Source: Klebsormidium nitens (Eukaryota; Plantae; Klebsormidiophyceae). From it: DNA of 64,000 bases. Position 1 is the stretch's first letter. Every line of letters begins with the position of its first letter. The notes below the pieces were generated by a model that saw only the letters and a list, made by a program, of their open reading frames with translations, did no database searches and was not told the DNA's origin. The position numbers were made by a program, and so were the translations under genes. The stretch spans positions 62,001 through 126,000 of the forward strand of contig DF237094.1 of the NCBI GenBank assembly GCA_000708835.1, in the 5' to 3' direction. Below, piece after piece: positions 1 through 64,000 of the stretch.

Positions 1-3000
1 CAGCCGGGGGTGCCTGCGCTTTGCAGAGCGGGCAGGCCCATTCCTGGTCGTTCGGAAGTGGGGGCGTCTGGGGGGGTAAAACGCAGCGTGTGTGGTACCC
101 CCGCTCGCAGACGTCACAGACGATGATGGCGTGGGTGACGGTTTCTTGCTGGTGGCACATGGGGCACGTGACAGGAAAGTCGACGGAGGAGCGGGGGGAG
201 AGGAAGGGGGCAGTCGCCAGAATCTGTAGGACAGGAACAGATTTCGGAAGTCGAACCCTGTCGAAATTGGCCCGTTTGGAGGCTCGAAACAAATTTAGAT
301 AGAACGAGGCAGCTCGAAATAGGCCGGTGGCAAACTGAAAGAGCTATACCACAAGAGGACTCGTTTTCATGGCAGCAGGCTTTTTGAAGTTCTGATCAAT
401 AAGCGAAAGGCCCCGCATATTTTGTTGGGTTTAATTTGAGCCCGATGTCCTCTCAGAAGAAGAGGCAAGCGAGGGAAAATGCCGTTCAATTTTAGGTTGA
501 CAATGTTGCTCACTAGTGGCTTGTTGCTGCCGCTCCACAAAGTGTAACATACCCACGTTAAAAAGCGCGCAGAGTCTTATTTTGAGTCAAACCGCAGGTC
601 AGAGCTGGTGACCACTTTGTTTAATGTTCAGACATGCAGAGCTCTCCAACTCAGCTCAAGAAAAGGACGAAGCAGAACGATGACGCAGTTCCAAGCGACA
701 CCAACGCAAAGGAGAACAGGTTGTGCGAGCGCGTCGCACCTGCTTCTCGGTCTGAATCGTCACGTGCTTCTGTAGAATGGTCTTCTTCGCCTTCGCCAGC
801 TGCTGCTGGTGCGTCTGGAGGGCCACCGATTGTTGCCGCAGCTGAGACAGCTTCAGCTGAACCTGAAGACAGCGAATGGTAAAGAGGGTTTGAGAGGAGG
901 GTTAGAATTCGAGTTGTGGGCTGCCCAAGAAAGGAGAGTTGCATGCTGTTCGCCTTTCGTTGAGAAGGCTTCTTGCCGTAGCTAGACAGCTTCAGCTGGA
1001 CCTGTAGACGGCGAAGAAAAACGAGAGGGTTTGAGAGGACGGTTAAGAAGCGGGTTAAGGGCTGGCCAAGAAAGGAGAGTCGCATGCTGTTCGCCTTTCC
1101 TTGAAAGCTTTCCTTCCGTAGCCGAGACACCGTTTCCGCTGAAGCTGAGGATGGCAAGCGGGAAAGCGTGGATTTCACCAATGGGTACAAATGGAGGGGT
1201 TAAGCAAGCGTCAGAGGCGGGTCACGATGAAAAATAAAGAAATGGGGTACCAGTTGGCCAAAGAGGGAAGGTTTCGCAAGCGGCTTGTCCTGACTACCCT
1301 TCAGTCGACGGCTCTGCTTTATGGGGTCCATCTTTTAACCTCAGGGCAACCGAGCAAGCCGGTCTCTGGTTTTGCTTTCACTAATAAATCTCTTCCAACG
1401 TTCAAATCTTCTTCATGACCCGTTTTTCAAAGCTCTCATTTAAGGAAGAAAAAGGGAAAGATCGCTCGGCTCACCTCTCTGAGCATCGCCAGCGACTGGT
1501 CCTCCACCTCGCGTTCCTGCGCCATGTAAGCTTCCAGCTGCTGTTGCACCTCCGCTAGCTTTCCGCTGACGTGCTGCTCGATCAGCTCCACCTGCCGGAA
1601 CTGCGTCAGCAGCTGCTGTTGCTCGCGCAAGTGGGCCTGCGTAAGGGTTTACGTGTCAGGTTGAAGAGTGGATCAGCGCTGGTTACCAATCTGACCCTCG
1701 AAGGCCATGTATGCTGAGCTTCGAAACCTCTTCACCAGCAACAGCTGCTGCTATCGTGCGTCTGGACCTGCAAAGCTGGGTTGCAACACGAATTTGAACG
1801 GAAACTTTTGAAGGCTTTAAGTTGGAAAGATCCTGAGTATGTACCACCCGACGCAGTCAAGCGAATTGTCTGTACCTGCCGGGACTGTGACAGCAGCTGC
1901 CACTGCTCGCAAGTGGGTCTGCCGAACGGAAGTAGGTTTCAGTGTTTGAAAGGATATGTAAGCACTAGACGCTGAGAAGGTGCCAACTATGAGGGAGCAA
2001 AGATTGCGAGCAGATTGTCTGCACCTGTCGGAAAAGCGTCTGCAGCTGCTGCTCGCGCAACTGGCATGCGAAATGGGGTTGGCCAGGGGGCCGGCAATCA
2101 GGTAAATAATCATATGTCATGAGTGGCCTACCCCGCGGGAGTGCACTCTGAGTGACCGTTCCAAACGTGCTTTACATGTTGCGCCCTACACAAGGCCACC
2201 GCGAAGGGCAACAGGCAGTAATCACGCAACAATCGCCCCTGGTGGCCAGCACATCAATCTCAATGGTGCGATACATCAATAAAGCTGAAGTTGATCTCGA
2301 TTTCCTCCTGCACCACAATTCCCGTCCAGTCGCGAACACAAATACAGGGAAAACGGGGCGAGCCTTTCCTTCACATCATACCAATATGAGATAAGTGGAA
2401 TCTGCACCGCCTCAAGCCGCACCTCGATCTTCTTCTGCACACTTTTCCGGTCCGGCAGCCCCGTCGGGATCCCCACTTGCCAGGGCGTTTGCTGACCGGC
2501 CGCTCGGAGTTGCTGATCCAATTCGGTTAGGACTTTGCCTTGCCCTGCTGCCAATGCGATGGCAGCCGCTTCCGTGGGAGTGACTTGACCGGCCAGGGGG
2601 GGGCCGTAGCGAACATTCGGGGGGGTCCTTGCAGGGGTTTGGGAGGGGGGTGTCTGGGAGTATGAAGGACCTGTAGGAAAGTGGAAGTGGAAGAGGGTTG
2701 ACAGGATTTCAAGGGGAGGGCGAGGTTCAGTAGTCAAAATAAAACGTTCCTCGAGAGATGTTCGTTTGATTTGTTGCTGTCCAACGTCAAACCGTTTACC
2801 TCAAAGAAGAGTATAGAAGTTTGACGGACAGAAAAGCTGGGCGATCCACGGTTTCGTTGTGTGGTATAGCAGCCATTGCCGAGGAACCGATTTGACACGA
2901 GGACATCAGCAAAGAGTGCACGCTGAGCTCTTGTTACCTCCACCTCCCTAGGGTTGCACAACGTCCGAGGCATCAAGCATATAGAGTTCACGCACCGGTA

Positions 3001-5290
3001 AAGTCAACTGCAGACAAGAGGACCTTCCGAATACAAGCAGCAAATTAATCCTACTGAGGGCCAGGTTGATTCGAACTAGCAAGCCCCAAAGCGTTCAAAA
3101 TCATTGGCAGGGAAGTTCGTTCACTGGAACGGATCGCACCCTCTGAGGACATTCGGTGCACCAATCTGTAACAAAACAAGGTTTGAATATGCAAAGAAAT
3201 CTTTGAGGACTAACCAGTCGCAGGCGTGATTTGACTGCGGGCTCCGGGCGGCTGAGCACCGCCTGCCGTAAGGCTGGGAGCGCCTGTTTGCTTTGCCAGC
3301 AGCTCTTGTGCCGCGAAAGCCGTAAGCGCAGCCACAGAGGGGGAGACCTGATGTAAAGAAGAATGACGAATCCACATTACGAGACTAGAACAGCTCAGGG
3401 CAATTTGCCACAACCTTCCAATTGGCGGTTAGGGATGGCTAGATGACTAATGCATAGCGTCCCACATACTACCCCTTAGAGGGTTTGTAGGCATCAGCTA
3501 TCTGCATTTAAGCTGGTCAGCTGAAGACTCGAATCTGCGGGACCTTACCATTCAAAAATGCTTGTGAATATTGATGCAAAGAACAGTCTGATGCCACAAG
3601 CAGGATTGAGATTTTCAACGCACCGAAAGTCTAACATTGAAGCAACCTGCAGGCCCCCTTACTGTTCACTCACTGACTCTAGCTCCACCGCTTCCTGCGA
3701 AGAAGTGGCACTTTGTTAGTGTCTTCAAATAAAGAATGGATGTTCTTAGTGTCCCTACCTTCCTGGGGATACGGGCTTCTGGGGCCTCTGAGGGATCCCC
3801 CTGCTCGTCAGGACGTTCCTGGACCTCAGCCTCACGCAGACCAAGGCTCCGCAGTGTGTGGTCAATCTGCACAATCAAGCACCAAAGGTTGACACACAAG
3901 CCGGACAGCAGAAACTGCACCTTAGGGAACAAGGACACTCGGTAGCCAGTTGCGATATAACAAGTGCATGACATGAGAGAAAATCTGGCCGCTAAGAGCA
4001 ACCATAAATCTTTGCAAGGCAAATCGTTTAATTGTGCTTTTCAAAGGCTGGAGCTCTGTCAAACACAGCACGCTTGCAAGTCAACTAAAACTTGATGCTT
4101 GAGCCAACAAGGCATGAGAGGTTCTGGCTCCTTCCTGATCTTTCGATGCGCAGGAATCACCATAAAAGCTCCTCACAATTGAAACACAGACAGGCCCACT
4201 TCAACTGAAATCATCTACAGCGCTTGGGCAGGCAAGCAATCAATCCTCAGCACTGCACCGGCCAGGTTGAAATGATCATTGGACTTAGTATCTACCAAAC
4301 ACATTTTTGTGGCGTTTTGAAAGCAATTACACTTGATGTATTCTGAATTCCTGAAAGCAACAACAGCAAGAAGACACTCACCGCCCGTTTGGACACCAGT
4401 TCGTTTGGAAGCGTTTTTGACGCAAGGCGATAGACATTCTCGTAGGCCTCCGCCATCAAGTTATCCTCCACCTCGGTTGGGGGCCGCCCAGCGCGCACCT
4501 TGGCCAATTGAGATAGTGTCAAAAGGATGACAGACGTGCGGTCCAACAGAGCCTCATCGTTGTTGACACTGTTTCTCACGCCGTTGTCTGGAAAACTTCC
4601 CCTGCCCTGATTGGTTCCTCCTTCCCTGTCAGCGCTTGCATCAGCTGAATGCGTGTCTGCTTGAAGCGGTGTGCCAGAGCGGTGTGCCACCTCATATGCT
4701 GACTCGTTTGGAGTTCGCTGGTCCACATGCTCATCAGGAGGGCCTGCACCTTCAGAGAAGCCAGTCTCATATGTGCGGCCCTCCTTTGCAACAACTCCTC
4801 CATCAGCACCACCATTTGTGCCGCTTTCAGACTGCCCAGGCATATCCTCAATGGCCTCTACGCCATCACGTGGACTTTTGGTGTCCTCAGGCACCTCTGG
4901 CACAGCAGTCTCCGCTTCAGGAGTCATCGTTTCTGCTTCCTGCGCAGGAGTGCCTGGCAGGAGTTTAAAGTCGGTCGCTGTCGGTGTTTCATGCTGCGGT
5001 ACAGTGTCTCTCCCATCGGCGCTAGTCACTACATGCTTAGCTGGCCGGCTTTCCTCCTCAGTGTCAGAAACTCGTTTGCGTTTTGCACCAGCAGTGTCTG
5101 AAGCCACTCTATCAAGAACACGCTGCAACGCAGGCAGGGCGACGTTGAGCTCTTTCAACAAGCTTCCTACTTCAGCCAGAGTGACAGAAGCGATGACGTC
5201 GGTGTTTTCGCCGTCTGACTCTCCTAACTCTCCCAACTTTCCATTTGGAGGAGCTTCCTCCATTGCTGCTGAGACCTGCACCTCCGCCAT
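1..5290 (-). CDS. Multi-exon PHD finger protein (plant At3g20280/At1g50620-like family) with a coiled coil; 3' end lies outside the window
   Basis: The exon at 1-223 translates CPMC...CDVCERGYHTRC...WACPLC, a C4HC3 PHD finger. The first exon (ORF 4292-5290) contains VILLTLSQLAKVRAGRPPTEVEDNLMAEA, resembling the helical N-terminal motif of this plant PHD family. The phase-0 exons 1472-1637 and 740-862 encode a Gln/Leu-rich coiled coil (REQQQLLTQFRQVELIEQ...; VQLKLSQLRQQSVALQTHQQQL...). Further exons lie near 2400-2670, 3210-3348 and 3755-3867. Confidence 0.8.
820..1190 (-). repeat. Three ~140-bp tandem copies of a splice acceptor plus exon 5' end; only the copy starting at 862 continues into the real exon
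   Basis: On the minus strand, 'cttcag|gttcagctgaagctgtctcagctgcgg' (862) recurs as 'ctacag|gtccagctgaagctgtctagctacgg' (~1003) and 'cctcag|cttcagcggaaacggtgtctcggctacgg' (~1145). The flanking 'aggcgaacagcatgc(a/g)actctcc' is also repeated. Confidence 0.8.
1600..2080 (-). repeat. Four ~145-bp-period degenerate copies of an acceptor plus exon 5' end
   Basis: The motif 'ttgcgcgagca(a)cagcagctgc' from the real exon (starts 1637) recurs in decayed form near 1742-1775, 1890-1925 and 2040-2070. Confidence 0.7.
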
Positions 5291-5479
5291 TTGGCTGGCC
5301 TGTCAACGTGGCAAGAGAAGGGATCAAGATCTTGGGAAATCTTCTCGGCTGCAACCTGTGCCTCCAGAGCAGCTCAAGCCGATGCCAATGCTACAATGCT
5401 TAGCGAAGTCGCGCATGGCAGGCCAGCGCCCCTTCGCGCCACTTCAAGTTCTACTACCTAGCTAGAGAGTGCAAACTGC

Positions 5480-5640
5480 AGACTGCAGACCTTGAATGTT
5501 TGAGCTGCTCGAGCGGGATCACGCTTCAAAACCCGCAAACCCGGCCGGCAAATGCGATCGCGCGCGGCCGCGCAGTCGCTGATCAATCGACGATATCGGA
5601 CCCCGGCCGGAACGCCGGCGGCCTAGACGGTAAAGCTGCC
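5480..5640. promoter_or_regulatory. GC-rich putative bidirectional promoter, duplicated at 14215-14340
   Basis: Lies between the divergent starts of the PHD gene and the Uma2-like pseudogene. Contains CTTCAAAACCCGCAAACCCGG and GCGGCCGC (5564-5571), with a near-identical block at 14220-14290. Promoter function is inferred from position only. Confidence 0.45.
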
Positions 5641-5789
5641 CGGCCAGACTGAGAAATCGACATCCAATAGTGAGGACAGGGAAAAGCTATCTGACTGAGT
5701 ATGCGAACAGCACGTCCCTGATCAACCCATCTTTACTTGAGTATATTTGCCAGCTGGCCGCGAGCACGTCAGTACATCGCCGCGGCAAG

Positions 5790-8700
5790 CATGATGGCGC
5801 CGTTTCAATGCGCAGCTGTGATCCAGGCAGAAGACTTGGGCGAAAGCAGGTAGGCCAGCCCCCATTGATACCCGATGTCCCGTGAGATGGCTTGAACTAA
5901 ACGGCAGGAAGACTCTACGTCGCTTTCTCGCTTGACCCAGCAGGTTTTGCTCCATGAACTGTCTGCCACCAGATTTGCAGGGACGTGCTACATGTGCAAA
6001 AGATCAATGGAGCGTCTTACAGCAGTCTTACTATGTTGACTGCGTTTTTCTTTGCTTCCAAAACTAGTACTTCGCGATGTCGCAAAAGCTAAAATCCGAG
6101 TGGTTGGTAAGAGTGTCAGTCTTTGAACAAAAGCCCCTGTGAGGAAGGATCCGTGGAGTCCACGATGTCGATCCTACTCTTCAGCGACTGGGATTGAACG
6201 GACATGAATAAATTTGAACTACCTGAGTTTCATTCACTGCCCCCTGATTATATTAAGTTACTAGATTAGTAGAGGCCCCCTAGAGGCCTTTTGGCAGCTA
6301 TTCAATAATGAAAGACGGTTGAATAACTTCGTAGTCTGGCAGGAGGGGAGCAAGAGGACGGAAGTTTTTAGGAAGTTTTTCCCACCTTCGATCTGATTAT
6401 ACCTCTTCCGCTGAAGGATGTGATTAACCACGAGATGTACCTTGCGGGAATCCGTTACTCATTCTGTCACACTTTCTTGTGGCAAGCATTCATCGACTCT
6501 CCTGCAGCACCATCGAGGATCATAAAGCAGATGGACTCGACGAAATCGAAGCTGGTAATGACGTACAACTCATATGATCCGGTTCCAACTGGGCTGACTC
6601 CTCTCTTGTTAAAAGTGGATCGAGCTGGATGTCGACAATCTAGACGTCCAAAGAGTCTGATTAAATTTCAACCAAAATGTTAACCGTAATTTAAGTAGAG
6701 TCTCACTCAACTTCAACTCGGGTGTAACTGAAACTTCCTGCCTCACATTCCAGGCTGGAGGAATATACGAAGGCCTTCAAATGCGCACAGCAACGGTTCC
6801 AGGAGCAGATCAAGTCTGAAGAGCGATTGGAGGAGCCCTTTCACACGGGCATCTACATGACTGTCGACGAGTTTCGCCGGTGGCAGACTCCGATCAGCCC
6901 CACCCACGAAAACGTTGTGTGGCTACACCAGGGGGAGGTGCTCATATTGGGCAGCTGAGAGAGTCCGGTGCTGATTGCAAGGACGGCGCTAGACTCAATG
7001 CGCGAGGCGGTTCATCAAAATGAGAAACTTGGTACGTCTGTAGCTCGAGCGTTGAGGAAAGCTCGGTCGTGTTGGGGTCTTTCGATACCTGGCAAAGCGA
7101 ACTAGTGTGCGACAGAATCTTGTCATCTTGGCAGGAATCGAAGAGGTTACTGTGCGACCGTGAATTGGCTCCTGGGAAAAGCTTTGAGACGAACCTGCTT
7201 TGCCCAAAAAGGACTACTTGCTGGAATGACGGCGGAAGCCTTACGTCAGCATGCCCCTGGCCTTATTCTCGTGGCAAGCATCACAGAAGCGGAACAAGAT
7301 TCTCTAAGCTTGCGAAGGGCAACCCTTTTGGGCCGTTTCCGACTGACCAAGATCTTTTTGAGCAACTAAAGTTCGTGAGGTTGCACGAACACAAAGTGCT
7401 GGGTATCTGGTGACTGGGAAAGTTTCTCAAAGTTCAAGTGTGCTTACGCAAAAGTCGTTTTCGTGCAGTGGCCACAGGGCCGCTCGGGCGGATCCCGATT
7501 CGCGAGTTCAGGGCTCGTTTTCGCGCCACCTCTGCTTTCTACGAATGTTCAAAGGCTGCTTGCCACCTGTCCTGGAAAGTGGGCGATCGTAAAATTCCGA
7601 ATATTGCCCTGCACGCTTTTGAACCCTGGGCGGCGCGGCCTTTCATGCAAGCCTTCGGCCTCGGGTGAGTTTCTCGAGGATTCGCTCTACGTAGGAACCT
7701 GCAGATTTCTTTGGACTTTGTACTGGAGAGCATAAAAGCACGGTCAAATACTTTTCTTCAGATGGTGCATCAAAGGGCAGAGCAGTGGGCTTATAATCCT
7801 TACAGCTTGGTAAGCAAAGGTCTTTTTCGTAGTCTTCGAGTTCATCTGGTTCTGCGTGAGCTGGATTAGAAAGTTTGAGTCTTACTGAAATTCAATCCGG
7901 GTGACAACGTTGCACCCGCTCTACGGGCTGAACATTTGTACAGGCGTCGACCCAAGAACTTTTACCACTTCATATCGAGGTTCATTCGACGCACGTAAGG
8001 AATCAGTATCCGAGACAGAATCCGACATGATTCCGATTGAATTTAGAAAGTCCTTTCTGTACCAAGCGGGCTTCAAACTGGGCGAGTCGTAAGTGTAAAC
8101 ACTTTCGTTGTTTCATAACTCACCGATGCGGAGCACCTGTCTTTTCTACAGTCTCGACGTCCTCCTTTGACCGAAATTCGTGTGTTTTGGAAGCAGGCTC
8201 CCAATTGCAACGGTATCAAATTCTATCGTTGTAGGATCTTAATTCGGGAGCTTTCTCACTTCCACTCGTTTCAACGCCCTTCTTTCGCAGATTCATGGAG
8301 GCCTTTCCCAAATGCAACGTCTTTCTGGGCTTCTCTCCGAACCCCACCTCTGTTCAGGCGTTTGCCATGGGGCGCGATCCCGCGGATCCGAGCGCAGAAC
8401 CGGTCGTGCAAACCGATTTGAAAGCCGACGAACTCTCAGTCCCTCTAGCGGTCATCTTTCAGGAGGGAGGGAGAATCTTCCTGACAAGCTGCAGGTGAGC
8501 TCACACACGGCCGTCTCAGTGGGAAATTTTGACAGCTGTACAAGCGCCCGGGGGACTGGGGGGGTTAGTCCTGGATTAGGACGGGTGCGAATGGAAATGC
8601 ATGAATGGGTTCTTATTAGGGTTCAGAGTTTCACTTTGTTGAGCCCTGGGCCCGCCCTGGGCTTCTAGCTGAGACTCTTTGCTCTTCAAGCGCGTTCATT

Positions 8701-8930
8701 TGGGAAAGTCAACCCCCGCAAGACTTGTCGCTTTATGCGGACAGGAGGTTTAGGAACGGCTCCTGGCATGCCGCAATTCTGGATGCGTCTCAAACTGAAC
8801 TACGTGAGTGGGAAGTCGGCGAGGTATTCGTCTTCGCATACCCGCGCTCAGTGGAGCTGGCACACAATATTGACTGGCGCGCAAGCGTTCTCCGACGCGT
8901 TGCTGAATGCGCAGATCAGGCCTCGTGAAG
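5790..8930 (+). pseudogene. Uma2/DUF820-like PD-(D/E)XK endonuclease pseudogene, copy 1
   Basis: Translates MTVDEFRRW...VVWLHQGEVLILGS*ESPV (in-frame TGA at 6956-6958), then RADPD...PPVLE-(frameshift ~7576)-VGDRKIPNIALHAFEPW, then an exon with TSVQAF...LSVPLAVIF (8295-8495, GTGAG donor). These match Uma2-type motifs as recalled (TxxEF, G-E-x...P.H, PD, VLEVG). Confidence 0.55.
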
Positions 8931-11900
8931 CAGCTGATTGCAGATTGTTCAAGTGCCGCGCCAATCTGAGGCACTCAACAAAACAGCAGTATGAGGAGCT
9001 TCCAGATTGGTCAGACCTGGCATTACTGGGCTCATCATTGCAATAACGCGACTCTTCTTGGCATTCTCCTTCTTGACAGGCGAGTGCCGATCTTAAGATG
9101 TAACGCTGGACCTGAAAGTGGCCCACCTGGACTACTTAGAATGGCTCGGGTATTACCTCAACGGATGGCCGCCAGAATAGGGAGCGCGTGAAGCACGATG
9201 GATGAAAGTAGCTGGATAGAATAGTTGAAATGTTTGACAAAGCAATGTTCAGATATCAGCCATTTTTCGCGGCTGCTAGTATGAGCAACCGAGTTGTCAG
9301 ATCTTCGTGCATATTTTGACAGTTTGTACGGCTATTGGACGAAACCTTCGTCAACTCTTACCCTCTTCGTGCAGATAAGGGGGAAAAGTGGGGCATCGGA
9401 GCACCGTCAGAATAGCGGCGAAATAAGATCGAAGCAGAACTTCCACAACCCGCCTCTTGACCCGTTGATGCCAGAATAAGCGATGCAATCGTCATAAACC
9501 TGGCGGCTTTCAATTAATTCGTTGTTTTCACACATTCACACTGTGCTTAAGTAATTACGTGCCAGGTCGATCAATGACATCAGACTTTCAATGGTGATCA
9601 CGTAAGTCGTAGAAGATACTGAGGTTAGTACCCCAGTGTGAGCTCGAAGGCAGCTCAAGCCTAGACGCTGCACTGTGCACGCGTGCATTGGTGCATACTG
9701 ACTATAATCAGTCTGTACACAACGGTGACCAAGATGCGCGGCAGGTTTGAAAAAGTATTTCGTGACAGGAAGATATATGGCGCCAGTAACATGGAAATAT
9801 ACTGGCTAGCTTGGCGCTCGAGCGGCATGCGCCGGCCACAGTCATCAGAGTCCGACCGTCGAGGTTTTCACCGAAATTGATTGCGCAATGTATTAGCTAG
9901 GAGAATGTATACATCCGTTCAACTTTCGATTTCGGCCCGGAATCAATTCCACATCTTTGCCTCAAGGAACCTTAAGAATTTTCGTGATCGTGCCTATACC
10001 TAGACTTTCATATCATCACTGAGTCATGTCTGAACATCACAGAAATGAAATGTCGGCCTACCACATGCGCCACACCTTGCCTCATCCGTGCCAGACTGTC
10101 GCAATCGTGAAGCTCATGACTCATAGCCTTCAATGATTGACTTGCATGGCATTAAATAGAAAACGGTTTCGGCCTCACTGAGCCGCTAATGCGCTATTAC
10201 ATCGTTCCCGCACCTTATCATTGTTGCAACGGCAGTTTTCTGTCTCTAACATCATTGTCCCCTCACGAAAAGGCTCCCTTCAACGTAGCACTTACGATTC
10301 TGCTTGATCCGGGCAGCGCAGCGAGCGAGTCTGTACCAGAAGAAGCCAAACAACCTCATCAAGACGCTCATTATTGAACCCAACGCACCGAGACACCACC
10401 GAAGAAATGCGAAGTACTGCACGCTTGTGACATATTGATGTCTCGAGATCTTGCAAGAGCCTAAGACATCACAGACTACGAGCAAGTCGCGTTAGCACGT
10501 CGTCGTTAAGACACAGCTGAAAAATTCAAAACGGTATCCCTTCGCAAGGTCGTTTGGAGAGTCGGCGTCAACCAGCTTAGTCTTTCGTCCGAATGCTACT
10601 TAACGAAGCAATCAGCCTTATCTGGGCCTACCCAACTTTCATTCAAACCGTTTCCTCGCGCGAGCGGGGCAAGAAGGGACGGCTAAGAGACTTCCGGCTT
10701 TGCGAACGGTTCAGAATGAAGAAGAAAGCCGAGGGGGATCCCCAGAAGTTGCCACGTGGCGGAGCTGACTGACCTCGGCCTCGAGCGTCATTCTCGACAA
10801 TTGGAGAATGAGGCGGGGGCCAGGTTGACAGCTGGCAAGTGATGTCGAGCTACAAGCTGGTGCTGACGAGGTGCTGACGTCGGTCTCTCGCTCCAAACCA
10901 AACCGGAGCCGCCCATGAGCGTCATGAGCCGTCCACTGGTGGAAAGAGAGGGTTGGTTAGCAAGTGAATTGAAGGAGCTCTTCCTAGAGAAAGTGGAAGG
11001 GATGCAATAGCCGGTGATGAAAAAAGCAGAGAGGGCTCTCGTATTTAATGGGTAAAACAGAGCAAGAGCGCGGTATGTTCCTGTCAAATTACATAAAGAC
11101 GACGTCCATTCAAAATTCTATCTAGTCGGCACACACAGCGAGACGTGTAGATCGGAGCACAAGGCCTGTTCGATTTCACGACAGCGTGGACGTGCAGGTC
11201 ACGACCCTCGTCGAGCTGCCTCTAAAAACCTTGTTCGCCAAAAGTTGGACGTGTCTGGCGCCTTGGATATGCCCAATTGGTCACAACTGAGATCTTCGAG
11301 CAAGCTACTTCGAGTACCTTCGAAAAGGTACACGGAAAGTCGCTCCTAAAGCAATCAGCGTCTTGCCATCGTGCGCCGTCCATTCCTCTTCCCGCTGGAC
11401 GTCGTTCGCGATCGAAGAAGTATGGGACAAGGCAACATGCAGCCCAAGACGCGGGACACGTGAAAGGTGTGGCAGAAAGCAAAGCCGGATGACAGTCGTT
11501 TATCAAACGAGGAGAAACTGCCAAAGCGGTGGCTGTGCTCACGCTTGGATGGAAAATAACAGCCGCGGTAGCGTCTGGTAGGTGAGCTTCTGCGGGTCCG
11601 GGATTCGGCGATGGTGTGTGAGAAAAAAGTTTTTCGTCATGCTTGAGAGATGCTGGCGAGAGGAGCGCGTGGAAGCGGCACCGGGACGCCGGAACTGCTC
11701 CACGTTCACCCAGGAACAGCAGGGACTCGACCGCCACAACGCGCCTCTGCACGAGAGGAAGTGACAGTCATGATCTAAGAGCACTGACAAAAATTGGAAG
11801 GGTTTGGAGCTAGCTGCTGAGCTCGCACATGCTGTTATCGAGGGACCTCTCAAAGCGCCCTGAACTTGGTGCATATAGGTGCCAGGCAGAGTCTCGGCCA

Positions 11901-13063
11901 AGAAACAACTGAGCCCCGATGTCACAGTGGGCTGCACATTCTTAGCCCGTGTTCAGCAGAGTAAGGCCCAGCCGCTGAGCAACAACTTCTGGGCCAGCTT
12001 AGCTGTGAGGCGTCTTCTGAGCTGCGGAGTGAACCATGGGTCCTCGTAGAACTTCCAAGGAGTAAAAGGAAAAACGGAGTATGTTTGAGGAAGCATAGGA
12101 ATGGCTTGTGTGAGGCAACCTTTGAACGTCCTCATCCCTCACCTCAAACTCCATCGAGCTGTGCACACGCGCGGTCGCCTGCGCGCTCGGGTGACCTTGA
12201 TTCCCCAAGCCTCGTGGGCAGGCATACATTTCCACTGGGAATCGCCAAGAGCGAACGACAAGCGCCGCAGGTCACCCTTCCCACAGCCGCTGCTGTTGCA
12301 GAGAGCGCAGATGCCGCGGCCGTCTTGGACCGGAACTCCTTCAGGCCCGCGGGATGCGCGCCAGCGCAGACCGACTGTGATACCAGTACTGCAGAGATGG
12401 AAGCGAATGTTGTCAGGCGCAGGACTGATAGCGCGACGGCAAGGGAAGCTCCAGGCGGCTTTTCTAGTCAGCGGAAACAGCTTGCGTTGCGGTGCCTCCG
12501 CTGTGGCAGCAGCATGGCAGCCGCTGCATATATGGTTCGGTTATCATATCATGAACCGAATCGGAAGGAACCAACTATGGCTTACAGTCTCACAGAAGAG
12601 TGGCCATCACATTGTACGAGGACTGGTGGTGTTTCTCAAAACCCCCTAAAACCCTTGGTCGACAATGCATCGTTTGACAAGACGAATGTTGCTACAATTT
12701 TCGTCTTTTGCCAAGCCCTCGTACTCTGAAGCCCTCGTACTTCTAGAACATCAGCGTTTGAGTTGGATCCGAAGTCACAAAGAGGGGGAAGATACATGCA
12801 GTCTTTCCAAAGACGCTGCTCACATGAGACGATTTGATGATGACGGTGATGTCCCAAGCGGACACCTTGTTCAAAGGGCTCGCTCACACCTGGCAGCGAG
12901 AGTGCTGGAACAAAGGGTGTTGTCTTTGGAGTAGGCGCTTTACTCATGCATGCCAGCCAGGCCAGATAGATTCAGGCATCCTGGTCAAACCCTGGAGAAT
13001 CATCTGTTTCAAGCTGGAAGTACTACTTTCTAAAACGAGCGCGAGAGCGAGAGCTCTCAGAAA

Positions 13064-14099
13064 TCAATGCTCTGTTGACGCCTGCTTCTGCAACCGTCTC
13101 TGCTTGCGCAACTTGTAACGCTCCTTGTCAGCAGCGCTTGAACATAAACGACATACATATCCGAGCCCATCCGGTGTTTTTGACGTCACCGTAAAACTCG
13201 CACGCTTGTTTCTGCTCGCCGCAGGCAATACACTTCTTTGCTTCCCTTGGAAGGTAAACTTGCGCACTCCGCCTTTTCTGTCTGATATGCGCCAACCTCT
13301 TGTTGTCGCAACTTTTGCAACAACTTTGACGCCCAACTGGACTCCTTGGATGTACACTGAACTGATCGGCATCTTTAACCTCGTCGCAGTGGTGGCAACG
13401 CAATGGCTGATCTGTCGGCATCCACCGTGGCCGAGCAGCATTCAATGCAGAGAGACAGGCTCTGCAGCAAGGTCCCGTCCGATCCTTGCTCCTAGCATTC
13501 CTTGGGAAATCTCTTAGTTCCTTAGTGAGCCCACACTTCTTACAAGCCTTAGCCCTCTCCCACGCCTCTGTCACACTCATTCCCAGGTGATGCAGCTCTT
13601 TCTGCGCGCACTTTGCCTGCAAGAGAGCCAAGCACGCTCGGCACACGTCAATCCGCCCGTCCATACTCGTAACTGTCTTTTCAAAGTCTACTATTGGCTT
13701 GGAATGCTGACAGTCAGGACATGTTTTCACCTGGGTTTCCAACGTACTTCCTGTGCTTCTAGCAGGTTCTGGCCCGGGTACTGTGCTGGCCCCCGTTGCC
13801 ACCGCTTGCACCCGTCTCTGGACCAATTGCCCCCTAGATTTTGCAGGCAACGGACGGCCCCCATCAGCTGACGTACTAAAGCTCAGAGTCAAACTCTGTC
13901 CACTGCCGAAAAAGGGGGTTTCACATCTCACAATCCTGCAAAACGGTAGCTGCTGATTAGCATGGATCCTTGATAGAACATCGCGCGTGGGCGCCACACT
14001 TTGGACCGCTGCATGCTGCACACCACCCCCCGACCTCCACACCTTTCTTGCCCAACCACATGCTTCGGCTTTCAGGTGAATCCCAGACGTGGTCGCCAT
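13064..14099 (-). pseudogene. Intronless 4x CX2C-X22-CX2C zinc-ribbon repeat protein, copy 1, frameshifted in the last repeat
   Basis: ORF 13128-14132, likely start MATTSG at 14099. Repeats begin KTCPDC, KACKKC, LRCHHC and KKCIAC. Repeat 4 is completed only in another frame (DGLGYVCRLC..., ORF 13064-13441), implying a 1-nt indel near 13172. Confidence 0.75.
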
Positions 14100-14569
14100 T
14101 TCAGCAGAGGAGGCGCTTGATATGACTAGCACGCACTCTCACTTGACGTTGAAGAAAATGTGTGGAAATTCTGCCACATTGCAGAGTGACTGTGAAGCTC
14201 GTCTATTAATACTATGGATCTAGCTGCTCGATCGAGCTAGGGGAATCACACTTCAAAACCCGTAAACCCGGGAGGTGAATGCGGCCGCGCGGAGCCCCGC
14301 GCTGGTTAGTCAATCGCCGCGGCCGCTGCGCCTAGAACCTCGGAATCACTGCACTTAATTAAAACTTTCAAACTCTAATAATTGCATCTCGTTCGTCCTT
14401 GATACAGTAAGATTAAGTAGGCCCGACGCTGATTTCGGTCAAATCAGGACAAGGAAGAGAGCCGTCTGACTGAACAACACGGCGCGCCCTAATAACCGTG
14501 ACAGCCCGTCTTCGCTTGGGTTTTGCACTAGCTGAGCCCGCCGAGCGTGTCAGCACATATATCGCAAGC

Positions 14570-17500
14570 ATGATGGTCCCATTCAATGCGCGGCTCTGAT
14601 TCAGGCAGAAGACATGGGTGCCAGCAGGTAGGATATGTAACTCTCATTGATACCTGATGCCCACCTGATGTCCCGTGAAATGGCTTGAACAATAAAACGG
14701 CAGGAGAGAATGTCGCTTTCTGCGCTTTTTCCCTGAAGCCAGCAGGTTAAATTTGTTCTATGACTTATAGTGTGCGATCAGATTTTCAGGGACGTACTAG
14801 GTCTGCAAAACATCAGTCAAGTGCTTTATGATAGTCTTGTCTCTTGTCATGTGTGGATTGACTGCGCCGTTTTCGTTTGCTTCTACTGTTACATTAGGTT
14901 TCTGCTCAGTGGTTTAGAAGAGTGCCAGTACTAGTCACTTGGACAAAAGCCTGCTGGAAAGAACCCATTAATCCGCGAAGTCGAGCCCACTGTTCAGCGA
15001 TACACTTTTGAACGTTAGTACAATCAGGCTCTGAGTTGCACTCAATGACCCTGATTCTGTTTCAGATCACTGGGTTCGCGCGTAGAGGTCTTTTGGAGTG
15101 AGCGGCAGCCGGCGCAGCAATGAAAGAACGTCCACGTAGTTCTCAGTCTAGCAAGAGGGGAGCAGGAGGACCAGATTCTGTAGGACTTCCATCACTTTGT
15201 ACATCTCCCACCAGGTTGCGCGTCTTCCACTGAAGGATGTAATCAAGCTCGAAGCAAGCCTTTCAAAATGTCTAAATATTTTTATCAAAGCCTTGCAGAC
15301 CTTTTTGTACCGAAGATTCATCAATACACAAAACTAGGTACCATTGAGGATCCTACAGCAGATGGCTCGACGTAGCAAGGTAATTTAGGACCTGCGATTG
15401 CTGTATTCCGATGGTCCCCGTTTCAGTGGGCTGACTCCATTCTCACGTCAAAGTGGCTCTAGCTAGCTGTATAGCCCAACACTTGAAGAATCTCAGTTGT
15501 TGAGCAATGTTCCGGCCTCTTTTTCAGGCTGACGGAGTATACAATGGCCTTCCAATTCGCACAGAAAGGGTTCCAAAAGCAGATTGAGTCTGGGGTGCAA
15601 CTGGAGGAGCCCTTCCACACGGGCATCCACATGACCGTCGACGAGTTCTGCCGTTGGTAGACAGCCAGACCGACTCGCGAAAACGTTGTTTGGCTGCACC
15701 ATGGGGAGGTGCTCATACTGGGGAGCTGGGACAGCCCGGTGCATCTGGTTGTTAGGAGGGCCGCTTTGGTGCTGATGAGCTCGGCGATCCGCAGACGTGA
15801 GCAGTGGAAGACGGCTGCAGCCCAAGCATGGTCGTTTTGTTTTTTGAGCTTGGCGACTCGGCGAGGTGACGCCAGTGGCAGCCAGAGAGAGGCGACCAGG
15901 GAATTGAACTCGAAGAGCCAATCGTTTTCGAGACAGGATGTAGTGGAGAGATCCACATAGGCGAATTTAGTTGCAGTGCTCTTTAAAACTTAAGTGCAAG
16001 CTCGGCGCAAGCCTCGGGGAGACTCACTGTGCTTGGAAACGGCCTGTGGTTGCTTGCTTCTTGACTGCGTTATCGAACGGACGCACATCATGAGCTTGGC
16101 CAAGATAAATCTTTGTTGGAGGAGCGGAACCGTCGAGCGGCTCCAGCTTGATCTGCTTGAGCTCGTCGGGAAAAGAGCTGCAAGATGAAGTCCCTACTTT
16201 CGTCCGAAATGATACGAGAATGGAGGCAAGTACTGCTCTCAGTCAATATGCTAATATGCTTATATGTATGCGGCTCGCTTATTTTGTGCAGTGGCAGCAG
16301 AGCCGCTCGGGGAGATGCCACTACGCGACTTCAGGGGTCAATTCCGCGCCGCCTCCGGTTGCTAGGAATACTCTTTGGCTGCGTGCCACCTGTCCTGGAA
16401 CCATAAAGAACGTGCAACTCCCAAAATCGCCCTGCACGCCTTCGAGCCGTGGGCAAGCTTTCATGCAGTTTGTCGGCCTTCGGTGAGTTTTTGACGTTTG
16501 CGCTGACGCTTTGAAAAAGATTGGAGGGTTTTACTGATCCCTCGTGAGTTGTGCATAAAACGAGAGAGAATCTCACAAGTGCAGACGCGCTGTGACGTGG
16601 GCTTGGACGTCCTACAGCCTTTTGAAATTTACCCTGATGATACTGATTCTCAGTGTTTGAAATCGTTCCAATTCTGCTTGACGCGTTTTGGCCGTTAAAT
16701 GATTGGACAATCCGATGCCCGCAGAAACGAGTCTAGAAGTTGTCATTCCGTTTGTGGCAAATACGAAAAGCCATGTTCGGTCATGAGATTGCGCCTTGCG
16801 TGCTCAGAGAGCGAGCTCGCTCTCAGCGCCTATCTACCCAGATGCTAAGCGAAATTGCCTTTCACTACTATCTCGATCTCCCTTCACTACTATCTCGACT
16901 TTCTTCTCTTATTCGATTGATTTAGGAGAAGCCTCCTGGTTGTAACTTTTACATCACTGATTCGGGACGTCGCCTCGATGTCCCTCAAGATCAGCCGTTG
17001 GGCGGAGCTCCCCGATTTCAGTGCTACGAGCCTCTCTCTTTGATTTGCAGGATTTTGGAGGAGTTTCATGATTGCAACATCTTTCTGGGCTTCTCTCCGA
17101 GCCCTACCTCTGTCCAGGCGTTTACCATGTGGCGCGACCCCGCAGATCCGAACGCGGCAGCGGTCGTGCAAAGCGAGATAGTCACGGTGGGTGATAAACT
17201 GTCTATTCCCCTGGCGGTCATCTTTCAGGGGAGGGAGAATATCCCGAGCAATTGCAGGTGAGCACAAATCCGGCCAATGTAACTCGGGGGCAACTCTGAC
17301 TTGACAGTTGTATCGCGGAAGACAAGCGCCTGGGGACGGGTGGTGTTGATATGGTGTCTAAGGCGGCTTACCTGGTAAGTACGAAATGCGAAGCACATGA
17401 CTGGGTTGCAAATCCGGGTTCACTTTTACTTTTTTCTTGTTCGTGGGGTTTTAGAGTTTGTCACCTGAAAGAGTTGTGTCACTCAGAATTCACCAATCAT

Positions 17501-17700
17501 GGCAGTACATGAGCACATAGTTTAGAACGGGCCCTCAGTTCATGCCGCAGTGCTGGATACGATTCGTCCTGACTACCTACAAAACCTAGCAAGTATTCTC
17601 CCAAGTGAAGTTGAACCCAAAACTGCGGCCAAGACACTCGGTTTGAAACGGCAGAATTGTTGTTCTCGGGCGTCTCAGGTTTGGTATTGCTGCCGGGCCT
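14570..17700 (+). pseudogene. Uma2/DUF820-like endonuclease pseudogene, copy 2 (segmental duplicate of 5790-8930)
   Basis: Collinear similarity to copy 1 in exons and introns. Translates MTVDEFCRW*...VVWLHHGEVLILGSWDSPVH (TAG at 15658-15660), a frameshifted PPVLE segment near 16385-16410, and the exon TSVQAFTMWRDP...LSIPLAVIF (17050-17257). Confidence 0.55.
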
Positions 17701-19722
17701 CATCTGACATTGCGAACGCAAAACTTATTGGCAATTCCTTGATGTGATCATACAGGCAAGTGCCAATCGGAATGTGAGATTGGACCTGGAACTGGCCCAC
17801 ATAATCTATTTAGAAAGGCTCGGGTACTACGAGAACGGATTTCCACCCGAGTAGTAGAGAGCACTCTTAAGTACGATCAGAAGTGGACGTTCCCTGCTTT
17901 TTGCGCCGGCCGGCGTGTATCATTCTCGTGAGCGTGCGCTCGTAATTAGCTCTTAGCGTTTAAAGTACATGTTCGACTTCAAGATTACGTATACGTGCAT
18001 GGAAGGCTCACATAGAGTCTGCAAAGGACATGCACTGCATCGTCAGTTGCTTGGCGCATGCCGCATAATGCATCGGCGCGAGCTAGCCACTATCAAAGCT
18101 ATACGCGCCACTTATTGTATTCGCAAGAGCGTCCGACCAATATCACTGTTCAACGCATGCCAGGTTATGAACGTACCCAATAGACTGTGCATTTGATCAT
18201 GAGCGTTGAGCTTGACCTTTTGAATCTATTGACGTGCTCTACTAGGCTACCACATGCCCGGGCCAATTTCGTGAAAGTCCACACGAAGGCCCATGAATTG
18301 GCTAATCATGTCAAAGTTGCATAAAAATCGAAGTCAGAACGAAAACGACTTTTTAAAAGCTGCTATTGAACATGCAACGCCCCGTTGTATCATCATACTG
18401 AAGAATGCTCAATGGATTGAAAATGATCTGCAATTCGCAACCGTGGCCTTTTCAGTTGCCTACCGATGTCCTGGCCTACTGATGTCCTGGATTCAATCCC
18501 ACTACGCCCCACGTGCTCCAGCCCATTGATATTGCGATGCTAGCGGGAGAGCGCTCTCCTTCAATATCAATACAGTCGATCTCCCTCGGCCAAGAACATT
18601 CGCTCAGGACTTACAATTTGAATGTTGTTTTGGTCCACCTAGGCTACCGAGCCTGCAATATAAAAGGAAGGGTATGAGCACGCTTCCGTGTTCTTGGGTT
18701 GCCGACAATTGACGATCAACGAAGCCCATCGAAACGGATGACTATTGCGAAATTCAACCAGATGGTAGGACAAAATATGCTGCCGGCTTCATGGGTCTCC
18801 CAATGGGGTTTCGCCGGGGAACGAAAAGGTACTGCCGGAGCTCTTCCCCGCGAGCTGTTGTCGATTTGCCACCCGCCCAATTGTCTGCTCTACACATTTT
18901 GGACCGCAACTGAGATTTAGTGCCTGACAAGTCTGCAAACGTGTCCACTGTCACCCTCAAGGACTTTGACGAGAAAAAGTTCCGAGCGAACGAGTCGAGT
19001 TAGGTGAGAGGACGCACAAAAAACGTGCAGGGTGCCACTGGCGCAGCGCATTGAACTGACCTGAACTCCGAGCGCGAATCAGAGACATATGGAGGGTCGT
19101 GGCGTAGTTGAGCAGGGGATGCGTTCGTTCCGCTTGGCCCCGGGTAAACTGCGAAGAAAGAGTGGACACATCAGAGACAGCGCTGCGAGCTAATTGATTT
19201 GCAACAGTATAATCGTTTCGTATAACTGCTAGCACTGTCAAAGCGTGTGCATGTAGCTGCAGACTTCAGTATAATGGCAGTAAGATCTCCAGCGCCGTGT
19301 TACGAATCTGCTGCCAGCGCACAACGATTTGAATGATTGCGCACTAGCACCACGTCGGAATGAAGCATGGGAATGCTGCTCACGAAAGGCGCGGCAGATT
19401 TAAGAGGAAGAAAAGGTTGGACATAAGCGCGCAAAGAAAACCGTCAAGATCACGTTTGCCTGTGTGTACAACCGGAAATACATGTCGCTACTCCAGTGTT
19501 TGTCGGAAGGGTCCGATGTAGGCAGCGACCACAAGAGCACACGTCCTGCTTCTTGGTCGCCGAGATCCGCGCTCCACAAAAAGTACAGATTGTCTTCTTC
19601 ACCGTTCTGCAATTGGCTCGGGCAAAGATTGACTCGAACAGGCAGACTTCCTTCATCACACAAACAGCGCGCTATCTTGGGCGGCATGTAGAGTTTCTGG
19701 GCGGTTCACGAACGGTACGTAC

Positions 19723-20866
19723 CTCGGGGTGGCGGCTGCGGTGTGCGACGGCCCCGCTGTTGCCGGTGCGGTGGCCGCTCTGAGCGCCTCCCAGGTCACG
19801 ATTGTCGCCCACACGCGATGATTGCCAGGAATGCCCGCTTTCCCCTTCTTGGCCAGCTCGTATGTGTCGCCTCATGCTCCTGTAGTAGACAACAACAACT
19901 TTAGATAGTAGCCCGGATCTGCTGAACAGTCAATTCTGTTCATCACAAGAGCGCGTGTTGAGGTTGGCTGTTACTTTTATGGGATCGAAGTGATTTTGGA
20001 AAAGTTGGATGCGGAGGCACGCATAAGCGTGCATAGTGGAGTGATATGGCGTTTCGCTTCCCGCTTTAGCAGTCTGCCCCAGGTGACAACAACATCTTGA
20101 GTTCTCAACGTACATCAAACCCTGGCAGCCTGATCTTCAAACACGTACAAGGAGCGTGCTCGCGCTTACCTTGTGCAGGCCAACAGCAGTGGCCTTCCGC
20201 GCGCGCTAGGGTCCTGTGCGAGGTGCGTCAGCGTGGGATGCACGTGCACCGCATACCCGTTGTGCGGACGTCACCATGGCCACGCCCGGCAAGATCCATG
20301 CACACACCTGCGGCAAACCGGAAGCCAAGCTCTTAGCAGCTCTTCCGGCACAGTCCAAAGGCATCTTTATTGAGCTTCACCAGTGCACGGCAGGAAAGTT
20401 TGGTGCTTTGCATGAAACGACCTCAAGGTGGGTACGTAGGCAGAGGGGGCAATGCCTATTGGGTTCGACGAGAGTACTCTAAATCAATCCGCATCGTAAC
20501 ACTGAAGCCGTGGACACTGAAGCCCCGCTTTCGTCGCTTTGACGGATCCAACCGTTACAATGTCGACTGGCAACCGCAAGACAGAACGAACAAGACGCTA
20601 ACCACCGAACCGGCCTTATAAAGTGCGGCGTACGCTGGGACGGCAATGTCCTGACAGAATCCTGACGAGCTTTTCGCACCCCGACTTCGCTGAGGTACGG
20701 CCCTGTGAACATGGTGACAACGTCTCTGCCGAGCCGACGGACAGCGCCGGGACAGAACGGAAAGAGCAGCCCCGGAAAGGAAGGCGTTACCGGGCGGGCC
20801 GCGCTTACTTGTCGGATGGCGTCGCTGGGCCTTTCTGGCCATGCTCTAGTGAGCGTCCGCAGCACC
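19723..20866 (-). pseudogene. Spliced gene fragments of unknown identity, probably degenerate
   Basis: GC-rich exon-like blocks bounded by YAG and GTAAG/GTACG at 20809-20866, 20170-20307 and 19723-19879. The protein-like frames (HNGYAVHVHPTLTHLAQDP; GDTYELAKKGKAGIPGNHRVWATIVTWEAL) are interrupted by stops. No family recognised. Confidence 0.25.
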
Positions 20867-23011
20867 CTGCAGCTCCTCTTTGCTGATCGCCTGCAAAGGA
20901 AGGTAGAACGGATTCAAGATCCGAACCCGACCCACAATTTCCAAACGTTCAACGACTTTTTGAAGGCAACTTGAGATCCATTTCAATTGTGCGGTGCGAT
21001 GCACAGATTGGCATGCACTTTACGAGAGTTTGCAGGTCTACAAGCAAGGTAGATCTTTGACTGGTTGGTTGCGGACGTTTGGAGCGATCAAGGACAATCG
21101 GAATCCGCTCATGACGCCAAACTCACTTGAAACAAGCGCTACGCAAACGTGGCCGCAGGACCAACACAGGCTGGTTGCGTGACAACTTGGCTGACTCACG
21201 AGTTCGTTTAGGGCACGGATTCTGGGAGCCTTCTGCATGCTCACCTTCCAGAGCATCTCACTGAAGGGCCGTGCGAGATGGAGAGCTTGAGTAGTCTCGG
21301 CAGCGCTCAGAGCCTGTACAGCAAGACGGGAGTTACAGTCCTCAACGTCGACGAATTGAAGACCAATCCAATGTAAAGTCACGTTGGCTCGAACGACCCT
21401 GTCACCTAAACGGCAGCTCATGTTGTCACTGTTCGTCACAAACTGTGCTGTCCAAGGTTGGCTCTTGTCTCTAGGAGCTCGAATCAATATCACCGTCCTT
21501 ACAGAAGACTCCTCAAAGCGAGTCACGGTGGGATGCCAAGTCTCCGCTTTGCAGTTTCCAAGCAGGAACACAAACAGAAAACTCAAACCATTCTCCATGA
21601 TCGAGACGATGCTGTCTTCATGAGCTGCCACGAGGTCAATAACAGCGGAACGACCGAACCACAAAATCTGAATCTATTTGTGCAGGCCGTTGGAAAAAAT
21701 GAGGGCACTGACTGTACTCCCTCAGGAACACACGAAGTAAACGGTTGACCACAATAATGAACCAGCCTCTAAGCATATCACGCACCCCACGATATGCGTA
21801 GGGTCAACATCTCGAACCCACTCCGATCAAACTGGAGGCTGAGAGTAAGTCTTCGCTTTGTCTCTCCTCGGGGCTGACGGCTTACATTCCCGTCGGCACG
21901 AGCTGTTGTGTTGCAGGCCGTCCAAATGGTGAAATCGTATGTGCCCGGCTGACAAACTGGTTGTTCCAATCCTCCCTCCTGCCAATCAGAAGAAAGCCAT
22001 TATTAGGAGGATTGAATTCGCAGCGGTTAGCTTAGGAACTTTTCTCCTTAGCCTAGTGGGCTGAGAGCTTCCCTACATCTGATTTGCAATAAGAGTTCAG
22101 CCAGGCCGAAAAAACTCCCTTGAAAGTCGTGACCTGAAAGGCAATCCTGTGCTTGTCATGATTTCGAAGTCCCACGACTATTAGCCCACTCTGCTTTGCT
22201 TAACTACTGAAGATTCACTTTGCACTCAGATGAAAGACCGATTCGTCACAGAAGATCAATGCATCATTTGTCCGAAATCAGGTCAGCGTCAGGACCGAAA
22301 CCCACGCCCTTGCTGGAAGGGCGCAAGCTCAGAGCTTCTATCAAGTCATTTGACAATGGGCCCCATGTTAATGAAGAGAGGCGTCCCGGCTCAGAAGGGG
22401 CTGGCGAGACGAGAAATGACAGAAGTTGTCGCTCACGTTTACGTCGGCATTGGCCTCTCAAGCGCTTTTGACTTGCCGCTTATTCACTCACACATGCAAC
22501 GGGACAGTGGCCGTCACAGATCAAAAACACAATTGGATGGAAAGACCAGATCTCAATCCTCAGTCAATGTACTGCGTAAACATAAGCGCCAGAAATTGTA
22601 TCTGGACTCTAAAGTTTTCAAAAGAGCTTGATCAAGAGAAAAGCAAGCAGCTTTCATCGTGAACGGGGCAAGGTTCGAACCAACTGCCACCGTTCTCTAC
22701 GCCCTTTCCTCCCAAAGTGTACAAAGTCAAAAGTTAAGCTAAGCTTTGAGAAAGCAGGTATGATAGGTTTCCTACTCACCTGAAACACCATGATGACGGT
22801 AGAGTCCAGGATAAACCATGGAAGCCCTTTTGAAGAGCGCTGTGCTTTTGACGTATTCCACTCTCGACTCCGTTTCGCAATAGCCCAAACCTGGCAGCTA
22901 GACTGCTGTTGCTGGCCTCAAAAATAGGCCCACACTCAGCACAGGCGCTTTCTTGTTCCGCCGGCCAGGCCCGGAAAGTGTTGGAGAAGCAAATGAGGCC
23001 GTGGCAAAAGA

Positions 23012-24106
23012 CTACTGTGACAAGGAAGCACTGTGTAAAGCAAGAGAGCCCAGGCTCTCAACGTCATTGCTCTTCTGAGGCTCGCCTGTTGCACCCCTTT
23101 TCTGTTTGCTCATCTCATAACGCTTCTTCTCACATGACTTACATGCGGTGTCCAACCCATCGATTGCTCCATTTTGAGCATAGAAGTCGCACGCTGGTTT
23201 ATGCTTGCCGCAGGCACTACATTTCTTCGTTTCCCTCAAAAGGTAAATCCGTGTTTCTCGCCTTATTTGTCGTGTCTGCTTTCTAGCTTCAACCGTGCAA
23301 CGCTTGCAAATCCCAGCACGCCCACTTGGATTTCGTGCGCCTGAGGAGAAATGAGTGGAAGCTTTGATCTCCCCACACCACTTGCACTGCAGTGGCTGGT
23401 CTGTTGGAACCGACTGGGGCCGAGCAGCATCCAACAGGGAGACGCAGGCCCTACAGGAAGTGCGCGTCTGGTCTTTGCCATAAGAATCCCTTGCAAAATC
23501 TCGGAGTTCCTTTTTGAGCCCACATTTCTTACAAGTCTTAGCCCTCTCCCATGCTTCCGTCACGCTCAATCCCAGGTGATGCAACTCTTTCTGCGCACTG
23601 CTCATCCGCAGGACAGCCAAGCACGCTCGGCACACATCTGTCCGCCCATCCATACTTGTCACTGTCTTTTCAAAATCTACCGTGAGCTTCGAATGCTGAC
23701 ACGCTGGGCACAATTTGACTTGGGTTTCCAGCGTACATCCTGTCTGTCCTGTGATTCTGGCTGTTTCTGCGTTGGGCACTTCACTGGCCCCCTCCCCCCC
23801 AGCTTGCGCCCATCTTTGAGTCAACTGTCCACCTGAGCTTGTGGCCGCAAAAGGAAAGGATTGGCCCGCATCAGCCGCCGTCGCAAACCTTAGAATTGCA
23901 CCCCGTCCACCACCCAAGAAAAACGGTGTACAATTCCCAATGCTACCGAACGGAATCTGCCAAATCGCTCCGCTCTCTTTGATGACAGCGCACATGGGCT
24001 GTGCATTTGGCGCTGCTGCGCCTCAAACACCACCGCCCGAAACCCACAGCTTTCTTGCCCACCCAGCGACTTTGGCTTTGATGTGCATACCAAATGCGGA
24101 TGCCAT
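23012..24106 (-). CDS. Intronless 4x CX2C-X22-CX2C zinc-ribbon repeat protein, copy 2, with a nonsense codon in the leader
   Basis: ORF 23012-23995 has four complete repeats. The upstream in-frame ATG at 24106 (MASAFGMHIKAKVAGWARKLWVSGGGV) aligns with the copy 1 N-terminus but meets TGA at 24023-24025, where copy 1 has Gln. Confidence 0.75.
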
Positions 24107-25453
24107 TGTACTACAGCAGACCTAGAACTCATTGTCCAGAGATAAAGGCGCTTGATTGTAATTTGTATAGCAAGCTAGGCTGGCCGCCACGAGGATGGCT
24201 CAAGGTGATGCAGCCTCGATGACTGCTCCTTCAGGCTTCAGGGCTCGAATTGCTTTGCCCCTGGGAGAGGCTTTGTTGCTGAAGATGAGTGTCAAACTAG
24301 ATTGGCAGCACGATATGCTGCACCCGGCATGCCATTTGATCAAATTTTTATCAGAAGTTACATAAGCTATAATGTCTAATTATAGGTGATTTTGCAGTGA
24401 TAAGTTCTGATATAAATTTGTGATCTTTGCCGGTTTGCTCAAGGTTTGTCAGGGTTGCGGCCCGCGGGTGAGGAACTGATCGAACTGGTTTAAACAATTG
24501 CGTTTGTTTCCTACACAATCCGAACGGACTGGTGATGGACGTTTGTCCTACGGCGCGACAAATTTGGCAGTTAAAATTACCTGTAAATTCAACGGCTTGC
24601 ATTCTGCGTATACGGTATAACGCACCGGTATCCGGCCAGGTGACAATGGGCGACTTATCATGTGCCTGCCAGGGCCCACCGGCCGCCTCCGCTCTCAGCC
24701 TCTTGATCTGAGACTCTCACCTATTGAAGGTCTTGACACAACGTAAACGAAACCCATACCCAGGCGACAAGGGTACCCCCTGAAACAAACCGGAACTACA
24801 ATCGACGGTCCGCGACAGCTTAACACACGTGTGAAACCCAATTGTACGCCCTGCGACAGTCGGCCGACCGACTAGACGTGCACAATACGACAAACGAGTC
24901 AGAATATGCTGTACACACTTTCTTGTGCCAAACGGCGAGCCGATATTTCAGGGCGAGGAGCACAACTGCGAAACCGTACACCAGTTTTACAATGCCCGGT
25001 TAAAGTTCCTGGAAATGCGATCGCGCCGCCATCTTCTCGCGCCCAGAAACACGACATCTTTAAGGGTACTGCGGCGGCCAAACGCCGGAGAAAATACAGG
25101 GCGGAGTCGCCACTCATTTCCAACGTCGTACTGTGGCTTTGCACGGTTCCATAACGAAGGCTTTCGCCATTTTCAATAACGCGTACGCTCGCGCGCATTT
25201 GGGGCGCACACTGGACAGCAAGAAAATGGCATGCCAAAAATGCTGACTCCAACGGATTCCGGTGGGCTTCGGCGGATCGCATTGGCCCTGTGAAGACTAG
25301 CAATGACAGCATTCGCTGAGGCCTGTACCGGAATCCGCACAAGCAGGAGCCACCCGGGCGGCCCCCCGGTGCCCAGCTGTGCACAGTGCAAAGCCCGTCA
25401 ATGCAGCAGAAATGAATTCTGTCAGCTAAGTACGGTAAAAGAAGAGCTCGTCA

Positions 25454-26506
25454 ATGGCTTCCGTTGCAATGCCTTTGAAGACAGGCTGCCGGGCCTGGCT
25501 GCCCAGCCACAATCCTTGCAGGCACGGTGGTGGCGCTTCCGTGGTTGTGGAAAGTGCGCCGCACGGGCTCGCTCTTGTCCCAGCAGGCACTTGCTTATCT
25601 CAGCAACTTCCTTTTCAAAGTCTGTTAAATAGCTCCAGCCGATTCAGTGTGCGAATTGTGACATGTCGGAAGTCTGCTAGAACTGAAGCAAGGGCAGGCA
25701 AAGAGCGGCTGTTGCCGAAAAGAGCACCACAGGGCGATGCACAGTCATTTCCTGAAAGCACAGCGGACAGTGGTACAGAGAGAGAAAGCACCCAGCGTAT
25801 AGCGCCGCCCCCTTCAAGCGGGGTGGTTGACTCCAATAATGTTGTGAAGACCTGCACACAATGCAAACGTTCAAAGGTGTTCGTCGATTTTGAGAAGACG
25901 GTGGTGACAGTGGACGGGCGGACCGATGAATGCCGGGCTTGCTTGGCGGTGGTGAGGGCACAGCGGGCGAGGAAAGCTCTGCATCATCTCGCTTTGAGTG
26001 TGGAGGAGTCGTGGGAGCGGGCCAAGAGGTGTACTAAGTGCGGGCTCGTGAAGGAGTTCCGCGACTTCAGCCGGCGCGTGAGGAACAAGGACGGGACGTA
26101 TGGGTGTTGCAGGGCATGTCACTCTGATATCATTGTGCGCGCTCGCAGACAAGGGGGGCCGCATAGCCCGACAGACGAACCGCAGCGGTGTAGTTTATGC
26201 CTTGAAGTTAAAGAGGCGGACCACTTCTTCCCCGACGGAGGCCAGCTCACTGGGAGGAAGTCTGTCTGCAAGACTTGCTTTAGCGGGCAAAAGGCAGAGC
26301 AATATCAAACGGCTAAGGAAGTGCAGATTCACGTCTGGAAGGCGACTCGGCGTTGCTGGACGTGTCAGCAAGAAAAGCCTCGGTCTGAGTTTTACAGACG
26401 GCCGCTCAGTATTGAGGGGCTGTCCAGCAACTGCATCGCGTGTCTGAGAATCTATGAGAAGACCCGTCACGAAATGGGGAAGGAGAGAGGGCCTCTGGAC
26501 GGCTGA
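25454..26506 (+). CDS. Intronless 4x CX2C-X22-CX2C zinc-ribbon repeat protein, copy 3, intact (350 aa) with a transit-peptide-like N-terminus
   Basis: ATG-to-TGA ORF. Repeats: KTCTQC..ECRAC, KRCTKC..CCRAC, QRCSLC..VCKTC, RRCWTC..NCIAC, each with 22 residues between the CxxC pairs. The N-terminal ~70 aa are rich in Ser/Ala/Arg and nearly free of acidic residues. Confidence 0.85.
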   Translation: MASVAMPLKTGCRAWLPSHNPCRHGGGASVVVESAPHGLALVPAGTCLSQQLPFQSLLNSSSRFSVRIVTCRKSARTEARAGKERLLPKRAPQGDAQSFPESTADSGTERESTQRIAPPPSSGVVDSNNVVKTCTQCKRSKVFVDFEKTVVTVDGRTDECRACLAVVRAQRARKALHHLALSVEESWERAKRCTKCGLVKEFRDFSRRVRNKDGTYGCCRACHSDIIVRARRQGGPHSPTDEPQRCSLCLEVKEADHFFPDGGQLTGRKSVCKTCFSGQKAEQYQTAKEVQIHVWKATRRCWTCQQEKPRSEFYRRPLSIEGLSSNCIACLRIYEKTRHEMGKERGPLDG

Positions 26507-27499
26507 TTCGGCAGGTGGTTACATGGGTTGACGCCCTCGCTCTATCTAGAGGAGCTCTTTTTAACGGCGAGAGGTCCAATCAGGGAGCAAACAGGGTAAG
26601 CACGTTACTTGGCCGCTTGAGTCTTCCCTGATGTGGATCTGAAGTCGTTGGAAGGATGCTGAAGCTACTGGGTAGAAGCATCCTAAGTGAGGGTGCCTCT
26701 ATGCTGTATCTGGACACTACTTGAAAGTCGGGTCAGTTCTGGCAGAATCAAAAGAGCTTTGTGCACATCCCCAATGTACTCCCCTTTCCTTCTCCTCTTT
26801 GTGTGCTAAGCAGCATCCAAAAGCAAGAGTTCCAAGTGTTCTGAATATTGGGGGATATTTTGCGAGAGGTGGGGTCACTTTAGAAAGCATCCTACAGCAG
26901 ACTATTTAAGTTCTGAAAGACAGCGCTGGGGCTGTTGTTCGATACACACAGGGAGGCTCTTTTGGGGCAGCTATAGGTCATTTTCTTGCTTGCTTTCAGC
27001 AGGTATTGTGCATATAACAAGATGTGTGAGATAGCCCTTGTAAGATCACATTTGCGGTATCAGCGTGGCCTCAAAATGGTAGTTTTGAGACTGACTCTGA
27101 AACAGAAGTCGTGAACAGAGTCTTTGTGAGAACCAGAAGGTTTTGGCCGAAGGGCATTGAGGATCAGCCTCTTAATGGAAAAGCTGCCAGCCGGAGACAC
27201 GAGCAATTTCATTTTCAGAGAGTAGAAACACATTTGATCAGCAGTAAGATGAAGATGATGGCTTTGTTTGCAGGTCGCTTTTACTTGTCCGCGCTTCCGC
27301 GCGGCTTGCATACGCTTTAACCTGCACTGAGTCCACATCCTTTCCTTCTTCGGGAGCTGAGGACTTGCGGTGGTAAGTGATCAGAACTGTGTGAGTACAA
27401 GTTTTCCTCATGCTGCTAACTGTTTCCTTGACTGCTGATCAGTGTGTTGCGTTGCCAAAGCTGGCTCAAATTCAGGAGGACGTCAGCATGACTTCGACA

Positions 27500-28342
27500 G
27501 AGATTTTAAACGGTCCTCTGAAATGGTTGTCCGTACCACAAGTCTTGATTGGCGATTTCGCTCAGATGCTGATGAACGCAGGAGCAGACGCCTTCAGTCA
27601 GCTGCGGATATATTGTCCAGTGGACTCTTCCTTCGTTAGTCGGTCTCTCTCGGTTTTGACGTTTGTGAAGGTTGGGTTAGATGCTATTGAGTGGTTGATT
27701 GCGAAGCGTTTGGCAGAGACAATCGCTCCCTGGTAATGATGCACGTTGAAGTAGTGATCAAGTTGTGGGGTCGAAGTGCCGCACTTGTGGCCGTTCAAAA
27801 GCACAATCGAATCGGTGGAAGCGGTCTTGGTGAAAGAATGGATCAGGTCATCAGCAGTTCAAAGCCCCCGAAAATGTTTCATTTGTTAATGAGTAGAGTC
27901 GCTTCGTTGCATCTGGTGAAAGTCGGAAGTTGTATGACATCAAGGAATGACTTGACTTTGCAGGCTGTTACAAGCACACATCGTGAGACCGTTGAGAGTG
28001 CACATTCGCCAAAGGACGGGTCGTAAGCAGACGGAGGATGCAAAATCCACTCTGACAACTTTTTAATGAAACCGTACTAAGCTTGGCAACCAAGGGCTCC
28101 CGGGCATGGGGTTGGGTTGGATAATTGCTATTAAACTCGCTGATGTTGTGGTATGCATCCGATTGAAATGAGACTGGCTGCCAATGAGTTATAGCGTTCC
28201 AAGCACGACAGTCGTAGAAATCGACGGATTCAGTGTTTGACGTGGGCCGCCCAGGCAATTGCATGACAAGTATAACCCTCCCATACACCCCAGCTTGGAG
28301 AGATTCTTTATTATTGTCAATCATTCGCATTTCAATAACCAA
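27500..28342 (-). pseudogene. Degraded intronless ORF remnant, possibly a transposase C-terminus
   Basis: Protein-like stretches occur in successive frames (LQAGVYGRVILVMQLPG...; YGFIKKLSEWILHPPSAYDP...; HYFNVHHYQGAIV) broken by stops and frameshifts. The resemblance to DNA-transposase 'YG-x-[IV]' motifs is weak. Confidence 0.2.
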
Positions 28343-28693
28343 CCTACAGTTGTCACGTCGATCCAGATTGGACTTGGCGCCGCGCAGCAGACAGGAGAGT
28401 CACTGTATGCTTATGCTTATGCTTAACAGTTGACCACTTAGTGAGTTTGTCAGAGTAGGTATGTAACTTAGTCCAATCATCAGGCGTCATGGTTGTCTAC
28501 AGTATCTCAGTGGGAATTCTGCACAAAATTCTTTCCTTCAATCACCGCATAACTGCGCGCGCTGTAACAGTACTAACGTCATATACGGTACACCATACAT
28601 TGCAGCGGCGGCCGAGCAATTGTCATTTTAAAAGATACATCGTGTCGTTAGGTCTTTTATCACCAATGAATAAGTCCGGACTGGTCAGTGTGC

Positions 28694-28785
28694 TGAGTCA
28701 AAAGTCCACCAACGTCCAAAGTCCAACCAACGCGTCCAAAGTCGAACCAAAGTCCAACCAAGTCCTCAAACCGGCCAAATATCCC
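28694..28785. repeat. Degenerate short tandem repeat of a GTCCAA(A/CC)-type unit
   Basis: aagtccaccaacgtccaaagtccaaccaacgcgtccaaagtcgaaccaaagtccaaccaagtcc. Confidence 0.6.
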
Positions 28786-29028
28786 CCCTAATATTCATGC
28801 AAAAAGTCAAAGCAATGATCATGGCAGACTCAAGCAAACAAAATATCAAAGGATGTCATGATGCGATCATGGTCTTTGCATGATTCTCTGAATAACATAA
28901 TCGAGATGACATGGGCGCACTAATCACTAAGCAAGTCCTGCACATTTCTGTTCATCGAGTTGCACAGAGAGGTCCTACTGTAGTTCGTCCTGCTTTCCGC
29001 ACTTTTCCACCTTTTGCCTTTGCAAATT

Positions 29029-32000
29029 TTACTGATACTGGGGAGCAAGCTCTCCTTCCCGCACAATATAATCTTCCTCAGGAAGAGGCTTTCCATCAAA
29101 CCAGCACTCGAGAATCTTCTTGGTCCCGGCAGCGTAGCGAGCCTGCATGCCAACAAAGCCGAATTGTTGCATAAAAGGGCTCGTCAAAAGCATTCCCTCG
29201 ATTCCCTCGACAAACAACGACGAAACATTATAGTACGCGCATCGTTGTGATTCAAAAGCAGGTTCGCAAGAAGGCCTCACAATGAGGGAATCCGGGGTAA
29301 CGTGATCGGAACTCGCATTGAATGCCAGCGAATATTACAACAGCCAACCAGCCCAGACTTTTGTCCAGATGACGCCTGTCGAGGCAAAGAGCCAAGTGAC
29401 CGGACACTGGCTAATGGCAGATGGACACATACTCTGTGAAAGAGAGCATTAAGTGAGCCAGGGCTTCGAAGACTGCCGGCTTTGTAAATGTTCAGAAGAA
29501 GCACATAAGCGGAGTGTCTCATGAGATGCCACGTGGCATCGCACACTGACCTGAGCATCGAGCGTAGTTCCCGACAGATGGGGGGTCATCGCGTGGTTAG
29601 GCATGTGGCGCCAAGGGTGGTCTGCAAACGAGACGGTAAGCTGTGAAAAGCGAATCAGGCGAAATTGACTGTCTCGTTGGAAAGAACAGATGCTTCTTTG
29701 GCCCAAGCGAGCGGATTGACAAGAACGGAAAACGTGCGTCAGAAGCATCATGGCCACTGTTGAACCGAGATTGCAGATAAACGGAAAGAGAGCCGTTCAT
29801 CGGACAGAAAGAGCAAGCAGAAGAAGCCTGGTGTATTTTGACTAGAAGATGACGGCCTTCCGGGGCCCCACGAAAATGGACAAACGAGTGAGACGTCCCC
29901 AGCACAAGCTCGATTGGGAATCAACCAGGCTTGCTGCAGAAGGAATACCTTGAAGTCGACAAAGAGTCGGCGTCCTTTTTAAACGCGAGGTGTTCCGAGT
30001 GCTCGCAGGAAGTCAAACAACGTCAAGTGTTTGAATCTGAGAGGGCGTCAGGGCTCTTGGCATGCTTGATAGTTTCGCCGGCAATTCCAAAAGCGGGCCT
30101 TTGAAAAAGAGGGAGGACGGCGCAATGTCTCTTTCTGAACATCCGACTAGAAAGGTGCAAACAGTATCGGTTCTAGGAGTTCAGTTGACCACCTAAACGG
30201 TACCTGAACGGTACGCACCTTTGGGCGGCGGCTGGGGATACCAGACGTCCCCACCGTAGCCGTTGAGCTGGCCGCTCTCGAGCGCCTCCACGATCGCCTC
30301 GCGGTTCACGATTTCTGCGCGCGCGTTATTGATCAGGTACGCGCCCTTCTTCATCTTGGCCAGCTGCTCCTTGCCGATCATGTGCCTGTGCGAGGAACTG
30401 ACCGCGATCAGACTCGGCTGATCTAATAGTAATTTCAAGTTTTGCAGGTCTCGGAGTTTTACGACTTGTATGCGTCTTTGCTTAGCCGCGAATGAGGGGT
30501 ACCGGAAACGCAGCACTCAGTTGCTAACCACATTCGAGAATTCAATTTGTTTCTGCAGTCCAGTTCTTGTCATGGCGGATAGAAGATCAGGTCGAGCGAT
30601 GACGTCAATTCTCTCCGGTACGCTTTCAGACCAGCAAAGAGATCGCCAATCGACGCGAGATCAGCCGCTCATTGGGACGTAGGAAGTTAAAGGGAAGACA
30701 CCAACTCAGCATCCAATATCGTTGTTCAATGACGCATGTTCAGAGCAGTTGCAACAGAGCGCGAAGAGGTTTGAGCTACATTGACATTCAATCCGCTGCA
30801 TCCGCTGCAATGCAGACCTTAAGAGTATCGGCCATAAGTGCGGGATTTTACAATTCCGGACGGGTAAAGCAGAAACGTCACTCCGGACCTAATGAGGCAG
30901 TCCACCGAGCACGCCAGGACTTCACCACTTCTGTTTCCGGATTGTTTGAACACTATTCCGGACACCCCGTGTCAACTGACCGACTGAATTGGTTAGGTCC
31001 GGAAAAAGGTTTTTGCTCTGCCCGTCCTAAATCGCGATTTCCGGAGTTAGGGCCGATACTCTTATAACCTTACCTGGTCTTGTCGGTGAGGGGCACGTTA
31101 ATTGACACGACGTCGCACTTGCTGAGGAAGGTGTCGAGGTCCTTCTCAAACGTAGCGCCGAACTTCTCGATGTTCTCGTTCTGGTGGCGCCCGTAGTACA
31201 GCAGGTTGCAGTTCCAGCTCTGCGGTTGAGAAGGCCAAAAAGGGCAGATAAAAAAAAAAATTCTTGATCTGCCCCGTGACTTGGTCAGCAAAGCAAATGT
31301 ATGAGAGACGGGGAAAGCTTTTTAATGGAATCGTACGAACGTGGTTAAAGACATCCGTTCTGTAGCGCGCACCGCACAGCTGGCCCCGGTTCAGAAGGAA
31401 GATATAATCTGCACAGTAATTTTTGCCCACTCGGAAGTCAAAGGAAGAGAAGCTCGAAGCAAATGGCAAGGGTTCAAAAGATGAAGCGAAGCTAGAGACC
31501 GATTCTTGCCCGACATGAACAAAACCGGCTCTCATGTTTTGATCCAAGACGCTCTTGCAAACTGTCAGTGGTTCCCTGTCTTTTCCCGTTCTTCCTCCAC
31601 CTTCGCAAATGCAAAGATTGCAGAAACGAACACTATCTCGCCTTCGCCAATTCGGGAACGCAAGATTCCGAACACGAAATCTCACCTGCAGGCGCTTCAT
31701 CATTTCCTGGCCGATCCTGCCGGCGCCCAGCGTGCCCACGGTCTTACGCTCCAGGTCGTACGCCTTGTAAGCGACCGCGGCCACGTTCCACTCGTCGTGG
31801 ATGATCTGGAAGCGAGCACGAAAAGTCAGGGCATTTAATGTCAGACCCTTACCAAATCAAAAGAGTCAATCCTCCAAATCGGGTCGAACGATCGGCATGG
31901 TGCTGTGAGCTAAGGATTGTCTGTAGCGGAGAGGTTTCAATGGCTGTCAAACTGCGCACAATCGTACAAGAAACATTTGCTTAGACCAGCGCATGAGCAT

Positions 32001-34708
32001 CCTTGACGACTGACCAGGTGCGAATTGATACGAGCAGGAACAGAGTGGCACAGCAAAATGATCGGTAAGCAACAGCAACAAAAGGTCAGGTCAGCACGGC
32101 AAATACGTCACTCGCCGCCTCGCACCTATCACGCCGAACTCACGCACTCGTCGAGCAGTAAAAGTTTGTAGAGGTGCCTTAGTGAAAACCTTCCGGAAAT
32201 TGCGGCCTCAAGATCTTCTCATCTCATCAGAAAGAAACTAGATTCTCTCAGCAGAGTACCAATGCTGCCAGTGGTCAGAAACTCAATCGGAAAGCGAAGA
32301 ACCTCGAGCAACAAAGCATGGGGTCAAATTCAGGATTTGGCCGACCGAAAGTCCAGTGACCTCGAAGTGAGGAGGCAAAGAAGTTGATTTCGAACGTATC
32401 TCAAGACGACAAGGTTTGTTCCCAAGAAGCAAGAAACCAGAACGATTCGCACTGCCCGAAATGTAAGAAAAACCGTGGAGCTTTACGAAGCCTGCAAAAT
32501 TTCAGTTTGAGAAAGCCAGCTTTTACGGCTCACCTGCATGTAGCCGGGGATGAAGTTGCGAATCAGGATCAGGATCCGCATGATCTCGTCCTCTGCCACA
32601 CTCGTGACGTTGCTCCCTGCACGGAAAGACGGCGGGATATGATTCGTCAACGGCGGTGTCGTGAGACTATCCAAGCGCAATGCGGATGTCCGTCGTTGAG
32701 CGAAAGAGCCGCACAAACTTTTATCACATAGAATCATCTGAGGTGGACCCGAAGATAATGGGTGGTCGCCGCAACAGATTGACACTTCGCATTCCTCAAG
32801 AGACTCCCCGAGAGCAAGGAGTCTTGTCACGGTGTACTGCTGCACTTCCCGGATTTGTCTAGTCTGATCACAATTTCGCCTGACGTCACCTCACCGGCAA
32901 TCTCGGCGACCGTCATGCCCTTTTCGGCTGCCGCGTGCAGGTCGATGTGGTCGCTGCCCACCCCCGCGGTGATGATGAGCTTCAGTTTTTTGGCCTTCTG
33001 GATCCGCTCCCTGGTCATGTATGCCGGGTGGAAGGGCGTCGTGATCAGGATGTCGATCGTGGGCAGCTGCTTCTCCAGCTCTGTGGAGACGACAAGATTC
33101 GGAATGTCGATGGCGTTGAGAACGAAATCGCATAGGAATCCATGAGACCGTTGACTTCTGCCAACTGCTACGATAGCAGAAAACTTTACGCGAGCATTAA
33201 GAGTTTGCGAGGGTTTCCATAAGGGAGTCCGTTCTCGGCAACGGCTTTTGCGCTTCGACCGAAAAAGAGTCCACTGAGAAACTCCGCCAGACAAGTGTCA
33301 CCTTCTGGCAGTGACGATGTACTGATCAGCAACTTAGAATTGTGAAGGTGACCAGTCAAAACCCGTTTATAAACGGTTGGATGCATGCCAATGAACTGGA
33401 GACTTCCCGAGTGGTCGTGGTAGAATCCCTTCATTCCACTTACCTAGGTTCCACGCTTGCAATCCGTTCGCCACCTGACAAAAATCATCTTGGCAAGAGC
33501 TTGAATATCGAGATACAACCGAGAGACCTTGCCCTACCCGACAATCAGGCCAACTAAGTGCATTGGTCTTCGAAGACGTACTTTGCATGAAAAATGATAT
33601 GGGCAGAACATGCAAGACGCTTATATTGTAGCGCCCCATCGAGCTTTCACGATCCTAGGAACAGCAGCAAGAGGGACTAACTGCCGCAGAGTGTGACAAT
33701 ATTCTCTGGGGTGTTTCGCTTGGTTTAAAAGGGGTCGCCGCACAGCAATGACAGCAACTACGAACTTTGGAACAGGTTTGGAAGCAGACGACGGCATGCA
33801 CAAGAAAGTTCATGCACAACTCCTCACCAGAATCGGGTCCATCCTTGTCGTCTGTCACAATGTACTCGTGTCCCAGTTTCTCCAGCCACTCTCTCAGCCC
33901 GAGTCCATTCTCAGCGCAGGCCAGGAACTGCTTGTTTTTGGCATACTCCCCAGCCTTGTATAGGACTGCCAAAATCTTTTGCTTTCCCTGCGCGGGTGAA
34001 GAGCGACAGGATTGTTTCGTATGCAAAGCGCACCTGATGGCGATCCAGGCCATTTCCGTAAACTTCATTCAACGATCTACATTGAGGTTGCTGAGTGCAG
34101 GTTGGATAAAAATCAAGGTGAGCTTTAGGTTATATTGCAGACAACCTTCCGGTTCCCTAAGCATGCACGCAAGGTCTTGATCTCAAGGCCTTCGTGAGAT
34201 TCGAGGTTTACAGAAAGCACACATTTCTGCACTACAAAAACGTCATTGTAATCAATTTGAACATTGAAACGAAGCAGTGGCACCGAATCTTACTGCATGT
34301 GATTTATTGAGCTCTTTCGCGCGTCCAGATCCACGTTCTGCTTACTTCATAAGAGGTCCGTTCTAAGAAGTGCACCAGCCATTTCCTTCAGTTCAAGTCA
34401 GACACCAAGGTATGCCGGAATTCATAGAATCACTCTGCATGAATGCAGAAGTGCCAGTGACCGTAATAAAGCTCTTCAAACAAAACCGGGACCTGCTTAT
34501 CTAAAAGACAAGTCTGTGACGAAGTCGCGACATAAGGCTGCATGAGCTCATCAATGCTGGTCAGAAGCTGCAGTGAATGTATAATCATTTTTACGGTCAA
34601 GAAGAGAAGTAAGATCGAGAAATGAATTAATGCATCTCAGTATTTCAAAAACGCCTCATAACATGATAGCTGCAAACAACTGACCTCGTGACGCTCGTTC
34701 CCTTCCAT
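29029..34708 (-). CDS. FDH: Formate dehydrogenase, plant-type D-2-hydroxyacid dehydrogenase family, copy A (9 exons)
   Basis: Exons read at GT/AG sites: 34708-34685, 33987-33828, 33080-32895, 32616-32534, 31805-31686, 31219-31074, 30385-30219, 29621-29551, 29142-29029. Motifs: [77 protein letters not shown]. Confidence 0.97.
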
Positions 34709-35561
34709 GTTCTTACTGTCGCTTTGTGCTCGCTGGACGGATTGAGCACTCCTCTTGCTTGTATTAGGGACTTCTGTTTGAAAAGCTTTCCGCTCTTCTA
34801 GCTGTCTGAGTTCCTTCGAGCTCTCTCGCAAATTTGAAGGTCATTCAATCTGAGCGTAGTGTCTTTCTGATCTCGCAACTTGGGGCCTTGAAGCGCTGCA
34901 ACACCGTTTGATCGACCTTTGAAAGCCGGCAGACAGCAGGTACCAGCTCAGCTGTGAGTCTTGCGCTCAGAAGACAATCTCGTGTGCTGGACAAGGTTCC
35001 TGCGACTTCGAGCGGCGAGAATGGAGAGGGGAAGTCATCTTGTAGCTCTACAAAGCTTTCACTCCAATCTGCGGCGCTCCTCTTTCCTGAAGCCCTTCGA
35101 ATTTTGCTGAGGTCAGCCGTTGCTCATGCAGCCCTGCATGGACGCCTGCCGCCTGAACTTTCGAATCAGAGGAAGCAGAGGGCCGAGACGACTTGCGAGT
35201 TGCATGCTAGTCTTACTTTTGGCGCCCGGCCTGAAAGGTTTTAAGGTTCTGATGTTCGCAATAGGGCTTGAGAACGGAGCACAGAACTAACTTGGCACGT
35301 AAGCGGTTTTCGCGGCTCCACGGGTGCGTGCATGAATTGTCCAACTCAGGAGAATTTGTCCGCATGCAACTGATTTCGAAGCCGCGGCCGCGTAGCGCAG
35401 GTTTGAGCGGTCGCGCCACCCCAATATCGACATCCGTCAGCGCATGCGCTTGCATAATCAACATGGGCAGCTGAAAACAATCATGATGTCTATGAGTCAG
35501 GAGAACCATAGTGCAACAATTATTTGGTGCCGCCGAAAAATCTACCGATTAATCAATTGGC

Positions 35562-35760
35562 ACTCCGATAACTTTCGTGTGACCTAAGAGCCGTGTGACC
35601 TAAGATAGGCACCCGGGGGACGGGTGGGGTTGGTATGGTGGTTAGGGTGGGTTGGGGTGCGGGGCGGGTGATTCTTTGGGTTAGGGTTTTCGTTTGAAGT
35701 GCCCGGGTAACTCGTACCTTAGGTCACACGCCCGTTAGGTCACACGAGAGTTACCGGTAT
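35562..35760. mobile_element. 199-bp MITE with ~45-bp imperfect TIRs and a 9-bp TSD (Mutator-like TSD length)
   Basis: Left end actCCGATAACTTTCGTGTGACCTAAGAGCCGTGTGACCTAAGAT. Reverse complement of the right end: ataCCGGTAACTCTCGTGTGACCTAACGGGCGTGTGACCTAAGGT. Direct repeat TCAATTGGC at 35553-35561 and 35761-35769. No coding capacity. Confidence 0.88.
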
Positions 35761-36019
35761 TCAATTGGCAGTTCCGACCGACGGTGATGGATTGAGCAAA
35801 AAACCAACAATTACAAAATATTACGCCCTCACAATATTACGCCCTCGTTATCTCTCTACTATTTGACGTAGAGACAGTGAGAGAGCGTCGGACCGCTTGT
35901 GCCAATTGTTTGTTCAAAAATTTGTCCTGCAACACTTGTTTGTTGTATTGCAACACTTTGTTGAGAACGCCGATTCCCAATTGTCCCTGCTATTTTACAC
36001 TCAATTGCCTTCACATAAA

Positions 36020-39000
36020 TTACTGGTACTGGGAAGCAAGCTCTCCTTCCCTCACAATGTAATCCTCTTCAGGAAGAGGCTTCCCATCAAACCAGCACTC
36101 AAGAATCTTCTTGGTGCCGTCAGCATAGCGAGCCTGGAGCACAAAAAAGTCAGGTTACTTCTAACAAAAACTCCTTACTAAGGAAGAAACGTGAAACTAA
36201 GTTCGCGCGTCCTTGTTATACAGAAGCACTACACCTTTCTACGAAGGCCTTAACTGACATCCAAACGTGTTACAAATTCATCGGATTCCCGCAACAAAAA
36301 TGGAAGGCAAACAGCTCAGTAGTCCGTCAGAACGATGCCTGCTGAAGCAACAAACCTGAATCGAGACTATTCAAGTCTCAGCTAGATATAATCTTTCCAA
36401 TAGGAGCAAGTGAGCCATGGCATCGAAGAATGCCGGCTTTATAAAATGTACAAAAGACAGAAATACAAGGAGTGTCTCGTAAGGTGCCACGTGGCAATAT
36501 TCACTGACCTGAGCATCGAGCGTGGTTCCCGACAGATGGGGAGTCATGGCGTGGTTCGGCATGTGGCGCCAAGGGTGGTCTGCAGAAGCAACGATAAGCC
36601 GTCAGAAACGAAGGACGCAACAGTGTCTTCCTCCTCGGAAAGAGGAATAGAAGCTTCTTCGGACCAAGGCTTTTTCGGACCAAGAATTCTTCGGATTGAG
36701 GCTTCTTCGGACCGAGGCTTCTTCGGACAGAGGCTTCTTCGGACCAAGCGAGCAGATCCAGAGAAACTTTCGAACGTGCGTCAGAATACATCATGGCCAC
36801 TCTGTAACCGGGATTGCAGGCGTCCGCAACGGAATGAGGTTGATCAGCCATACAATCTAGAAAATCAGCGAGGGACGCTTAATGTGTTCAACCAGTCACA
36901 GTTGACGGTCTCCCCAAGTCCCAGAGAAAATGACACGCGGGATAGAGTATCCCCCGACAAGCACATTCTGGTCGATCACCAACCGGAACTATTCTGACTC
37001 GCCGGAACAAACTCGTTTGCACGCTTCAGCCCAGACTAACCGTAAAGTAAAGAATCAAGAGTCGACGCGACGTTGAAGCCGGAAGTACTCTTTATAAGCG
37101 GGATGTTTGTACTCGTAAGCACTTCAAGATTCAAGCAACCTCAAACAACCTTCCCGGGGTACGGACGGCACAGTTTCTGCCTAACCCGCCAGCGAACTCT
37201 CGTGCAAACCTTATAATTTCTCATACAAACCTTAGTGAAGAACGAGCGACGCGTCCCTTCAGACTTTCTGTTTGGACGCTGCACAAAGCAGCAATTATGA
37301 GTTTCTTGACAAGCCAATTACCGGTACGTACCTTTCCCCGGCGGCTGGGGGTACCAGACGTCCCCGCCGTAGCCATTGAGCTGGCCGCTCTCGAGCGCCT
37401 CGCCAATCGCCTCGCGGACCACGATGTCGCCGCGCGCGTTGTTTACCAAGTACGCGCCCTTCTTCATCTTGGACAGCTGCTCCTTGCCGATCATACCTCT
37501 GCACACGGGAAATGATGACGTCAGTGAGCCAAAAATCGTCAACCGGTACTGTGTTCGGGACAACTCTGCGTCATTTTCGGCACTCCTTCGCACCATAAAA
37601 CGAGACGCTACACGATTACGGAGGAAATCTCGACGCCCAACTAGGGTACATCGCCTGTCATGTTCCCCATTCTGTGATCCTAAACCCATTCCCCTGACCT
37701 TGTTCTGCTTCACTTCGTCACCTCGAATCAGCTACTCCTCGCACAATACCCCTTTCACGCCCCGACGTTTGATATTTTGTGAGAGGGCCCCAAGACAAGG
37801 TCCGCGTTTTTCTCATTAAATGATGCCAAGGTGTAAGGAAGCTTTGCACAACCGACGGAAGATTCCTTTGAACCCCAAAGACCATTGAGATTTTCCGGCA
37901 TTTTGTACTTTTTGTATCTTAATGATCTGTCAGTAGGACGTCAAATCCGGTCAACATGTGTGATTGACAAAAATCACGATGCAACGACCCGCATCAGTTT
38001 CGAAATCAAACGCGACTCATGTCTCCATTTTAGAATACCGTCGCGCTAGGAAAGGTTATAGTCTGTACCTGGTCTTGTCGGTGAGAGGCACGTTGATCGA
38101 TACAACGTCGCACTTGCTGAGGAAGGTGTCAAGGTCCTTCTCCCACACAGCCCCAAACTTCTCAATCTTCTCGTTCTGGTGGCGCGCGTAGTAAAGCAGA
38201 TTCAGGTCCCAGTTCTGCGGACGAACAGAGTGAGTCAGACACCAGAAAGAAGGATTGACCACTTACAAGACCAATGATAATCCTAAAGGAAGGAGGTAAA
38301 ATTTGAAGATACTCGTATTGGCTACGAAACGACCAATCAATGCACATCGAGTGGAGGGGCGTAACTTAGCAGGGACAGATTACGTGGTCGCAAAGCTCGA
38401 CCATTTCAATCAAATGGACCGTTTCATTCATTGCTCTTCCTCATCCTTCGCTCATTAAACGCTATCAATCTTAGTCGCGGAAAGAAAGGATATTAAGCTC
38501 ACCTGCAAGCGCTTCATCATTTCCTGGCCGATGCTACCGGCGCCCAGCGTACCCACGGTCTTGTGCTCCAGGTCGTACGCCTTGTGAGCAACAGCGGCGA
38601 CGTTCCAGTCGTCGTGAATGACCTGTAGTAAAGAGCGCGGTCTTCTGAGTTTTCATAGTTCGTACGACGCTTCTGTTGTGTCTACCCCGCTACGTCTTCT
38701 TTGCGGCTTTCGACACACAGAAATCTGAAGGATAATTGAAGCAACCGATTGCGCAGACAAGGACCCAGAACTTCTGGGTTTGGCAAAGAGTCCGGCTTCT
38801 GTTCGTAGAAAAGCAGCAAACAACGTTCTAAAAATGCAGACGTCCAATCAGTGAGAACACAGATCATTTGCAGGAAAGTTGATACAATCATGAGAGATTT
38901 TGGAAGCGTCATCTAAGGTTCACAAGTACAGAAGATGAACAAAACAGTCTCAAACGGAGTCGTCGTCCAATCAAAAGAAGAATCGGCCTTTGAAAGAATG

Positions 39001-41871
39001 CCCCAAGCAATCAGGAGACCTCTCCCCGAGAATGGAAGGGCAACAGCGCCATGGCAGAGTTTAGATCAACGAGAAGTCCAAATGACACGGAGATGGTTTG
39101 GACTCACCTGCTGGTATCCAGGAATGAAGTTGCGAATCAGGATCAGGATTCTCATAATCTCATCCTCTGCTACGCTGGTCACGTTGCTCTCTGCGCGGAG
39201 AAATACGGGCACATATGAACACAGAAAAACGTCGAAAAAACGCGTCGTTTAATATTCTCTAGTGCTCAATTCACATGCGTCGACATTGAGCTTGCTTCGT
39301 CATTCTGTTGGTTCAGCCGGTTTTGTCCGCTGTAGCAGCTTTGTCATTACCGGGTACATATCGACACCGCCTTCGATATGCAGACCTAAGCGCCTCGGAC
39401 ACTGACCGAAACCAGAGAATAGAAATAACAGCAGTCAAAATTTCAAGTATGCGGGATTTCGGTGTATTTGAGGAGAGGAAGATAAGAACAGAGGCTTGTA
39501 CCCACTTGAAACCTCAACGGGTTTTCTCACGGAAGCTCAAAAAATCGTTCGAGAAGGCTCAATGAAACAAGAATGCACGATCGCGAGAAGACGACAGCAA
39601 GAGGGCCAGTCACGACTAGAACGGCAAAAACTTTGATTTACGCTTCCGACGCTTCGATCGCGAAGAAACAGAATAAGGTACTTACTGGCAATCTCAGTGA
39701 CGGTCATGCCTGCTTCGGCTGCCGCGTGCAGGTCAATGTGATCGCTGCCCACGCCGGCAGTGATGATGAGCTTCAGATTCTTGGCCTTCTGGATCCGCTC
39801 CTTGGACATGTACGCCGGGTGGAACGGCGTCGTGATCAGAATGTCGATCGTTGGCAGCTGCTTCTCCAACTCTGTCAATGCGACAAGGGTCGATGATGAG
39901 AAATGTTACCGCAAGAACATAATTGTCAAGGCCTCTACACATGTCAATCCTCAGCAGCTGGTTTAGTGGCCCTGGGACTTCTGAAAGATAAAAGAGATAA
40001 AAGCCTGCCGCCCAAGATCGCATCTGGGGTACTACAACGCGGAGTGTCCGCCATGCATTGGCAGCTTTTTATGCAGCTCCACACAAGCGTCAGGACTCTA
40101 CGAATCAGGGAGAACGTGGTTGGACCTGGTTTGGACAATGCTTTGTTGCGATTCAAGCGACAGCCTCCACCCCCCCCTCTCCTCTCAGTCAACGTCGCTG
40201 ACGTCCGAACTTTCGGGAACGTGAGGAAAGTTCAAAGTTTGGGCGGTTGGGGCGATCATACCACGCCCCAAAACAACACGTTAAGAATGTGCATCACACG
40301 TTTAAAAAGCAAGTCGAGTCGCCGCCGACATATGCAAATGATCACCAGACCACCACCATAGCAATTTCACGCAAAACTCTTTCGTCTTCTGGGTCAAGAC
40401 TCTGTTTCAAGATTCAAATCGTAGACTCAGCCCCTGGCTTACACAACAGTTGATTGAAACTAGTGTGAAACTAGTGGACAATTCCAGTTATCGGGTTTTT
40501 CCATCAAGATTGAAAGACACATGCAAGAAACCTTTTGATGCCCCCAGACGTCCATCCTTTCTTGCTACAACAGTTGCTGTCATAAACTAAAACCCAGCCA
40601 GCAACGCGGCTTTTTGTCACGAAGGATGTTTCCTATTTGTGAACAACTCTGAAAAGCTGTCACGAAGGATGTTTTCTATGTGTGAATAGCACGGAAGTGG
40701 CAGAAACAGATGCATGTTTCAGCGAAAGGCCTCACCAGAGTCTGGTCCCTCCTTATCATCTGTCACAATGAACTCATGTCCTTGTTCCTTAAGCCATTCC
40801 TTCACCCCAAGGCCGTTCTCAGCGCAGGCCAGAAACTTCTTGTTATCAGCGTACTCCCCAGCCTTGTACAGGACTGCCAGGATCTTGTGCTTTCCCTGTT
40901 CACAAGAGGGCAAACGAATTCAGCTCGTATGCAAAGCGCAGCGGATGACGATCCAAAGGTCAATTTATTCCGACTACGTTCGAAAATTCTGGGAAGAGAC
41001 TGTTTTCGACTCTTCAGTGGGTATGACCAGATAAGTCATGAATTCTGCTGGAACGGGAGTATCACATATGTTGTAACGTCGTTGGCGAATCTCAAGATTC
41101 GGAGTGAAATTTGAGAACGTGGACCTCAGCTGTCAGTTATACTTTCAAAGCAGACTAGCAATTAGGACAGCTCTTACATGACCTACTACTAACTGTGATA
41201 ATCGGATGTACAAATGACTAACATTTGTCTCTGCATGTGATCAAACGTTGCAATAGTCCTACGTCCAGGTCGATCCCCAGCTTCTTCTGTACAAGTCCGT
41301 TTCTGAGTAGGTGGCGGAGCCTTGTTGATCACTTCAGTTCAGCTTCCTCAATGATGTGCATGAGGCTGCATGAGCTCACCAAGACAAAGGCTCGTTGCAG
41401 AATCCTTATCTGTTGTGATTCAGAGAATGTGAGCGCAACTTCACAAAGATATATGTACCAATCTGGTGAAGTGGACTGGGTATTGTACTATCAAAGCTGC
41501 ATATTGCTCACCTCATGACGCTCTTTCCCGCCCATTCTGTCACTGTCGTTTTGAGCTCGCGGAACGATTGCAACTCTTTTTCTGCTGACAGACCCTGTGC
41601 CCGAAGTTGCTCTGCCTCCTTCTAAACGGCTGAATACCTCCGAGGTCTCTCGCAAACCTGAAGGTCGTCGGAGTTGAGCCGACTGTCTTTGCGATTCCGC
41701 AACTCGGGGCCTTGCAACGCTGCAACACTTTGTTCGACCAGTATTTGAAAGCCGGCAGACAGGTGATGTAAGCTCAGCTGAATCTTTTGTGCTCGAAGGG
41801 AATCTCGAGCTGCTTCTGTGATGGACGAAGTTCCTGAAACTCTGAGCGGCGAGAACGGAGATGGAAGTCAT
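36020..41871 (-). CDS. FDH: Formate dehydrogenase copy B (9 exons) with a long N-terminal transit-peptide-like extension
   Basis: Exons: 41871-41512, 40895-40736, 39871-39686, 39190-39108, 38622-38503, 38214-38069, 37498-37332, 36579-36509, 36133-36020. Same intron positions and catalytic motifs as copy A (NNARG, YPQP, TPHLSG). Exon 1 reads [24 protein letters not shown]...MGGKERHE and ends at a GTGAG donor in phase with exon 2. Confidence 0.96.
36651..36746. repeat. Intronic minisatellite, 6 x 16 bp (AGGCTTCTTCGGACCA consensus)
   Basis: Six adjacent near-identical units. The equivalent intron of FDH copy A has a single unit at ~29690-29705. Confidence 0.9.
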
Positions 41872-42500
41872 CTTGTCGAGCTACAGTCTGGACTCTGCAT
41901 CTCTCCCTCGACTGCTTGACGCCCTTGCTTCGACCTTTTGCTGAAGTCAGCCGTGGCTCATGCAGCCCTGCGCTAAAAGCGAACGCCCGCCGCCTGAAGC
42001 TTCGAATCAGAGGAAGCAATGCCGAGACGACTGCGGATTGCATGCGGAATGCTTTCGGCGCCCGGCCCGACCCTCCCTCAATTCATACAAGGGTTCCGAT
42101 CCTTGCCAGAGGTCTTGGGAATTATCCAAAAAACAAGATTTGCACCTCAAGCGCTTTTCACGGCTGCCTCGGGAACGAAAAGTGCATGCATGCGATTGTC
42201 TGACTAGACTCTCAAAGAGTGGCCACATGCAACTGTTTGCGAATCCGCGGCCGCGTACCGCAGGCGTAAGCGGCCGCCCGCGACGGACGGTACCGGCGCA
42301 AGCGTAGGCGGCCGCGTGCGCCGCCCCGCGAGCGCGCGTCCTCGGAGTCGATCAGAATGGGCAACTGGAAACTAGAATGGTGCCCATGAAAGATGAAGTT
42401 TCTGGTTGGACTCTAGAAAGTCTGCTGGAAAGTTCATGTCTGTTACAAAGCAAATTGAATTCGAAACCTGACTGGCTTTGGTGGCGCATGAAGGCGCTGT
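41872..42500. promoter_or_regulatory. Putative bidirectional promoter between FDH-B and HCF107
   Basis: 630 bp between divergent ATGs, with a GC-rich core holding three GCGGCCGC motifs (42247, 42270, 42308). A homologous copy lies at ~35100-35480, upstream of FDH-A. Confidence 0.5.
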
Positions 42501-45500
42501 TTGCCCCTCCTTTACAAATTCTTGGCCCCTACTATGGCTCAAGCAAAGGTGAGCGGCCAGGCTTGCTCCTCCTCTTGCTGCCTCTTCAGGCAGCCCCTCT
42601 CGAAACAACATGGTCTTCTAGAAAACACTTTTTGTGTGGGCGTGAATTATCTAAGAGCCCCACGTCTGCTGGGGCTTTGCAGAACTCTCGGCAAAGACTG
42701 CCGCATCTGTGTTGATTCTTGGGTTGCGCCAGTGTCTGTCAGGGCGTATTCTTCTAGTACAGTGTCTCAGGCCACAAGTGGCGGAGGGGTAGAAGTCAGC
42801 ATTTTGAACAAGAAGGACAGGGGTTTAGGGGAATCACCCCTCGCTGTAGAAAGTTCTCCGAACGAGGCAGTCACTGGGTCAGCCGGAGCTGAGCACGAGC
42901 CTTCTGGAAAGACCGAAGTAGATTATGAGGCCGCTCTGAACGACGTTTTAGCTCGTCTATCAGACGACTCTGGCGCTCCCTTCAGTCCAGACTGGCAGGC
43001 CGGGGTTTGGTTAGCACCAAAAACCAGGGTCAAGGCTTGGTCAAAAAATGGTGTGGAAGGGACCAGGCGGTGGCGGAGGCCGGGGACTGCTGAACAGGAG
43101 CGAGGCGCTGACTCAGCGCAGCAGGAATTGCTGAGCAAGAATGGGGAACTAGAGGCGGTTTCAGACGGAGCGGAGGAACTAGGGGAGGGGAGGGTTGGGC
43201 AGACCATAAGCGGTGAGGTTGGGACGAGCGGGTCTGAGGAAGAGGGTGGCGAATCAGAGCCTGCAGGGAGAGTAGATAAGACACGGGACGTGTGGATAAG
43301 GCCGGGGTCTACTCTTGCGCACAGCCGGCTGCCGGAGCAGATGGCTGCAGCAAAAGCTATACCTAGAAAGGCACAGCTTAAGGGATCCTCAAGCGGTGAA
43401 ATAGAGAACGGGAGTTCGGGCTCTTTGAATTCTGAGTTGCAGGATGGGGTTGCTAGTGTTGTTTTTGAGGCCAGTCGGACACCGGACAGTGGACGGAGGG
43501 CGGCGGTGCGAGGGCCACCAGTGGTAAAAAGTGGAGAAGGACGGTTTAAGGTGGAAAGTTCGAATGCGTTGCTTAGGATTGGTGGCACGAATCCATTGCG
43601 GGAAGTAGAAACAGCGCCCTTACGGAAAGAGAGTAGGATAAGTAATTTGGACAGTGGCGCCATCGATGCTGCAAAGTCTACCGAAGGGGAAGAGTTGGTG
43701 AAACTAGGCGCGGCAGATGGTGCGAAGGTGTCCGAAGAGGAGCAGGCCCTGCAACTAGGTATGGAGGCGCTGCAGGCGACCAATGAGTGGCTTCGCACGG
43801 GCGCAAAGGCGCCCGAAGCAGGCCTGGAACGCAGTGTGAACCAGCGGATAAAGCGAACCCCCCGGATGTTTAATGTCCAGGGGAGGGAGCAGCAGGGGGG
43901 GATCAGAGTAAGGCCCCGGATACCGGGCAGAAGACTGAGCGAGTCTAGGGAAGAATTGAGCAAAAGTGAGTCGGGAGTGGGGGAGTTGGAGGGGGCAAGG
44001 AAACTAGAGCGGACGGAAAGTTCGCCGTTGGAAGCTGCGAAGGAGGTGGTCGTGAAGGTCGCGTCAGCAGCCGCCATTGCGGCAGGGCAGGTCAGCATCT
44101 TTCCTGTGCCTTTTTAAATTTCTGAAAATCGCAATACTTGACAGCTGCACACCTATTAAGAACCATCTTGCAGGCTTGGTCTTTTGGTCCATCTTTGTTG
44201 AGCAGCTGGCAACAGTGTTGCTCTTTCAAACCTCTTTGATCCTTGAAAAGATGGTTGTTTGGGAAAACAGTGAGGTTGACTACAGACAATGGGGCTTGCA
44301 GAGCAGAGAGCAGAGAACAAGTCTCGTCGACGAGTGCTTCAGAGAGGGCTAGTAGCTACCTGGTACTGAGGTGTTGATGGTCAGAGTGGAAGGTTTTTCA
44401 GTCTGCATCATGTTGGTTTGGAATGATGCGTTCTTGTGACATTTGTGCCTTTGAAAGTAGTCCCCAAGTTAAGAGCATGCCCATGTCGACTGCCGTGATG
44501 GTCGATAAATAAAGCAAATGACTGAGGCATGCTGAAGGAAACTCTGATCTAAAGTTGCGACATGGGTAGCAACACCAGCCTTTGCAGAATTTACGCCCCC
44601 TCTCCCCCTTGTGCATCTATCTAGTGGGGGGAGTGACAAGCAGCAATCTCTTCATGTGCAGATCAAAACGCCTGCTTTCCCTATGGGAACGCCGCCGAAG
44701 AAGCTCAAGATCAACCTGGATCTAGACCTCTACCGAGCTCGGAATCTTGTGTTCAAGCGTCAATTTACGCAGGCTGAGAACATCTTTTACAAGGTAATCA
44801 CTGATCCTTAGGATATGCCGTTTTCAAATCGGTGATGCTTACTGACGATCTGTTTGGTGATAGTGACACAAAAGAAGGTCTGGTGCAGCTTTTCAGACGG
44901 AAGGAAGGTTGCGCACACGAAATGAAGGCCAAGGCACAAGGTATTGGGGAATCAGACCCTGGACTTAGACCGAAAAGCTCAGAGTCTTGGGCATGGTTGT
45001 CATTGCTTGCGGAGTCGAGACTCTTTGCGTACTGGAAAGCAAAAGAAGCTTTGCATTGTTCTCGTCGGGGGAGCAAGGGGCACGCTGAGGGCTAATTGTA
45101 GTTGGAGACCTGAAAGAGGTGGAGACCTGAAAGAGGTGGAGACCTTCAGGAATGGAGACCTTCATGCATCTCGGTACTGTAAAATTATCACCTCACATTC
45201 TGTTGGCTCCTGTTGACTCTCTAGCATCGAGTTGTGGACCCCATTTATCGTTCAATCTGGTGTGTCACTCGCTTTCTCCACAGCATGGGCGTCGTTGTCG
45301 CATCAGCGTTGCCATAAACATGCATCGGTTTTCTAGATGTGCTTTTTGAAGCAGCTCCAGTCAACGCAAGTAACCCAACCTGGTTGAGGTTCTGCCCACT
45401 AACACTTTCCTGTCTTACGTCTGCACAGTGCATCAAGGACTTCCCAGAAGACGGCCGGGCGTACTGCCAGCTGGCAAAGCTTCTGGAGCGGCGTGGCGAA

Positions 45501-48500
45501 CTAGACACGGCGCGCGAGATGTACGAGAGCGCCGAGGCGGCGGCCAAGGGGGAGAACGCCTATGTGTGGCAGGTGCGACTATCTCGGAACTCGTGGTAGA
45601 GGTCTAGCAAAACTGGCTCGCACAATTTCATGCCCCTGGCATCCTTTACAGTGTCTTGCTGAGAACATTCTGGGGTTAGCTTGACGAGCCTTCTGATTCG
45701 GCCAGTGCTTCTGACGTGTCCTCTGGATGCCATTCCTCTGGCCCGCTATGCTCCTTGCATGTGCCTTTCTGTGCCAAGGCCGCTCTTTTAAACTGAGCTC
45801 CGTTTTGACAAGACGCTTTTCCACAAGGGATTGCTTTCTTTGAACGCTGTGAGGCTCAACCCGTTGCCGCTTGGGCCGCTTTTGTGTTGCGCCTTTTGTG
45901 TAGTTCCCTTTCTAGGCGCTTGCTGACCGTGCTATTCGTATGTTTGGGATATTTCCGGACCGGAAATACCCTCAAAGTTTCTGGAGGCGGCTTACAGCTG
46001 CAAATTGTAGGACGTGGACGTCTTTCTAAGTTGGTAACGAGTTGAGATCCCTTTCTAGTGCGGTTGAGCATTTGAAGGTCAAAGTTGTAGACTAATTCTT
46101 TTGTGCGGTTTATTCTCATCCCGTATACATCCAATTTACGTTGCGCTAATCATGAACGTTTTAGCTCATCATGAACGGAAAACCTCGTCGAGAACAGGAT
46201 GTACGCCGGTCTGGGCAGCTTGGTGCAAAACACTTCAATTGAGCAGCTTGATTTGGAATCTTTGGGTACATCGGCGTCTATGATTGACGCCCGTTGTTTT
46301 GTAGATACGAAATTGAAACGCAACCCTCCAACGCTCACAGATGTACGCCGTTCTGGAGGAGCGCGCGGGGAACCTGAGCAAGGCGCGCAAGCTGTTTGAC
46401 GCCGCTCTAGTTGTGGACAAGGAGCACGCGGCCGCGTGGCACGGGTGGGGGAAGCTGGAGAAGCGGGACGGGAACCTGGTCAAGGCCAAGAGCCTGTTCC
46501 TGCGGGGGCTCAAGAACTGCCCCACCAATGCGTGAGTGCTTTTTCGTTCTCCACTCCTATTTTTGAGCGACGAGTGTTGGGGATCTGAAGGCTGCAAATC
46601 GGAGACGGCAATCGTGATCAAGGCGAAGAGTGTTTTCCTGCGGGGGCTGAAGAATTGCCCCACCAATGCGTGAGTTCCAACGGCACTTTTCTCCTCCTCT
46701 CTGAGCCAATGTCGATCCTTTGGAAACGCACTACCGAGAGATGGCAACCTGTCAAGGCCAAGACCCATTTTCTGTGAGGGCTCAAGAACTGTCCCATCAG
46801 TGATTTGTCGTCGCTTTTCTCTGCTTCTTCGAGTCACAGTAATGGGTGTTCAGAAAGGCCTGAATGGAGGGCCGCAATGGTACGGGAAGAAGGATCGGCT
46901 ATTGAGCCACTCGATCAAGCATCACTTGAAAGGTTGGATTATTTTGGGGATAACTCCAGTACGAGCTTGCACTCATAATTGAAAAGTCCGGAGTACCGCT
47001 CCAGGGGCGCGAGACTTCGAAACCGACACGACGGTAACGTGAAGGCCTTGCTCCGCTCTGATACGTTCCCAGTACCTTTTGCAATCACCTTTGTCAGGAG
47101 CTTGCGGTGACTGTGAAAGGAGCGGGGAATCCGCCCAGTCGCACGAATACTTCGATAAGAGCGAGTCACGAATTACTTTTGCGGTATCATCTCCGCTCTC
47201 TTACGTTCCCTTTCCTCCTTGTCATACGTTTCCCTTTATTGTCTGCAGGTACCTCCATCAAGAGCTCGCGCTGATCGAGAAAGAGGCTGGAAACGCCGCC
47301 CAGGCGCGTGAGTACTTCGAGAAGGGCACGGGGTACGCGCCGCGGTCGGCGGCACTCTGGCAGGCGTGGGCGCTGCTCGAGGCCGAGTGCGGGAACGCAG
47401 CGAAAGCAAGGGAGTTGTTTCAAAAGGCCAAGTAAGTTTCATAGCGTCTTATTGCTGTGTTTTGGAGGCCACTAGTCTTTCTTTCATCTCTTTTTCAGTC
47501 CTTGTGAGAAGCGGAGAGGTGGTTAAAGTCCTGACAGAGTCGAGATGGCGGGTCACTTTTCTTCGTCCTGCGAGCACTATCATTCACAGTCGTCCTTTTT
47601 CTTGCTCTTGTCCAGCTGACAACAAGCTGGACCAAGTAAGGTAAGCGGTTAGTTCTGCAGTTGACGTGAAATGCTGACTCGTGAATTCATCCTGATGCTG
47701 ACTTTCGATGCTAAATCTTGACCCTGACTTTCTATATTCTGATTCTGCAGGGAGGTAAGCCCGCGCAGCGGTCCCGTCTACCTGGCCTGGGCGCTGTTTG
47801 AGGCGGAGTGCGGCGAAACGAAGGCGGCCCTCGAGCTGTTCGAAACGGGCCTGGCGTATCGTCCACGAGACGTAGTTCTCATGCAGGTAAGATTACGTAG
47901 CTCGCTTAGAGTCGCCGACAATGCCCTGTAGTTCAGAGCTTTGTTATCTGTACTTTCAGTGGGTATTTCGACGACATCGATCGAGAGAGTCCTTTCGACT
48001 TGCAAGACGACTGGCTTTGTCCGCGGATACCTTCAGACCTTTCCGTATCCAAGCTCTTTACAGAATAAGTCGCAGGTCTTCGCAAGCTCCTTCTTGAGAC
48101 GAGCGACCAGGGCGACCAGCCTAGCTGGCCGAATCAATTACCAAATTTCAGAGATCAGACATTGAAACGCACTACTGAGTTGCAGGTTCTGCGCTGGCTT
48201 CTGGTACGACGAGGGTGCTCACACCCGGCTGTTGTTTTGGCGAGCGGCGGCTCCTCTGAACCAGTAAACTGGGCTGGCTTTAAGGGAACGCCAATTTTCT
48301 TTCGAATCTACTATGATCTCAAGTTCTGTTAGGACTTTGTTGCAGGCCTTTGCGCTGTTACTATACGACGAGGGCGACCCTGCCCGGGTATAGCTGTTGC
48401 GGCGAGCCACATTTGGTTCCACGTCACCAGCTCAGCTGGCCACCTTTTGTTTCTCAGAGTTCATTGATTCCATGAACCTTTTTTGATGGTTTTACTCTTG

Positions 48501-50325
48501 AATTCGTTGCGCAGGCCTTTGCGCGCTTTCTTGTACGAAGAGGGCAACCTAGCGCGTGCGCGCCTCCTGTTCCGGCGCGCCACTCTCCCGGATCACGTCA
48601 CCAGCCCAGTTGGCAGGTTTCACTCTTGGGCTTTTATTCAACTCCCGGGTTCTTCTCGACCTTCTGACGGGCGGATCGAAAATGGTTTGTGCAGGCCTTT
48701 GCGCGCTTTTTGTACGACGAGGGCGACCTTGCGCGCGCGCGCCTCCTGTTCCGGCGGGCCACTCTCCTGGATCCACGTCACCAGCCCAGCTGGCAGGCGT
48801 GGGCGATTATCGAGTGGAAGGAAGGGAACGTGCCCAAGGCGCGGGAGCTCTTCCAAAAGGGCGTCTGGGCGGCGCCCGGGAACAACGCTGATGTCGTCAA
48901 AGTGTTCCAGGTGGGTGGATCGTTGGACGTGGCTGACGTTGCTGGCCGGAGGGTCCGACGTTGCTGGGGGGCTTCTGTTTAGGGCTCTGCAGGGCCCCAG
49001 AATCTCACTGACTTCTTCCAGCTAAACGGACAGCTTGACGCCTCCTTCCCTGTGACCATCTTATCATCTTATGAGGCAGCCGGTATGATGTTTGGACGTC
49101 GATTTCCAGTTAACGAGGCAAAGGCCATGCATAGACCACCAAGCTTGTACTTTGTCACCGCCCTCACTAAGTGCCGTCCGAAGTTGTGAGCGTCAGGGAC
49201 AGCAGCGGATGTCAGGCACATTGACGCCCATCTCAAGCGAAAGCGAAGGTTGGGCCAGAAACAAATACGAGCGTCCTTGCTTGCAGGCGTGGGGCGTGTT
49301 GGAGGAGCGGCAGGGCAATCTGACTGTTGCACGCGAGTTGTATAAGTGCGCGCTCAAGGCCGACCCAACGAGCGTCCTCACTTGGGAGGTGAGTTCTGGG
49401 CGCACGCGCGCATCGGTGTCTCGCGAGTGGCTTTCAAAACGGCTTGAGGAGTTCTTATAAGATCCAGCTTTGATTTGGAAGAGTGAAATTCCTTGTCGTG
49501 CATCTTTTCTTGGGAGGTGGATCCCGGCGCATGCGCACAATGCGACAATACGATAGTCTCGGCTCGCATCCATAAACATCTTGCAAGCAGACTTCAGGAT
49601 ACATAAGTCACCGGGTAGAAAATGATCGAGCGTGACGTCACGTGGATAGACGTGGGTGCAAACTGCGCAGCTGATTGGTTGCCAAGGATTCCAAAGCTTC
49701 CGAGTGATGCGAGTGGAATTACAAACGTCTTAGCCGGAGTCGTATGCGGACATAGCGTTGTTTGGAAGAGCTAAGCTCCTTGGTCGTGCAAATGGCAACT
49801 TATTGCAGGTTCCGCACCTTCTGAGAACGCACTTACTGACAAGGTCATCAGATGCGTGCCCATTTTCACGTTGGTTGAGAAATGACGTTCACAGTGTCGG
49901 CAGCAGTCATTTTGCCATCGTTCTCTTTTGTGATAGCTTTTGTGAATGTGTCGGAAGCCCAGCGCTCGTAGGCCAGATGTTCATTCAGTAGGAGCCTACT
50001 TCACCAAGATGCAGGAACGATTATTTTCATTTCACTCCGCCACCAGGTGGAAGATCGCAAACTACTTGGGTTTACTGAGTTAACCCTTCCCTTCTTCGCG
50101 CAGTCGTGGGCGCTGTTGGAGGAACATGTGGGGAACATTTTCCGTGCGGACGAGCTCCGGCGGCTGTGCATGCAGCAGCAAACGGAAGTCGTTTCCGTCG
50201 ACCTGAGCCTCACGGAGGTGCTCGCGCCGGCGTTTAGCAAGATCAAAGAGTGGTTCAATTTCAAGGACAAGATACCGCTTGACAAGCAGATTCGCGCGTC
50301 GAGGGTTAGGGTTGAGGACGATTGA
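42501..50325 (+). CDS. HCF107: Chloroplast half-a-TPR RNA-binding protein, HCF107/Mbb1 homolog (psbH/psbB mRNA stability factor)
   Basis: Long disordered first exon with a transit-peptide-like start. Later exons: LKINLDLDLYRARNL (44662-44793), CIKDFPEDGRAYCQLAKLLE...GENAYVWQ, ARKLFDAALVVDKEHAAAWHGWGKLE, ALWQAWALLEA, LLDPRHQPSWQAWAIIEWKEGN, QAWGVLEERQGNLTVARELY, SWALLEEH...QQQTEVV. The order and wording match Arabidopsis HCF107 as recalled. The exact 3' end is uncertain. Confidence 0.9.
45104..45169. repeat. Intronic 16-17-bp tandem repeat (GGAGACCTGAAAGAGGT x2 plus two degenerate units)
   Basis: Read directly from the sequence. Confidence 0.75.
46470..46810 (+). repeat. Two decayed downstream copies of an HCF107 exon 3' end plus donor
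   Basis: 'caaggccaagagcctgttcctgcgggggctcaagaactgccccaccaatgc|gtgag' (real exon, ends ~46531) recurs at ~46618-46676 with an intact GTGAG, and at ~46752-46803 in degenerate form. Confidence 0.85.
48178..48800 (+). repeat. Three decayed upstream copies of an HCF107 acceptor plus exon 5' end
   Basis: 'gcag|gcctttgcgcgctttttgtacgacgagggcgac...cacgtcaccagcccagctggc' (real exon, ~48695) has progressively more diverged copies at ~48515, ~48345 and ~48185. Confidence 0.85.
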
Positions 50326-51866
50326 AACCAGGTTTGAGTCGGAAATACTGTTGCCTCGCTTGGCTGCGGGGGCAGCACCGTCCGCTCCTCGAAAGTGGAC
50401 GGCAGTCTTGCTAGTGACTCTTATACAAGTACAATCTGATGGTTGCTTCACACGTGTGTGACTCGAAGGCTTTATGGGCATGTTTCAGCTCATGGTGGTC
50501 TTTCTTTGTTTTGCAACGTGCGCTTTCTGTCCACAAAGTTGCACAAGCTCTGAACACTGTTCTCAAAATGCTCGACAACCATGCTCGTGTCGGAGTCTAC
50601 TCTATAGTGATGGGTGTACTCACCTATGTACGATCGGTGTCACGGGTCAATTATTGCCTGTGCCTAGCTCAAAGTCTGAACGCTTCTTGCACAATGCTCG
50701 TTTTGATGTTGGTTTGCGCAGAGCATGCGTGCTCTTCAAACTTCCGATGCATGGTGTCCCAGGCCCGATCCCAATGCACGCTCAACTTGGCAACTTGGCC
50801 GTAGTCCCAGCTCCATGCTCATCATATATTACTCTCAAGTTTTATGAGCGATTCGCCTAGCGCCACCTGGCGCTTTGAAATCCTGATGCTATTTGTGACG
50901 CGCGGGTGACATGTCGTTTGAGTCTGTGACGACCCATGCAGGAATCTAGTTATGACGCGCGTACGTTGCTACGACCGTCGAAGCCGGCGCCCGTATCGGA
51001 TGCATATGACGTCCAAGCTGGGAAATCGTGGGGATCCCTCCGAGGTCCACGTCGTAGTCAATCATGACATATGCAACCTTTCAATGATGGTTCTGCCCAG
51101 CAGTATGCCTGGCAACGGCGCCTTGCAGTCACTGCAATAGGCTATACCTACTTCGCGGTGTGTTCCATCATGGACCAATGATGGGAATGGAGAGCGCTTT
51201 GCGTACAGATAGGGGGAGGCAATTGGCACAACGTCGGATCGAGGACTGCAGACTTCAGCATTTCGAATGGCGCCTGAGAATGTCAACTCTCTGAGCAGCT
51301 CAGCGCTCCTTTCTTGAACTCTTTGATGGAAAAAACTGCTGTCTCCTCACTCATTCTCAAAGACGCAGTACGTCCTTGCAGCTCACGTTGCCCCTTCATT
51401 GCGTCTCCAAAATCTCTGTCACTTTGCAGTTTACCATCTTGCGCCAGCTCATCCACTGAGAGTTGAAGCAGAATGCAGACAAACTTGCAGCTTTTTTTGG
51501 CGAAGCTTTTGAGCTAAAATCTGCTAAGTCCAGATGGAAACTGCTTCAATTGGATACAATTTAGTTCGTGAAGGGCTGATCCAGGTACTAGCTGGCTAGG
51601 GGGCTATTGGGAAAGGGGCCTAGGGGGCTCACTTCTGTGCCTAAGCCTTTCGGAGTTGGGTACAACAAACCCCGAGTACGAATTATGTTGGCGCCGGCAT
51701 CAGTGATGTGACTCGTTTTCAGCATCATACCCGTGCTGTTCCTCTCGCTGTTTGAGTCAACCTGAAGGGAGAGTTTGCACAGTTGCCTCAAATCAACAGA
51801 GAGTTGGATAAGGGCTTGGGAGAGCCCACAGCAATTGTTGCCAGCTGAAAGCGATGCGCGCAAGCA

Positions 51867-54300
51867 TGGATGACTTATCGGGAAAACAGCCATCAGCGCG
51901 CAAGATCCTGATACCCATCAGCGACTCTCCTGAAAGCAAAGCGGCCCTGGTATGGGCAGTCGAGAATCTCATCCGGAAGGAAGACCAGGTGTTGCTCTAT
52001 CACATGGTCAAGACGCCAACACTAATTCCCACTGCAAGTAAGTTACTCATTCCCAGACATGGTTTGTCAAAGAAGGAGTTGACTTTGGAGGGCAGCTGAG
52101 GAACTCAGGTTTGGAACAAACAGCTGTGCATTGATTGAAATATAGGTGAAGATGAATTAAATTCTTTTCAGCTCATGCCTTTCAAGGGTTTCTACGGGAT
52201 GAGTAGCATGACTTCAGTCCACCACCACGTCAGGTGGCATTGCAATCATGCCTCTTCTTTTCTCCAGATTGATTCAGTACCTGCCTGGATTGCTGGTTGC
52301 CAGATCCAACTCAAAGCTCTAGAGTTCCTCCCTTCTAGAGTTAGCATCAAAACTCCCGCCAATAGTTGCAGTATTTCACTCTTACAATGAAGTGCGCCAT
52401 TGCCAGGGCTTGGGCACACATGCAATCACGGATAGCAAGAGAAAGCTTTCTAGACAAAGCAATCGAATAAAGCATCAAAGACAAGTATATAAGCAAGTCA
52501 AACCTGCCTTGCAGTGGGAATGGTACCCTACTCGGGGGCCTCGCCTGCGATGCAAAAGGCGCACGTTCTAGTTGCGACAGCGGACGGGACCAAGTTGCTG
52601 CGCAGCTTGCAAGCCTACGGCACAAACAAAAAGGTGGGCATGAGGAAAACATATTGATTACATCATGCTAGCGTGATGACGGCAATAAAGTACGCTGGAT
52701 TGCTGTGCCCAGCTGTAGTTTGATTAACTGAATCCGCATCCCTACTCTTACATTCTTCATCGTCTGTAACACCGTTTCAACAAAATTTCATGGTTGTGTT
52801 GGTGTCTATGCTTTTGATAGTAATGCCGTCAGGGCCAGCAGCATTCGCCCAACTGTATTTATCCAACTTCGACCACACTGTCAAGTACATCCACTTTAGT
52901 GTACTGTTTTATAGGCCAATATGTAACCCATCTCATCTTTCACACCTTTCAAATACTTGCAGCATGGGATCCCCGTTCTCCGATCTGTCAGTGCCTTCCA
53001 AGCTAGGCAAGAAACATGCAAACCACACAAATCATCACTCCAGTCTTGAAAGTCCAGTCTTGTGTCCTTCCTCACATCCTTGGGGTCTTGTTCTGTGCAC
53101 CAGATCGATGTGACAATAGAGGTTGGACGGTGCGACAATCGACATGCAGAGCTACTGCGGAAGGCCAAAAAGGAGGCGGCGACGCTCCTGATCATGGGAG
53201 CTGGGGGATCCCCCAGATTCGGTCTGCGGTGGGTCGCTTTGTGCTTTTCTGGTTTTCAGGTCGTTCTCGATTCCCATTGCTCCTGAGACTTCTGGAACTG
53301 AGAAAGTTTTGGATTGCCCAATGCTTCCGAAATTGTGGGTGTCCTTATAAGCGGCTGCTTTCCGCTATGCTCAGGAGCTCTGTGCCCATTGGAGTTCTGG
53401 CGTTGGTAAAGTGAATGTTCGACGCTTGCGGGGGTTTTTCCATTTGACTTTGAAGAACGGCTTGAGTGGGGTGTGTCAGATAGCCTCAGCTCACCAGTTT
53501 GCATGCAGCTGGGTAAATGTACTTTGCCGTTGAGCAAAGGAAGCAAAGCCAATTCCTCCGTTTGTGACCGCTTTCTCTCTGATTGTACTTCTGGAACATC
53601 TGGGCTCGGACCAAACGATCGAAGCCCGTCTGTTGACTAAGGTCCCCTCCGTTCGAATACGCTTGTATCAAGGAAAGGAGGGCACAAGCAAAGCCTGACT
53701 TGAAACTGTCGTTCTTGCAAAGTTGTTCTCAAGGCAACCAGACTGACAAGCATCTCCACGATCAGACCCGCGTAATTTGACTTCAAAAGCGTTGGCTTCG
53801 TCCGAGAATGCAGCACAAAACAGCCCCGGCCTGTAGCCCTTCATTGCTAGCACGCGGCCCGGAGCGGACTTTCCACAGAGCACACGTTGGAATGGCAAGC
53901 AAGATCACTTTGAGTTCCATGCTACGACACAAAACGGCGACACCAAACGACACCAACGCGTCTAACAAGATGTCCAAAGCTCTAATCCTCGGTACTCCTC
54001 TTCTGCAGGTTGGGAAAAAAGCAAACCTTGTCGGCCCGCATCTGCCGGGACGCGGAGTGCCACGTCATCCTGGTTGACAAGAAAAAGCGCCCCACGATCC
54101 ACGCCAAATCTCCGGCGATCGAAAGCGTTGGCACCTCTCCTTCGGAACCCCGTGGGGAAGAGTCCGACAGCCGGGGACTATCCCCGGGGGGCGGTTTGGC
54201 GGGGATCCGGGCGAAGCTGGCCCTGGAAGTTCCGTCGGAGATAGTGCTCGGCGAGTTGGCGACTCCAAAGTTTGACGCCAGCCCAGCAAAGGCACAGTGA
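51867..54300 (+). CDS. Universal stress protein (USP-like) domain gene, spliced; may continue downstream
   Basis: Exon MDDLSGKQPSARKILIPISDSPESKAALVWAVENLIRKEDQVLLYHMV, exon IEVGRCDNRHAELLRKAKKEAATLLIMGAGG (~53105-53230) and exon KQTLSARICRDAECHVILV (from ~54010) follow the USP fold motif order. Confidence 0.8.
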
Positions 54301-54309
54301 GCCGCGTCT

Positions 54310-54612
54310 TAAACCTGGCTCTTGTGATCACCTAATCATTTGAGGTTTGGGAACCGTATGTTGTCCTGTTGGCAGTATCCGAAAATCTCGATAGACAATC
54401 AAAGACCTCGGACAGTGAGCTGCGTGTTAGCCTTTGATCACGTGACTGAACTTTCCTAAGCCATCCGAGGTTTTGGAACTGTATGTTGTCCTGCTGGCAG
54501 AATCCGAAAACCTCGGTAGACCGTGTTAGCTCTGGGTCTCGTGATTGAGCTTTCCTAACCCATTCAAGGTACGCTATCCTGCTGCCAGATTTCGAGAATC
54601 TCAGTAGACAAG
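54310..54612. repeat. About 2.5 tandem copies of a 100-125-bp unit
   Basis: 'gaggtttgggaaccgtatgttgtcctgttggcagtatccgaaaatctcgatagac' at 54342 recurs at 54467, with a partial copy at ~54566. Confidence 0.8.
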
Positions 54613-55044
54613 CAGATCTAACTGAAGCCCGTTGAAAGCTGTCATATGCTGTTGTAGGCATCCTTCGCGTTCGCTTCATTGGGGAGAAACGGTACTGATT
54701 TGCGCTCAAAGGGCTCTCCCTGCGGATTTCGTTGAGCTTGTGATGCACAAGGCGTGGAATCAAAAGTAGGCGCTTCTCTTTGAAAGCGTTGCAAAAGCGA
54801 TGCACGGAAACCGTGTAGCTCAAACGTGCCCTCGACGACAATCTATAAGGCCCTGCTCTTTACTGGAAAAGAGTCCTTATACCATCCATATCATTTTTCG
54901 TTTGTTTGTTCAGGACATTGGCCTTCTAAGTACAAGGGTTTGATTACGGCCCGATCCCTTTTCAGATCGTCCGCATCAATCTTTGCTAAGTGCTGATTCC
55001 CTTTTCTTCCTTCTTGCTGAATCAAAGCCGTTCGTCTTCTACAG

Positions 55045-58000
55045 GAATGCAAGTAGCGCAACCCTCCCGCCAACACCCATAAGTGACGCTGCGCTGAACA
55101 CTGCGCCCTTCAACCCCTCTTCCCCGGTCGCAACTCCCAGCGACTGCGTTTCTCTCCCACCTCAAACATCTTCGGACGGTGCGCGCTCACACACGGGCGG
55201 CGCGCGCCACGGAATCGGACGGCGCGCGCGCACCAGCGGATGGCGAGCGCAAAGAATCGGACACCCCGCGCGCCCAATCGGACGGTTCTCGGACGTGCTC
55301 TCAATCCCGAGAGCTCTTCCCGCTGCCCGAATGGGACGCTGAGGGAAGGGCGGGCAGAGACGCGGACGCAAAGTCGGAGGGGAAGGTGACCGGAAAGGAG
55401 AAGATGAGCGGAACGGGAAAGGTGGGCGGAATGAAAACTGAAGATGCGGTCGGAAAGGAGCACGGAACAGGGGGCGGAAGGGGCGAGGTGGACGGTGAGC
55501 CCGAGCGAGGTTCGGACGCAAATGAGGAGGCTAAAGAAAATGCGGACGTAGTTGCTGACATCACTGCCGAAGCTCAAACGCCTCCGCTGGGGCGCGCGCG
55601 CGCGGGTGGTTCCGACTGTTCTTCGCTGACAGGAGTTCCTCAATCGGATGGAGCTTCACCGAGAGAAAAGGAGGGGCGCGCATTTTTGGCGACGCCCCGG
55701 CCCTTTGGTAATAGACTGGACGCGATCGGGGTGCAACTACCCAGCCCGAAGACCGGCACTGTTCGAAATGCGAAGCCGCCGCCGGGACCGTTGGAGTCCC
55801 CGTTCTGCAGTCCCCGCCGTGAAAAGCGGCCGATTCCGTCAGCGAAGGCGCTGATCAACCGGGTGTTTTTGGCTCTTAACGAGGCCACCTCTGCGGGGTC
55901 CATTAAACCAGACCCGTTTTCAAAACCGTTTCTAAGTCCGCCGTCAAACCCGGTGTCAAACCGTCGCAGAAGCCCCGCTCGGTCACTCAGATCCCGGGGG
56001 ATCCCTCCGCGGAAGCGCGCACCGGCGGACGGTTCCAGAGAGTCCCCGGTCGTCGGTTATCCGTCGATCTGGACGTTCGTGAAACCGCAGGTTACTGCGG
56101 GCCCCGTGTTCGGAGCATTGTCCGAAAATCTGTCCAACGATCATCCAGACGAAACGTTGCTGGACGATCGTTGGACGTGTGTCAGAAAGTCGCAAGACAG
56201 TCGACGGGCGTCCGCAAGACACTCGCTGGACGGCCAGTTGCCAGACTTCGGGCGGATGTCCGCCGGAAAGGCGCTGAGCGCTCGCCAGCTGTCCGCCGGA
56301 CACTTCTCGGACGTTCGCTGGCTGTCACCCGGACAGCCTCCGAACGGTCGCCGAACTTCTCTCGGAATTTCGCCGGACGCCCGCCGAACCTTCCGTGAAA
56401 CGGCACCGGACAGCCGGCGGAATTCCGCCAGACGCTCGCCGGACGCTTGCCGGACGTCCGAGGGGCGTCTGGGACGCTCGCCGACACCGTCCGAAAATCA
56501 GACGGGTGCCGAACCGGAGGCCTTGATAGCGCGGCTGAGGGAGCAAGTCGATCTACTGACGGAGATCGGCAGTCTGAGAGATAGAGAATTCGAAAACGTC
56601 GCGAGCCGCGCGAAGCAGGCGGAGAAGGCGGCGGAGGAACGAGAGAGGTGAGCTAACTTTGTGGGTTGCGAGGTTTCGACGGATGAATTTCGACATTTTC
56701 GAAGTTTGAGGAAAAACAGCCACGAAATTCTCCTCTCTTTGACCCTGTTTGGCTGTCCTGGTCCGACGAATGTCCTGCTGCGTACTCTCGTTAATCCTAG
56801 AGGGCGCTTTGAAAAGTTGAGTGTTTGGGTAGTGTTCTTTGGGCTCATCAAGTCTTCCGCTTTCTTCTTCCTTTTCTTTTCCTGTCCTTGATGGGAAGGT
56901 CTGATTAGCTCTTGTTCTCTCCATAAGTTTTCAGGTTCGGCCATTTCCTTTCCCGGAATTCGACATTGGAAAGCTCCGCTGATTTATAGCAGCTCGGATC
57001 AACACTAGTACGGGTTCATTTGCGCCCAAGCCAACCCGTTCCGCTGACCGCTGTCCGCTTCCGTTGTCGCAGGGCGCTCCTGACGGAAAAACTGATGCGG
57101 GAGGAGGCGGAACTCAAGGCGAGGCGGCTCGCCAACCAGATGGCGGCGTTGAGAGTGCATGCATCGCGCGCAAATGCGGGCGCTGGTAAGAGAAAGTTGA
57201 CTAAAATAGGAATTGATTCTATCTGCGTGGTGAGCGTTCAAGGCCTTTACGCAAGATCGTCTATCGCACTTTGATAGGCGAAATCGTCGAAGACTTCAAT
57301 GCAACAGATCTAGACGAGCGCTCATAGCGCTACTGAAACGTGCCAAGTTGCGCGCGAGTACGAGAGGCGTTTCCGAAGTTGATGGTAAGTATCACTCGGA
57401 AGTGTTCGGACAAGTCGTAACAAGATTCCGGCGCTGGTAACTTATGAAAAGAGCTGGTGGCCACAGACGGTCCAATAGGCTTTGCCAAGGACGAGCTTTC
57501 CGAGAGCTCGCGAAACGAGAGGTTCCTGAGCGTGCTCCCACGTTTTCCAATGACGTTCGTTCTTCCGTGGAATTGGGGAAGAACAACAGGAGAAAACTGG
57601 TGCACGGGAAAGGCGAAGTCAGGGAGGGGGTGAAAAGGGGCGACTGCAGTATTCAAGGGTTTGTTTACTTGGCAGGGATGCCAGGTTGCACGCTTTTGTG
57701 AGCTTAGGTATCTCAATATAGAGGGCGGAAGATCGCGTTTTTCTAAAATTCTACTAACCCGTATGTTATTCAGGTATCTCCGAATGCATTTGGGTGCTCC
57801 AACTTGGATAGAATCTATTGTTCTCAGATTTTGATGAGTATGTTTGGTAATCAACTCTGGGTGCTTATATATAATGTTTTTAACTCGTCTGCGTAGATTA
57901 GATGACGAGGCGCTCATCACGTCGGTCTGGTTGCAGCGTACTCTTCCCAAACCTTTCGCAAATCGTTTGGAGTTTGTCGTTGACCAAAGCTGCCAACAAG

Positions 58001-58077
58001 CATGGCTAACCACAAAAAGTCCCCCCCGCTTAGAAGGCAAGGACATCTTTCACGACTTGGTGTACTGTAGGCACTAG
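55045..58077 (+). CDS. Low-complexity/coiled-coil protein-coding exons of unknown function, possibly the 3' part of the USP gene
   Basis: The 490-aa ORF 55179-56651 is Pro/Ser/Arg-rich and ends LIARLREQVDLLTEIGSL...KAAEERER at a GTGAG donor. The next exon is ALLTEKLMREEAELKARRLANQMAAL (~57072-57185). Further candidate exons run to ~58077 and are uncertain. Confidence 0.55.
56150..56495. repeat. Degenerate ~11-bp CGGAC/GTCCG-rich repeat array inside coding sequence
   Basis: Recurrent tcgccggacgc, gtccgccgga and ccggacagcc units about 11 bp apart. Confidence 0.55.
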
Positions 58078-59250
58078 AATCGAAGCTTGCGTCAATCTGG
58101 GGTTTAGTGTTCCAGCTTATTTTTGGGTTTAGTGTTCAGCCCATCCTTTACCTTTGCAGATCGAACGCATCCCCCACCGCGCCGGTAGTTGCCATCCAGG
58201 AGGGTTTTTCCGTTCCGCACCTCAGCATTTCCTGGAGGGAATCCGCCGGACCGGGACACTAAAAGCCGACCTTCATTTGAACCTGATGAATTGAGTCTTT
58301 ACATAGGAGTCCCGCCGTCGCGTCCTAAGTTATCCACATTGCGCGCGCATCGTCTTTGCAGCTTAGAGCTGATGTCCAAGCCATCCGATATCGCGCGCGC
58401 GCGCGCCCCAATCACGTGCTTTGATTCTCGCACATGTACTGACGAAGAATCTGTCCAACATCAACCTCTGTAGATTAACTTCCCGAGATCTTGGTTCATC
58501 AGCTTTGCAGGAGTCCACATTAGGATTCAACGCGAAACTTTGTGGGATTTACAGACTGTATTCTAGCATCAACGGACTGTTTTAATTTGGAGCGTCTTGT
58601 CGGATCAGTAATTCTCGATCTGTGCATGCCACCTCATGCCTGAGACAAACAACAACATGATAGCCTGTATGAGGCGCTTAACGCACTGGCATGCTTCAAT
58701 GACAGTTTCCATCTGCTGATATGAATCTGACGGGCTCGATGCCCGGCCGCACATGTCTTGTATAGTGTGAGTCAATTGGTTTGATTCACGATTCCACGCA
58801 ACAGCCGCCATGTTCAGGCTGACCGTGAACTGCGCAGGCGGAATCAGTAGGAGCCGCGCGCCAAGCTTCAAGGCTTCGCGTGCACATGTGTATCATGGCA
58901 CACGTATACCTAGCTCAGTGTTCATTGAAGATCGTTGGATCGCACATACGCATGCATTTCCTAATTGCGGCTAGCATCATTGACGGTGTGATTTTAGTGC
59001 AACAGAGGTCGGAGCTTGAGGCATCATCCCCGCTTCTGCGGTCCGCAGGCTCTGTATCAACCGTCTGAGTATGACCCCAACAATCAATTATGTCACGCAA
59101 GCTAAGCAATCGTTGAATGAACATGCTGCTCGATTAATTGACTATGTCCGGGAAACATAGAACCGGTCCACACGTTGTTACCCCCGGGGCCCAGCGCTGC
59201 TTGAGTCAACATATGCACCCTAAGGGATCTTTTCTGAAACGACACACTCA

Positions 59251-59354
59251 GTACGTACATACGAATTAATGATCAACTCGGGTGCGCCCAAGAAAATCAT
59301 GGGTACGTACAAACGAAAACAATGATCAACTCGGACGCGCCAAGAGAATCATGG
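59251..59354. repeat. Two tandem 52-bp units
   Basis: gtacgtacatacgaattaatgatcaactcgggtgcgcccaagaaaatcatgg / gtacgtacaaacgaaaacaatgatcaactcggacgcgccaagagaatcatgg. Confidence 0.85.
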
Positions 59355-60026
59355 GCATATGTTTAGGTCATTTTGGATGTCGTGTCTTGCGGGGCGCGGC
59401 GGGTGTCGAGTGTGCTAGTTGCTCAAAAGACGAGCAATAGAATGGCCAGTCACTGGCTGGTGTGCACAGGCAGCCAGTTTTCACATACACATAACATTTT
59501 AGGACGTTACGAAAGCGCCGCATGGTTGGCCATCGCTCAACAAATTACTGCTCGTTGTTTTAAATTTGGCAATGATAAAGTGTCCCTTTGGATGACGTGC
59601 CGCTTGCACAGCAATCCAACCAGTTTCGCTCGTTTCCAAGATAGAACCCGCGAATGTAGCAACCTCGTTTGTCAATCATGATTGCGACCACTTCAACACA
59701 TAGAAAACTGTCAACGTCCCACTGGTACTCCCTCTGTCAATTAAAGCCGGCTGCACCATGCGGCCTGCAAGAGCAGCATACTATCTCAATTCATCTGCCT
59801 ATGTGCTTCTCAAATGGAGAAATTAGAAGCAGTGCGTCAACAGTGTACCTCAACAGTGTACCTTGTGTGCTCAGTCGTGACCACTGAAACCACATTCTGG
59901 GAGTCGCGTTACATATGAGCCCAAAGAAAATTACATACAGCAATGGTCGCCTGCCTTACCTTGCTTTTTGGAGTAACAAATCAACCCAGTGTCAGGACAG
60001 CAAAATTGCAAGGCAGTTGCCTTGCT

Positions 60027-61577
60027 TCACGGCCGCCGGAAGCGGATAGGCCCTCTGAATGCGGCGTCTGGATCCAGGGTGTTAGAGCCCTGTAAAGATT
60101 ACATAAGTCAAGTTCAGACAGAAGAGCCTCCCCTTATTTGCTGGTGACGGCGTGCTCTAAGAGGTTTCATCAGACAAGTCCACCCTGCGCGAACAAAAGG
60201 CCATGAACAACTTCGGAGAATGGACGGAGGGGGATAGAAATTCATCTCTTGAGGAACGGTTGTGGGGGCTCATCCCGTGTATGTTTGTGACTGATCCTAT
60301 TAGTCATGCGATGATCAAGAGATAGAGATGCCTTCATAGAGATGAAAAGCTACTTTCTAGTTGCTCTCCCCAAGCTTCCAAAAGTGTCAGGCAGCAGACT
60401 GCATGGCTGCCGCTGACGTACTAGGGAGAGACGCTGTTGCGGGCAAACAACACTACTCCGCCACAGTACGAATGGCAAACAGAGGAGTCTGTCCCTTTCA
60501 CTTCCTCAATCTCTTTGAACGCTCCAACCACACTCAGATGTCAAGATCGCTTGCGCCTTTGGCCCATTTTCAACAGGATCATAACCCCCGGTGGTCTCAT
60601 TCAGTGCACAAAGTACTGTTGAAGCTCAGGAAATACATTTGCCAAGCCTGCGAGCATTAGTCAGAAAGTAACAGAACTCCCTTGCTACAAGCATAAAAAT
60701 CTTACTGCCAGCTATCAGGGAGGGGGCCCCCAAACCTGGTTATCAGAATTGATGTGCCTTTGCAAAATTACGTACCCCAAGGACGTTCCTGATTCATACT
60801 AGATTGATCATTTTCTGGCATTGCGGAGAAAAGAATACTGGGTTTTGATGCAGGTGGTGAAAACTGGAAACCGATATGGATCCAATGGCAGCCCTGAAAA
60901 GAACAAAACAAGGCAGAACACACTGAAGTGAGGGCTACAACAAGATTTTGATGCTCGTGTCGAAGTACAGAACTTGTAAAAGTTGAATTACTTGCACCAC
61001 CATGGCGCTCATTGACAACATCTAAACCTCTTCTGATGGTCATGCCCACCTGCGTGATCCTGAGCTGGCCCGCCTTGGCCAGGCTCCGACCAACGTCTCT
61101 AACCTGCTCCATGATGTCCCTCCATCCGACCCCGCCGAGTGCCCGAGCTACCTCAGACGGACAGATTGACGATGTGGCTGCCCGCTCACTCAACATTTTT
61201 AGCGCACAATGCTCAATTGCTTCGGCGCCCGGGATGCAGTCGCTGACATGGACTAAATTGTCTGGTTCTTCTCCACATACTCCTGTTTCCGCATTCTGAG
61301 ATGCAACTAGGCGCGGGCCCAAGTCAGGAGCCCTCGATGTGACGTCTGAACCAGCAACAGGACTGTCTTCTTGCCTGGACGCTTGTCCTGTCTTTCCATG
61401 CCCACGAGATGTTTCGTCGAGCACGTTCCCCTTCTTGCCCTTCTTCCTGTTGGATGAGCTTCTCCCCTTGCTGCCAGTCTCACCCGTTCTTTTCTCTTTC
61501 CCTGACCCACGTGTGCCACGGCTTCGAAGTGAGTGACTCACTTCTTCCTCTTTTCTCTTCTTTGGCTGTGGGGACAT
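60027..61577 (-). CDS. DUF3253-family winged-helix-like protein with a basic disordered N-terminus (2 exons)
   Basis: Exon 1 (61577-61050) ends SICPSEVARALGGVGWRDIMEQVRDVGRSLAKAGQLRITQ at a GTGGG donor. Exon 2 (60089-60027) reads GSNTLDPDAAFRGPIRFRRP*, completing the typical ITQ.G..DP...GPIR signature. Confidence 0.85.
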
Positions 61578-62143
61578 GCTTTGCTTGCAACCAAGCGCCG
61601 TTTGCTCCTCATGTCAACCACCTCAGGCCAAGTGGAGCTACGGTAGCTTGCTTTGAACGAGTCAGCTTGCATGAGAATGGAGCGACTGGAGGGTAAAAGC
61701 CCTCACGAAGCGGGTCATCTCAGCCGTCGGATATCGCTTGAGGTGTTTCCTTCAGCACATCGAGCCGTCAAATCTGGCGGGAACGAACTTTCGCTTCTTC
61801 ATCCCTTCAACTGAAGTTTAACTTTAAGTTCTCCAGAGTTCGTAAAACCTGTGATGACAGTGATCAAATCCAGGAGCCAAGGCAGTGGCTCTTGGCCCTT
61901 CTTTTCTAGCGACAGGACAGACACTGAAAGTCTGATTGCTTCATGGTAAGAGTAGAGATTTGCTTGGCGCTGGTCACTAGTTCCGCAGAGCGCGAAGGGC
62001 AGTGCATGGCGAAGAGAATACGGGCAGGAAGAAGGAGCATAGACCAGCTTTCTCTTACTAGGCTTTGCTGACTGCATAGCCCCATTTTCTTACCGGCCTG
62101 CACAAGTTTACAATAATTTTTAGCTTTTGGGAACCAACTGATC

Positions 62144-64000
62144 ATGGCGGAATCATCGGGAAGCGGCGTCCACCAGTTCAACAACATCTTTTTGTCCATG
62201 AGGAGCGGCCTGGTAAGCGCGTACTATCTACCTGTTCGTTTGTGCGACTTGGAAATCTGAAGTGGAGTTTCTACAAACCCTTCTGACAGCTCGAGGATGC
62301 TCACTGCAACATTTCGATCTGGAGTGGTGTGATGATTAAAGCTGGAGTGGCGTGATGACATTGCTGCACGCAGTTTGTCCAGTAAGGGCACAACATTGTA
62401 TTGTACCTCAATCGTCTTGCAGTAAGGCGAATTGTCCGAAGTTGCCTGGCAAGACATCTGTGGACGCGAAGGGCATGCCACCTTTGATTGCGCCAGTACA
62501 ATCATTTCCTGCCGCAATGTCTCTCTAAAGTGGCAGCTAACGCCCCAAAAATAGCTTCTGTACAACCGAGCCGTTATGGGCTGTATCAACCTCACACCAT
62601 CCCCACTGCTGGTCTCAGAACCCGGGTCAGCTCAAACTGCACTCCGGCGGCCTCACTTGGAAGAAGAGCGGAGGTGGCAAGGAGGTCAATGTCTCCCGCA
62701 ACGATATCTCCAGCCTCATGTGGCTTAGGGTTCCGAAGGGTTTCCAATTGGCCGTGAAGTCCCGGGCAGGGTCCAAGGTCAAATTCAATGGCTTCCGGGA
62801 GCAGGTGAGCTTCAATTTCTGTACTGGTCTTTTCCCCTTTGGCACTGATGATGAGTTTGTCTAAAGTACTTTGGAGGCTTGCGCAAGAGTTCCTGCCCAA
62901 TTTCTCGTGGCAGGAGGGCAGGCTTTGCTGTTGCAGTCAGCTTCTGAAACTGTGCTGGTGTGCTTGCCACTATCGTCGGCATCCTTCCTTCTCGCAGCAC
63001 TTTTGAGATATGTTAGGGTGCCTCTCCTACCCAGGTCTTGTTTAAACCCTCTCGCAAAATATTTGGACGGGTATGTGCGCAGTCAAAAGACTGTAGTTTT
63101 CTACTAATTTTTCTGCAGGATGTGAAAGCCCTGACTCCCTTCTTGACGAGCACGTACAAGATCACGCCCGAAGATAAGCAGCTGGCCATTAACGGACGGA
63201 ATTGGGGGGAGGCAGAGATCGACGGTAGGAGGCTTTTCTTTTAACTGAACGCATCTTGCCTTGCGTCTCATTTAAACGAGCTTGCATGGGCTTCCTTACG
63301 CTCGGTCACGCCGACTCCCAAGGTTTTGAGGTTGTAATCCTTTTTGGGAAACCAGGCGTGTGTGGCTTGTCAGCTCGAACTGACTTTTGCCTGCTTTCTG
63401 GAAAGTTGCTTGTGCGGAGGTGCCTTGCATTTCCCCTTTTTGACAGGATGAAAGCAGCGGATCGCTGACATCCTTCATACAGCAGAACGATTTACTCTCC
63501 GCATTGTCGAAAGAACCCACCTCTCCAGCCAAAAAAGGTCCCGATATTCTCCTTTCACAAGCCAAGAGACGAGCAACTAATTCTGGGGTGCTCGATAAGT
63601 CCAGTCCTAGACCCCCCCGCCAGTCAAACTCGAAACAAGAGGGGGAGGAGCTCCACCGCCGAAGACGCATCTGTTTTGGCCTTGCTCTCTCTAGTCGTTG
63701 GTTCTGCTCGGGTTTCCACTGCACGGGCCTCAAGCAAAGTCAGGGCTACCCTCATCTTTGCGCTGACACCCACGAAACATCAGCGAGTCATCTTATGTCA
63801 GCACGCTCACGAAGTTTCTCGCCATCGCAGGCAACATGCTGTCCTTCAACGTGGGGTCGAAGCAAGCGTTCGAACTGGCGCTCTCAGACATTTCGCAGGC
63901 TACGATCCAGGGCAAGAACGAGGTCGTTCTGGAGATGCACGTCGACGACACGTCGGGAGAGCACGAGGTGCGTGCTTCACCCCTTTCGGAATGGTGGATG
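62144..64000 (+). CDS. SSRP1: FACT complex subunit SSRP1, 5' portion; continues beyond the window
   Basis: Exons 62144-62212 ([18 protein letters not shown]), 62619-62804 ([21 protein letters not shown]...KFNGFREQ), 63119-63224 ([12 protein letters not shown]) and 63831-63967 ([36 protein letters not shown]). Confidence 0.95.

Follow-up and report, generated by a model that had tools for sequence, protein, structure and literature searches.

Three paralogous, intron-free open reading frames (ORFs) lie in the window analyzed here (a stretch of 64,000 nucleotides from Klebsormidium nitens), each encoding a leader of ~125 residues followed by four zinc units (Table 1). The first-pass annotation, made from the DNA alone, had placed three paralogs at these positions and described them as free of introns, and both statements hold: tblastn searches of the whole window with each copy returned these three loci and nothing else, and there are no coding introns in the three copies, because each is encoded by a single uninterrupted ORF.

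Table 1. Positions of the three gene copies and their features in the window (strand in the third column; residue numbers refer to the product of copy 3)
Feature	Positions	Strand	Description
Copy 1	13064..14099	-	ATG at 14099; leader and units 1-3 intact; frameshift in unit 4
Copy 2	23012..24106	-	ancestral ATG at 24106; TGA in leader; four units intact
Spacer between head-to-head copies 2 and 3	24107..25453		1.35 kb
Copy 3	25454..26506	+	intact ORF of 350 aa; zinc domain (four units) = residues 132-345
Copy 3, leader	25454..25846	+	residues 1-131; GGG and QQLPF motifs
Copy 3, unit 1	25853..25942	+	C134-C163, CX2C-X22-CX2C; followed by helix LHHLxLSVEExWERAK
Copy 3, unit 2	26030..26119	+	C193-C222
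Copy 3, unit 3	26189..26278	+	C246-C275
Copy 3, unit 4	26354..26443	+	C301-C330

As assembled, copy 3 is the sole intact copy. The true start of copy 1 is the ATG listed in Table 1 and not the GTG at 14132; its reading frame is shifted by one base within about 13173-13182, at an A5 run, so that the first frame reaches a stop at 13128 with the last CX2C missing, while the shifted frame contains an intact DGL...CX2C and then a stop at 13064-13066. In copy 2, an in-frame TGA (24023-24025) directly past the GGG motif truncates the leader, and an ORF restarting at the ATG at 23995 encodes 327 aa with four intact units. Copies 1 and 2 each carry one recent lesion, or else the assembly is in error. 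The spacer between copies 2 and 3 may contain a putative shared divergent promoter.

Analysis of the genomic neighborhood revealed no inverted repeats 30 nt or longer flanking the copies (10-30 kb searched), no Pfam families in 10 ORFs between them, and no transposon or viral Pfam families in the ORFs between or around them. Embedding of the copies in a transposon, a point that the first-pass annotation had singled out for checking, is rejected as far as testable, since the inverted-repeat and Pfam searches detected neither such repeats nor transposon families. Nor do the copies sit in the setting of a viral genome, with no viral or transposon families in the neighboring ORFs and no close relative in IMG/VR. 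A match to a formate dehydrogenase exon at 31146-31784 suggests that there are ordinary host genes near the copies.

The zinc unit and its viral relatives

The spacing is exactly CX2C-X22-CX2C in all 11 intact units of the three copies, the units recur with a period of ~54 residues and they share the signature K..F..DG(L), with HF and TG replacing [DE]F and [DE]G in unit 3 of copy 3. The unit motif proposed in the first-pass annotation is correct in its overall pattern, but the gap between [DE]F and [DE]G comprises 7 residues, not 8. Each of the 43 full-length members in the family alignment contains four units, and each of the 16 Cys residues in the four units is conserved in at least 90% of the family. 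These residues would bind four zinc ions, and the units are treble-clef-like.

None of the 43 family members matches HNH, HNH_5 or Endonuclease_7, in agreement with the initial remark that no catalytic motif is visible. No beta-beta-alpha-Me core (DHxH...CX2CN or HNH) was found in the family members, and a search of 159 retrieved proteins (the three window copies not among them) with an endonuclease VII (EndoVII) core pattern returned none of the listed family members. In array proteins a true EndoVII core also fits the spacing CX2C-X24-26-CX2C, with DHxH standing at the position of the unit's DF-x-K. Homology of the unit to the EndoVII core, as a dead version of it, is not supported, as hhalign comparison of 451 units with 14 cores gave a probability of only 9%; at most, the unit and the EndoVII core share a fold class.

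Searches of PHROGs reported matches of every unit to endonuclease VII/HNH families (E-value 1e-15 to 1e-26), which cover just the N-terminal stretch of the profiles and leave out the catalytic part; the PHROGs with an N-terminal zinc module of the HNH/endonuclease VII type are 1035, 2633, 2340 and 2255. In BFVD, the matches were HNH and "Zn-finger" proteins of Pithovirus, Clandestinovirus and Medusavirus, with E-values down to 6e-15 over 150-250 aligned columns. Among the sequences that we read, a Vibrio phage protein contains an HNH tail after two units, while gp5 and gp6 of Gordonia phage RobinSparkles consist of two units only. The N-terminal CX2C...CX2C module of phage and NCLDV HNH or endonuclease VII nucleases is present in the algal proteins, and the resemblance that the first-pass annotation had noted is corroborated by the PHROG E-values and the giant-virus arrays in BFVD. 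As judged from these profile comparisons, the algal unit and the zinc module that precedes phage endonuclease VII/HNH proteins are homologs.

The profile search returned 13,068 hits, including thousands of proteins with 3-12 units of identical spacing, some of which end in HNH or EndoVII. Nuclease-free arrays (3-12 units) are abundant among the hits outside the family; these hits carry no source names, and the nearest named look-alikes are viral. The phage and giant-virus HNH/EndoVII proteins share with the algal ones the CX2C-X22-CX2C spacing, the K..F..DG(L) signature, the ~54-residue period and the arrangement in arrays. However, they frequently carry a terminal HNH or EndoVII core, contain 1-12 units and possess no leader, whereas the algal proteins always comprise four units, a family-specific helix past unit 1 and a leader, but no nuclease. 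The algal zinc domain consists of CX2C-X22-CX2C units alone, as in arrays of the DUF6510/YonG_N type: DUF6510 (PF20120), YonG_N (PF27269), PHROG 5558 ("Lar-like"), RobinSparkles gp5 and gp6 and the Pithovirus "Zn-finger protein", all of them uncharacterized, likewise contain units only and no catalytic domain. Those nuclease-free phage proteins that we read have two units and no leader and are virus-encoded, whereas the algal genes reside on the host chromosome.

Leaders, conservation and selection

The motifs GGG and Q(L/I)PF, noted as shared by the leaders in the first-pass annotation, are found in all three copies. The leaders of the family (about 100-130 residues) are poorly conserved, acid-poor and rich in Ser, Thr, Ala and Arg; the first 100 residues contain 3-6% acidic, 10-13% basic and 16-18% Ser/Thr residues, and the acidity doubles beyond. 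The leader of copy 3 is predicted to be disordered and is acid-poor in its first half. The motif [VI][RKQ]A, which resembles a cleavage site, occurs in 22 of the 43 leaders versus 9.8 expected (none of 1000 shuffles reached 22), and is absent from the leader of copy 3. The organelle-like character attributed to the leaders is supported as a matter of composition, which is presequence-like. The leader would most likely serve as a chloroplast or mitochondrial import signal, as suggested by its amino acid content, though it could be a mere disordered region.

About 50 clusters (at 50% identity) retrieved by the profile search exhibit the plan of a leader followed by four units. Subtypes resembling copies 1/2 and copy 3 both recur as intact ORFs and seem to share a single contig (22,229 nt) in a relative. 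The median terminal branch in the family tree corresponds to 0.62 changes per site. For copies 1 and 2 (synonymous divergence ~0.9), dN/dS amounts to 0.30 for the zinc region, against 0.53 for the leader, a substitution pattern that demonstrates purifying selection on the zinc region. The best explanation is a lineage-specific algal gene family, in which cluster look-ups gave an organism for one member (K. nitens GAQ85847.1) and which probably grew by tandem duplication. Neither NCBIfam nor PADLOC reported matches for the family, no relative turned up when the family profile was run against IMG/VR and JGI metagenome contigs, and repeating the word search with the profile of 43 members brought nothing further.

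The three copies might instead have no host function and be the decaying remains of a giant virus or mobile element that once integrated, intron-free because they arrived recently. Frameshifts or premature stops in two of the three copies would fit this interpretation, but the dN/dS of the zinc region at so high a synonymous divergence, the retention of all 16 Cys residues and the leader in ~50 diverged clusters, and the recurrence of both subtypes as intact ORFs (apparently on a single contig) speak against it. Likewise, although the genes are intron-free in a region that the first-pass annotation describes as intron-dense, although giant-virus proteins are the nearest relatives of array type that the searches returned, and although the K. 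flaccidum genome reportedly contains NCLDV core genes (PMC5294986), the copies have neither transposon or viral Pfam families nor inverted repeats around them, and no close relative in IMG/VR. We consider such an origin as functionless debris improbable.

Predicted fold and comparison with known families

The structural model, generated from a 54-sequence alignment (pLDDT 94, pTM 0.84), predicts that the four units pack into one rigid body. Foldseek searches of the PDB with the whole domain identified no counterpart (best E-value 1e-2, TM at most 0.21), and the best match of a wide VIA-align search with the whole domain (Z 5.5) covers one unit only. A search of the sequences of solved structures with the family profile reported only a chance match to cytochrome c (E-value 0.26). 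Across 50 members, the zinc domain has a net charge of +15 to +31 (median +22) and a pI of about 9.6, with K or R in at least 80% of the sequences at 13 columns and one conserved aromatic residue per unit.

In PPR and OPR proteins, helical repeats in variable number read RNA, each repeat recognizing one base. The first-pass annotation had likened the algal proteins to them, and an analogy exists insofar as these are nuclear-encoded multigene families with presequence-like N-termini. The comparison is not supported at the level of the repeats: in the algal proteins, the zinc units always number four and make up one domain, with no sign of a modular code. As the unit number is fixed at four (in 43 of 43 members) and the domain is predicted to be one rigid body (see the pTM above), it is not an extensible array of variable number.

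The only Pfam match is to Stc1 (PF12898) and it is borderline, with copy 2 (28.3 bits) above the gathering cut-off of 24.8 bits and copies 1 (22.9 bits) and 3 (19.9 bits) below it; 16 of the 43 family members match at E<1e-3. The K. nitens member GAQ85847.1 bears the automatic UniProt/UniRef label "Stc1 domain-containing protein". The 16 Cys residues of the algal domain correspond to two Stc1-type domains (eight Cys residues and two zinc sites each), and the fold search of the PDB placed Stc1 (2LUY) among its top matches, albeit as a weak one (E-value 3e-3 to 4e-2, TM at most 0.31). The first-pass statement that no characterized family has this architecture needs qualification: literature searches on the Stc1 domain with HNH, giant viruses or Klebsormidium, and on DUF6510, found no paper on the family, but the automatic Stc1 label exists and nuclease-free arrays of the unit are abundant.

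Stc1 from S. pombe, the only characterized protein of its Pfam family, bridges Ago1 and CLRC, and its tandem zinc fingers bind protein (Ago1), not nucleic acid (PMC2875855). By analogy, the algal proteins could be nuclear or cytosolic Stc1-type adaptors or chromatin proteins, whose units contact proteins (e.g. Argonaute or chromatin modifiers) or nuclear DNA; the N-terminus would then be a disordered linker, and the basic helices between the units could serve as nuclear localization signals. The Pfam scores and the presence of 2LUY among the fold matches agree with this possibility. Two CX2C...CX2C sites per domain are common to both. However, S. pombe Stc1 comprises one tandem finger and a long CLRC-binding C-terminal tail, whereas the algal proteins begin with a leader, pack their four units into a single rigid body, are strongly basic and have only a short C-terminal tail. 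Moreover, the fold match is weak, the viral nuclease-associated modules match far better, and the leaders of all members are depleted of acidic residues over ~100 positions, which is typical of presequences. We regard an Stc1-type role as rather unlikely.

Putative function

From the homology of the unit, the absence of a nuclease domain, the predicted rigid fold, the positive charge, the composition of the leader and the purifying selection, we infer, tentatively and with slightly less than even confidence, that the family represents a non-catalytic nucleic-acid-binding domain, probably targeted to an organelle and derived from a viral or mobile module. In phages and giant viruses, the zinc module stands, singly or arrayed, ahead of HNH or endonuclease VII domains, where it presumably anchors the enzyme on DNA. 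The algal proteins appear to have retained the binding module in the absence of the nuclease, hence non-catalytic binding would be the most likely mechanism. The strongly basic domain of ~215 residues could bind DNA or structured RNA as a single surface, probably in an organelle. Points against this interpretation are the protein-binding role of the Stc1 zinc fingers, the lesions in two of the three copies and the absence of the [VI][RKQ]A motif from copy 3.

A module like that of viral nucleases but devoid of the catalytic part could also be used by the host against viral or homing HNH endonucleases, as a decoy or guard that occupies their target sites or binds the same partners and thereby blocks cleavage. 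The family is expanded and, judging by its terminal branches, fast-evolving, as expected of conflict genes; however, the zinc region is under purifying selection, no known defense family is matched and no positive evidence favors the idea. We deem a decoy role very improbable.

Returning to the favored nucleic-acid-binding function, we speculate on a more specific scenario, which is itself doubtful: a streptophyte-alga lineage would have captured the DNA-binding zinc module of a homing nuclease of the giant-virus or phage type, fixed it as a rigid four-zinc domain, added an import signal and expanded it into a new class of sequence-specific organelle DNA- or RNA-binding regulators unrelated to PPR, OPR and mTERF.

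Altogether, the family is well defined and its function is a prediction. If its members are imported and bind nucleic acids, they would be nuclear-encoded organelle factors of a kind not recognized before, present in an alga closely related to land plants and constructed from a viral module instead of helical repeats. Identification of the ligand in one tractable case would explain a very large uncharacterized domain family (all the profile hits described above, with arrays of up to 12 units), and would reveal, too, whether homing nucleases owe their target specificity to such arrays.

Loci, repeat spacing and surroundings

The three paralogous reading frames proposed in the first-pass annotation are each continuous, and tblastn searches with each copy returned only these three loci in the whole window. 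Each encodes an N-terminal leader (~125 residues) and four zinc units (units 1-4). The CX2C-X22-CX2C spacing of the proposed repeat is exact in all 11 intact units, but the stretch originally given as x8 is x7. The leader motifs GGG and Q(L/I)PF, described as common to the copies, proved real. Copies 2 and 3 are oriented head to head, separated by 1.35 kb.

Positions of the three paralogs in the window
Feature	Position	Strand	Description
Copy 1	13064-14099	minus	continuous paralogous ORF
Copy 2	23012-24106	minus	continuous paralogous ORF
Copy 3	25454-26506	plus	continuous paralogous ORF, 350 aa

Embedding of the copies in a mobile element, an arrangement that the first-pass annotation had singled out as adverse to its proposal, is not visible: we found no inverted repeats ≥30 nt long in 10-30 kb, and no transposon or viral Pfam family in ten ORFs between the copies and ten ORFs elsewhere in the window. 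Among the minus-strand ORFs, 60768-61577 (269 aa) matches DUF3253 (PF11625, E-value 2e-17), the acidic, low-complexity ORF 4292-5290 (332 aa) matches DUF7797 near its C-terminus (PF25073, E-value 1e-15), and 31146-31784 includes a 2-hydroxyacid dehydrogenase NAD-binding fragment. A short tandem repeat (28697-28765, period ~11-20, CCAAAGTCCAA-like unit) lies 2 kb downstream of copy 3.

Identity and predicted fold of the zinc unit

The sole Pfam match of the copies is Stc1 (PF12898), at borderline scores (28.3 bits for copy 2, 22.9 for copy 1 and 19.9 for copy 3; cut-off 24.8). In PHROGs, each unit matches phrog_1035, 2633, 2340 and 2255 (phage endonuclease VII, HNH and endonuclease families; E-values 1e-15 to 1e-26), with the matches falling in the N-terminal, non-catalytic portion of these nucleases, and paired units match phrog_5558 (130 positions, labelled "Lar-like"). 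In a protein atlas the zinc domain adjoins Uroviricota clusters with Stc1, DUF6510 or YonG_N. A Vibrio phage protein of 285 aa, read directly, has an HNH-like tail behind its two units. Gordonia phage RobinSparkles gp5 and gp6 (L001:1474-2150) consist solely of two units each, yet are annotated as "HNH endonuclease"; no HNH Pfam domain was found in either, gp6 matches DUF6510 and Stc1, and the label was probably carried over from fused relatives. Queried with the first AlphaFold model, BFVD returned giant-virus proteins aligned over 150-250 columns (E-values 6e-15 to 1e-9), including those of Clandestinovirus, Pithovirus, Medusavirus and Tunisvirus, many of them called HNH endonuclease and some "Zn-finger protein". 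The likeness to the zinc module of phage HNH/endonuclease VII proteins, suggested in the first-pass annotation, is thus upheld by PHROGs, the phage examples and BFVD.

A model built with 12 sequences left the N-terminal 128 residues disordered and folded the units singly (pLDDT 70-94). Modeling of the domain alone with 54 sequences reached pLDDT 94 and pTM 0.84, by which the four units are predicted to form a single rigid body. The modeled unit is treble-clef-like, with a zinc knuckle, a β-hairpin and a helix running from the second CX2C onward. The comparison with PPR/OPR repeats made at first does not hold, because the number of units is fixed and they form one rigid domain. Foldseek identified no solved structure matching the whole domain (best E-value 1e-2, TM ≤0.21: Hpy99I and Stc1, 2LUY), and VIA-align against 48,161 chains likewise reported no whole-domain counterpart (best Z 5.5, single units only). 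That the proteins are Stc1-like adaptors, nuclear or cytosolic, appears rather doubtful to us beside the phage and giant-virus matches and the leaders described below.

The family and the wider arrays

Searching 1.84 billion representatives with a profile yielded 13,068 matches (E≤1e-3), of which 94 reached E≤1e-30. The family proper comprises ~50 clusters (~280-440 aa) that match in one stretch over part of the leader and the four units; one member is the K. nitens protein GAQ85847.1. All 16 cysteines are kept in the 43 aligned members, and Pfam finds a nuclease domain in none of these 43, Stc1 alone being seen. Below the family lies a tier of array proteins with 3-12 units, again spaced by X22 and repeating every ~54 residues. 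Their similarity to the algal profile spans units 2-4 or 3-4; unit 1 and its following helix are family-specific. Pfam identified HNH, HNH_5 or Endonuclease_7 domains in up to 13/46 array proteins, and a looser pattern search found DHxxP or DHxH downstream of the array in ~20/46. In 14 viral-type arrays (P0067, P0094, P0103 and 11 others) the terminal EndoVII core fits CX2C-X24-26-CX2C, with DHxH at the position of the unit's DF-x-K. Common descent of the unit from a dead EndoVII core is unsupported (profile comparison probability 9%).

A quick tree (SH-aLRT only) gave a support of 100 for the grouping of copy 3 with P0001-P0003 and of 99 for that of copies 1 and 2 with P0012 and P0014. P0002 (copy 3 type), P0012 and P0014 (copy 1/2 type) are all intact and each comes from a Logan contig of 22,229 nt; the equal lengths suggest that the three-gene cluster is probably conserved, intact, in a relative at ~57% protein identity.

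Selection, lesions and putative function

Protein identity is 56% between copies 1 and 2 and 38-40% between copy 3 and either of them. DNA similarity between copies 1 and 2 is confined to coding sequence (75% over 300 nt), which indicates an old duplication. For this pair we obtained dN/dS values of 0.30 (zinc region) and 0.53 (leader) at dS ~0.9 (comparisons involving copy 3 are saturated), so both copies evolved under constraint through most of their history.

Only copy 3 is intact. Copy 1, whose ATG lies at 14099, carries a frameshift of 1 base at ~13173-13182, at a five-A run within unit 4. Translation in the first frame ends at 13128 and lacks the last CX2C; the shifted frame retains DGL...CX2C and a basic tail (stop 13064-13066). 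The frameshift thus either arose very recently or is an assembly error at the homopolymer. In copy 2 (ancestral start 24106) the leader is cut by an in-frame TGA (24023-24025) directly past the GGG motif, and the ORF starts anew 10 codons beyond, at an ATG (23995). The lesions could be read as the decay of viral remnants; set beside the constraint on copies 1 and 2 and the putative intact cluster, we regard this as improbable.

The zinc domain is strongly basic in 50/50 members tested (net charge +15 to +31, median +22, pI ~9.6), with 13 columns at least 80% K/R and one conserved aromatic residue per unit. In phage zinc-ribbon HNH nickases, removal of the zinc ribbon weakens activity and relaxes specificity (PMC3592412), which, by analogy, is in keeping with DNA binding by modules of this kind. 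A decoy against nucleases, a role that might be imagined for nuclease-associated units lacking a catalytic domain, seems very unlikely.

The leaders are hardly alignable and uniform in composition: acidic residues make up 3-6% of the first 100 positions, basic residues 10-13% and Ser/Thr 16-18%, and acidity doubles immediately ahead of the zinc domain. The stromal-peptidase-site-like motif [VI][RKQ]A occurs in 22/43 leaders against 9.8 expected, a count reached in 0/1000 shuffles, although the 43 leaders are related sequences and hence not independent; the copy 3 leader lacks it. Our preferred reading, tentative and at somewhat less than even confidence, is that the copies encode organelle-imported proteins that bind nucleic acid without catalysis and derive from a viral or mobile module. 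A viral source is plausible, though not demonstrated, given that the K. flaccidum genome has been reported to contain integrated giant-virus genes (PMC5294986). If the TGA of copy 2 is real, the first 37 leader residues are lost, and this could alter the destination of the protein.

Follow-up and report, generated by a model that had tools for sequence, protein, structure and literature searches.

Tandem plant-type formate dehydrogenase genes of Klebsormidium nitens lack the NAD+-selecting aspartate and may encode NADP+-accepting enzymes

The window, a 64,000-nucleotide stretch of the Klebsormidium nitens genome, contains two tandem formate dehydrogenase (FDH) genes on the minus strand, called copies A and B here. 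Each gene has nine exons, and the introns are GT-AG throughout. The features are as follows, with exons listed from high to low coordinates.

29029–34708, minus strand: FDH copy A, nine exons, 356 residues, manual model with an open 1071-nt coding sequence
34708–34685, 33987–33828, 33080–32895, 32616–32534, 31805–31686, minus strand: copy A exons 1–5
31219–31074, 30385–30219, 29621–29551, 29142–29029, minus strand: copy A exons 6–9, stop codon included
31190–31192, minus strand: Gly201 codon GGG of copy A, at the site of the NAD-selecting Asp
34709–35038, minus strand: presequence remnant of copy A, with recognisable homology to copy B exon 1
36020–41871, minus strand: FDH copy B, nine exons, 468 residues from the first ATG or 356 residues from the internal ATG at 41535
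41871–41512, 40895–40736, 39871–39686, 39190–39108, 38622–38503, minus strand: copy B exons 1–5
38214–38069, 37498–37332, 36579–36509, 36133–36020, minus strand: copy B exons 6–9
38185–38187, minus strand: Ala201 codon GCG of copy B (residue 313 in the long form)
38533–38535, minus strand: AGC codon for Ser181 of copy B, within G-A-G-S-I-G, where copy A encodes Arg (AGG)
41536–41871, minus strand: 112-residue N-terminal extension of copy B, with many Ser/Thr and Arg and few acidic residues

The public assembly GCA_000708835.1 annotates both genes, with products of 356 residues each. The model of copy A matches the gene called there in its 5680-bp span and 356-residue product, and residues 113–468 of copy B match the NCBI entry 'formate dehydrogenase [Klebsormidium nitens]' (P0270) with 100% identity. 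Close relatives, P0270 among them, were reached by a homolog search with a stop-free 236-codon reading frame containing exon 5, of which only the exon part was scored; P0270 then served as the query of a further search. The search with exon 3 of copy A matched mostly fragments and yielded one full-length land-plant FDH; the matches listed in a homolog search with this land-plant FDH were all angiosperms and thus uninformative on algae.

The copy B protein scored 462 bits on NCBIfam NF005750, the cut-off of which is 329, and no other family reached its own cut-off. The AlphaFold model of copy B (pLDDT 90, pTM 0.86) resembles FDHs, which make up all of the top 38 PDB entries (Z 41–47.5); the best FDH matches have Z of 45–47, and the next-ranked structural families about 34. 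The family score and the structure model are those of copy B, to which the copy A protein is 88.5% identical without gaps. Residues P77, F78, N126, R262, D286, Q291 and H310, which correspond to the catalytic and formate-binding residues P97, F98, N146, R284, D308, Q313 and H332 of PseFDH, do not vary across an alignment of 50 sequences, and both spliced proteins have them. The spliced proteins also contain the SN, NNAR, PQP and TPH motifs, which an earlier sequence-only reading of the locus had described as intact. By family score, residues and predicted fold, both genes are metal-free formate dehydrogenases of the D-2-hydroxyacid dehydrogenase superfamily, so that the plant-type identity and intact catalytic residues proposed in that reading hold.

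Both copies lack the acidic residue at the C-terminal end of strand β-B, which spans residues 196–200 in the copy B model and is directly followed by residue 201. Copy A has Gly here and copy B has Ala, followed in both by Arg202 and His203. In HMMER alignments to solved FDHs, residue 201 lies opposite the Asp of the enzymes from Arabidopsis (LLYHDR, 3JTM/3N7U) and Physcomitrium (MLYYDR, 7ARZ) and of bacterial FDHs, and opposite the Ala of Novosphingobium FDH (HYYARH, 7YA3). The codons and alignments thus bear out the claims of the sequence-only reading about where the Asp belongs, its absence from both copies and the retention of the following Arg. Of the best 80 prokaryotic loci, 70 have Asp in this column, four Glu, three Asn and three His; the His entries seem to reflect an alignment shifted by one column, as Asp stands in the next. 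Both copies also have G178, at the first position of GxGxxG, and V233, at the position of PseFDH Cys255. Neither residue is discriminating alone: G178 is present in most plant FDHs, and Val also occurs in the Asp-type FDH of Coccomyxa.

The missing Asp is not confined to K. nitens. The site is Ala (codon GCA) in a separate metatranscriptome contig, 81% identical, of a Klebsormidium-like species, and Y-Y-A-R-H is invariant in the FDHs of seven Sphagnum species, Ceratodon, Spirogloea and three further transcripts. Overall, Ala was found at the site in at least 20 moss and algal sequences from separate projects. The Asp-less sequences have in common Y200-A201-R202-H203, F222, S/T230, V/L/I233, K238 and P293. 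The other plant-type sequences compared have Asp in this column in 192 of 192 cases, and the loss is therefore not due to chance. Sphagnum and Ceratodon possess the Ala-type gene beside a canonical Asp paralog, and no Asp-type FDH of K. nitens was among the 120 best homologs. One branch, moderately supported at 70/92, separates the Asp-less sequences and Coccomyxa from the rest. The AU test marginally rejected one common origin of the non-Asp sequences (p 0.036), owing to the grouping of the Asp-type Coccomyxa sequence with Klebsormidium. As judged from the sequences compared, the loss marks an old FDH group that is also present in mosses and Spirogloea, and within it Ala is the older state and the Gly of copy A a later single-base change. 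Ala would have been inherited from this old streptophyte group, and Gly would have arisen in copy A after a tandem duplication specific to Klebsormidium. The sequence-only reading had spoken of an algal lineage; the Asp-less state extends beyond a single such lineage, since mosses and Spirogloea share it.

The Asp binds the 2'-OH through a hydrogen bond and repels the 2'-phosphate, with which the neighbouring Arg makes a salt bridge (bioRxiv 10.1101/2020.04.02.022350; PMC6303947); roles of D221, R222, A198G and C255V in cofactor choice have been described (bioRxiv 10.1101/2020.04.02.022350). To engineer FDHs for NADP+, the standard approach is to replace the Asp (PMC5817062). The sequence-only reading had drawn on both points, and the literature agrees with it. 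With Ala or Gly at the end of β-B, no carboxylate would be left to repel the 2'-phosphate, which the conserved Arg202 and His203 could bind, judging by the contacts in homologs, as the model is ligand-free. G178, Val at the Cys255 position and the loss of Asp would together amount to three of the four changes engineered into the NADP+-dependent Mycobacterium enzyme. From the lost Asp, the kept Arg202 and His203, G178 and V233, the use of NADP+ is expected, with formate oxidation at least about as good as with NAD+. On balance, we favour the interpretation that the two genes encode working metal-free FDHs that have lost the NAD+-enforcing acidic residue and are probably dual-specific or NADP+-preferring.

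The closest natural counterpart is the FDH of Novosphingobium sp. AP12, in which Y-A-R-H at the end of β-B is identical to copy B. The enzyme was crystallised with NADP and azide (7YA3) and with NAD and azide (7YA4), and its fold is like that of the copy B model (Z 45.1, rmsd 1.7 over 346 residues). Its Cys255 position is likewise occupied by a small aliphatic residue, Ala instead of the Val of Klebsormidium. However, it is a bacterial long form of 392 residues with a C-terminal extension, is 49% identical, and starts its GxGxxG motif with Ala, whereas the Klebsormidium copies have Gly; our literature search found no kinetics for it. The FDH of Burkholderia stabilis, reported to be 26-fold more efficient with NADP+, naturally lacks the Asp and shares with the Klebsormidium copies a GxGxxG motif that begins with Gly and an aliphatic side chain at the Cys255 position, but is bacterial and has Gln in place of Ala or Gly. 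The sequence-only reading had cited this enzyme and that of Granulicella mallensis as natural NADP+-using FDHs without the Asp. This is correct for B. stabilis; wild-type G. mallensis FDH2, however, has Asp222 (HYFDQH). Its D222A/Q223R variant, with F-A-R-H, was made deliberately to bind NADP+ and solved with NADP (6T9W), and D222Q/Q223R and D222S/Q223R were engineered as well. In this laboratory mutant the wild-type pair is Asp-Gln, whereas the Klebsormidium state is natural and its Arg neighbour ancestral.

Among eukaryotic enzymes, the Arabidopsis (3N7U) and Physcomitrium (7ARZ) FDHs are 61–63% identical to the Klebsormidium proteins and share their fold (Z 46.8–47.5), catalytic residues and short plant-type C-terminus. 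Canonical plant mitochondrial FDHs differ in having Asp at the site, mostly Leu, Val or Ile instead of His two residues later, and Thr or Met at the Cys255 position, where the Asp-less group has Val or Leu; Physcomitrium FDH has Asn two residues after the Asp and Thr at the Cys255 position. In assays the canonical enzymes are NAD+-specific, their efficiency with NADP+ being 1e-4 to 1e-6 of that with NAD+. The exact Ala-Arg pair was introduced into a eukaryotic FDH in S. cerevisiae D196A/Y197R, which was shifted to NADP+ with a specificity ratio of 2.3 (Serov et al. 2002 in PMC5817062); the ratio of CboFDH D195Q/Y196R/Q197N is 17.1 (PMC5817062). The engineered yeast enzyme kept only about 2e-4 of the wild-type efficiency (PMC5817062), whereas the natural group would have had a long time to compensate.

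It is possible, if rather doubtful, that both enzymes are physiologically NAD+-dependent and that the loss of Asp reflects relaxed discrimination or a lower affinity for NAD+ with no role in NADP(H) metabolism. Some single replacements of the Asp remain NAD+-preferring, such as Candida methylica D195S with an NADP/NAD ratio of 0.024 (PMC5817062), and the Novosphingobium enzyme was crystallised with NAD too. Furthermore, copies A and B may be the sole FDHs of K. nitens, to judge from the 120 best homologs, and would then need an NAD-linked role. Against this, mosses, Spirogloea and Klebsormidium show strict conservation of Ala, Arg and His at positions 201–203, and the engineered variants that combined a non-acidic residue with Arg favoured NADP+ (PMC5817062). 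The retention of the Asp paralog alongside the Ala type in mosses argues for a selected, distinct property.

Eukaryotic FDHs have been treated as strictly NAD+-specific, and the natural NADP+-accepting FDHs found in our literature and PDB searches, from Burkholderia, Lactobacillus, Granulicella, Novosphingobium and Starkeya, are all bacterial. The literature search returned no paper on Asp-less eukaryotic FDHs or their use of NADP+, nor did it turn up published kinetics for enzymes of the Asp-less plant group. If the favoured assignment of NADP+ use is true, the Asp-less group of mosses and streptophyte algae would contain the first natural eukaryotic NADP+-FDHs and offer short, naturally optimised plant-type scaffolds for NADPH regeneration from formate. 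It would also represent a link from formate to NADPH, possibly plastidial, that is absent from the fern and seed-plant FDHs sampled. The Ala-type and Asp-type paralog pairs of mosses are a ready natural experiment on cofactor switching.

Several substitutions at conserved positions could indicate that copy B, or both copies, are catalytically impaired or becoming pseudogenes, which we consider improbable. Copy B has Ser181, a change that the sequence-only reading had passed over, in place of an Arg that is invariant in all other sequences compared (about 200), and G124K at a Gly that is 96% conserved; copy A has G263A in NNARG, and G241H. We take the PseFDH residues at the G124 and G241 positions to be Tyr and His, in line with the alignment, in which Tyr and His occur at these positions in four and three sequences, respectively. 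R201 of PseFDH is one of the listed phosphodiester-binding residues (bioRxiv 10.1101/2020.04.02.022350). By analogy with PseFDH, in which the Arg of GxGRIG touches the pyrophosphate, R181S may generally weaken cofactor binding in copy B. Nevertheless, both copies have open reading frames and canonical splice sites. Their dN/dS of 0.12 at a dS of 0.54 indicates purifying selection, and the derived changes are balanced, 16 versus 15 per copy, so that neither copy is decaying; the pseudogene reading was rejected on these grounds. Published RT-qPCR primers for kfl00145_0170 match spliced copy B exactly, and the predicted product, which spans intron 6, has the published size of 112 bp. The mRNA of kfl00145_0170, which is copy B by this primer match, was detected and is induced by salt and PEG according to the published RT-qPCR.

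There is a negligible chance that faulty sequencing or assembly created the non-Asp codons. The sequence-only reading had argued against a sequencing error from the two different non-acidic residues in the two copies, and the codons differ as it described. The window and the public protein share one assembly and hence are not independent, but the contig of the related species and the moss and algal sequences from separate projects have Ala as well.

The N-terminal extension of copy B is possibly an organelle presequence. Long Ser/Thr/Ala-rich N-terminal extensions are present in Ceratodon, Spirogloea and copy B, and because of them import into plastids can be proposed. We tentatively speculate that streptophyte algae and mosses have an old, separate FDH isoform, NADP+-linked and plastid-imported, beside the canonical mitochondrial NAD+ enzyme, and that copy A is a presequence-less, cytosolic, Gly-bearing duplicate of it. 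The fern and seed-plant sequences sampled did not include the Asp-less isoform, which may have been lost in that lineage. A stretch homologous to that of copy B, MTSLSLLATQSLRNFVHH..., is located upstream on a related metatranscript contig (L002). The presequence remnant of copy A contains several indels and stops in all three frames.

Two formate dehydrogenase (FDH) genes, copy A and copy B, are arranged head-to-tail on the minus strand of the window. Their models were built by hand from reading frames and splice signals, and the coordinates of neighbouring genes were converted from the public annotation (L001) and are approximate.

34708 to 29029, minus strand: copy A, nine exons, all introns GT-AG
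41871 to 36020, minus strand: copy B, nine exons, all introns GT-AG
about 42534-50325, plus strand: HAT/TPR gene (Syf1/crooked-neck-like), 960 residues, upstream of copy B
50474 onward, plus strand: Usp-domain gene, upstream of copy B
about 26020-28066, plus strand: small gene without a domain, downstream of copy A

Exon lengths match between the two copies, except for exon 1. From residue 113 to 468, copy B shows 100% identity to the NCBI entry "formate dehydrogenase [Klebsormidium nitens]" (P0270, whose 356-residue form provides the numbering used here), which identifies the window as part of K. nitens scaffold DF237094.1 (GCA_000708835.1). The annotation of this assembly contains two adjacent genes of 356 residues each, and their spans agree exactly with the hand-built models: 5516 bp (copy B modelled from an internal ATG) and 5680 bp (copy A modelled from its first ATG). 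Intron 7 of copy B includes six copies of a 16-bp unit with 82% matches (36653-36748).

The sequence-only reading held that both copies have lost the NAD-selecting Asp, and the codons, alignments and modelled position confirm this in full. The reverse complements of 31190-31192 and 38185-38187 are GGG (Gly, copy A) and GCG (Ala, copy B). When both exons are aligned to solved structures with HMMER, this residue, 201, falls opposite the Asp of the Arabidopsis (LLYHDR) and Physcomitrium (MLYYDR) FDHs and the Ala of the FDH in PDB 7YA3 (HYYARH). In the AlphaFold model of P0270 (pLDDT 90, pTM 0.86), a strand (173-177), a glycine-rich turn, a helix (181-190) and a second strand (196-200) lead directly to residue 201, which puts it at the classical NAD-selecting acidic position. 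Both proteins belong to the metal-free FDH family. The best PDB matches of the model are exclusively FDHs (Z 45-47.5, rmsd 1.4-1.9), the NCBIfam FDH equivalog scores 462 bits against P0270 (cut-off 329), and no other family exceeds its own cut-off. The catalytic and formate-binding residues, whose motifs were described as intact from the DNA, are invariant in a 50-sequence alignment.

An Asp in the βB-αD loop marks NADH preference in the 2-hydroxyacid dehydrogenase superfamily (PMC6303947). Almost all studied FDHs are highly NAD+-specific, and the tabulated plant enzymes have very low NADP+ efficiency (PMC3347622). In PseFDH, Asp221 forms a hydrogen bond with the 2'-OH of adenosine and repels the NADP+ 2'-phosphate, to which Arg222 is salt-bridged, and both A198G and an aliphatic residue at Cys255 aid NADP+ binding; Burkholderia NADP+-FDHs contain GxGxxGx17Q (10.1101/2020.04.02.022350). 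Tabulated NADP/NAD specificity ratios of engineered variants are 2.3 for S. cerevisiae D196A/Y197R, 17.1 for C. boidinii D195Q/Y196R/Q197N, 16.6 for M. vaccae C145S/A198G/D221Q/C255V and 0.024 for C. methylica D195S (PMC5817062). According to PDB titles and alignments, the natural FDH of Novosphingobium sp. AP12, solved with NADP (7YA3) and with NAD (7YA4), has Y-A-R-H at the site, as does copy B; copy A has Y-G-R-H. Granulicella FDH2 D222A/Q223R, solved with NADP (6T9W), has F-A-R-H, and the wild type has D-Q at the two mutated positions. Both K. nitens copies contain Gly178 and Val233 at the A198 and C255 positions. The predicted proteins lack the single feature defining NAD+-specific FDHs and carry the sequence features of natural and engineered NADP+-accepting ones. 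On balance, we expect both enzymes to accept NADP+ about as well as NAD+ or better. A literature search found no paper describing an Asp-less eukaryotic FDH, and the pair would represent new, eukaryotic members of a known NADP+-accepting kind. The finding is of moderate interest, subject to biochemical confirmation.

Copy B has a further substitution in the cofactor site. Ser (AGC, 38533-38535, minus strand) replaces the Arg of G-A-G-R-I-G, which is AGG in copy A and invariant in all other sequences compared (~200 FDHs), including the other Asp-less relatives. In PseFDH, the equivalent Arg is one of the residues given as binding the pyrophosphate (10.1101/2020.04.02.022350), and its replacement may lower the affinity for either cofactor.

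Among about 200 full-length homologs, residue 201 is Asp in 192, Ala in P0270 plus six further cluster representatives, and Gly in copy A only. The Ala-type sequences come from seven named Sphagnum species, Ceratodon purpureus, Spirogloea muscicola, a Klebsormidium-like metatranscriptome species, one Logan transcript and one EukProt transcript. They share Y200-A201-R202-H203, F222, S/T230, V/L/I233, K238 and P293; Asp-type sequences mostly have H200, D201, L/V/I203, M222, V230, T/M233 and A293. On another chromosome, Sphagnum and Ceratodon also encode a canonical Asp-type FDH that clusters with the solved Physcomitrium enzyme 7ARZ. Since these mosses hold both types, the Ala type is a retained moss paralog and not the oddity of one alga. 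No K. nitens Asp-type FDH was present among the 120 best homologs; on this weak negative evidence, the Asp-less enzymes may be the only FDHs of K. nitens, a situation compatible with a dual-cofactor role. The 80 best prokaryotic FDH loci include neither Ala nor Gly at the site (70 Asp, 4 Glu, 3 Asn, 3 His), and the three His appear to reflect an alignment shifted by one column, with Asp in the following one. Asn, a natural non-acidic variant, occupies the site in Nitrososphaeraceae archaeal MAGs L005, L029 and L066 (YYNLPR, YYNNFR).

In a maximum-likelihood tree calculated without the residue 201 column, the two copies are sisters (99/97) adjoining the Klebsormidium-like transcripts, and Asp-type Coccomyxa is sister to the Klebsormidium group (99/94). 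The non-Asp state requires at least two changes, and a single non-Asp clade was marginally rejected (AU p 0.036). The Asp-less sequences and Coccomyxa form one side of a moderately supported branch (70/92). Either Asp was lost once and regained in Coccomyxa, or it was lost two to three times; either history points to selection. A single base change converted Ala to the Gly of copy A. The Coccomyxa subellipsoidea sequences, P0281 (YYDRHQ) and P0295 (YFDREQ), are chlorophyte Asp-type FDHs, and the species tree is at odds with their grouping with Klebsormidium among the Asp-less streptophyte sequences, which may reflect a reversal, a transfer or an artefact.

Neither copy is decaying. The proteins align without gaps at 88.5% identity (Nei-Gojobori dN 0.065, dS 0.54, dN/dS 0.12), with 16 derived changes in copy A and 15 in copy B when polarised by the nearest outgroup; the introns are too diverged for convincing alignment. 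The "FDH" gene kfl00145_0170 is a salt- and PEG-induced RT-qPCR stress marker in K. nitens (PMC9643330). Its primers, from the supplement of that paper, match the spliced copy B coding sequence exactly and have one mismatch each to copy A. Because the published 112-bp product is obtained from copy B only after removal of intron 6, copy B is transcribed, and its mRNA is spliced in agreement with the model.

Copy B can be read from an upstream ATG, which adds a Ser/Thr/Arg-rich extension of 112 residues in the first exon (41512-41871, minus strand). The homologous stretch of copy A (34709-35038, minus strand) contains several indels, and stop codons interrupt each of its three frames, leaving ATG 34708 as the only possible start of copy A. 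The tandem pair is predicted to differ by this presequence, present in copy B and absent from copy A. On L002, a JGI metatranscriptome contig from the Klebsormidium-like species, positions 1-555 include a homolog of the presequence (MTSLSLLATQSLRNFVHH...) that precedes the called FDH reading frame, lies in another frame and ends in the start of isoform P0343. The L002 transcript seems to have kept an intron that separates the presequence from the mature part. Extensions of ~75-95 residues occur in Ceratodon, Spirogloea and other Ala-type sequences, and one of ~40 in a land-plant mitochondrial FDH; these comparisons suggest a possible plastid location.

Follow-up and report, generated by a model that had tools for sequence, protein, structure and literature searches.

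Two tandem genes for formate dehydrogenase (FDH), here called copy B and copy A, lie on the minus strand of the window, a stretch of 64,000 nucleotides of Klebsormidium nitens DNA (contig DF237094.1, positions 62,001 to 126,000), to which all K. nitens coordinates below refer. The features of both genes are as follows.

41872–42277, minus strand: copy B upstream region (promoter / 5' UTR), alignable with the upstream DNA of copy A
41536–41871, minus strand: leader-specific coding part of copy B (kfl00145_0170); ATG1 at 41871-41869, 112 codons before ATG2
41512–41535, minus strand: rest of copy B exon 1, starting with ATG2 (41535-41533) and encoding MGGKERHE; annotated start of kfl00145_0170
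36020–40895, minus strand: span of copy B exons 2-9; gene model identical to P0008
40895-40736, 39871-39686, 39190-39108, 38622-38503, minus strand: copy B exons 2-5
38214-38069, 37498-37332, 36579-36509, 36133-36020, minus strand: copy B exons 6-9
35039–35414, minus strand: DNA upstream of copy A, homologous to the copy B upstream region
34709–35038, minus strand: decayed leader of copy A; ATG1 kept at 35038, frame broken by indels and stops
34685–34708, minus strand: rest of copy A exon 1, beginning at the functional start, ATG 34708, and encoding MEGNERHE
29029–33987, minus strand: span of copy A exons 2-9, intact, 88.5% identity to B
33987-33828, 33080-32895, 32616-32534, 31805-31686, minus strand: copy A exons 2-5
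31219-31074, 30385-30219, 29621-29551, 29142-29029, minus strand: copy A exons 6-9

Exon 1 of copy B ends at 41512, not at 41511, with a GT donor directly after it. From ATG2 on, the copy B model is identical to P0008, the 356-aa FDH listed for K. nitens at NCBI, and the NCBI product of copy A, also of 356 aa, covers exactly the range from ATG 34708. The leader of copy B is unannotated because the public annotation begins both proteins at the inner ATG. The upstream regions of the two copies are 63-77% identical in blocks, and the introns are not alignable; upstream ATGs of copy B lie at -215, -172, -90 and -29 relative to ATG1. Expression of kfl00145_0170 and its induction by stress have been reported (PMC9643330); the qPCR primers of that work match copy B exactly and the reported 112-bp product spans exons 6/7.

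Judged by sequence, both copies are NAD(P)+-dependent formate dehydrogenases of the D-2-hydroxyacid dehydrogenase superfamily. Protein, structure and Pfam searches were made with single exons, with P0008 (copy B from ATG2) or with the continuous ORF of L005; the spliced models were used for dN/dS and local tblastn. P0008 contains the catalytic and nucleotide-binding 2-Hacid_dh domains (PF00389, E 1.7e-17; PF02826, E 2.6e-51). Its structure matches are 7ARZ (E 3e-153) and Arabidopsis 3NAQ and 3JTM/3N7U (E about 2e-147), and the FDHs of Candida and Pseudomonas match at E 1e-116 to 1e-103. The catalytic motifs NARG, PQP and TPH(L/I)SGT, assigned by the Pseudomonas numbering, were found by eye in both translated models.

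The leader of copy B sits in frame directly upstream of the mature FDH domain. As the initial annotation had described, exon 1 (41871-41512) is translated without a stop for 120 codons and terminates in MGGKERHE. A TAG is located 4 codons upstream of ATG1, so that ATG1 is the earliest possible start of the leader frame. The early part was also correctly characterized as rich in Ser and Arg and poor in acidic residues: its first 30 residues include 8 Ser, 2 Thr, 3 Arg (4 Arg+Lys) and 1 Asp/Glu. Acidic residues are numerous in the second half. A total length of about 112 residues is unusual for a simple transit peptide. Shuffled B leaders stay open in 0.4% of trials. The leader does not share the GC3 enrichment of the core (46-55% vs 69-81%), so the level of translation of the long form may be low. 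No match to the 120-aa leader came from a word search among candidates of 66-210 aa, and Pfam detected no domain in the leaders. A profile of three leaders retrieved from 1.84 billion representative proteins only two tandem-repeat proteins, which were taken as spurious.

The leader was compared with that of related algae: a second alga (run SRR23617307), in which L001 is the orthologue of copy B and L002 the locus orthologous to copy A, and an outgroup with a single-copy gene (L003, L004 and L005). KnA and KnB denote the K. nitens copies. In L001 the leader is open for 110 codons (8693-9022; tblastn against B: 52% identity, E 2e-17), and in the outgroup for about 105 codons (9132-9446 in L003). 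The N-termini of the L001 and L003 leaders resemble that of B in being enriched in Ser/Thr and basic residues, with few acidic ones. The motifs MTS[IL]S.LA[AT]QS[FL]R[NR]FVHH and VPR[AV]Q..M[GA]G are common to the three leaders (KnB, L001 and outgroup). All indels, of 12 and 18 nt between KnB and L001 and of 3 nt between L003 and L005, are in frame. For KnB-L001 the leader dN/dS is 0.47, or 0.30 when the first 40 codons are excluded; for L003-L005 it is 0.50. Changes by codon position (28/24/42) show a third-position excess. Identity between L003 and L005 amounts to 95.2% in the leader, 92% in the 5' UTR and 86.8% downstream of the leader. Under simulated random substitution, run at the divergences observed, the frame stays open in 2.6% of trials at 28.8% divergence and in 0.9% at 45% divergence. 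By these sequence criteria the copy B leader is a genuine conserved coding sequence. Three lineages have preserved this frame, with dN/dS below 1 and indels that do not disrupt it, which implies that the long product is made often enough for selection to act. In the first 120 nt the conservation extends to synonymous sites (pS 0.10 vs 0.51 in exon 2), and similarity persists there in the broken A copies. RNAalifold predicted no credible structure from -20 to +80 around ATG1 (-4.4 kcal/mol, no covariation).

The corresponding stretch of copy A (35038-34685) is broken, in agreement with the initial annotation. A +1 insertion directly follows ATGACTT and is accompanied by further indels of lengths not divisible by three; the gap runs between the KnB and KnA leaders are of 1, 8, 2, 1 and 4 nt. 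A TGA terminates the frame after 23 codons, and another TGA (34843-34841) occupies the position of a CGA in B. The differences between A and B in the leader are evenly spread by codon position (31/37/30), as expected if A decayed; the identity is 70%, like that of upstream DNA, and GC by codon position is flat in the A leader (52/51/50). In the second alga the leader of the copy A orthologue is disrupted as well, through lesions of its own. The KnA and L002A leaders are separated by 15 gap runs, and a search for a frame-breaking lesion common to both gave none that was unambiguous. Both A copies keep ATG1 as the start of a short uORF. Copy A of K. nitens retains the inner ATG at 34708 (MEGNERHE) with the GT donor after exon 1, as had been claimed, and its nine exons and splice sites are all intact. 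The core dN/dS between A and B is 0.12; that of exon 2 is 0.04 in the B lineage and 0.01 in the A lineage (KnA vs L002, dS 0.78). GC3 of copy A reaches 81%. On these substitution ratios both catalytic cores are under purifying selection.

In the tree KnA and KnB are sisters (support 97-98) and L005 is the outgroup (support 98). The outgroup locus has one FDH gene in the same neighbourhood (a TPR/HAT gene upstream), with no second FDH in about 5 kb downstream of it, and the second alga shows the tandem order B-to-A (L002). The outgroup gene holds both the leader and the inner ATG, so it is copy A that lost the leader. The comparison of loci thus supports a leader older than the duplication and lost by copy A. 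Of the split targeting proposed in the initial annotation, the parts that stand are a genuine B leader that predates the duplication and was lost in A, and a copy A selected as a leaderless 356-aa enzyme. That K. nitens translates the gene from ATG1, that the leader directs import and which compartments the products reach are what we infer.

Of the two potential starts of copy B, ATG1 lies in the context ACAAGATGA (A at -3, A at +4); that of ATG2, ACAGAATGG (A at -3, G at +4), is the best start context, and this ATG is conserved in all copies. Across the 285-330 nt that separate the two starts, KnB, L001 and L003/L005 lack ATGs in all frames, with about 4.5 expected (P about 0.006 each), which means that B may also make a short form. 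The short isoform from 41535, suggested previously, is therefore plausible from the sequence. The ATG1 context, being fairly good (A at -3), gives little support for much leaky scanning. The sole mRNA-like contig found, L005 of the outgroup, begins at least 112 nt upstream of ATG1 and carries no earlier ATG; in the outgroup ATG1 is hence on the mRNA and is the first AUG there. Splicing of this message uses a distal donor, so that 137 nt of "intron 1" are retained. The leader ORF (110 codons) ends in a stop, out of frame with FDH, and FDH restarts at a new ATG, so that L005 yields a leaderless FDH only (P0007). The proximal donor in L003 would join the leader and FDH in frame. In KnB and L001 there is no stop before the enzyme and exons 1 and 2 are in phase, so initiation at ATG1 must give a fusion protein.

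The following scenario seems to us rather probable as a whole. The ancestral FDH of Klebsormidiophyceae would have had a leader of about 105-120 residues and a conserved second in-frame ATG before the catalytic domain. A tandem duplication would have produced copies B and A before K. nitens and the SRR23617307 alga split. Copy B kept the leader, and ATG1 would give a 468-aa precursor, whose N-terminal extension is most likely an organelle import signal. The leader of copy A decayed, so that this copy can make only a leaderless enzyme of 356 aa, presumably cytosolic. A short form of B may arise from ATG2 by leaky scanning or from a downstream transcription start; with it, the split would be asymmetric rather than clean.

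The leader had been called plastid-like, and the plastid is somewhat favoured over the mitochondrion as the putative destination of B. The signs for this are indirect: the leader is about 3 times as long as mitochondrial FDH leaders, has a higher Ser+Thr content and contains few basic residues early on, and long leaders also occur on FDHs of other streptophytes without the NAD-selecting Asp. In NAD+-specific FDHs the second Rossmann strand ends in an Asp (Y-x-D-R), which selects NAD+ over NADP+. This residue is absent from both copies, being replaced by Ala in B (LLYYARH) and Gly in A (LLYYGRH); in the aligned FDH set 113 sequences have Asp and 9, both copies included, have Ala or Gly. The copies hence have no NAD+-specific FDH signature and are possibly NADP-linked, as far as this residue tells. 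The other streptophyte FDHs without Asp have leaders of 77-93 residues, and two of these proteins are transcript-derived (P0011, a 1.8-kb Logan contig, and P0052, a Trinity ORF). Leaders of Asp-type FDHs in the set average 37 residues, with 52-70 for the bryophyte ones. It may tentatively be suggested, although we hold it to be doubtful, that the Asp-less FDHs of streptophyte algae and bryophytes form an old line whose plastid transit peptides are long, with 77-123 residues. They would represent a formate/CO2 enzyme of the chloroplast that is linked to NADP(H) and was lost in vascular plants; the Klebsormidium duplicate would then have shed its peptide, placing the same chemistry in the cytosol. 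A literature search for plastid or NADP-type FDHs of algae or mosses brought up no relevant paper.

Among the alternatives to the split scenario, the one that survives best assumes no real split. Copy B, like A, would be mainly a 356-aa cytosolic enzyme, made from ATG2 or from transcripts starting inside exon 1, with the long form minor and the copies differing mostly in regulation. The annotated start at ATG2, the leader without GC3 bias, the conserved ATG2 with its optimal context and ATG-free approach, and the outgroup mRNA giving leaderless FDH only all agree with it. We nevertheless regard it as unlikely, since the leader frame was kept under constraint in three lineages and the A leader decayed freely once a second copy existed, which suggests that the leader and the short form have separable functions.

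Still less probable is a leader that is translated without being an import signal, i.e. a long regulatory upstream ORF or an N-terminal extension controlling translation or stability of FDH. The separate 110-codon ORF of L005, the synonymous-site conservation of the first 120 nt, which persists in the broken A copies, and the retention of ATG1 as a short uORF in both of these would fit such a role. However, leader and enzyme are continuous and in phase in KnB and L001, the proximal donor of L003 would also join them, the N-terminal composition fits import signals, and all related plant FDHs carry N-terminal import peptides (PMC3347622).

Two further explanations are very improbable. The even A-B differences with their upstream-like identity and the lack of GC3 bias would be expected if the annotation were right and the stretch were 5' UTR in both copies, open in B by chance, but this is largely refuted by the open frame in three diverged lineages, the in-frame indels, the third-position excess, dN/dS of 0.3-0.5 and the 0.9-2.6% simulated chance of an open frame. 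A dying or silent copy A, leaving a single working FDH, would be consistent with the upstream ATGs (35038 and +194) that its 5' leader has if the transcription start is unchanged, but is contradicted by its intact exons and splice sites, its low dN/dS against both B and L002, and its GC3.

The analysis adds a conserved N-terminal extension of 112 codons to kfl00145_0170, a stress-marker gene of K. nitens, and so corrects its public model. It also provides a clean outgroup-polarised example of a duplicate gene shedding its putative address tag. Together with the missing Asp, the leader hints at a possible site of action for a possibly NADP-linked FDH of early-diverging streptophytes, which bears on formate/CO2 metabolism and on the search for natural NADP-FDHs. 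Paralogues and isoforms with and without targeting peptides are already well known, FDH included, and the sequence comparisons give good support to the leader contrast between the twins, which would be a fairly ordinary case of duplicates dividing up cell compartments.

The mitochondrial NAD+-FDHs of land plants (potato, Arabidopsis; 3N7U/3JTM, 3NAQ, 7ARZ) share family and fold with the Klebsormidium enzymes (2-Hacid_dh, 2-Hacid_dh_C; E 1e-147 to 1e-153). They are likewise encoded by a nuclear gene, have an N-terminal extension before the conserved K-I-x-x-V-x-Y start and are stress-induced (PMC9643330; PMC3347622). In contrast to them, the B leader has about 112 residues (23 in potato, 37 on average in Asp-type FDHs), shows no sequence similarity to the land-plant leader, and the NAD-selecting Asp is replaced. 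Arabidopsis FDH has a dual mitochondrial/chloroplast location and soybean FDH isoenzymes have different long leaders (review PMC3347622). The likeness consists in more than one compartment for the same enzyme, with the location predicted from sequence in Klebsormidium, and in paralogues that differ mainly in the N-terminal peptide; unlike there, one Klebsormidium paralogue has become wholly leaderless through decay, and the ancestral state can be read from the outgroup. In outgroup L005 an alternative 5' splice site takes the leader out of the FDH frame and a single isoform is seen, whereas in K. nitens the contrast between the forms with and without leader is fixed in two genes and not made by splicing. 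In the general model, duplicated genes can relocalize or subfunctionalize by losing an N-terminal targeting peptide. The present case resembles it in the duplication followed by leader degeneration in one copy with both cores under selection, the compartments being putative; if B still supplies both forms, it would differ from the model as an asymmetric partitioning rather than full complementation.

The tandem formate dehydrogenase (FDH) copies A and B differ in the part of exon 1 that lies between an outer start codon (ATG1) and an inner one (ATG2), called here the leader. The following features are considered, with L001, L002, L003 and L005 being contigs of related algae:

29029–41871, minus strand: FDH copies A and B in tandem, nine exons each (gene models)
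41752–41871 and 34920–35038; L001 8693–8812; L002 2388–2500: conserved stretch of about 120 nt after ATG1
41925–42200 and 35100–35380, minus strand: conserved blocks upstream of both copies, present also in L001 and L002
~42534 onward, plus strand: TPR/HAT (Syf1/CRNKL1-like) gene, 960 aa, divergent from copy B
L005 425–563; L003 9447–9583: 137 nt kept by a distal 5' splice site (L005 compared with L003)

The initial annotation described exon 1 of copy B as an open frame of 120 codons ending in MGGKERHE, and this is what translation of 41871–41512 (minus strand) gives; the only correction concerns the end of the exon, which is at 41512. The frame is preceded by TAG four codons 5' of ATG1, is followed by GT and joins exon 2 in phase 0. 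The lesions reported for copy A were also found in the aligned stretch 35038–34685: the +1 indel just past the ATG is an insertion after ATGACTT (other gaps are of 8, 2, 1 and 4 nt), and the in-frame TGA near 34840 was placed at 34843–34841, opposite CGA of copy B. A TGA occurs after 23 codons as well. The downstream ATG at 34708 (MEGNERHE) is indeed kept in copy A, along with the splice donor.

Both copies are annotated as 356-aa products from the inner ATG (NCBI GCA_000708835.1, scaffold DF237094.1), and the NCBI protein "formate dehydrogenase [Klebsormidium nitens]" (P0008, 356 aa) is identical to the copy B model started there. The published qPCR primers for kfl00145_0170 (PMC9643330) match copy B exactly, with one mismatch per primer in copy A, and define on copy B a 112-bp product spanning the exon 6/7 junction, of the size reported. 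Copy B is therefore an expressed gene, reported as a marker of heat, salt and PEG stress, an increase in expression being documented for salt and PEG (PMC9643330). Except that they lack the Asp selecting NAD+ over NADP+, both enzymes are typical plant-type FDHs. Copy B has GAGSIG (38540–38525) where copy A and most aligned FDHs have GAGRIG, and Lys at the 39686/39190 junction where copy A has the usual Gly of EIA[G]SNV; both B-specific changes are in or near the nucleotide-binding fingerprint.

Copies A and B are 70% identical over the leader stretch, as they are in upstream DNA, and their differences fall about equally on the three codon positions (31/37/30); in the catalytic cores four-fold degenerate sites are 72% identical, with dS 0.54 and dN/dS 0.12. 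This comparison within one genome is uninformative on whether the leader codes, and it is other species that decide. A profile search with exon 2 as the single-exon query gave four short ORF products, whose source contigs were then compared: L001 and L002 from Logan run SRR23617307, L003 and L004 of a more distant relative from JGI samples 3300060284 and 3300060285. By exon 2 identity L001 is the orthologue of B (91% to B, 76% to A), and on L002 an A orthologue (95% to A, 77% to B) comes after the 3' end of a B-like gene. The duplication is therefore older than the split between K. nitens and this species.

The leader of copy B matches L001 8693–9022 (52% identity over 121 residues, E 2e-17) and L003 9132–9305 (40% identity). 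In these contigs the leader frame is open for 110 and 105 codons, respectively, starts with an ATG in the same conserved context and reaches a GT donor joining exon 2 in frame. Copy B, L001 and the outgroup share the starting motif MTS[IL]S.LA[AT]QS[FL]R[NR]FVHH and, near the end, VPR[AV]Q..M[GA]G. Only two indels (12 and 18 nt) separate the leaders of copy B and L001 and a single one (3 nt) those of L003 and L005; between the broken leaders of copy A and its L002 orthologue there are 15 gap runs, most of a length not divisible by three. The dN/dS ratio is 0.47 between copy B and L001 (codon-position differences 28/24/42), 0.30 outside the first 40 codons, and 0.50 between L003 and L005, which are 95.2% identical in the leader, 92% in the 5' UTR and 86.8% in the following stretch. 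Chance openness is a poor explanation: the B leader stayed open in 2.6% and 0.9% of random-substitution trials at the observed divergences, and in 0.4% of trials when shuffled. From these comparisons we conclude that the leader of copy B would be a translated sequence under moderate constraint, as is typical of import peptides. The GC3 bias of the core (69–81%) is absent from the leader (46–55%; introns 47%), and given this the long form of B may be a low-level product.

ATG1 has A at –3. ATG2 (41535 in copy B) is kept in every copy and has an optimal context, with A at –3 and G at +4. Between the two there is no ATG in any frame in copy B, L001 or L003/L005, where ~4.5 would be expected (P ~0.006 for each, the lineages not being independent). 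An ATG-free interval between two starts is the usual signature of a two-start message, and a short form made from ATG2 of copy B is possible.

Conservation of the first ~120 nt past ATG1 extends to synonymous sites (pS 0.10 vs 0.51 in exon 2), and AAGATGACTT is invariant in 6/6 sequences, the frame-broken A copies included; no conserved RNA fold was found over –20 to +80 around ATG1. The upstream blocks include GCATGCATGCAC, CGCATGCAA.C.GCA.GTCGTCTC and TTCGAA..TTCAGGCGGC, as well as GGGCTGCATGAGC.ACGGCTGAC.TCAGCAA, which in both K. nitens copies and L001 contains a 4-codon ATG...TGA mini-ORF. The coding start of the TPR/HAT gene is ~660 nt from ATG1 of copy B in divergent orientation, so a shared bidirectional promoter is probable; this neighbour was found in L001 and L003 too. 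The spacer between B and A contains a 193-bp MITE-like element (35565–35757) with 43-nt terminal inverted repeats (86% complementary) and a C-rich core resembling telomere repeats. Intron sequence flanking exon 8 can be aligned between A and B (36408–36819, 29451–29776), unlike other introns, and near exon 8 copy B has a 16-nt tandem repeat in six units (36653–36748; unit GCTTCTTCGGACCAAG, plus strand).

The first 30 residues of the B leader comprise 10 Ser+Thr, 4 basic and 1 acidic residue, and plant FDHs are synthesised with N-terminal import peptides (PMC3347622). Position, composition and this precedent favour the leader as a candidate import signal. It is about three times as long as the leaders of FDHs possessing the Asp (Asp-type; mean 37 residues in the compared set). 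Its Ser+Thr content is also higher (32–40% vs 24%), and it has fewer early basic residues (1–2 vs 2.6). All N-terminally complete green-lineage Asp-less FDHs (YYAR) of the set have leaders of 77–123 residues (Ceratodon P0009 91, P0011 77, Spirogloea P0013 85, P0052 93; P0010 lacks part of its N-terminus), and Asp-type leaders are much shorter, the presequence-like ones of bryophytes having 52–70 residues. In the FastTree phylogeny the Asp-less FDHs form a basal grade, not one clade. Towards their C-terminal ends the long leaders can be aligned on a single invariant Pro with x-[A/C/V/G] after it. The mitochondrial peptidase expects Arg at –2 or –3, which is absent from this pattern in sequences outside Klebsormidium. 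Length, Ser+Thr content, scarcity of early basic residues, the long leaders of other Asp-less FDHs and the Pro pattern would all speak in favour of the plastid over the mitochondrion. The conserved PRA|Q counts against the plastid, as it would fit Arg at –2. Furthermore, no second, Asp-type K. nitens FDH was present among the 120 matches listed; if the alga lacks one, B might be the sole FDH in its organelles, hence mitochondrial. Among the import scenarios, the plastid would roughly be the leading one at somewhat less than an even chance, the mitochondrion clearly less probable, and import into both slightly less probable again.

In the core tree copies A and B are sisters (support 97–98) and the L005 protein is the outgroup (98). 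The outgroup FDH locus has the same TPR/HAT neighbour upstream, and no second FDH was found in ~5 kb downstream of the gene. Since the outgroup is a single gene bearing a leader, the ancestor had a leader and copy A lost it. The leader of the A orthologue in L002 is broken too (stop after 32 codons), and no frame-breaking lesion clearly shared with copy A was seen in the alignment; the loss was either parallel or begun by an invisible change, e.g. a shift of transcription start. The sequence of copy A is not that of a pseudogene, as every exon is intact, GC3 reaches 81% and exon 2 has dN/dS 0.01 against the L002 orthologue.

L005 (JGI Ga0315919_1004473, 1912 nt), from the outgroup alga, resembles an mRNA with all introns spliced out and is assumed to be RNA-derived (a DNA sample would mean a retrocopy). 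ATG1 is its first AUG. The proximal donor (L003 9446|9447) is predicted to yield an in-frame leader-FDH fusion in this alga, but L005 is spliced at another donor, located 137 nt downstream (L003 9583|9584; CATGA[A/G]|GT). In this isoform the leader ORF is closed by TGA and lies in a different frame from FDH, which restarts at a new ATG (MHEGARG..., MHE|G) to give P0007, the 358-aa JGI-called product. Alternative splicing of fungal FDH adds or removes the signal peptide (PMC3347622); by analogy, leader and leaderless forms may have existed already in the ancestor. Exon 1 of K. nitens likewise ends in CATGAG|GT, as at the outgroup distal donor.

It is textbook knowledge that duplicated genes can subfunctionalize by losing a targeting peptide. 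FDH paralogues or isoforms with differing or absent leaders have been described in soybean, Arabidopsis and fungi (PMC3347622). New in the present case are the polarised history, from a single gene with a leader through a tandem pair to decay in A, the conserved, unannotated leader on kfl00145_0170, and, in mosses and streptophyte algae, the association of Asp-less FDHs with long leaders.
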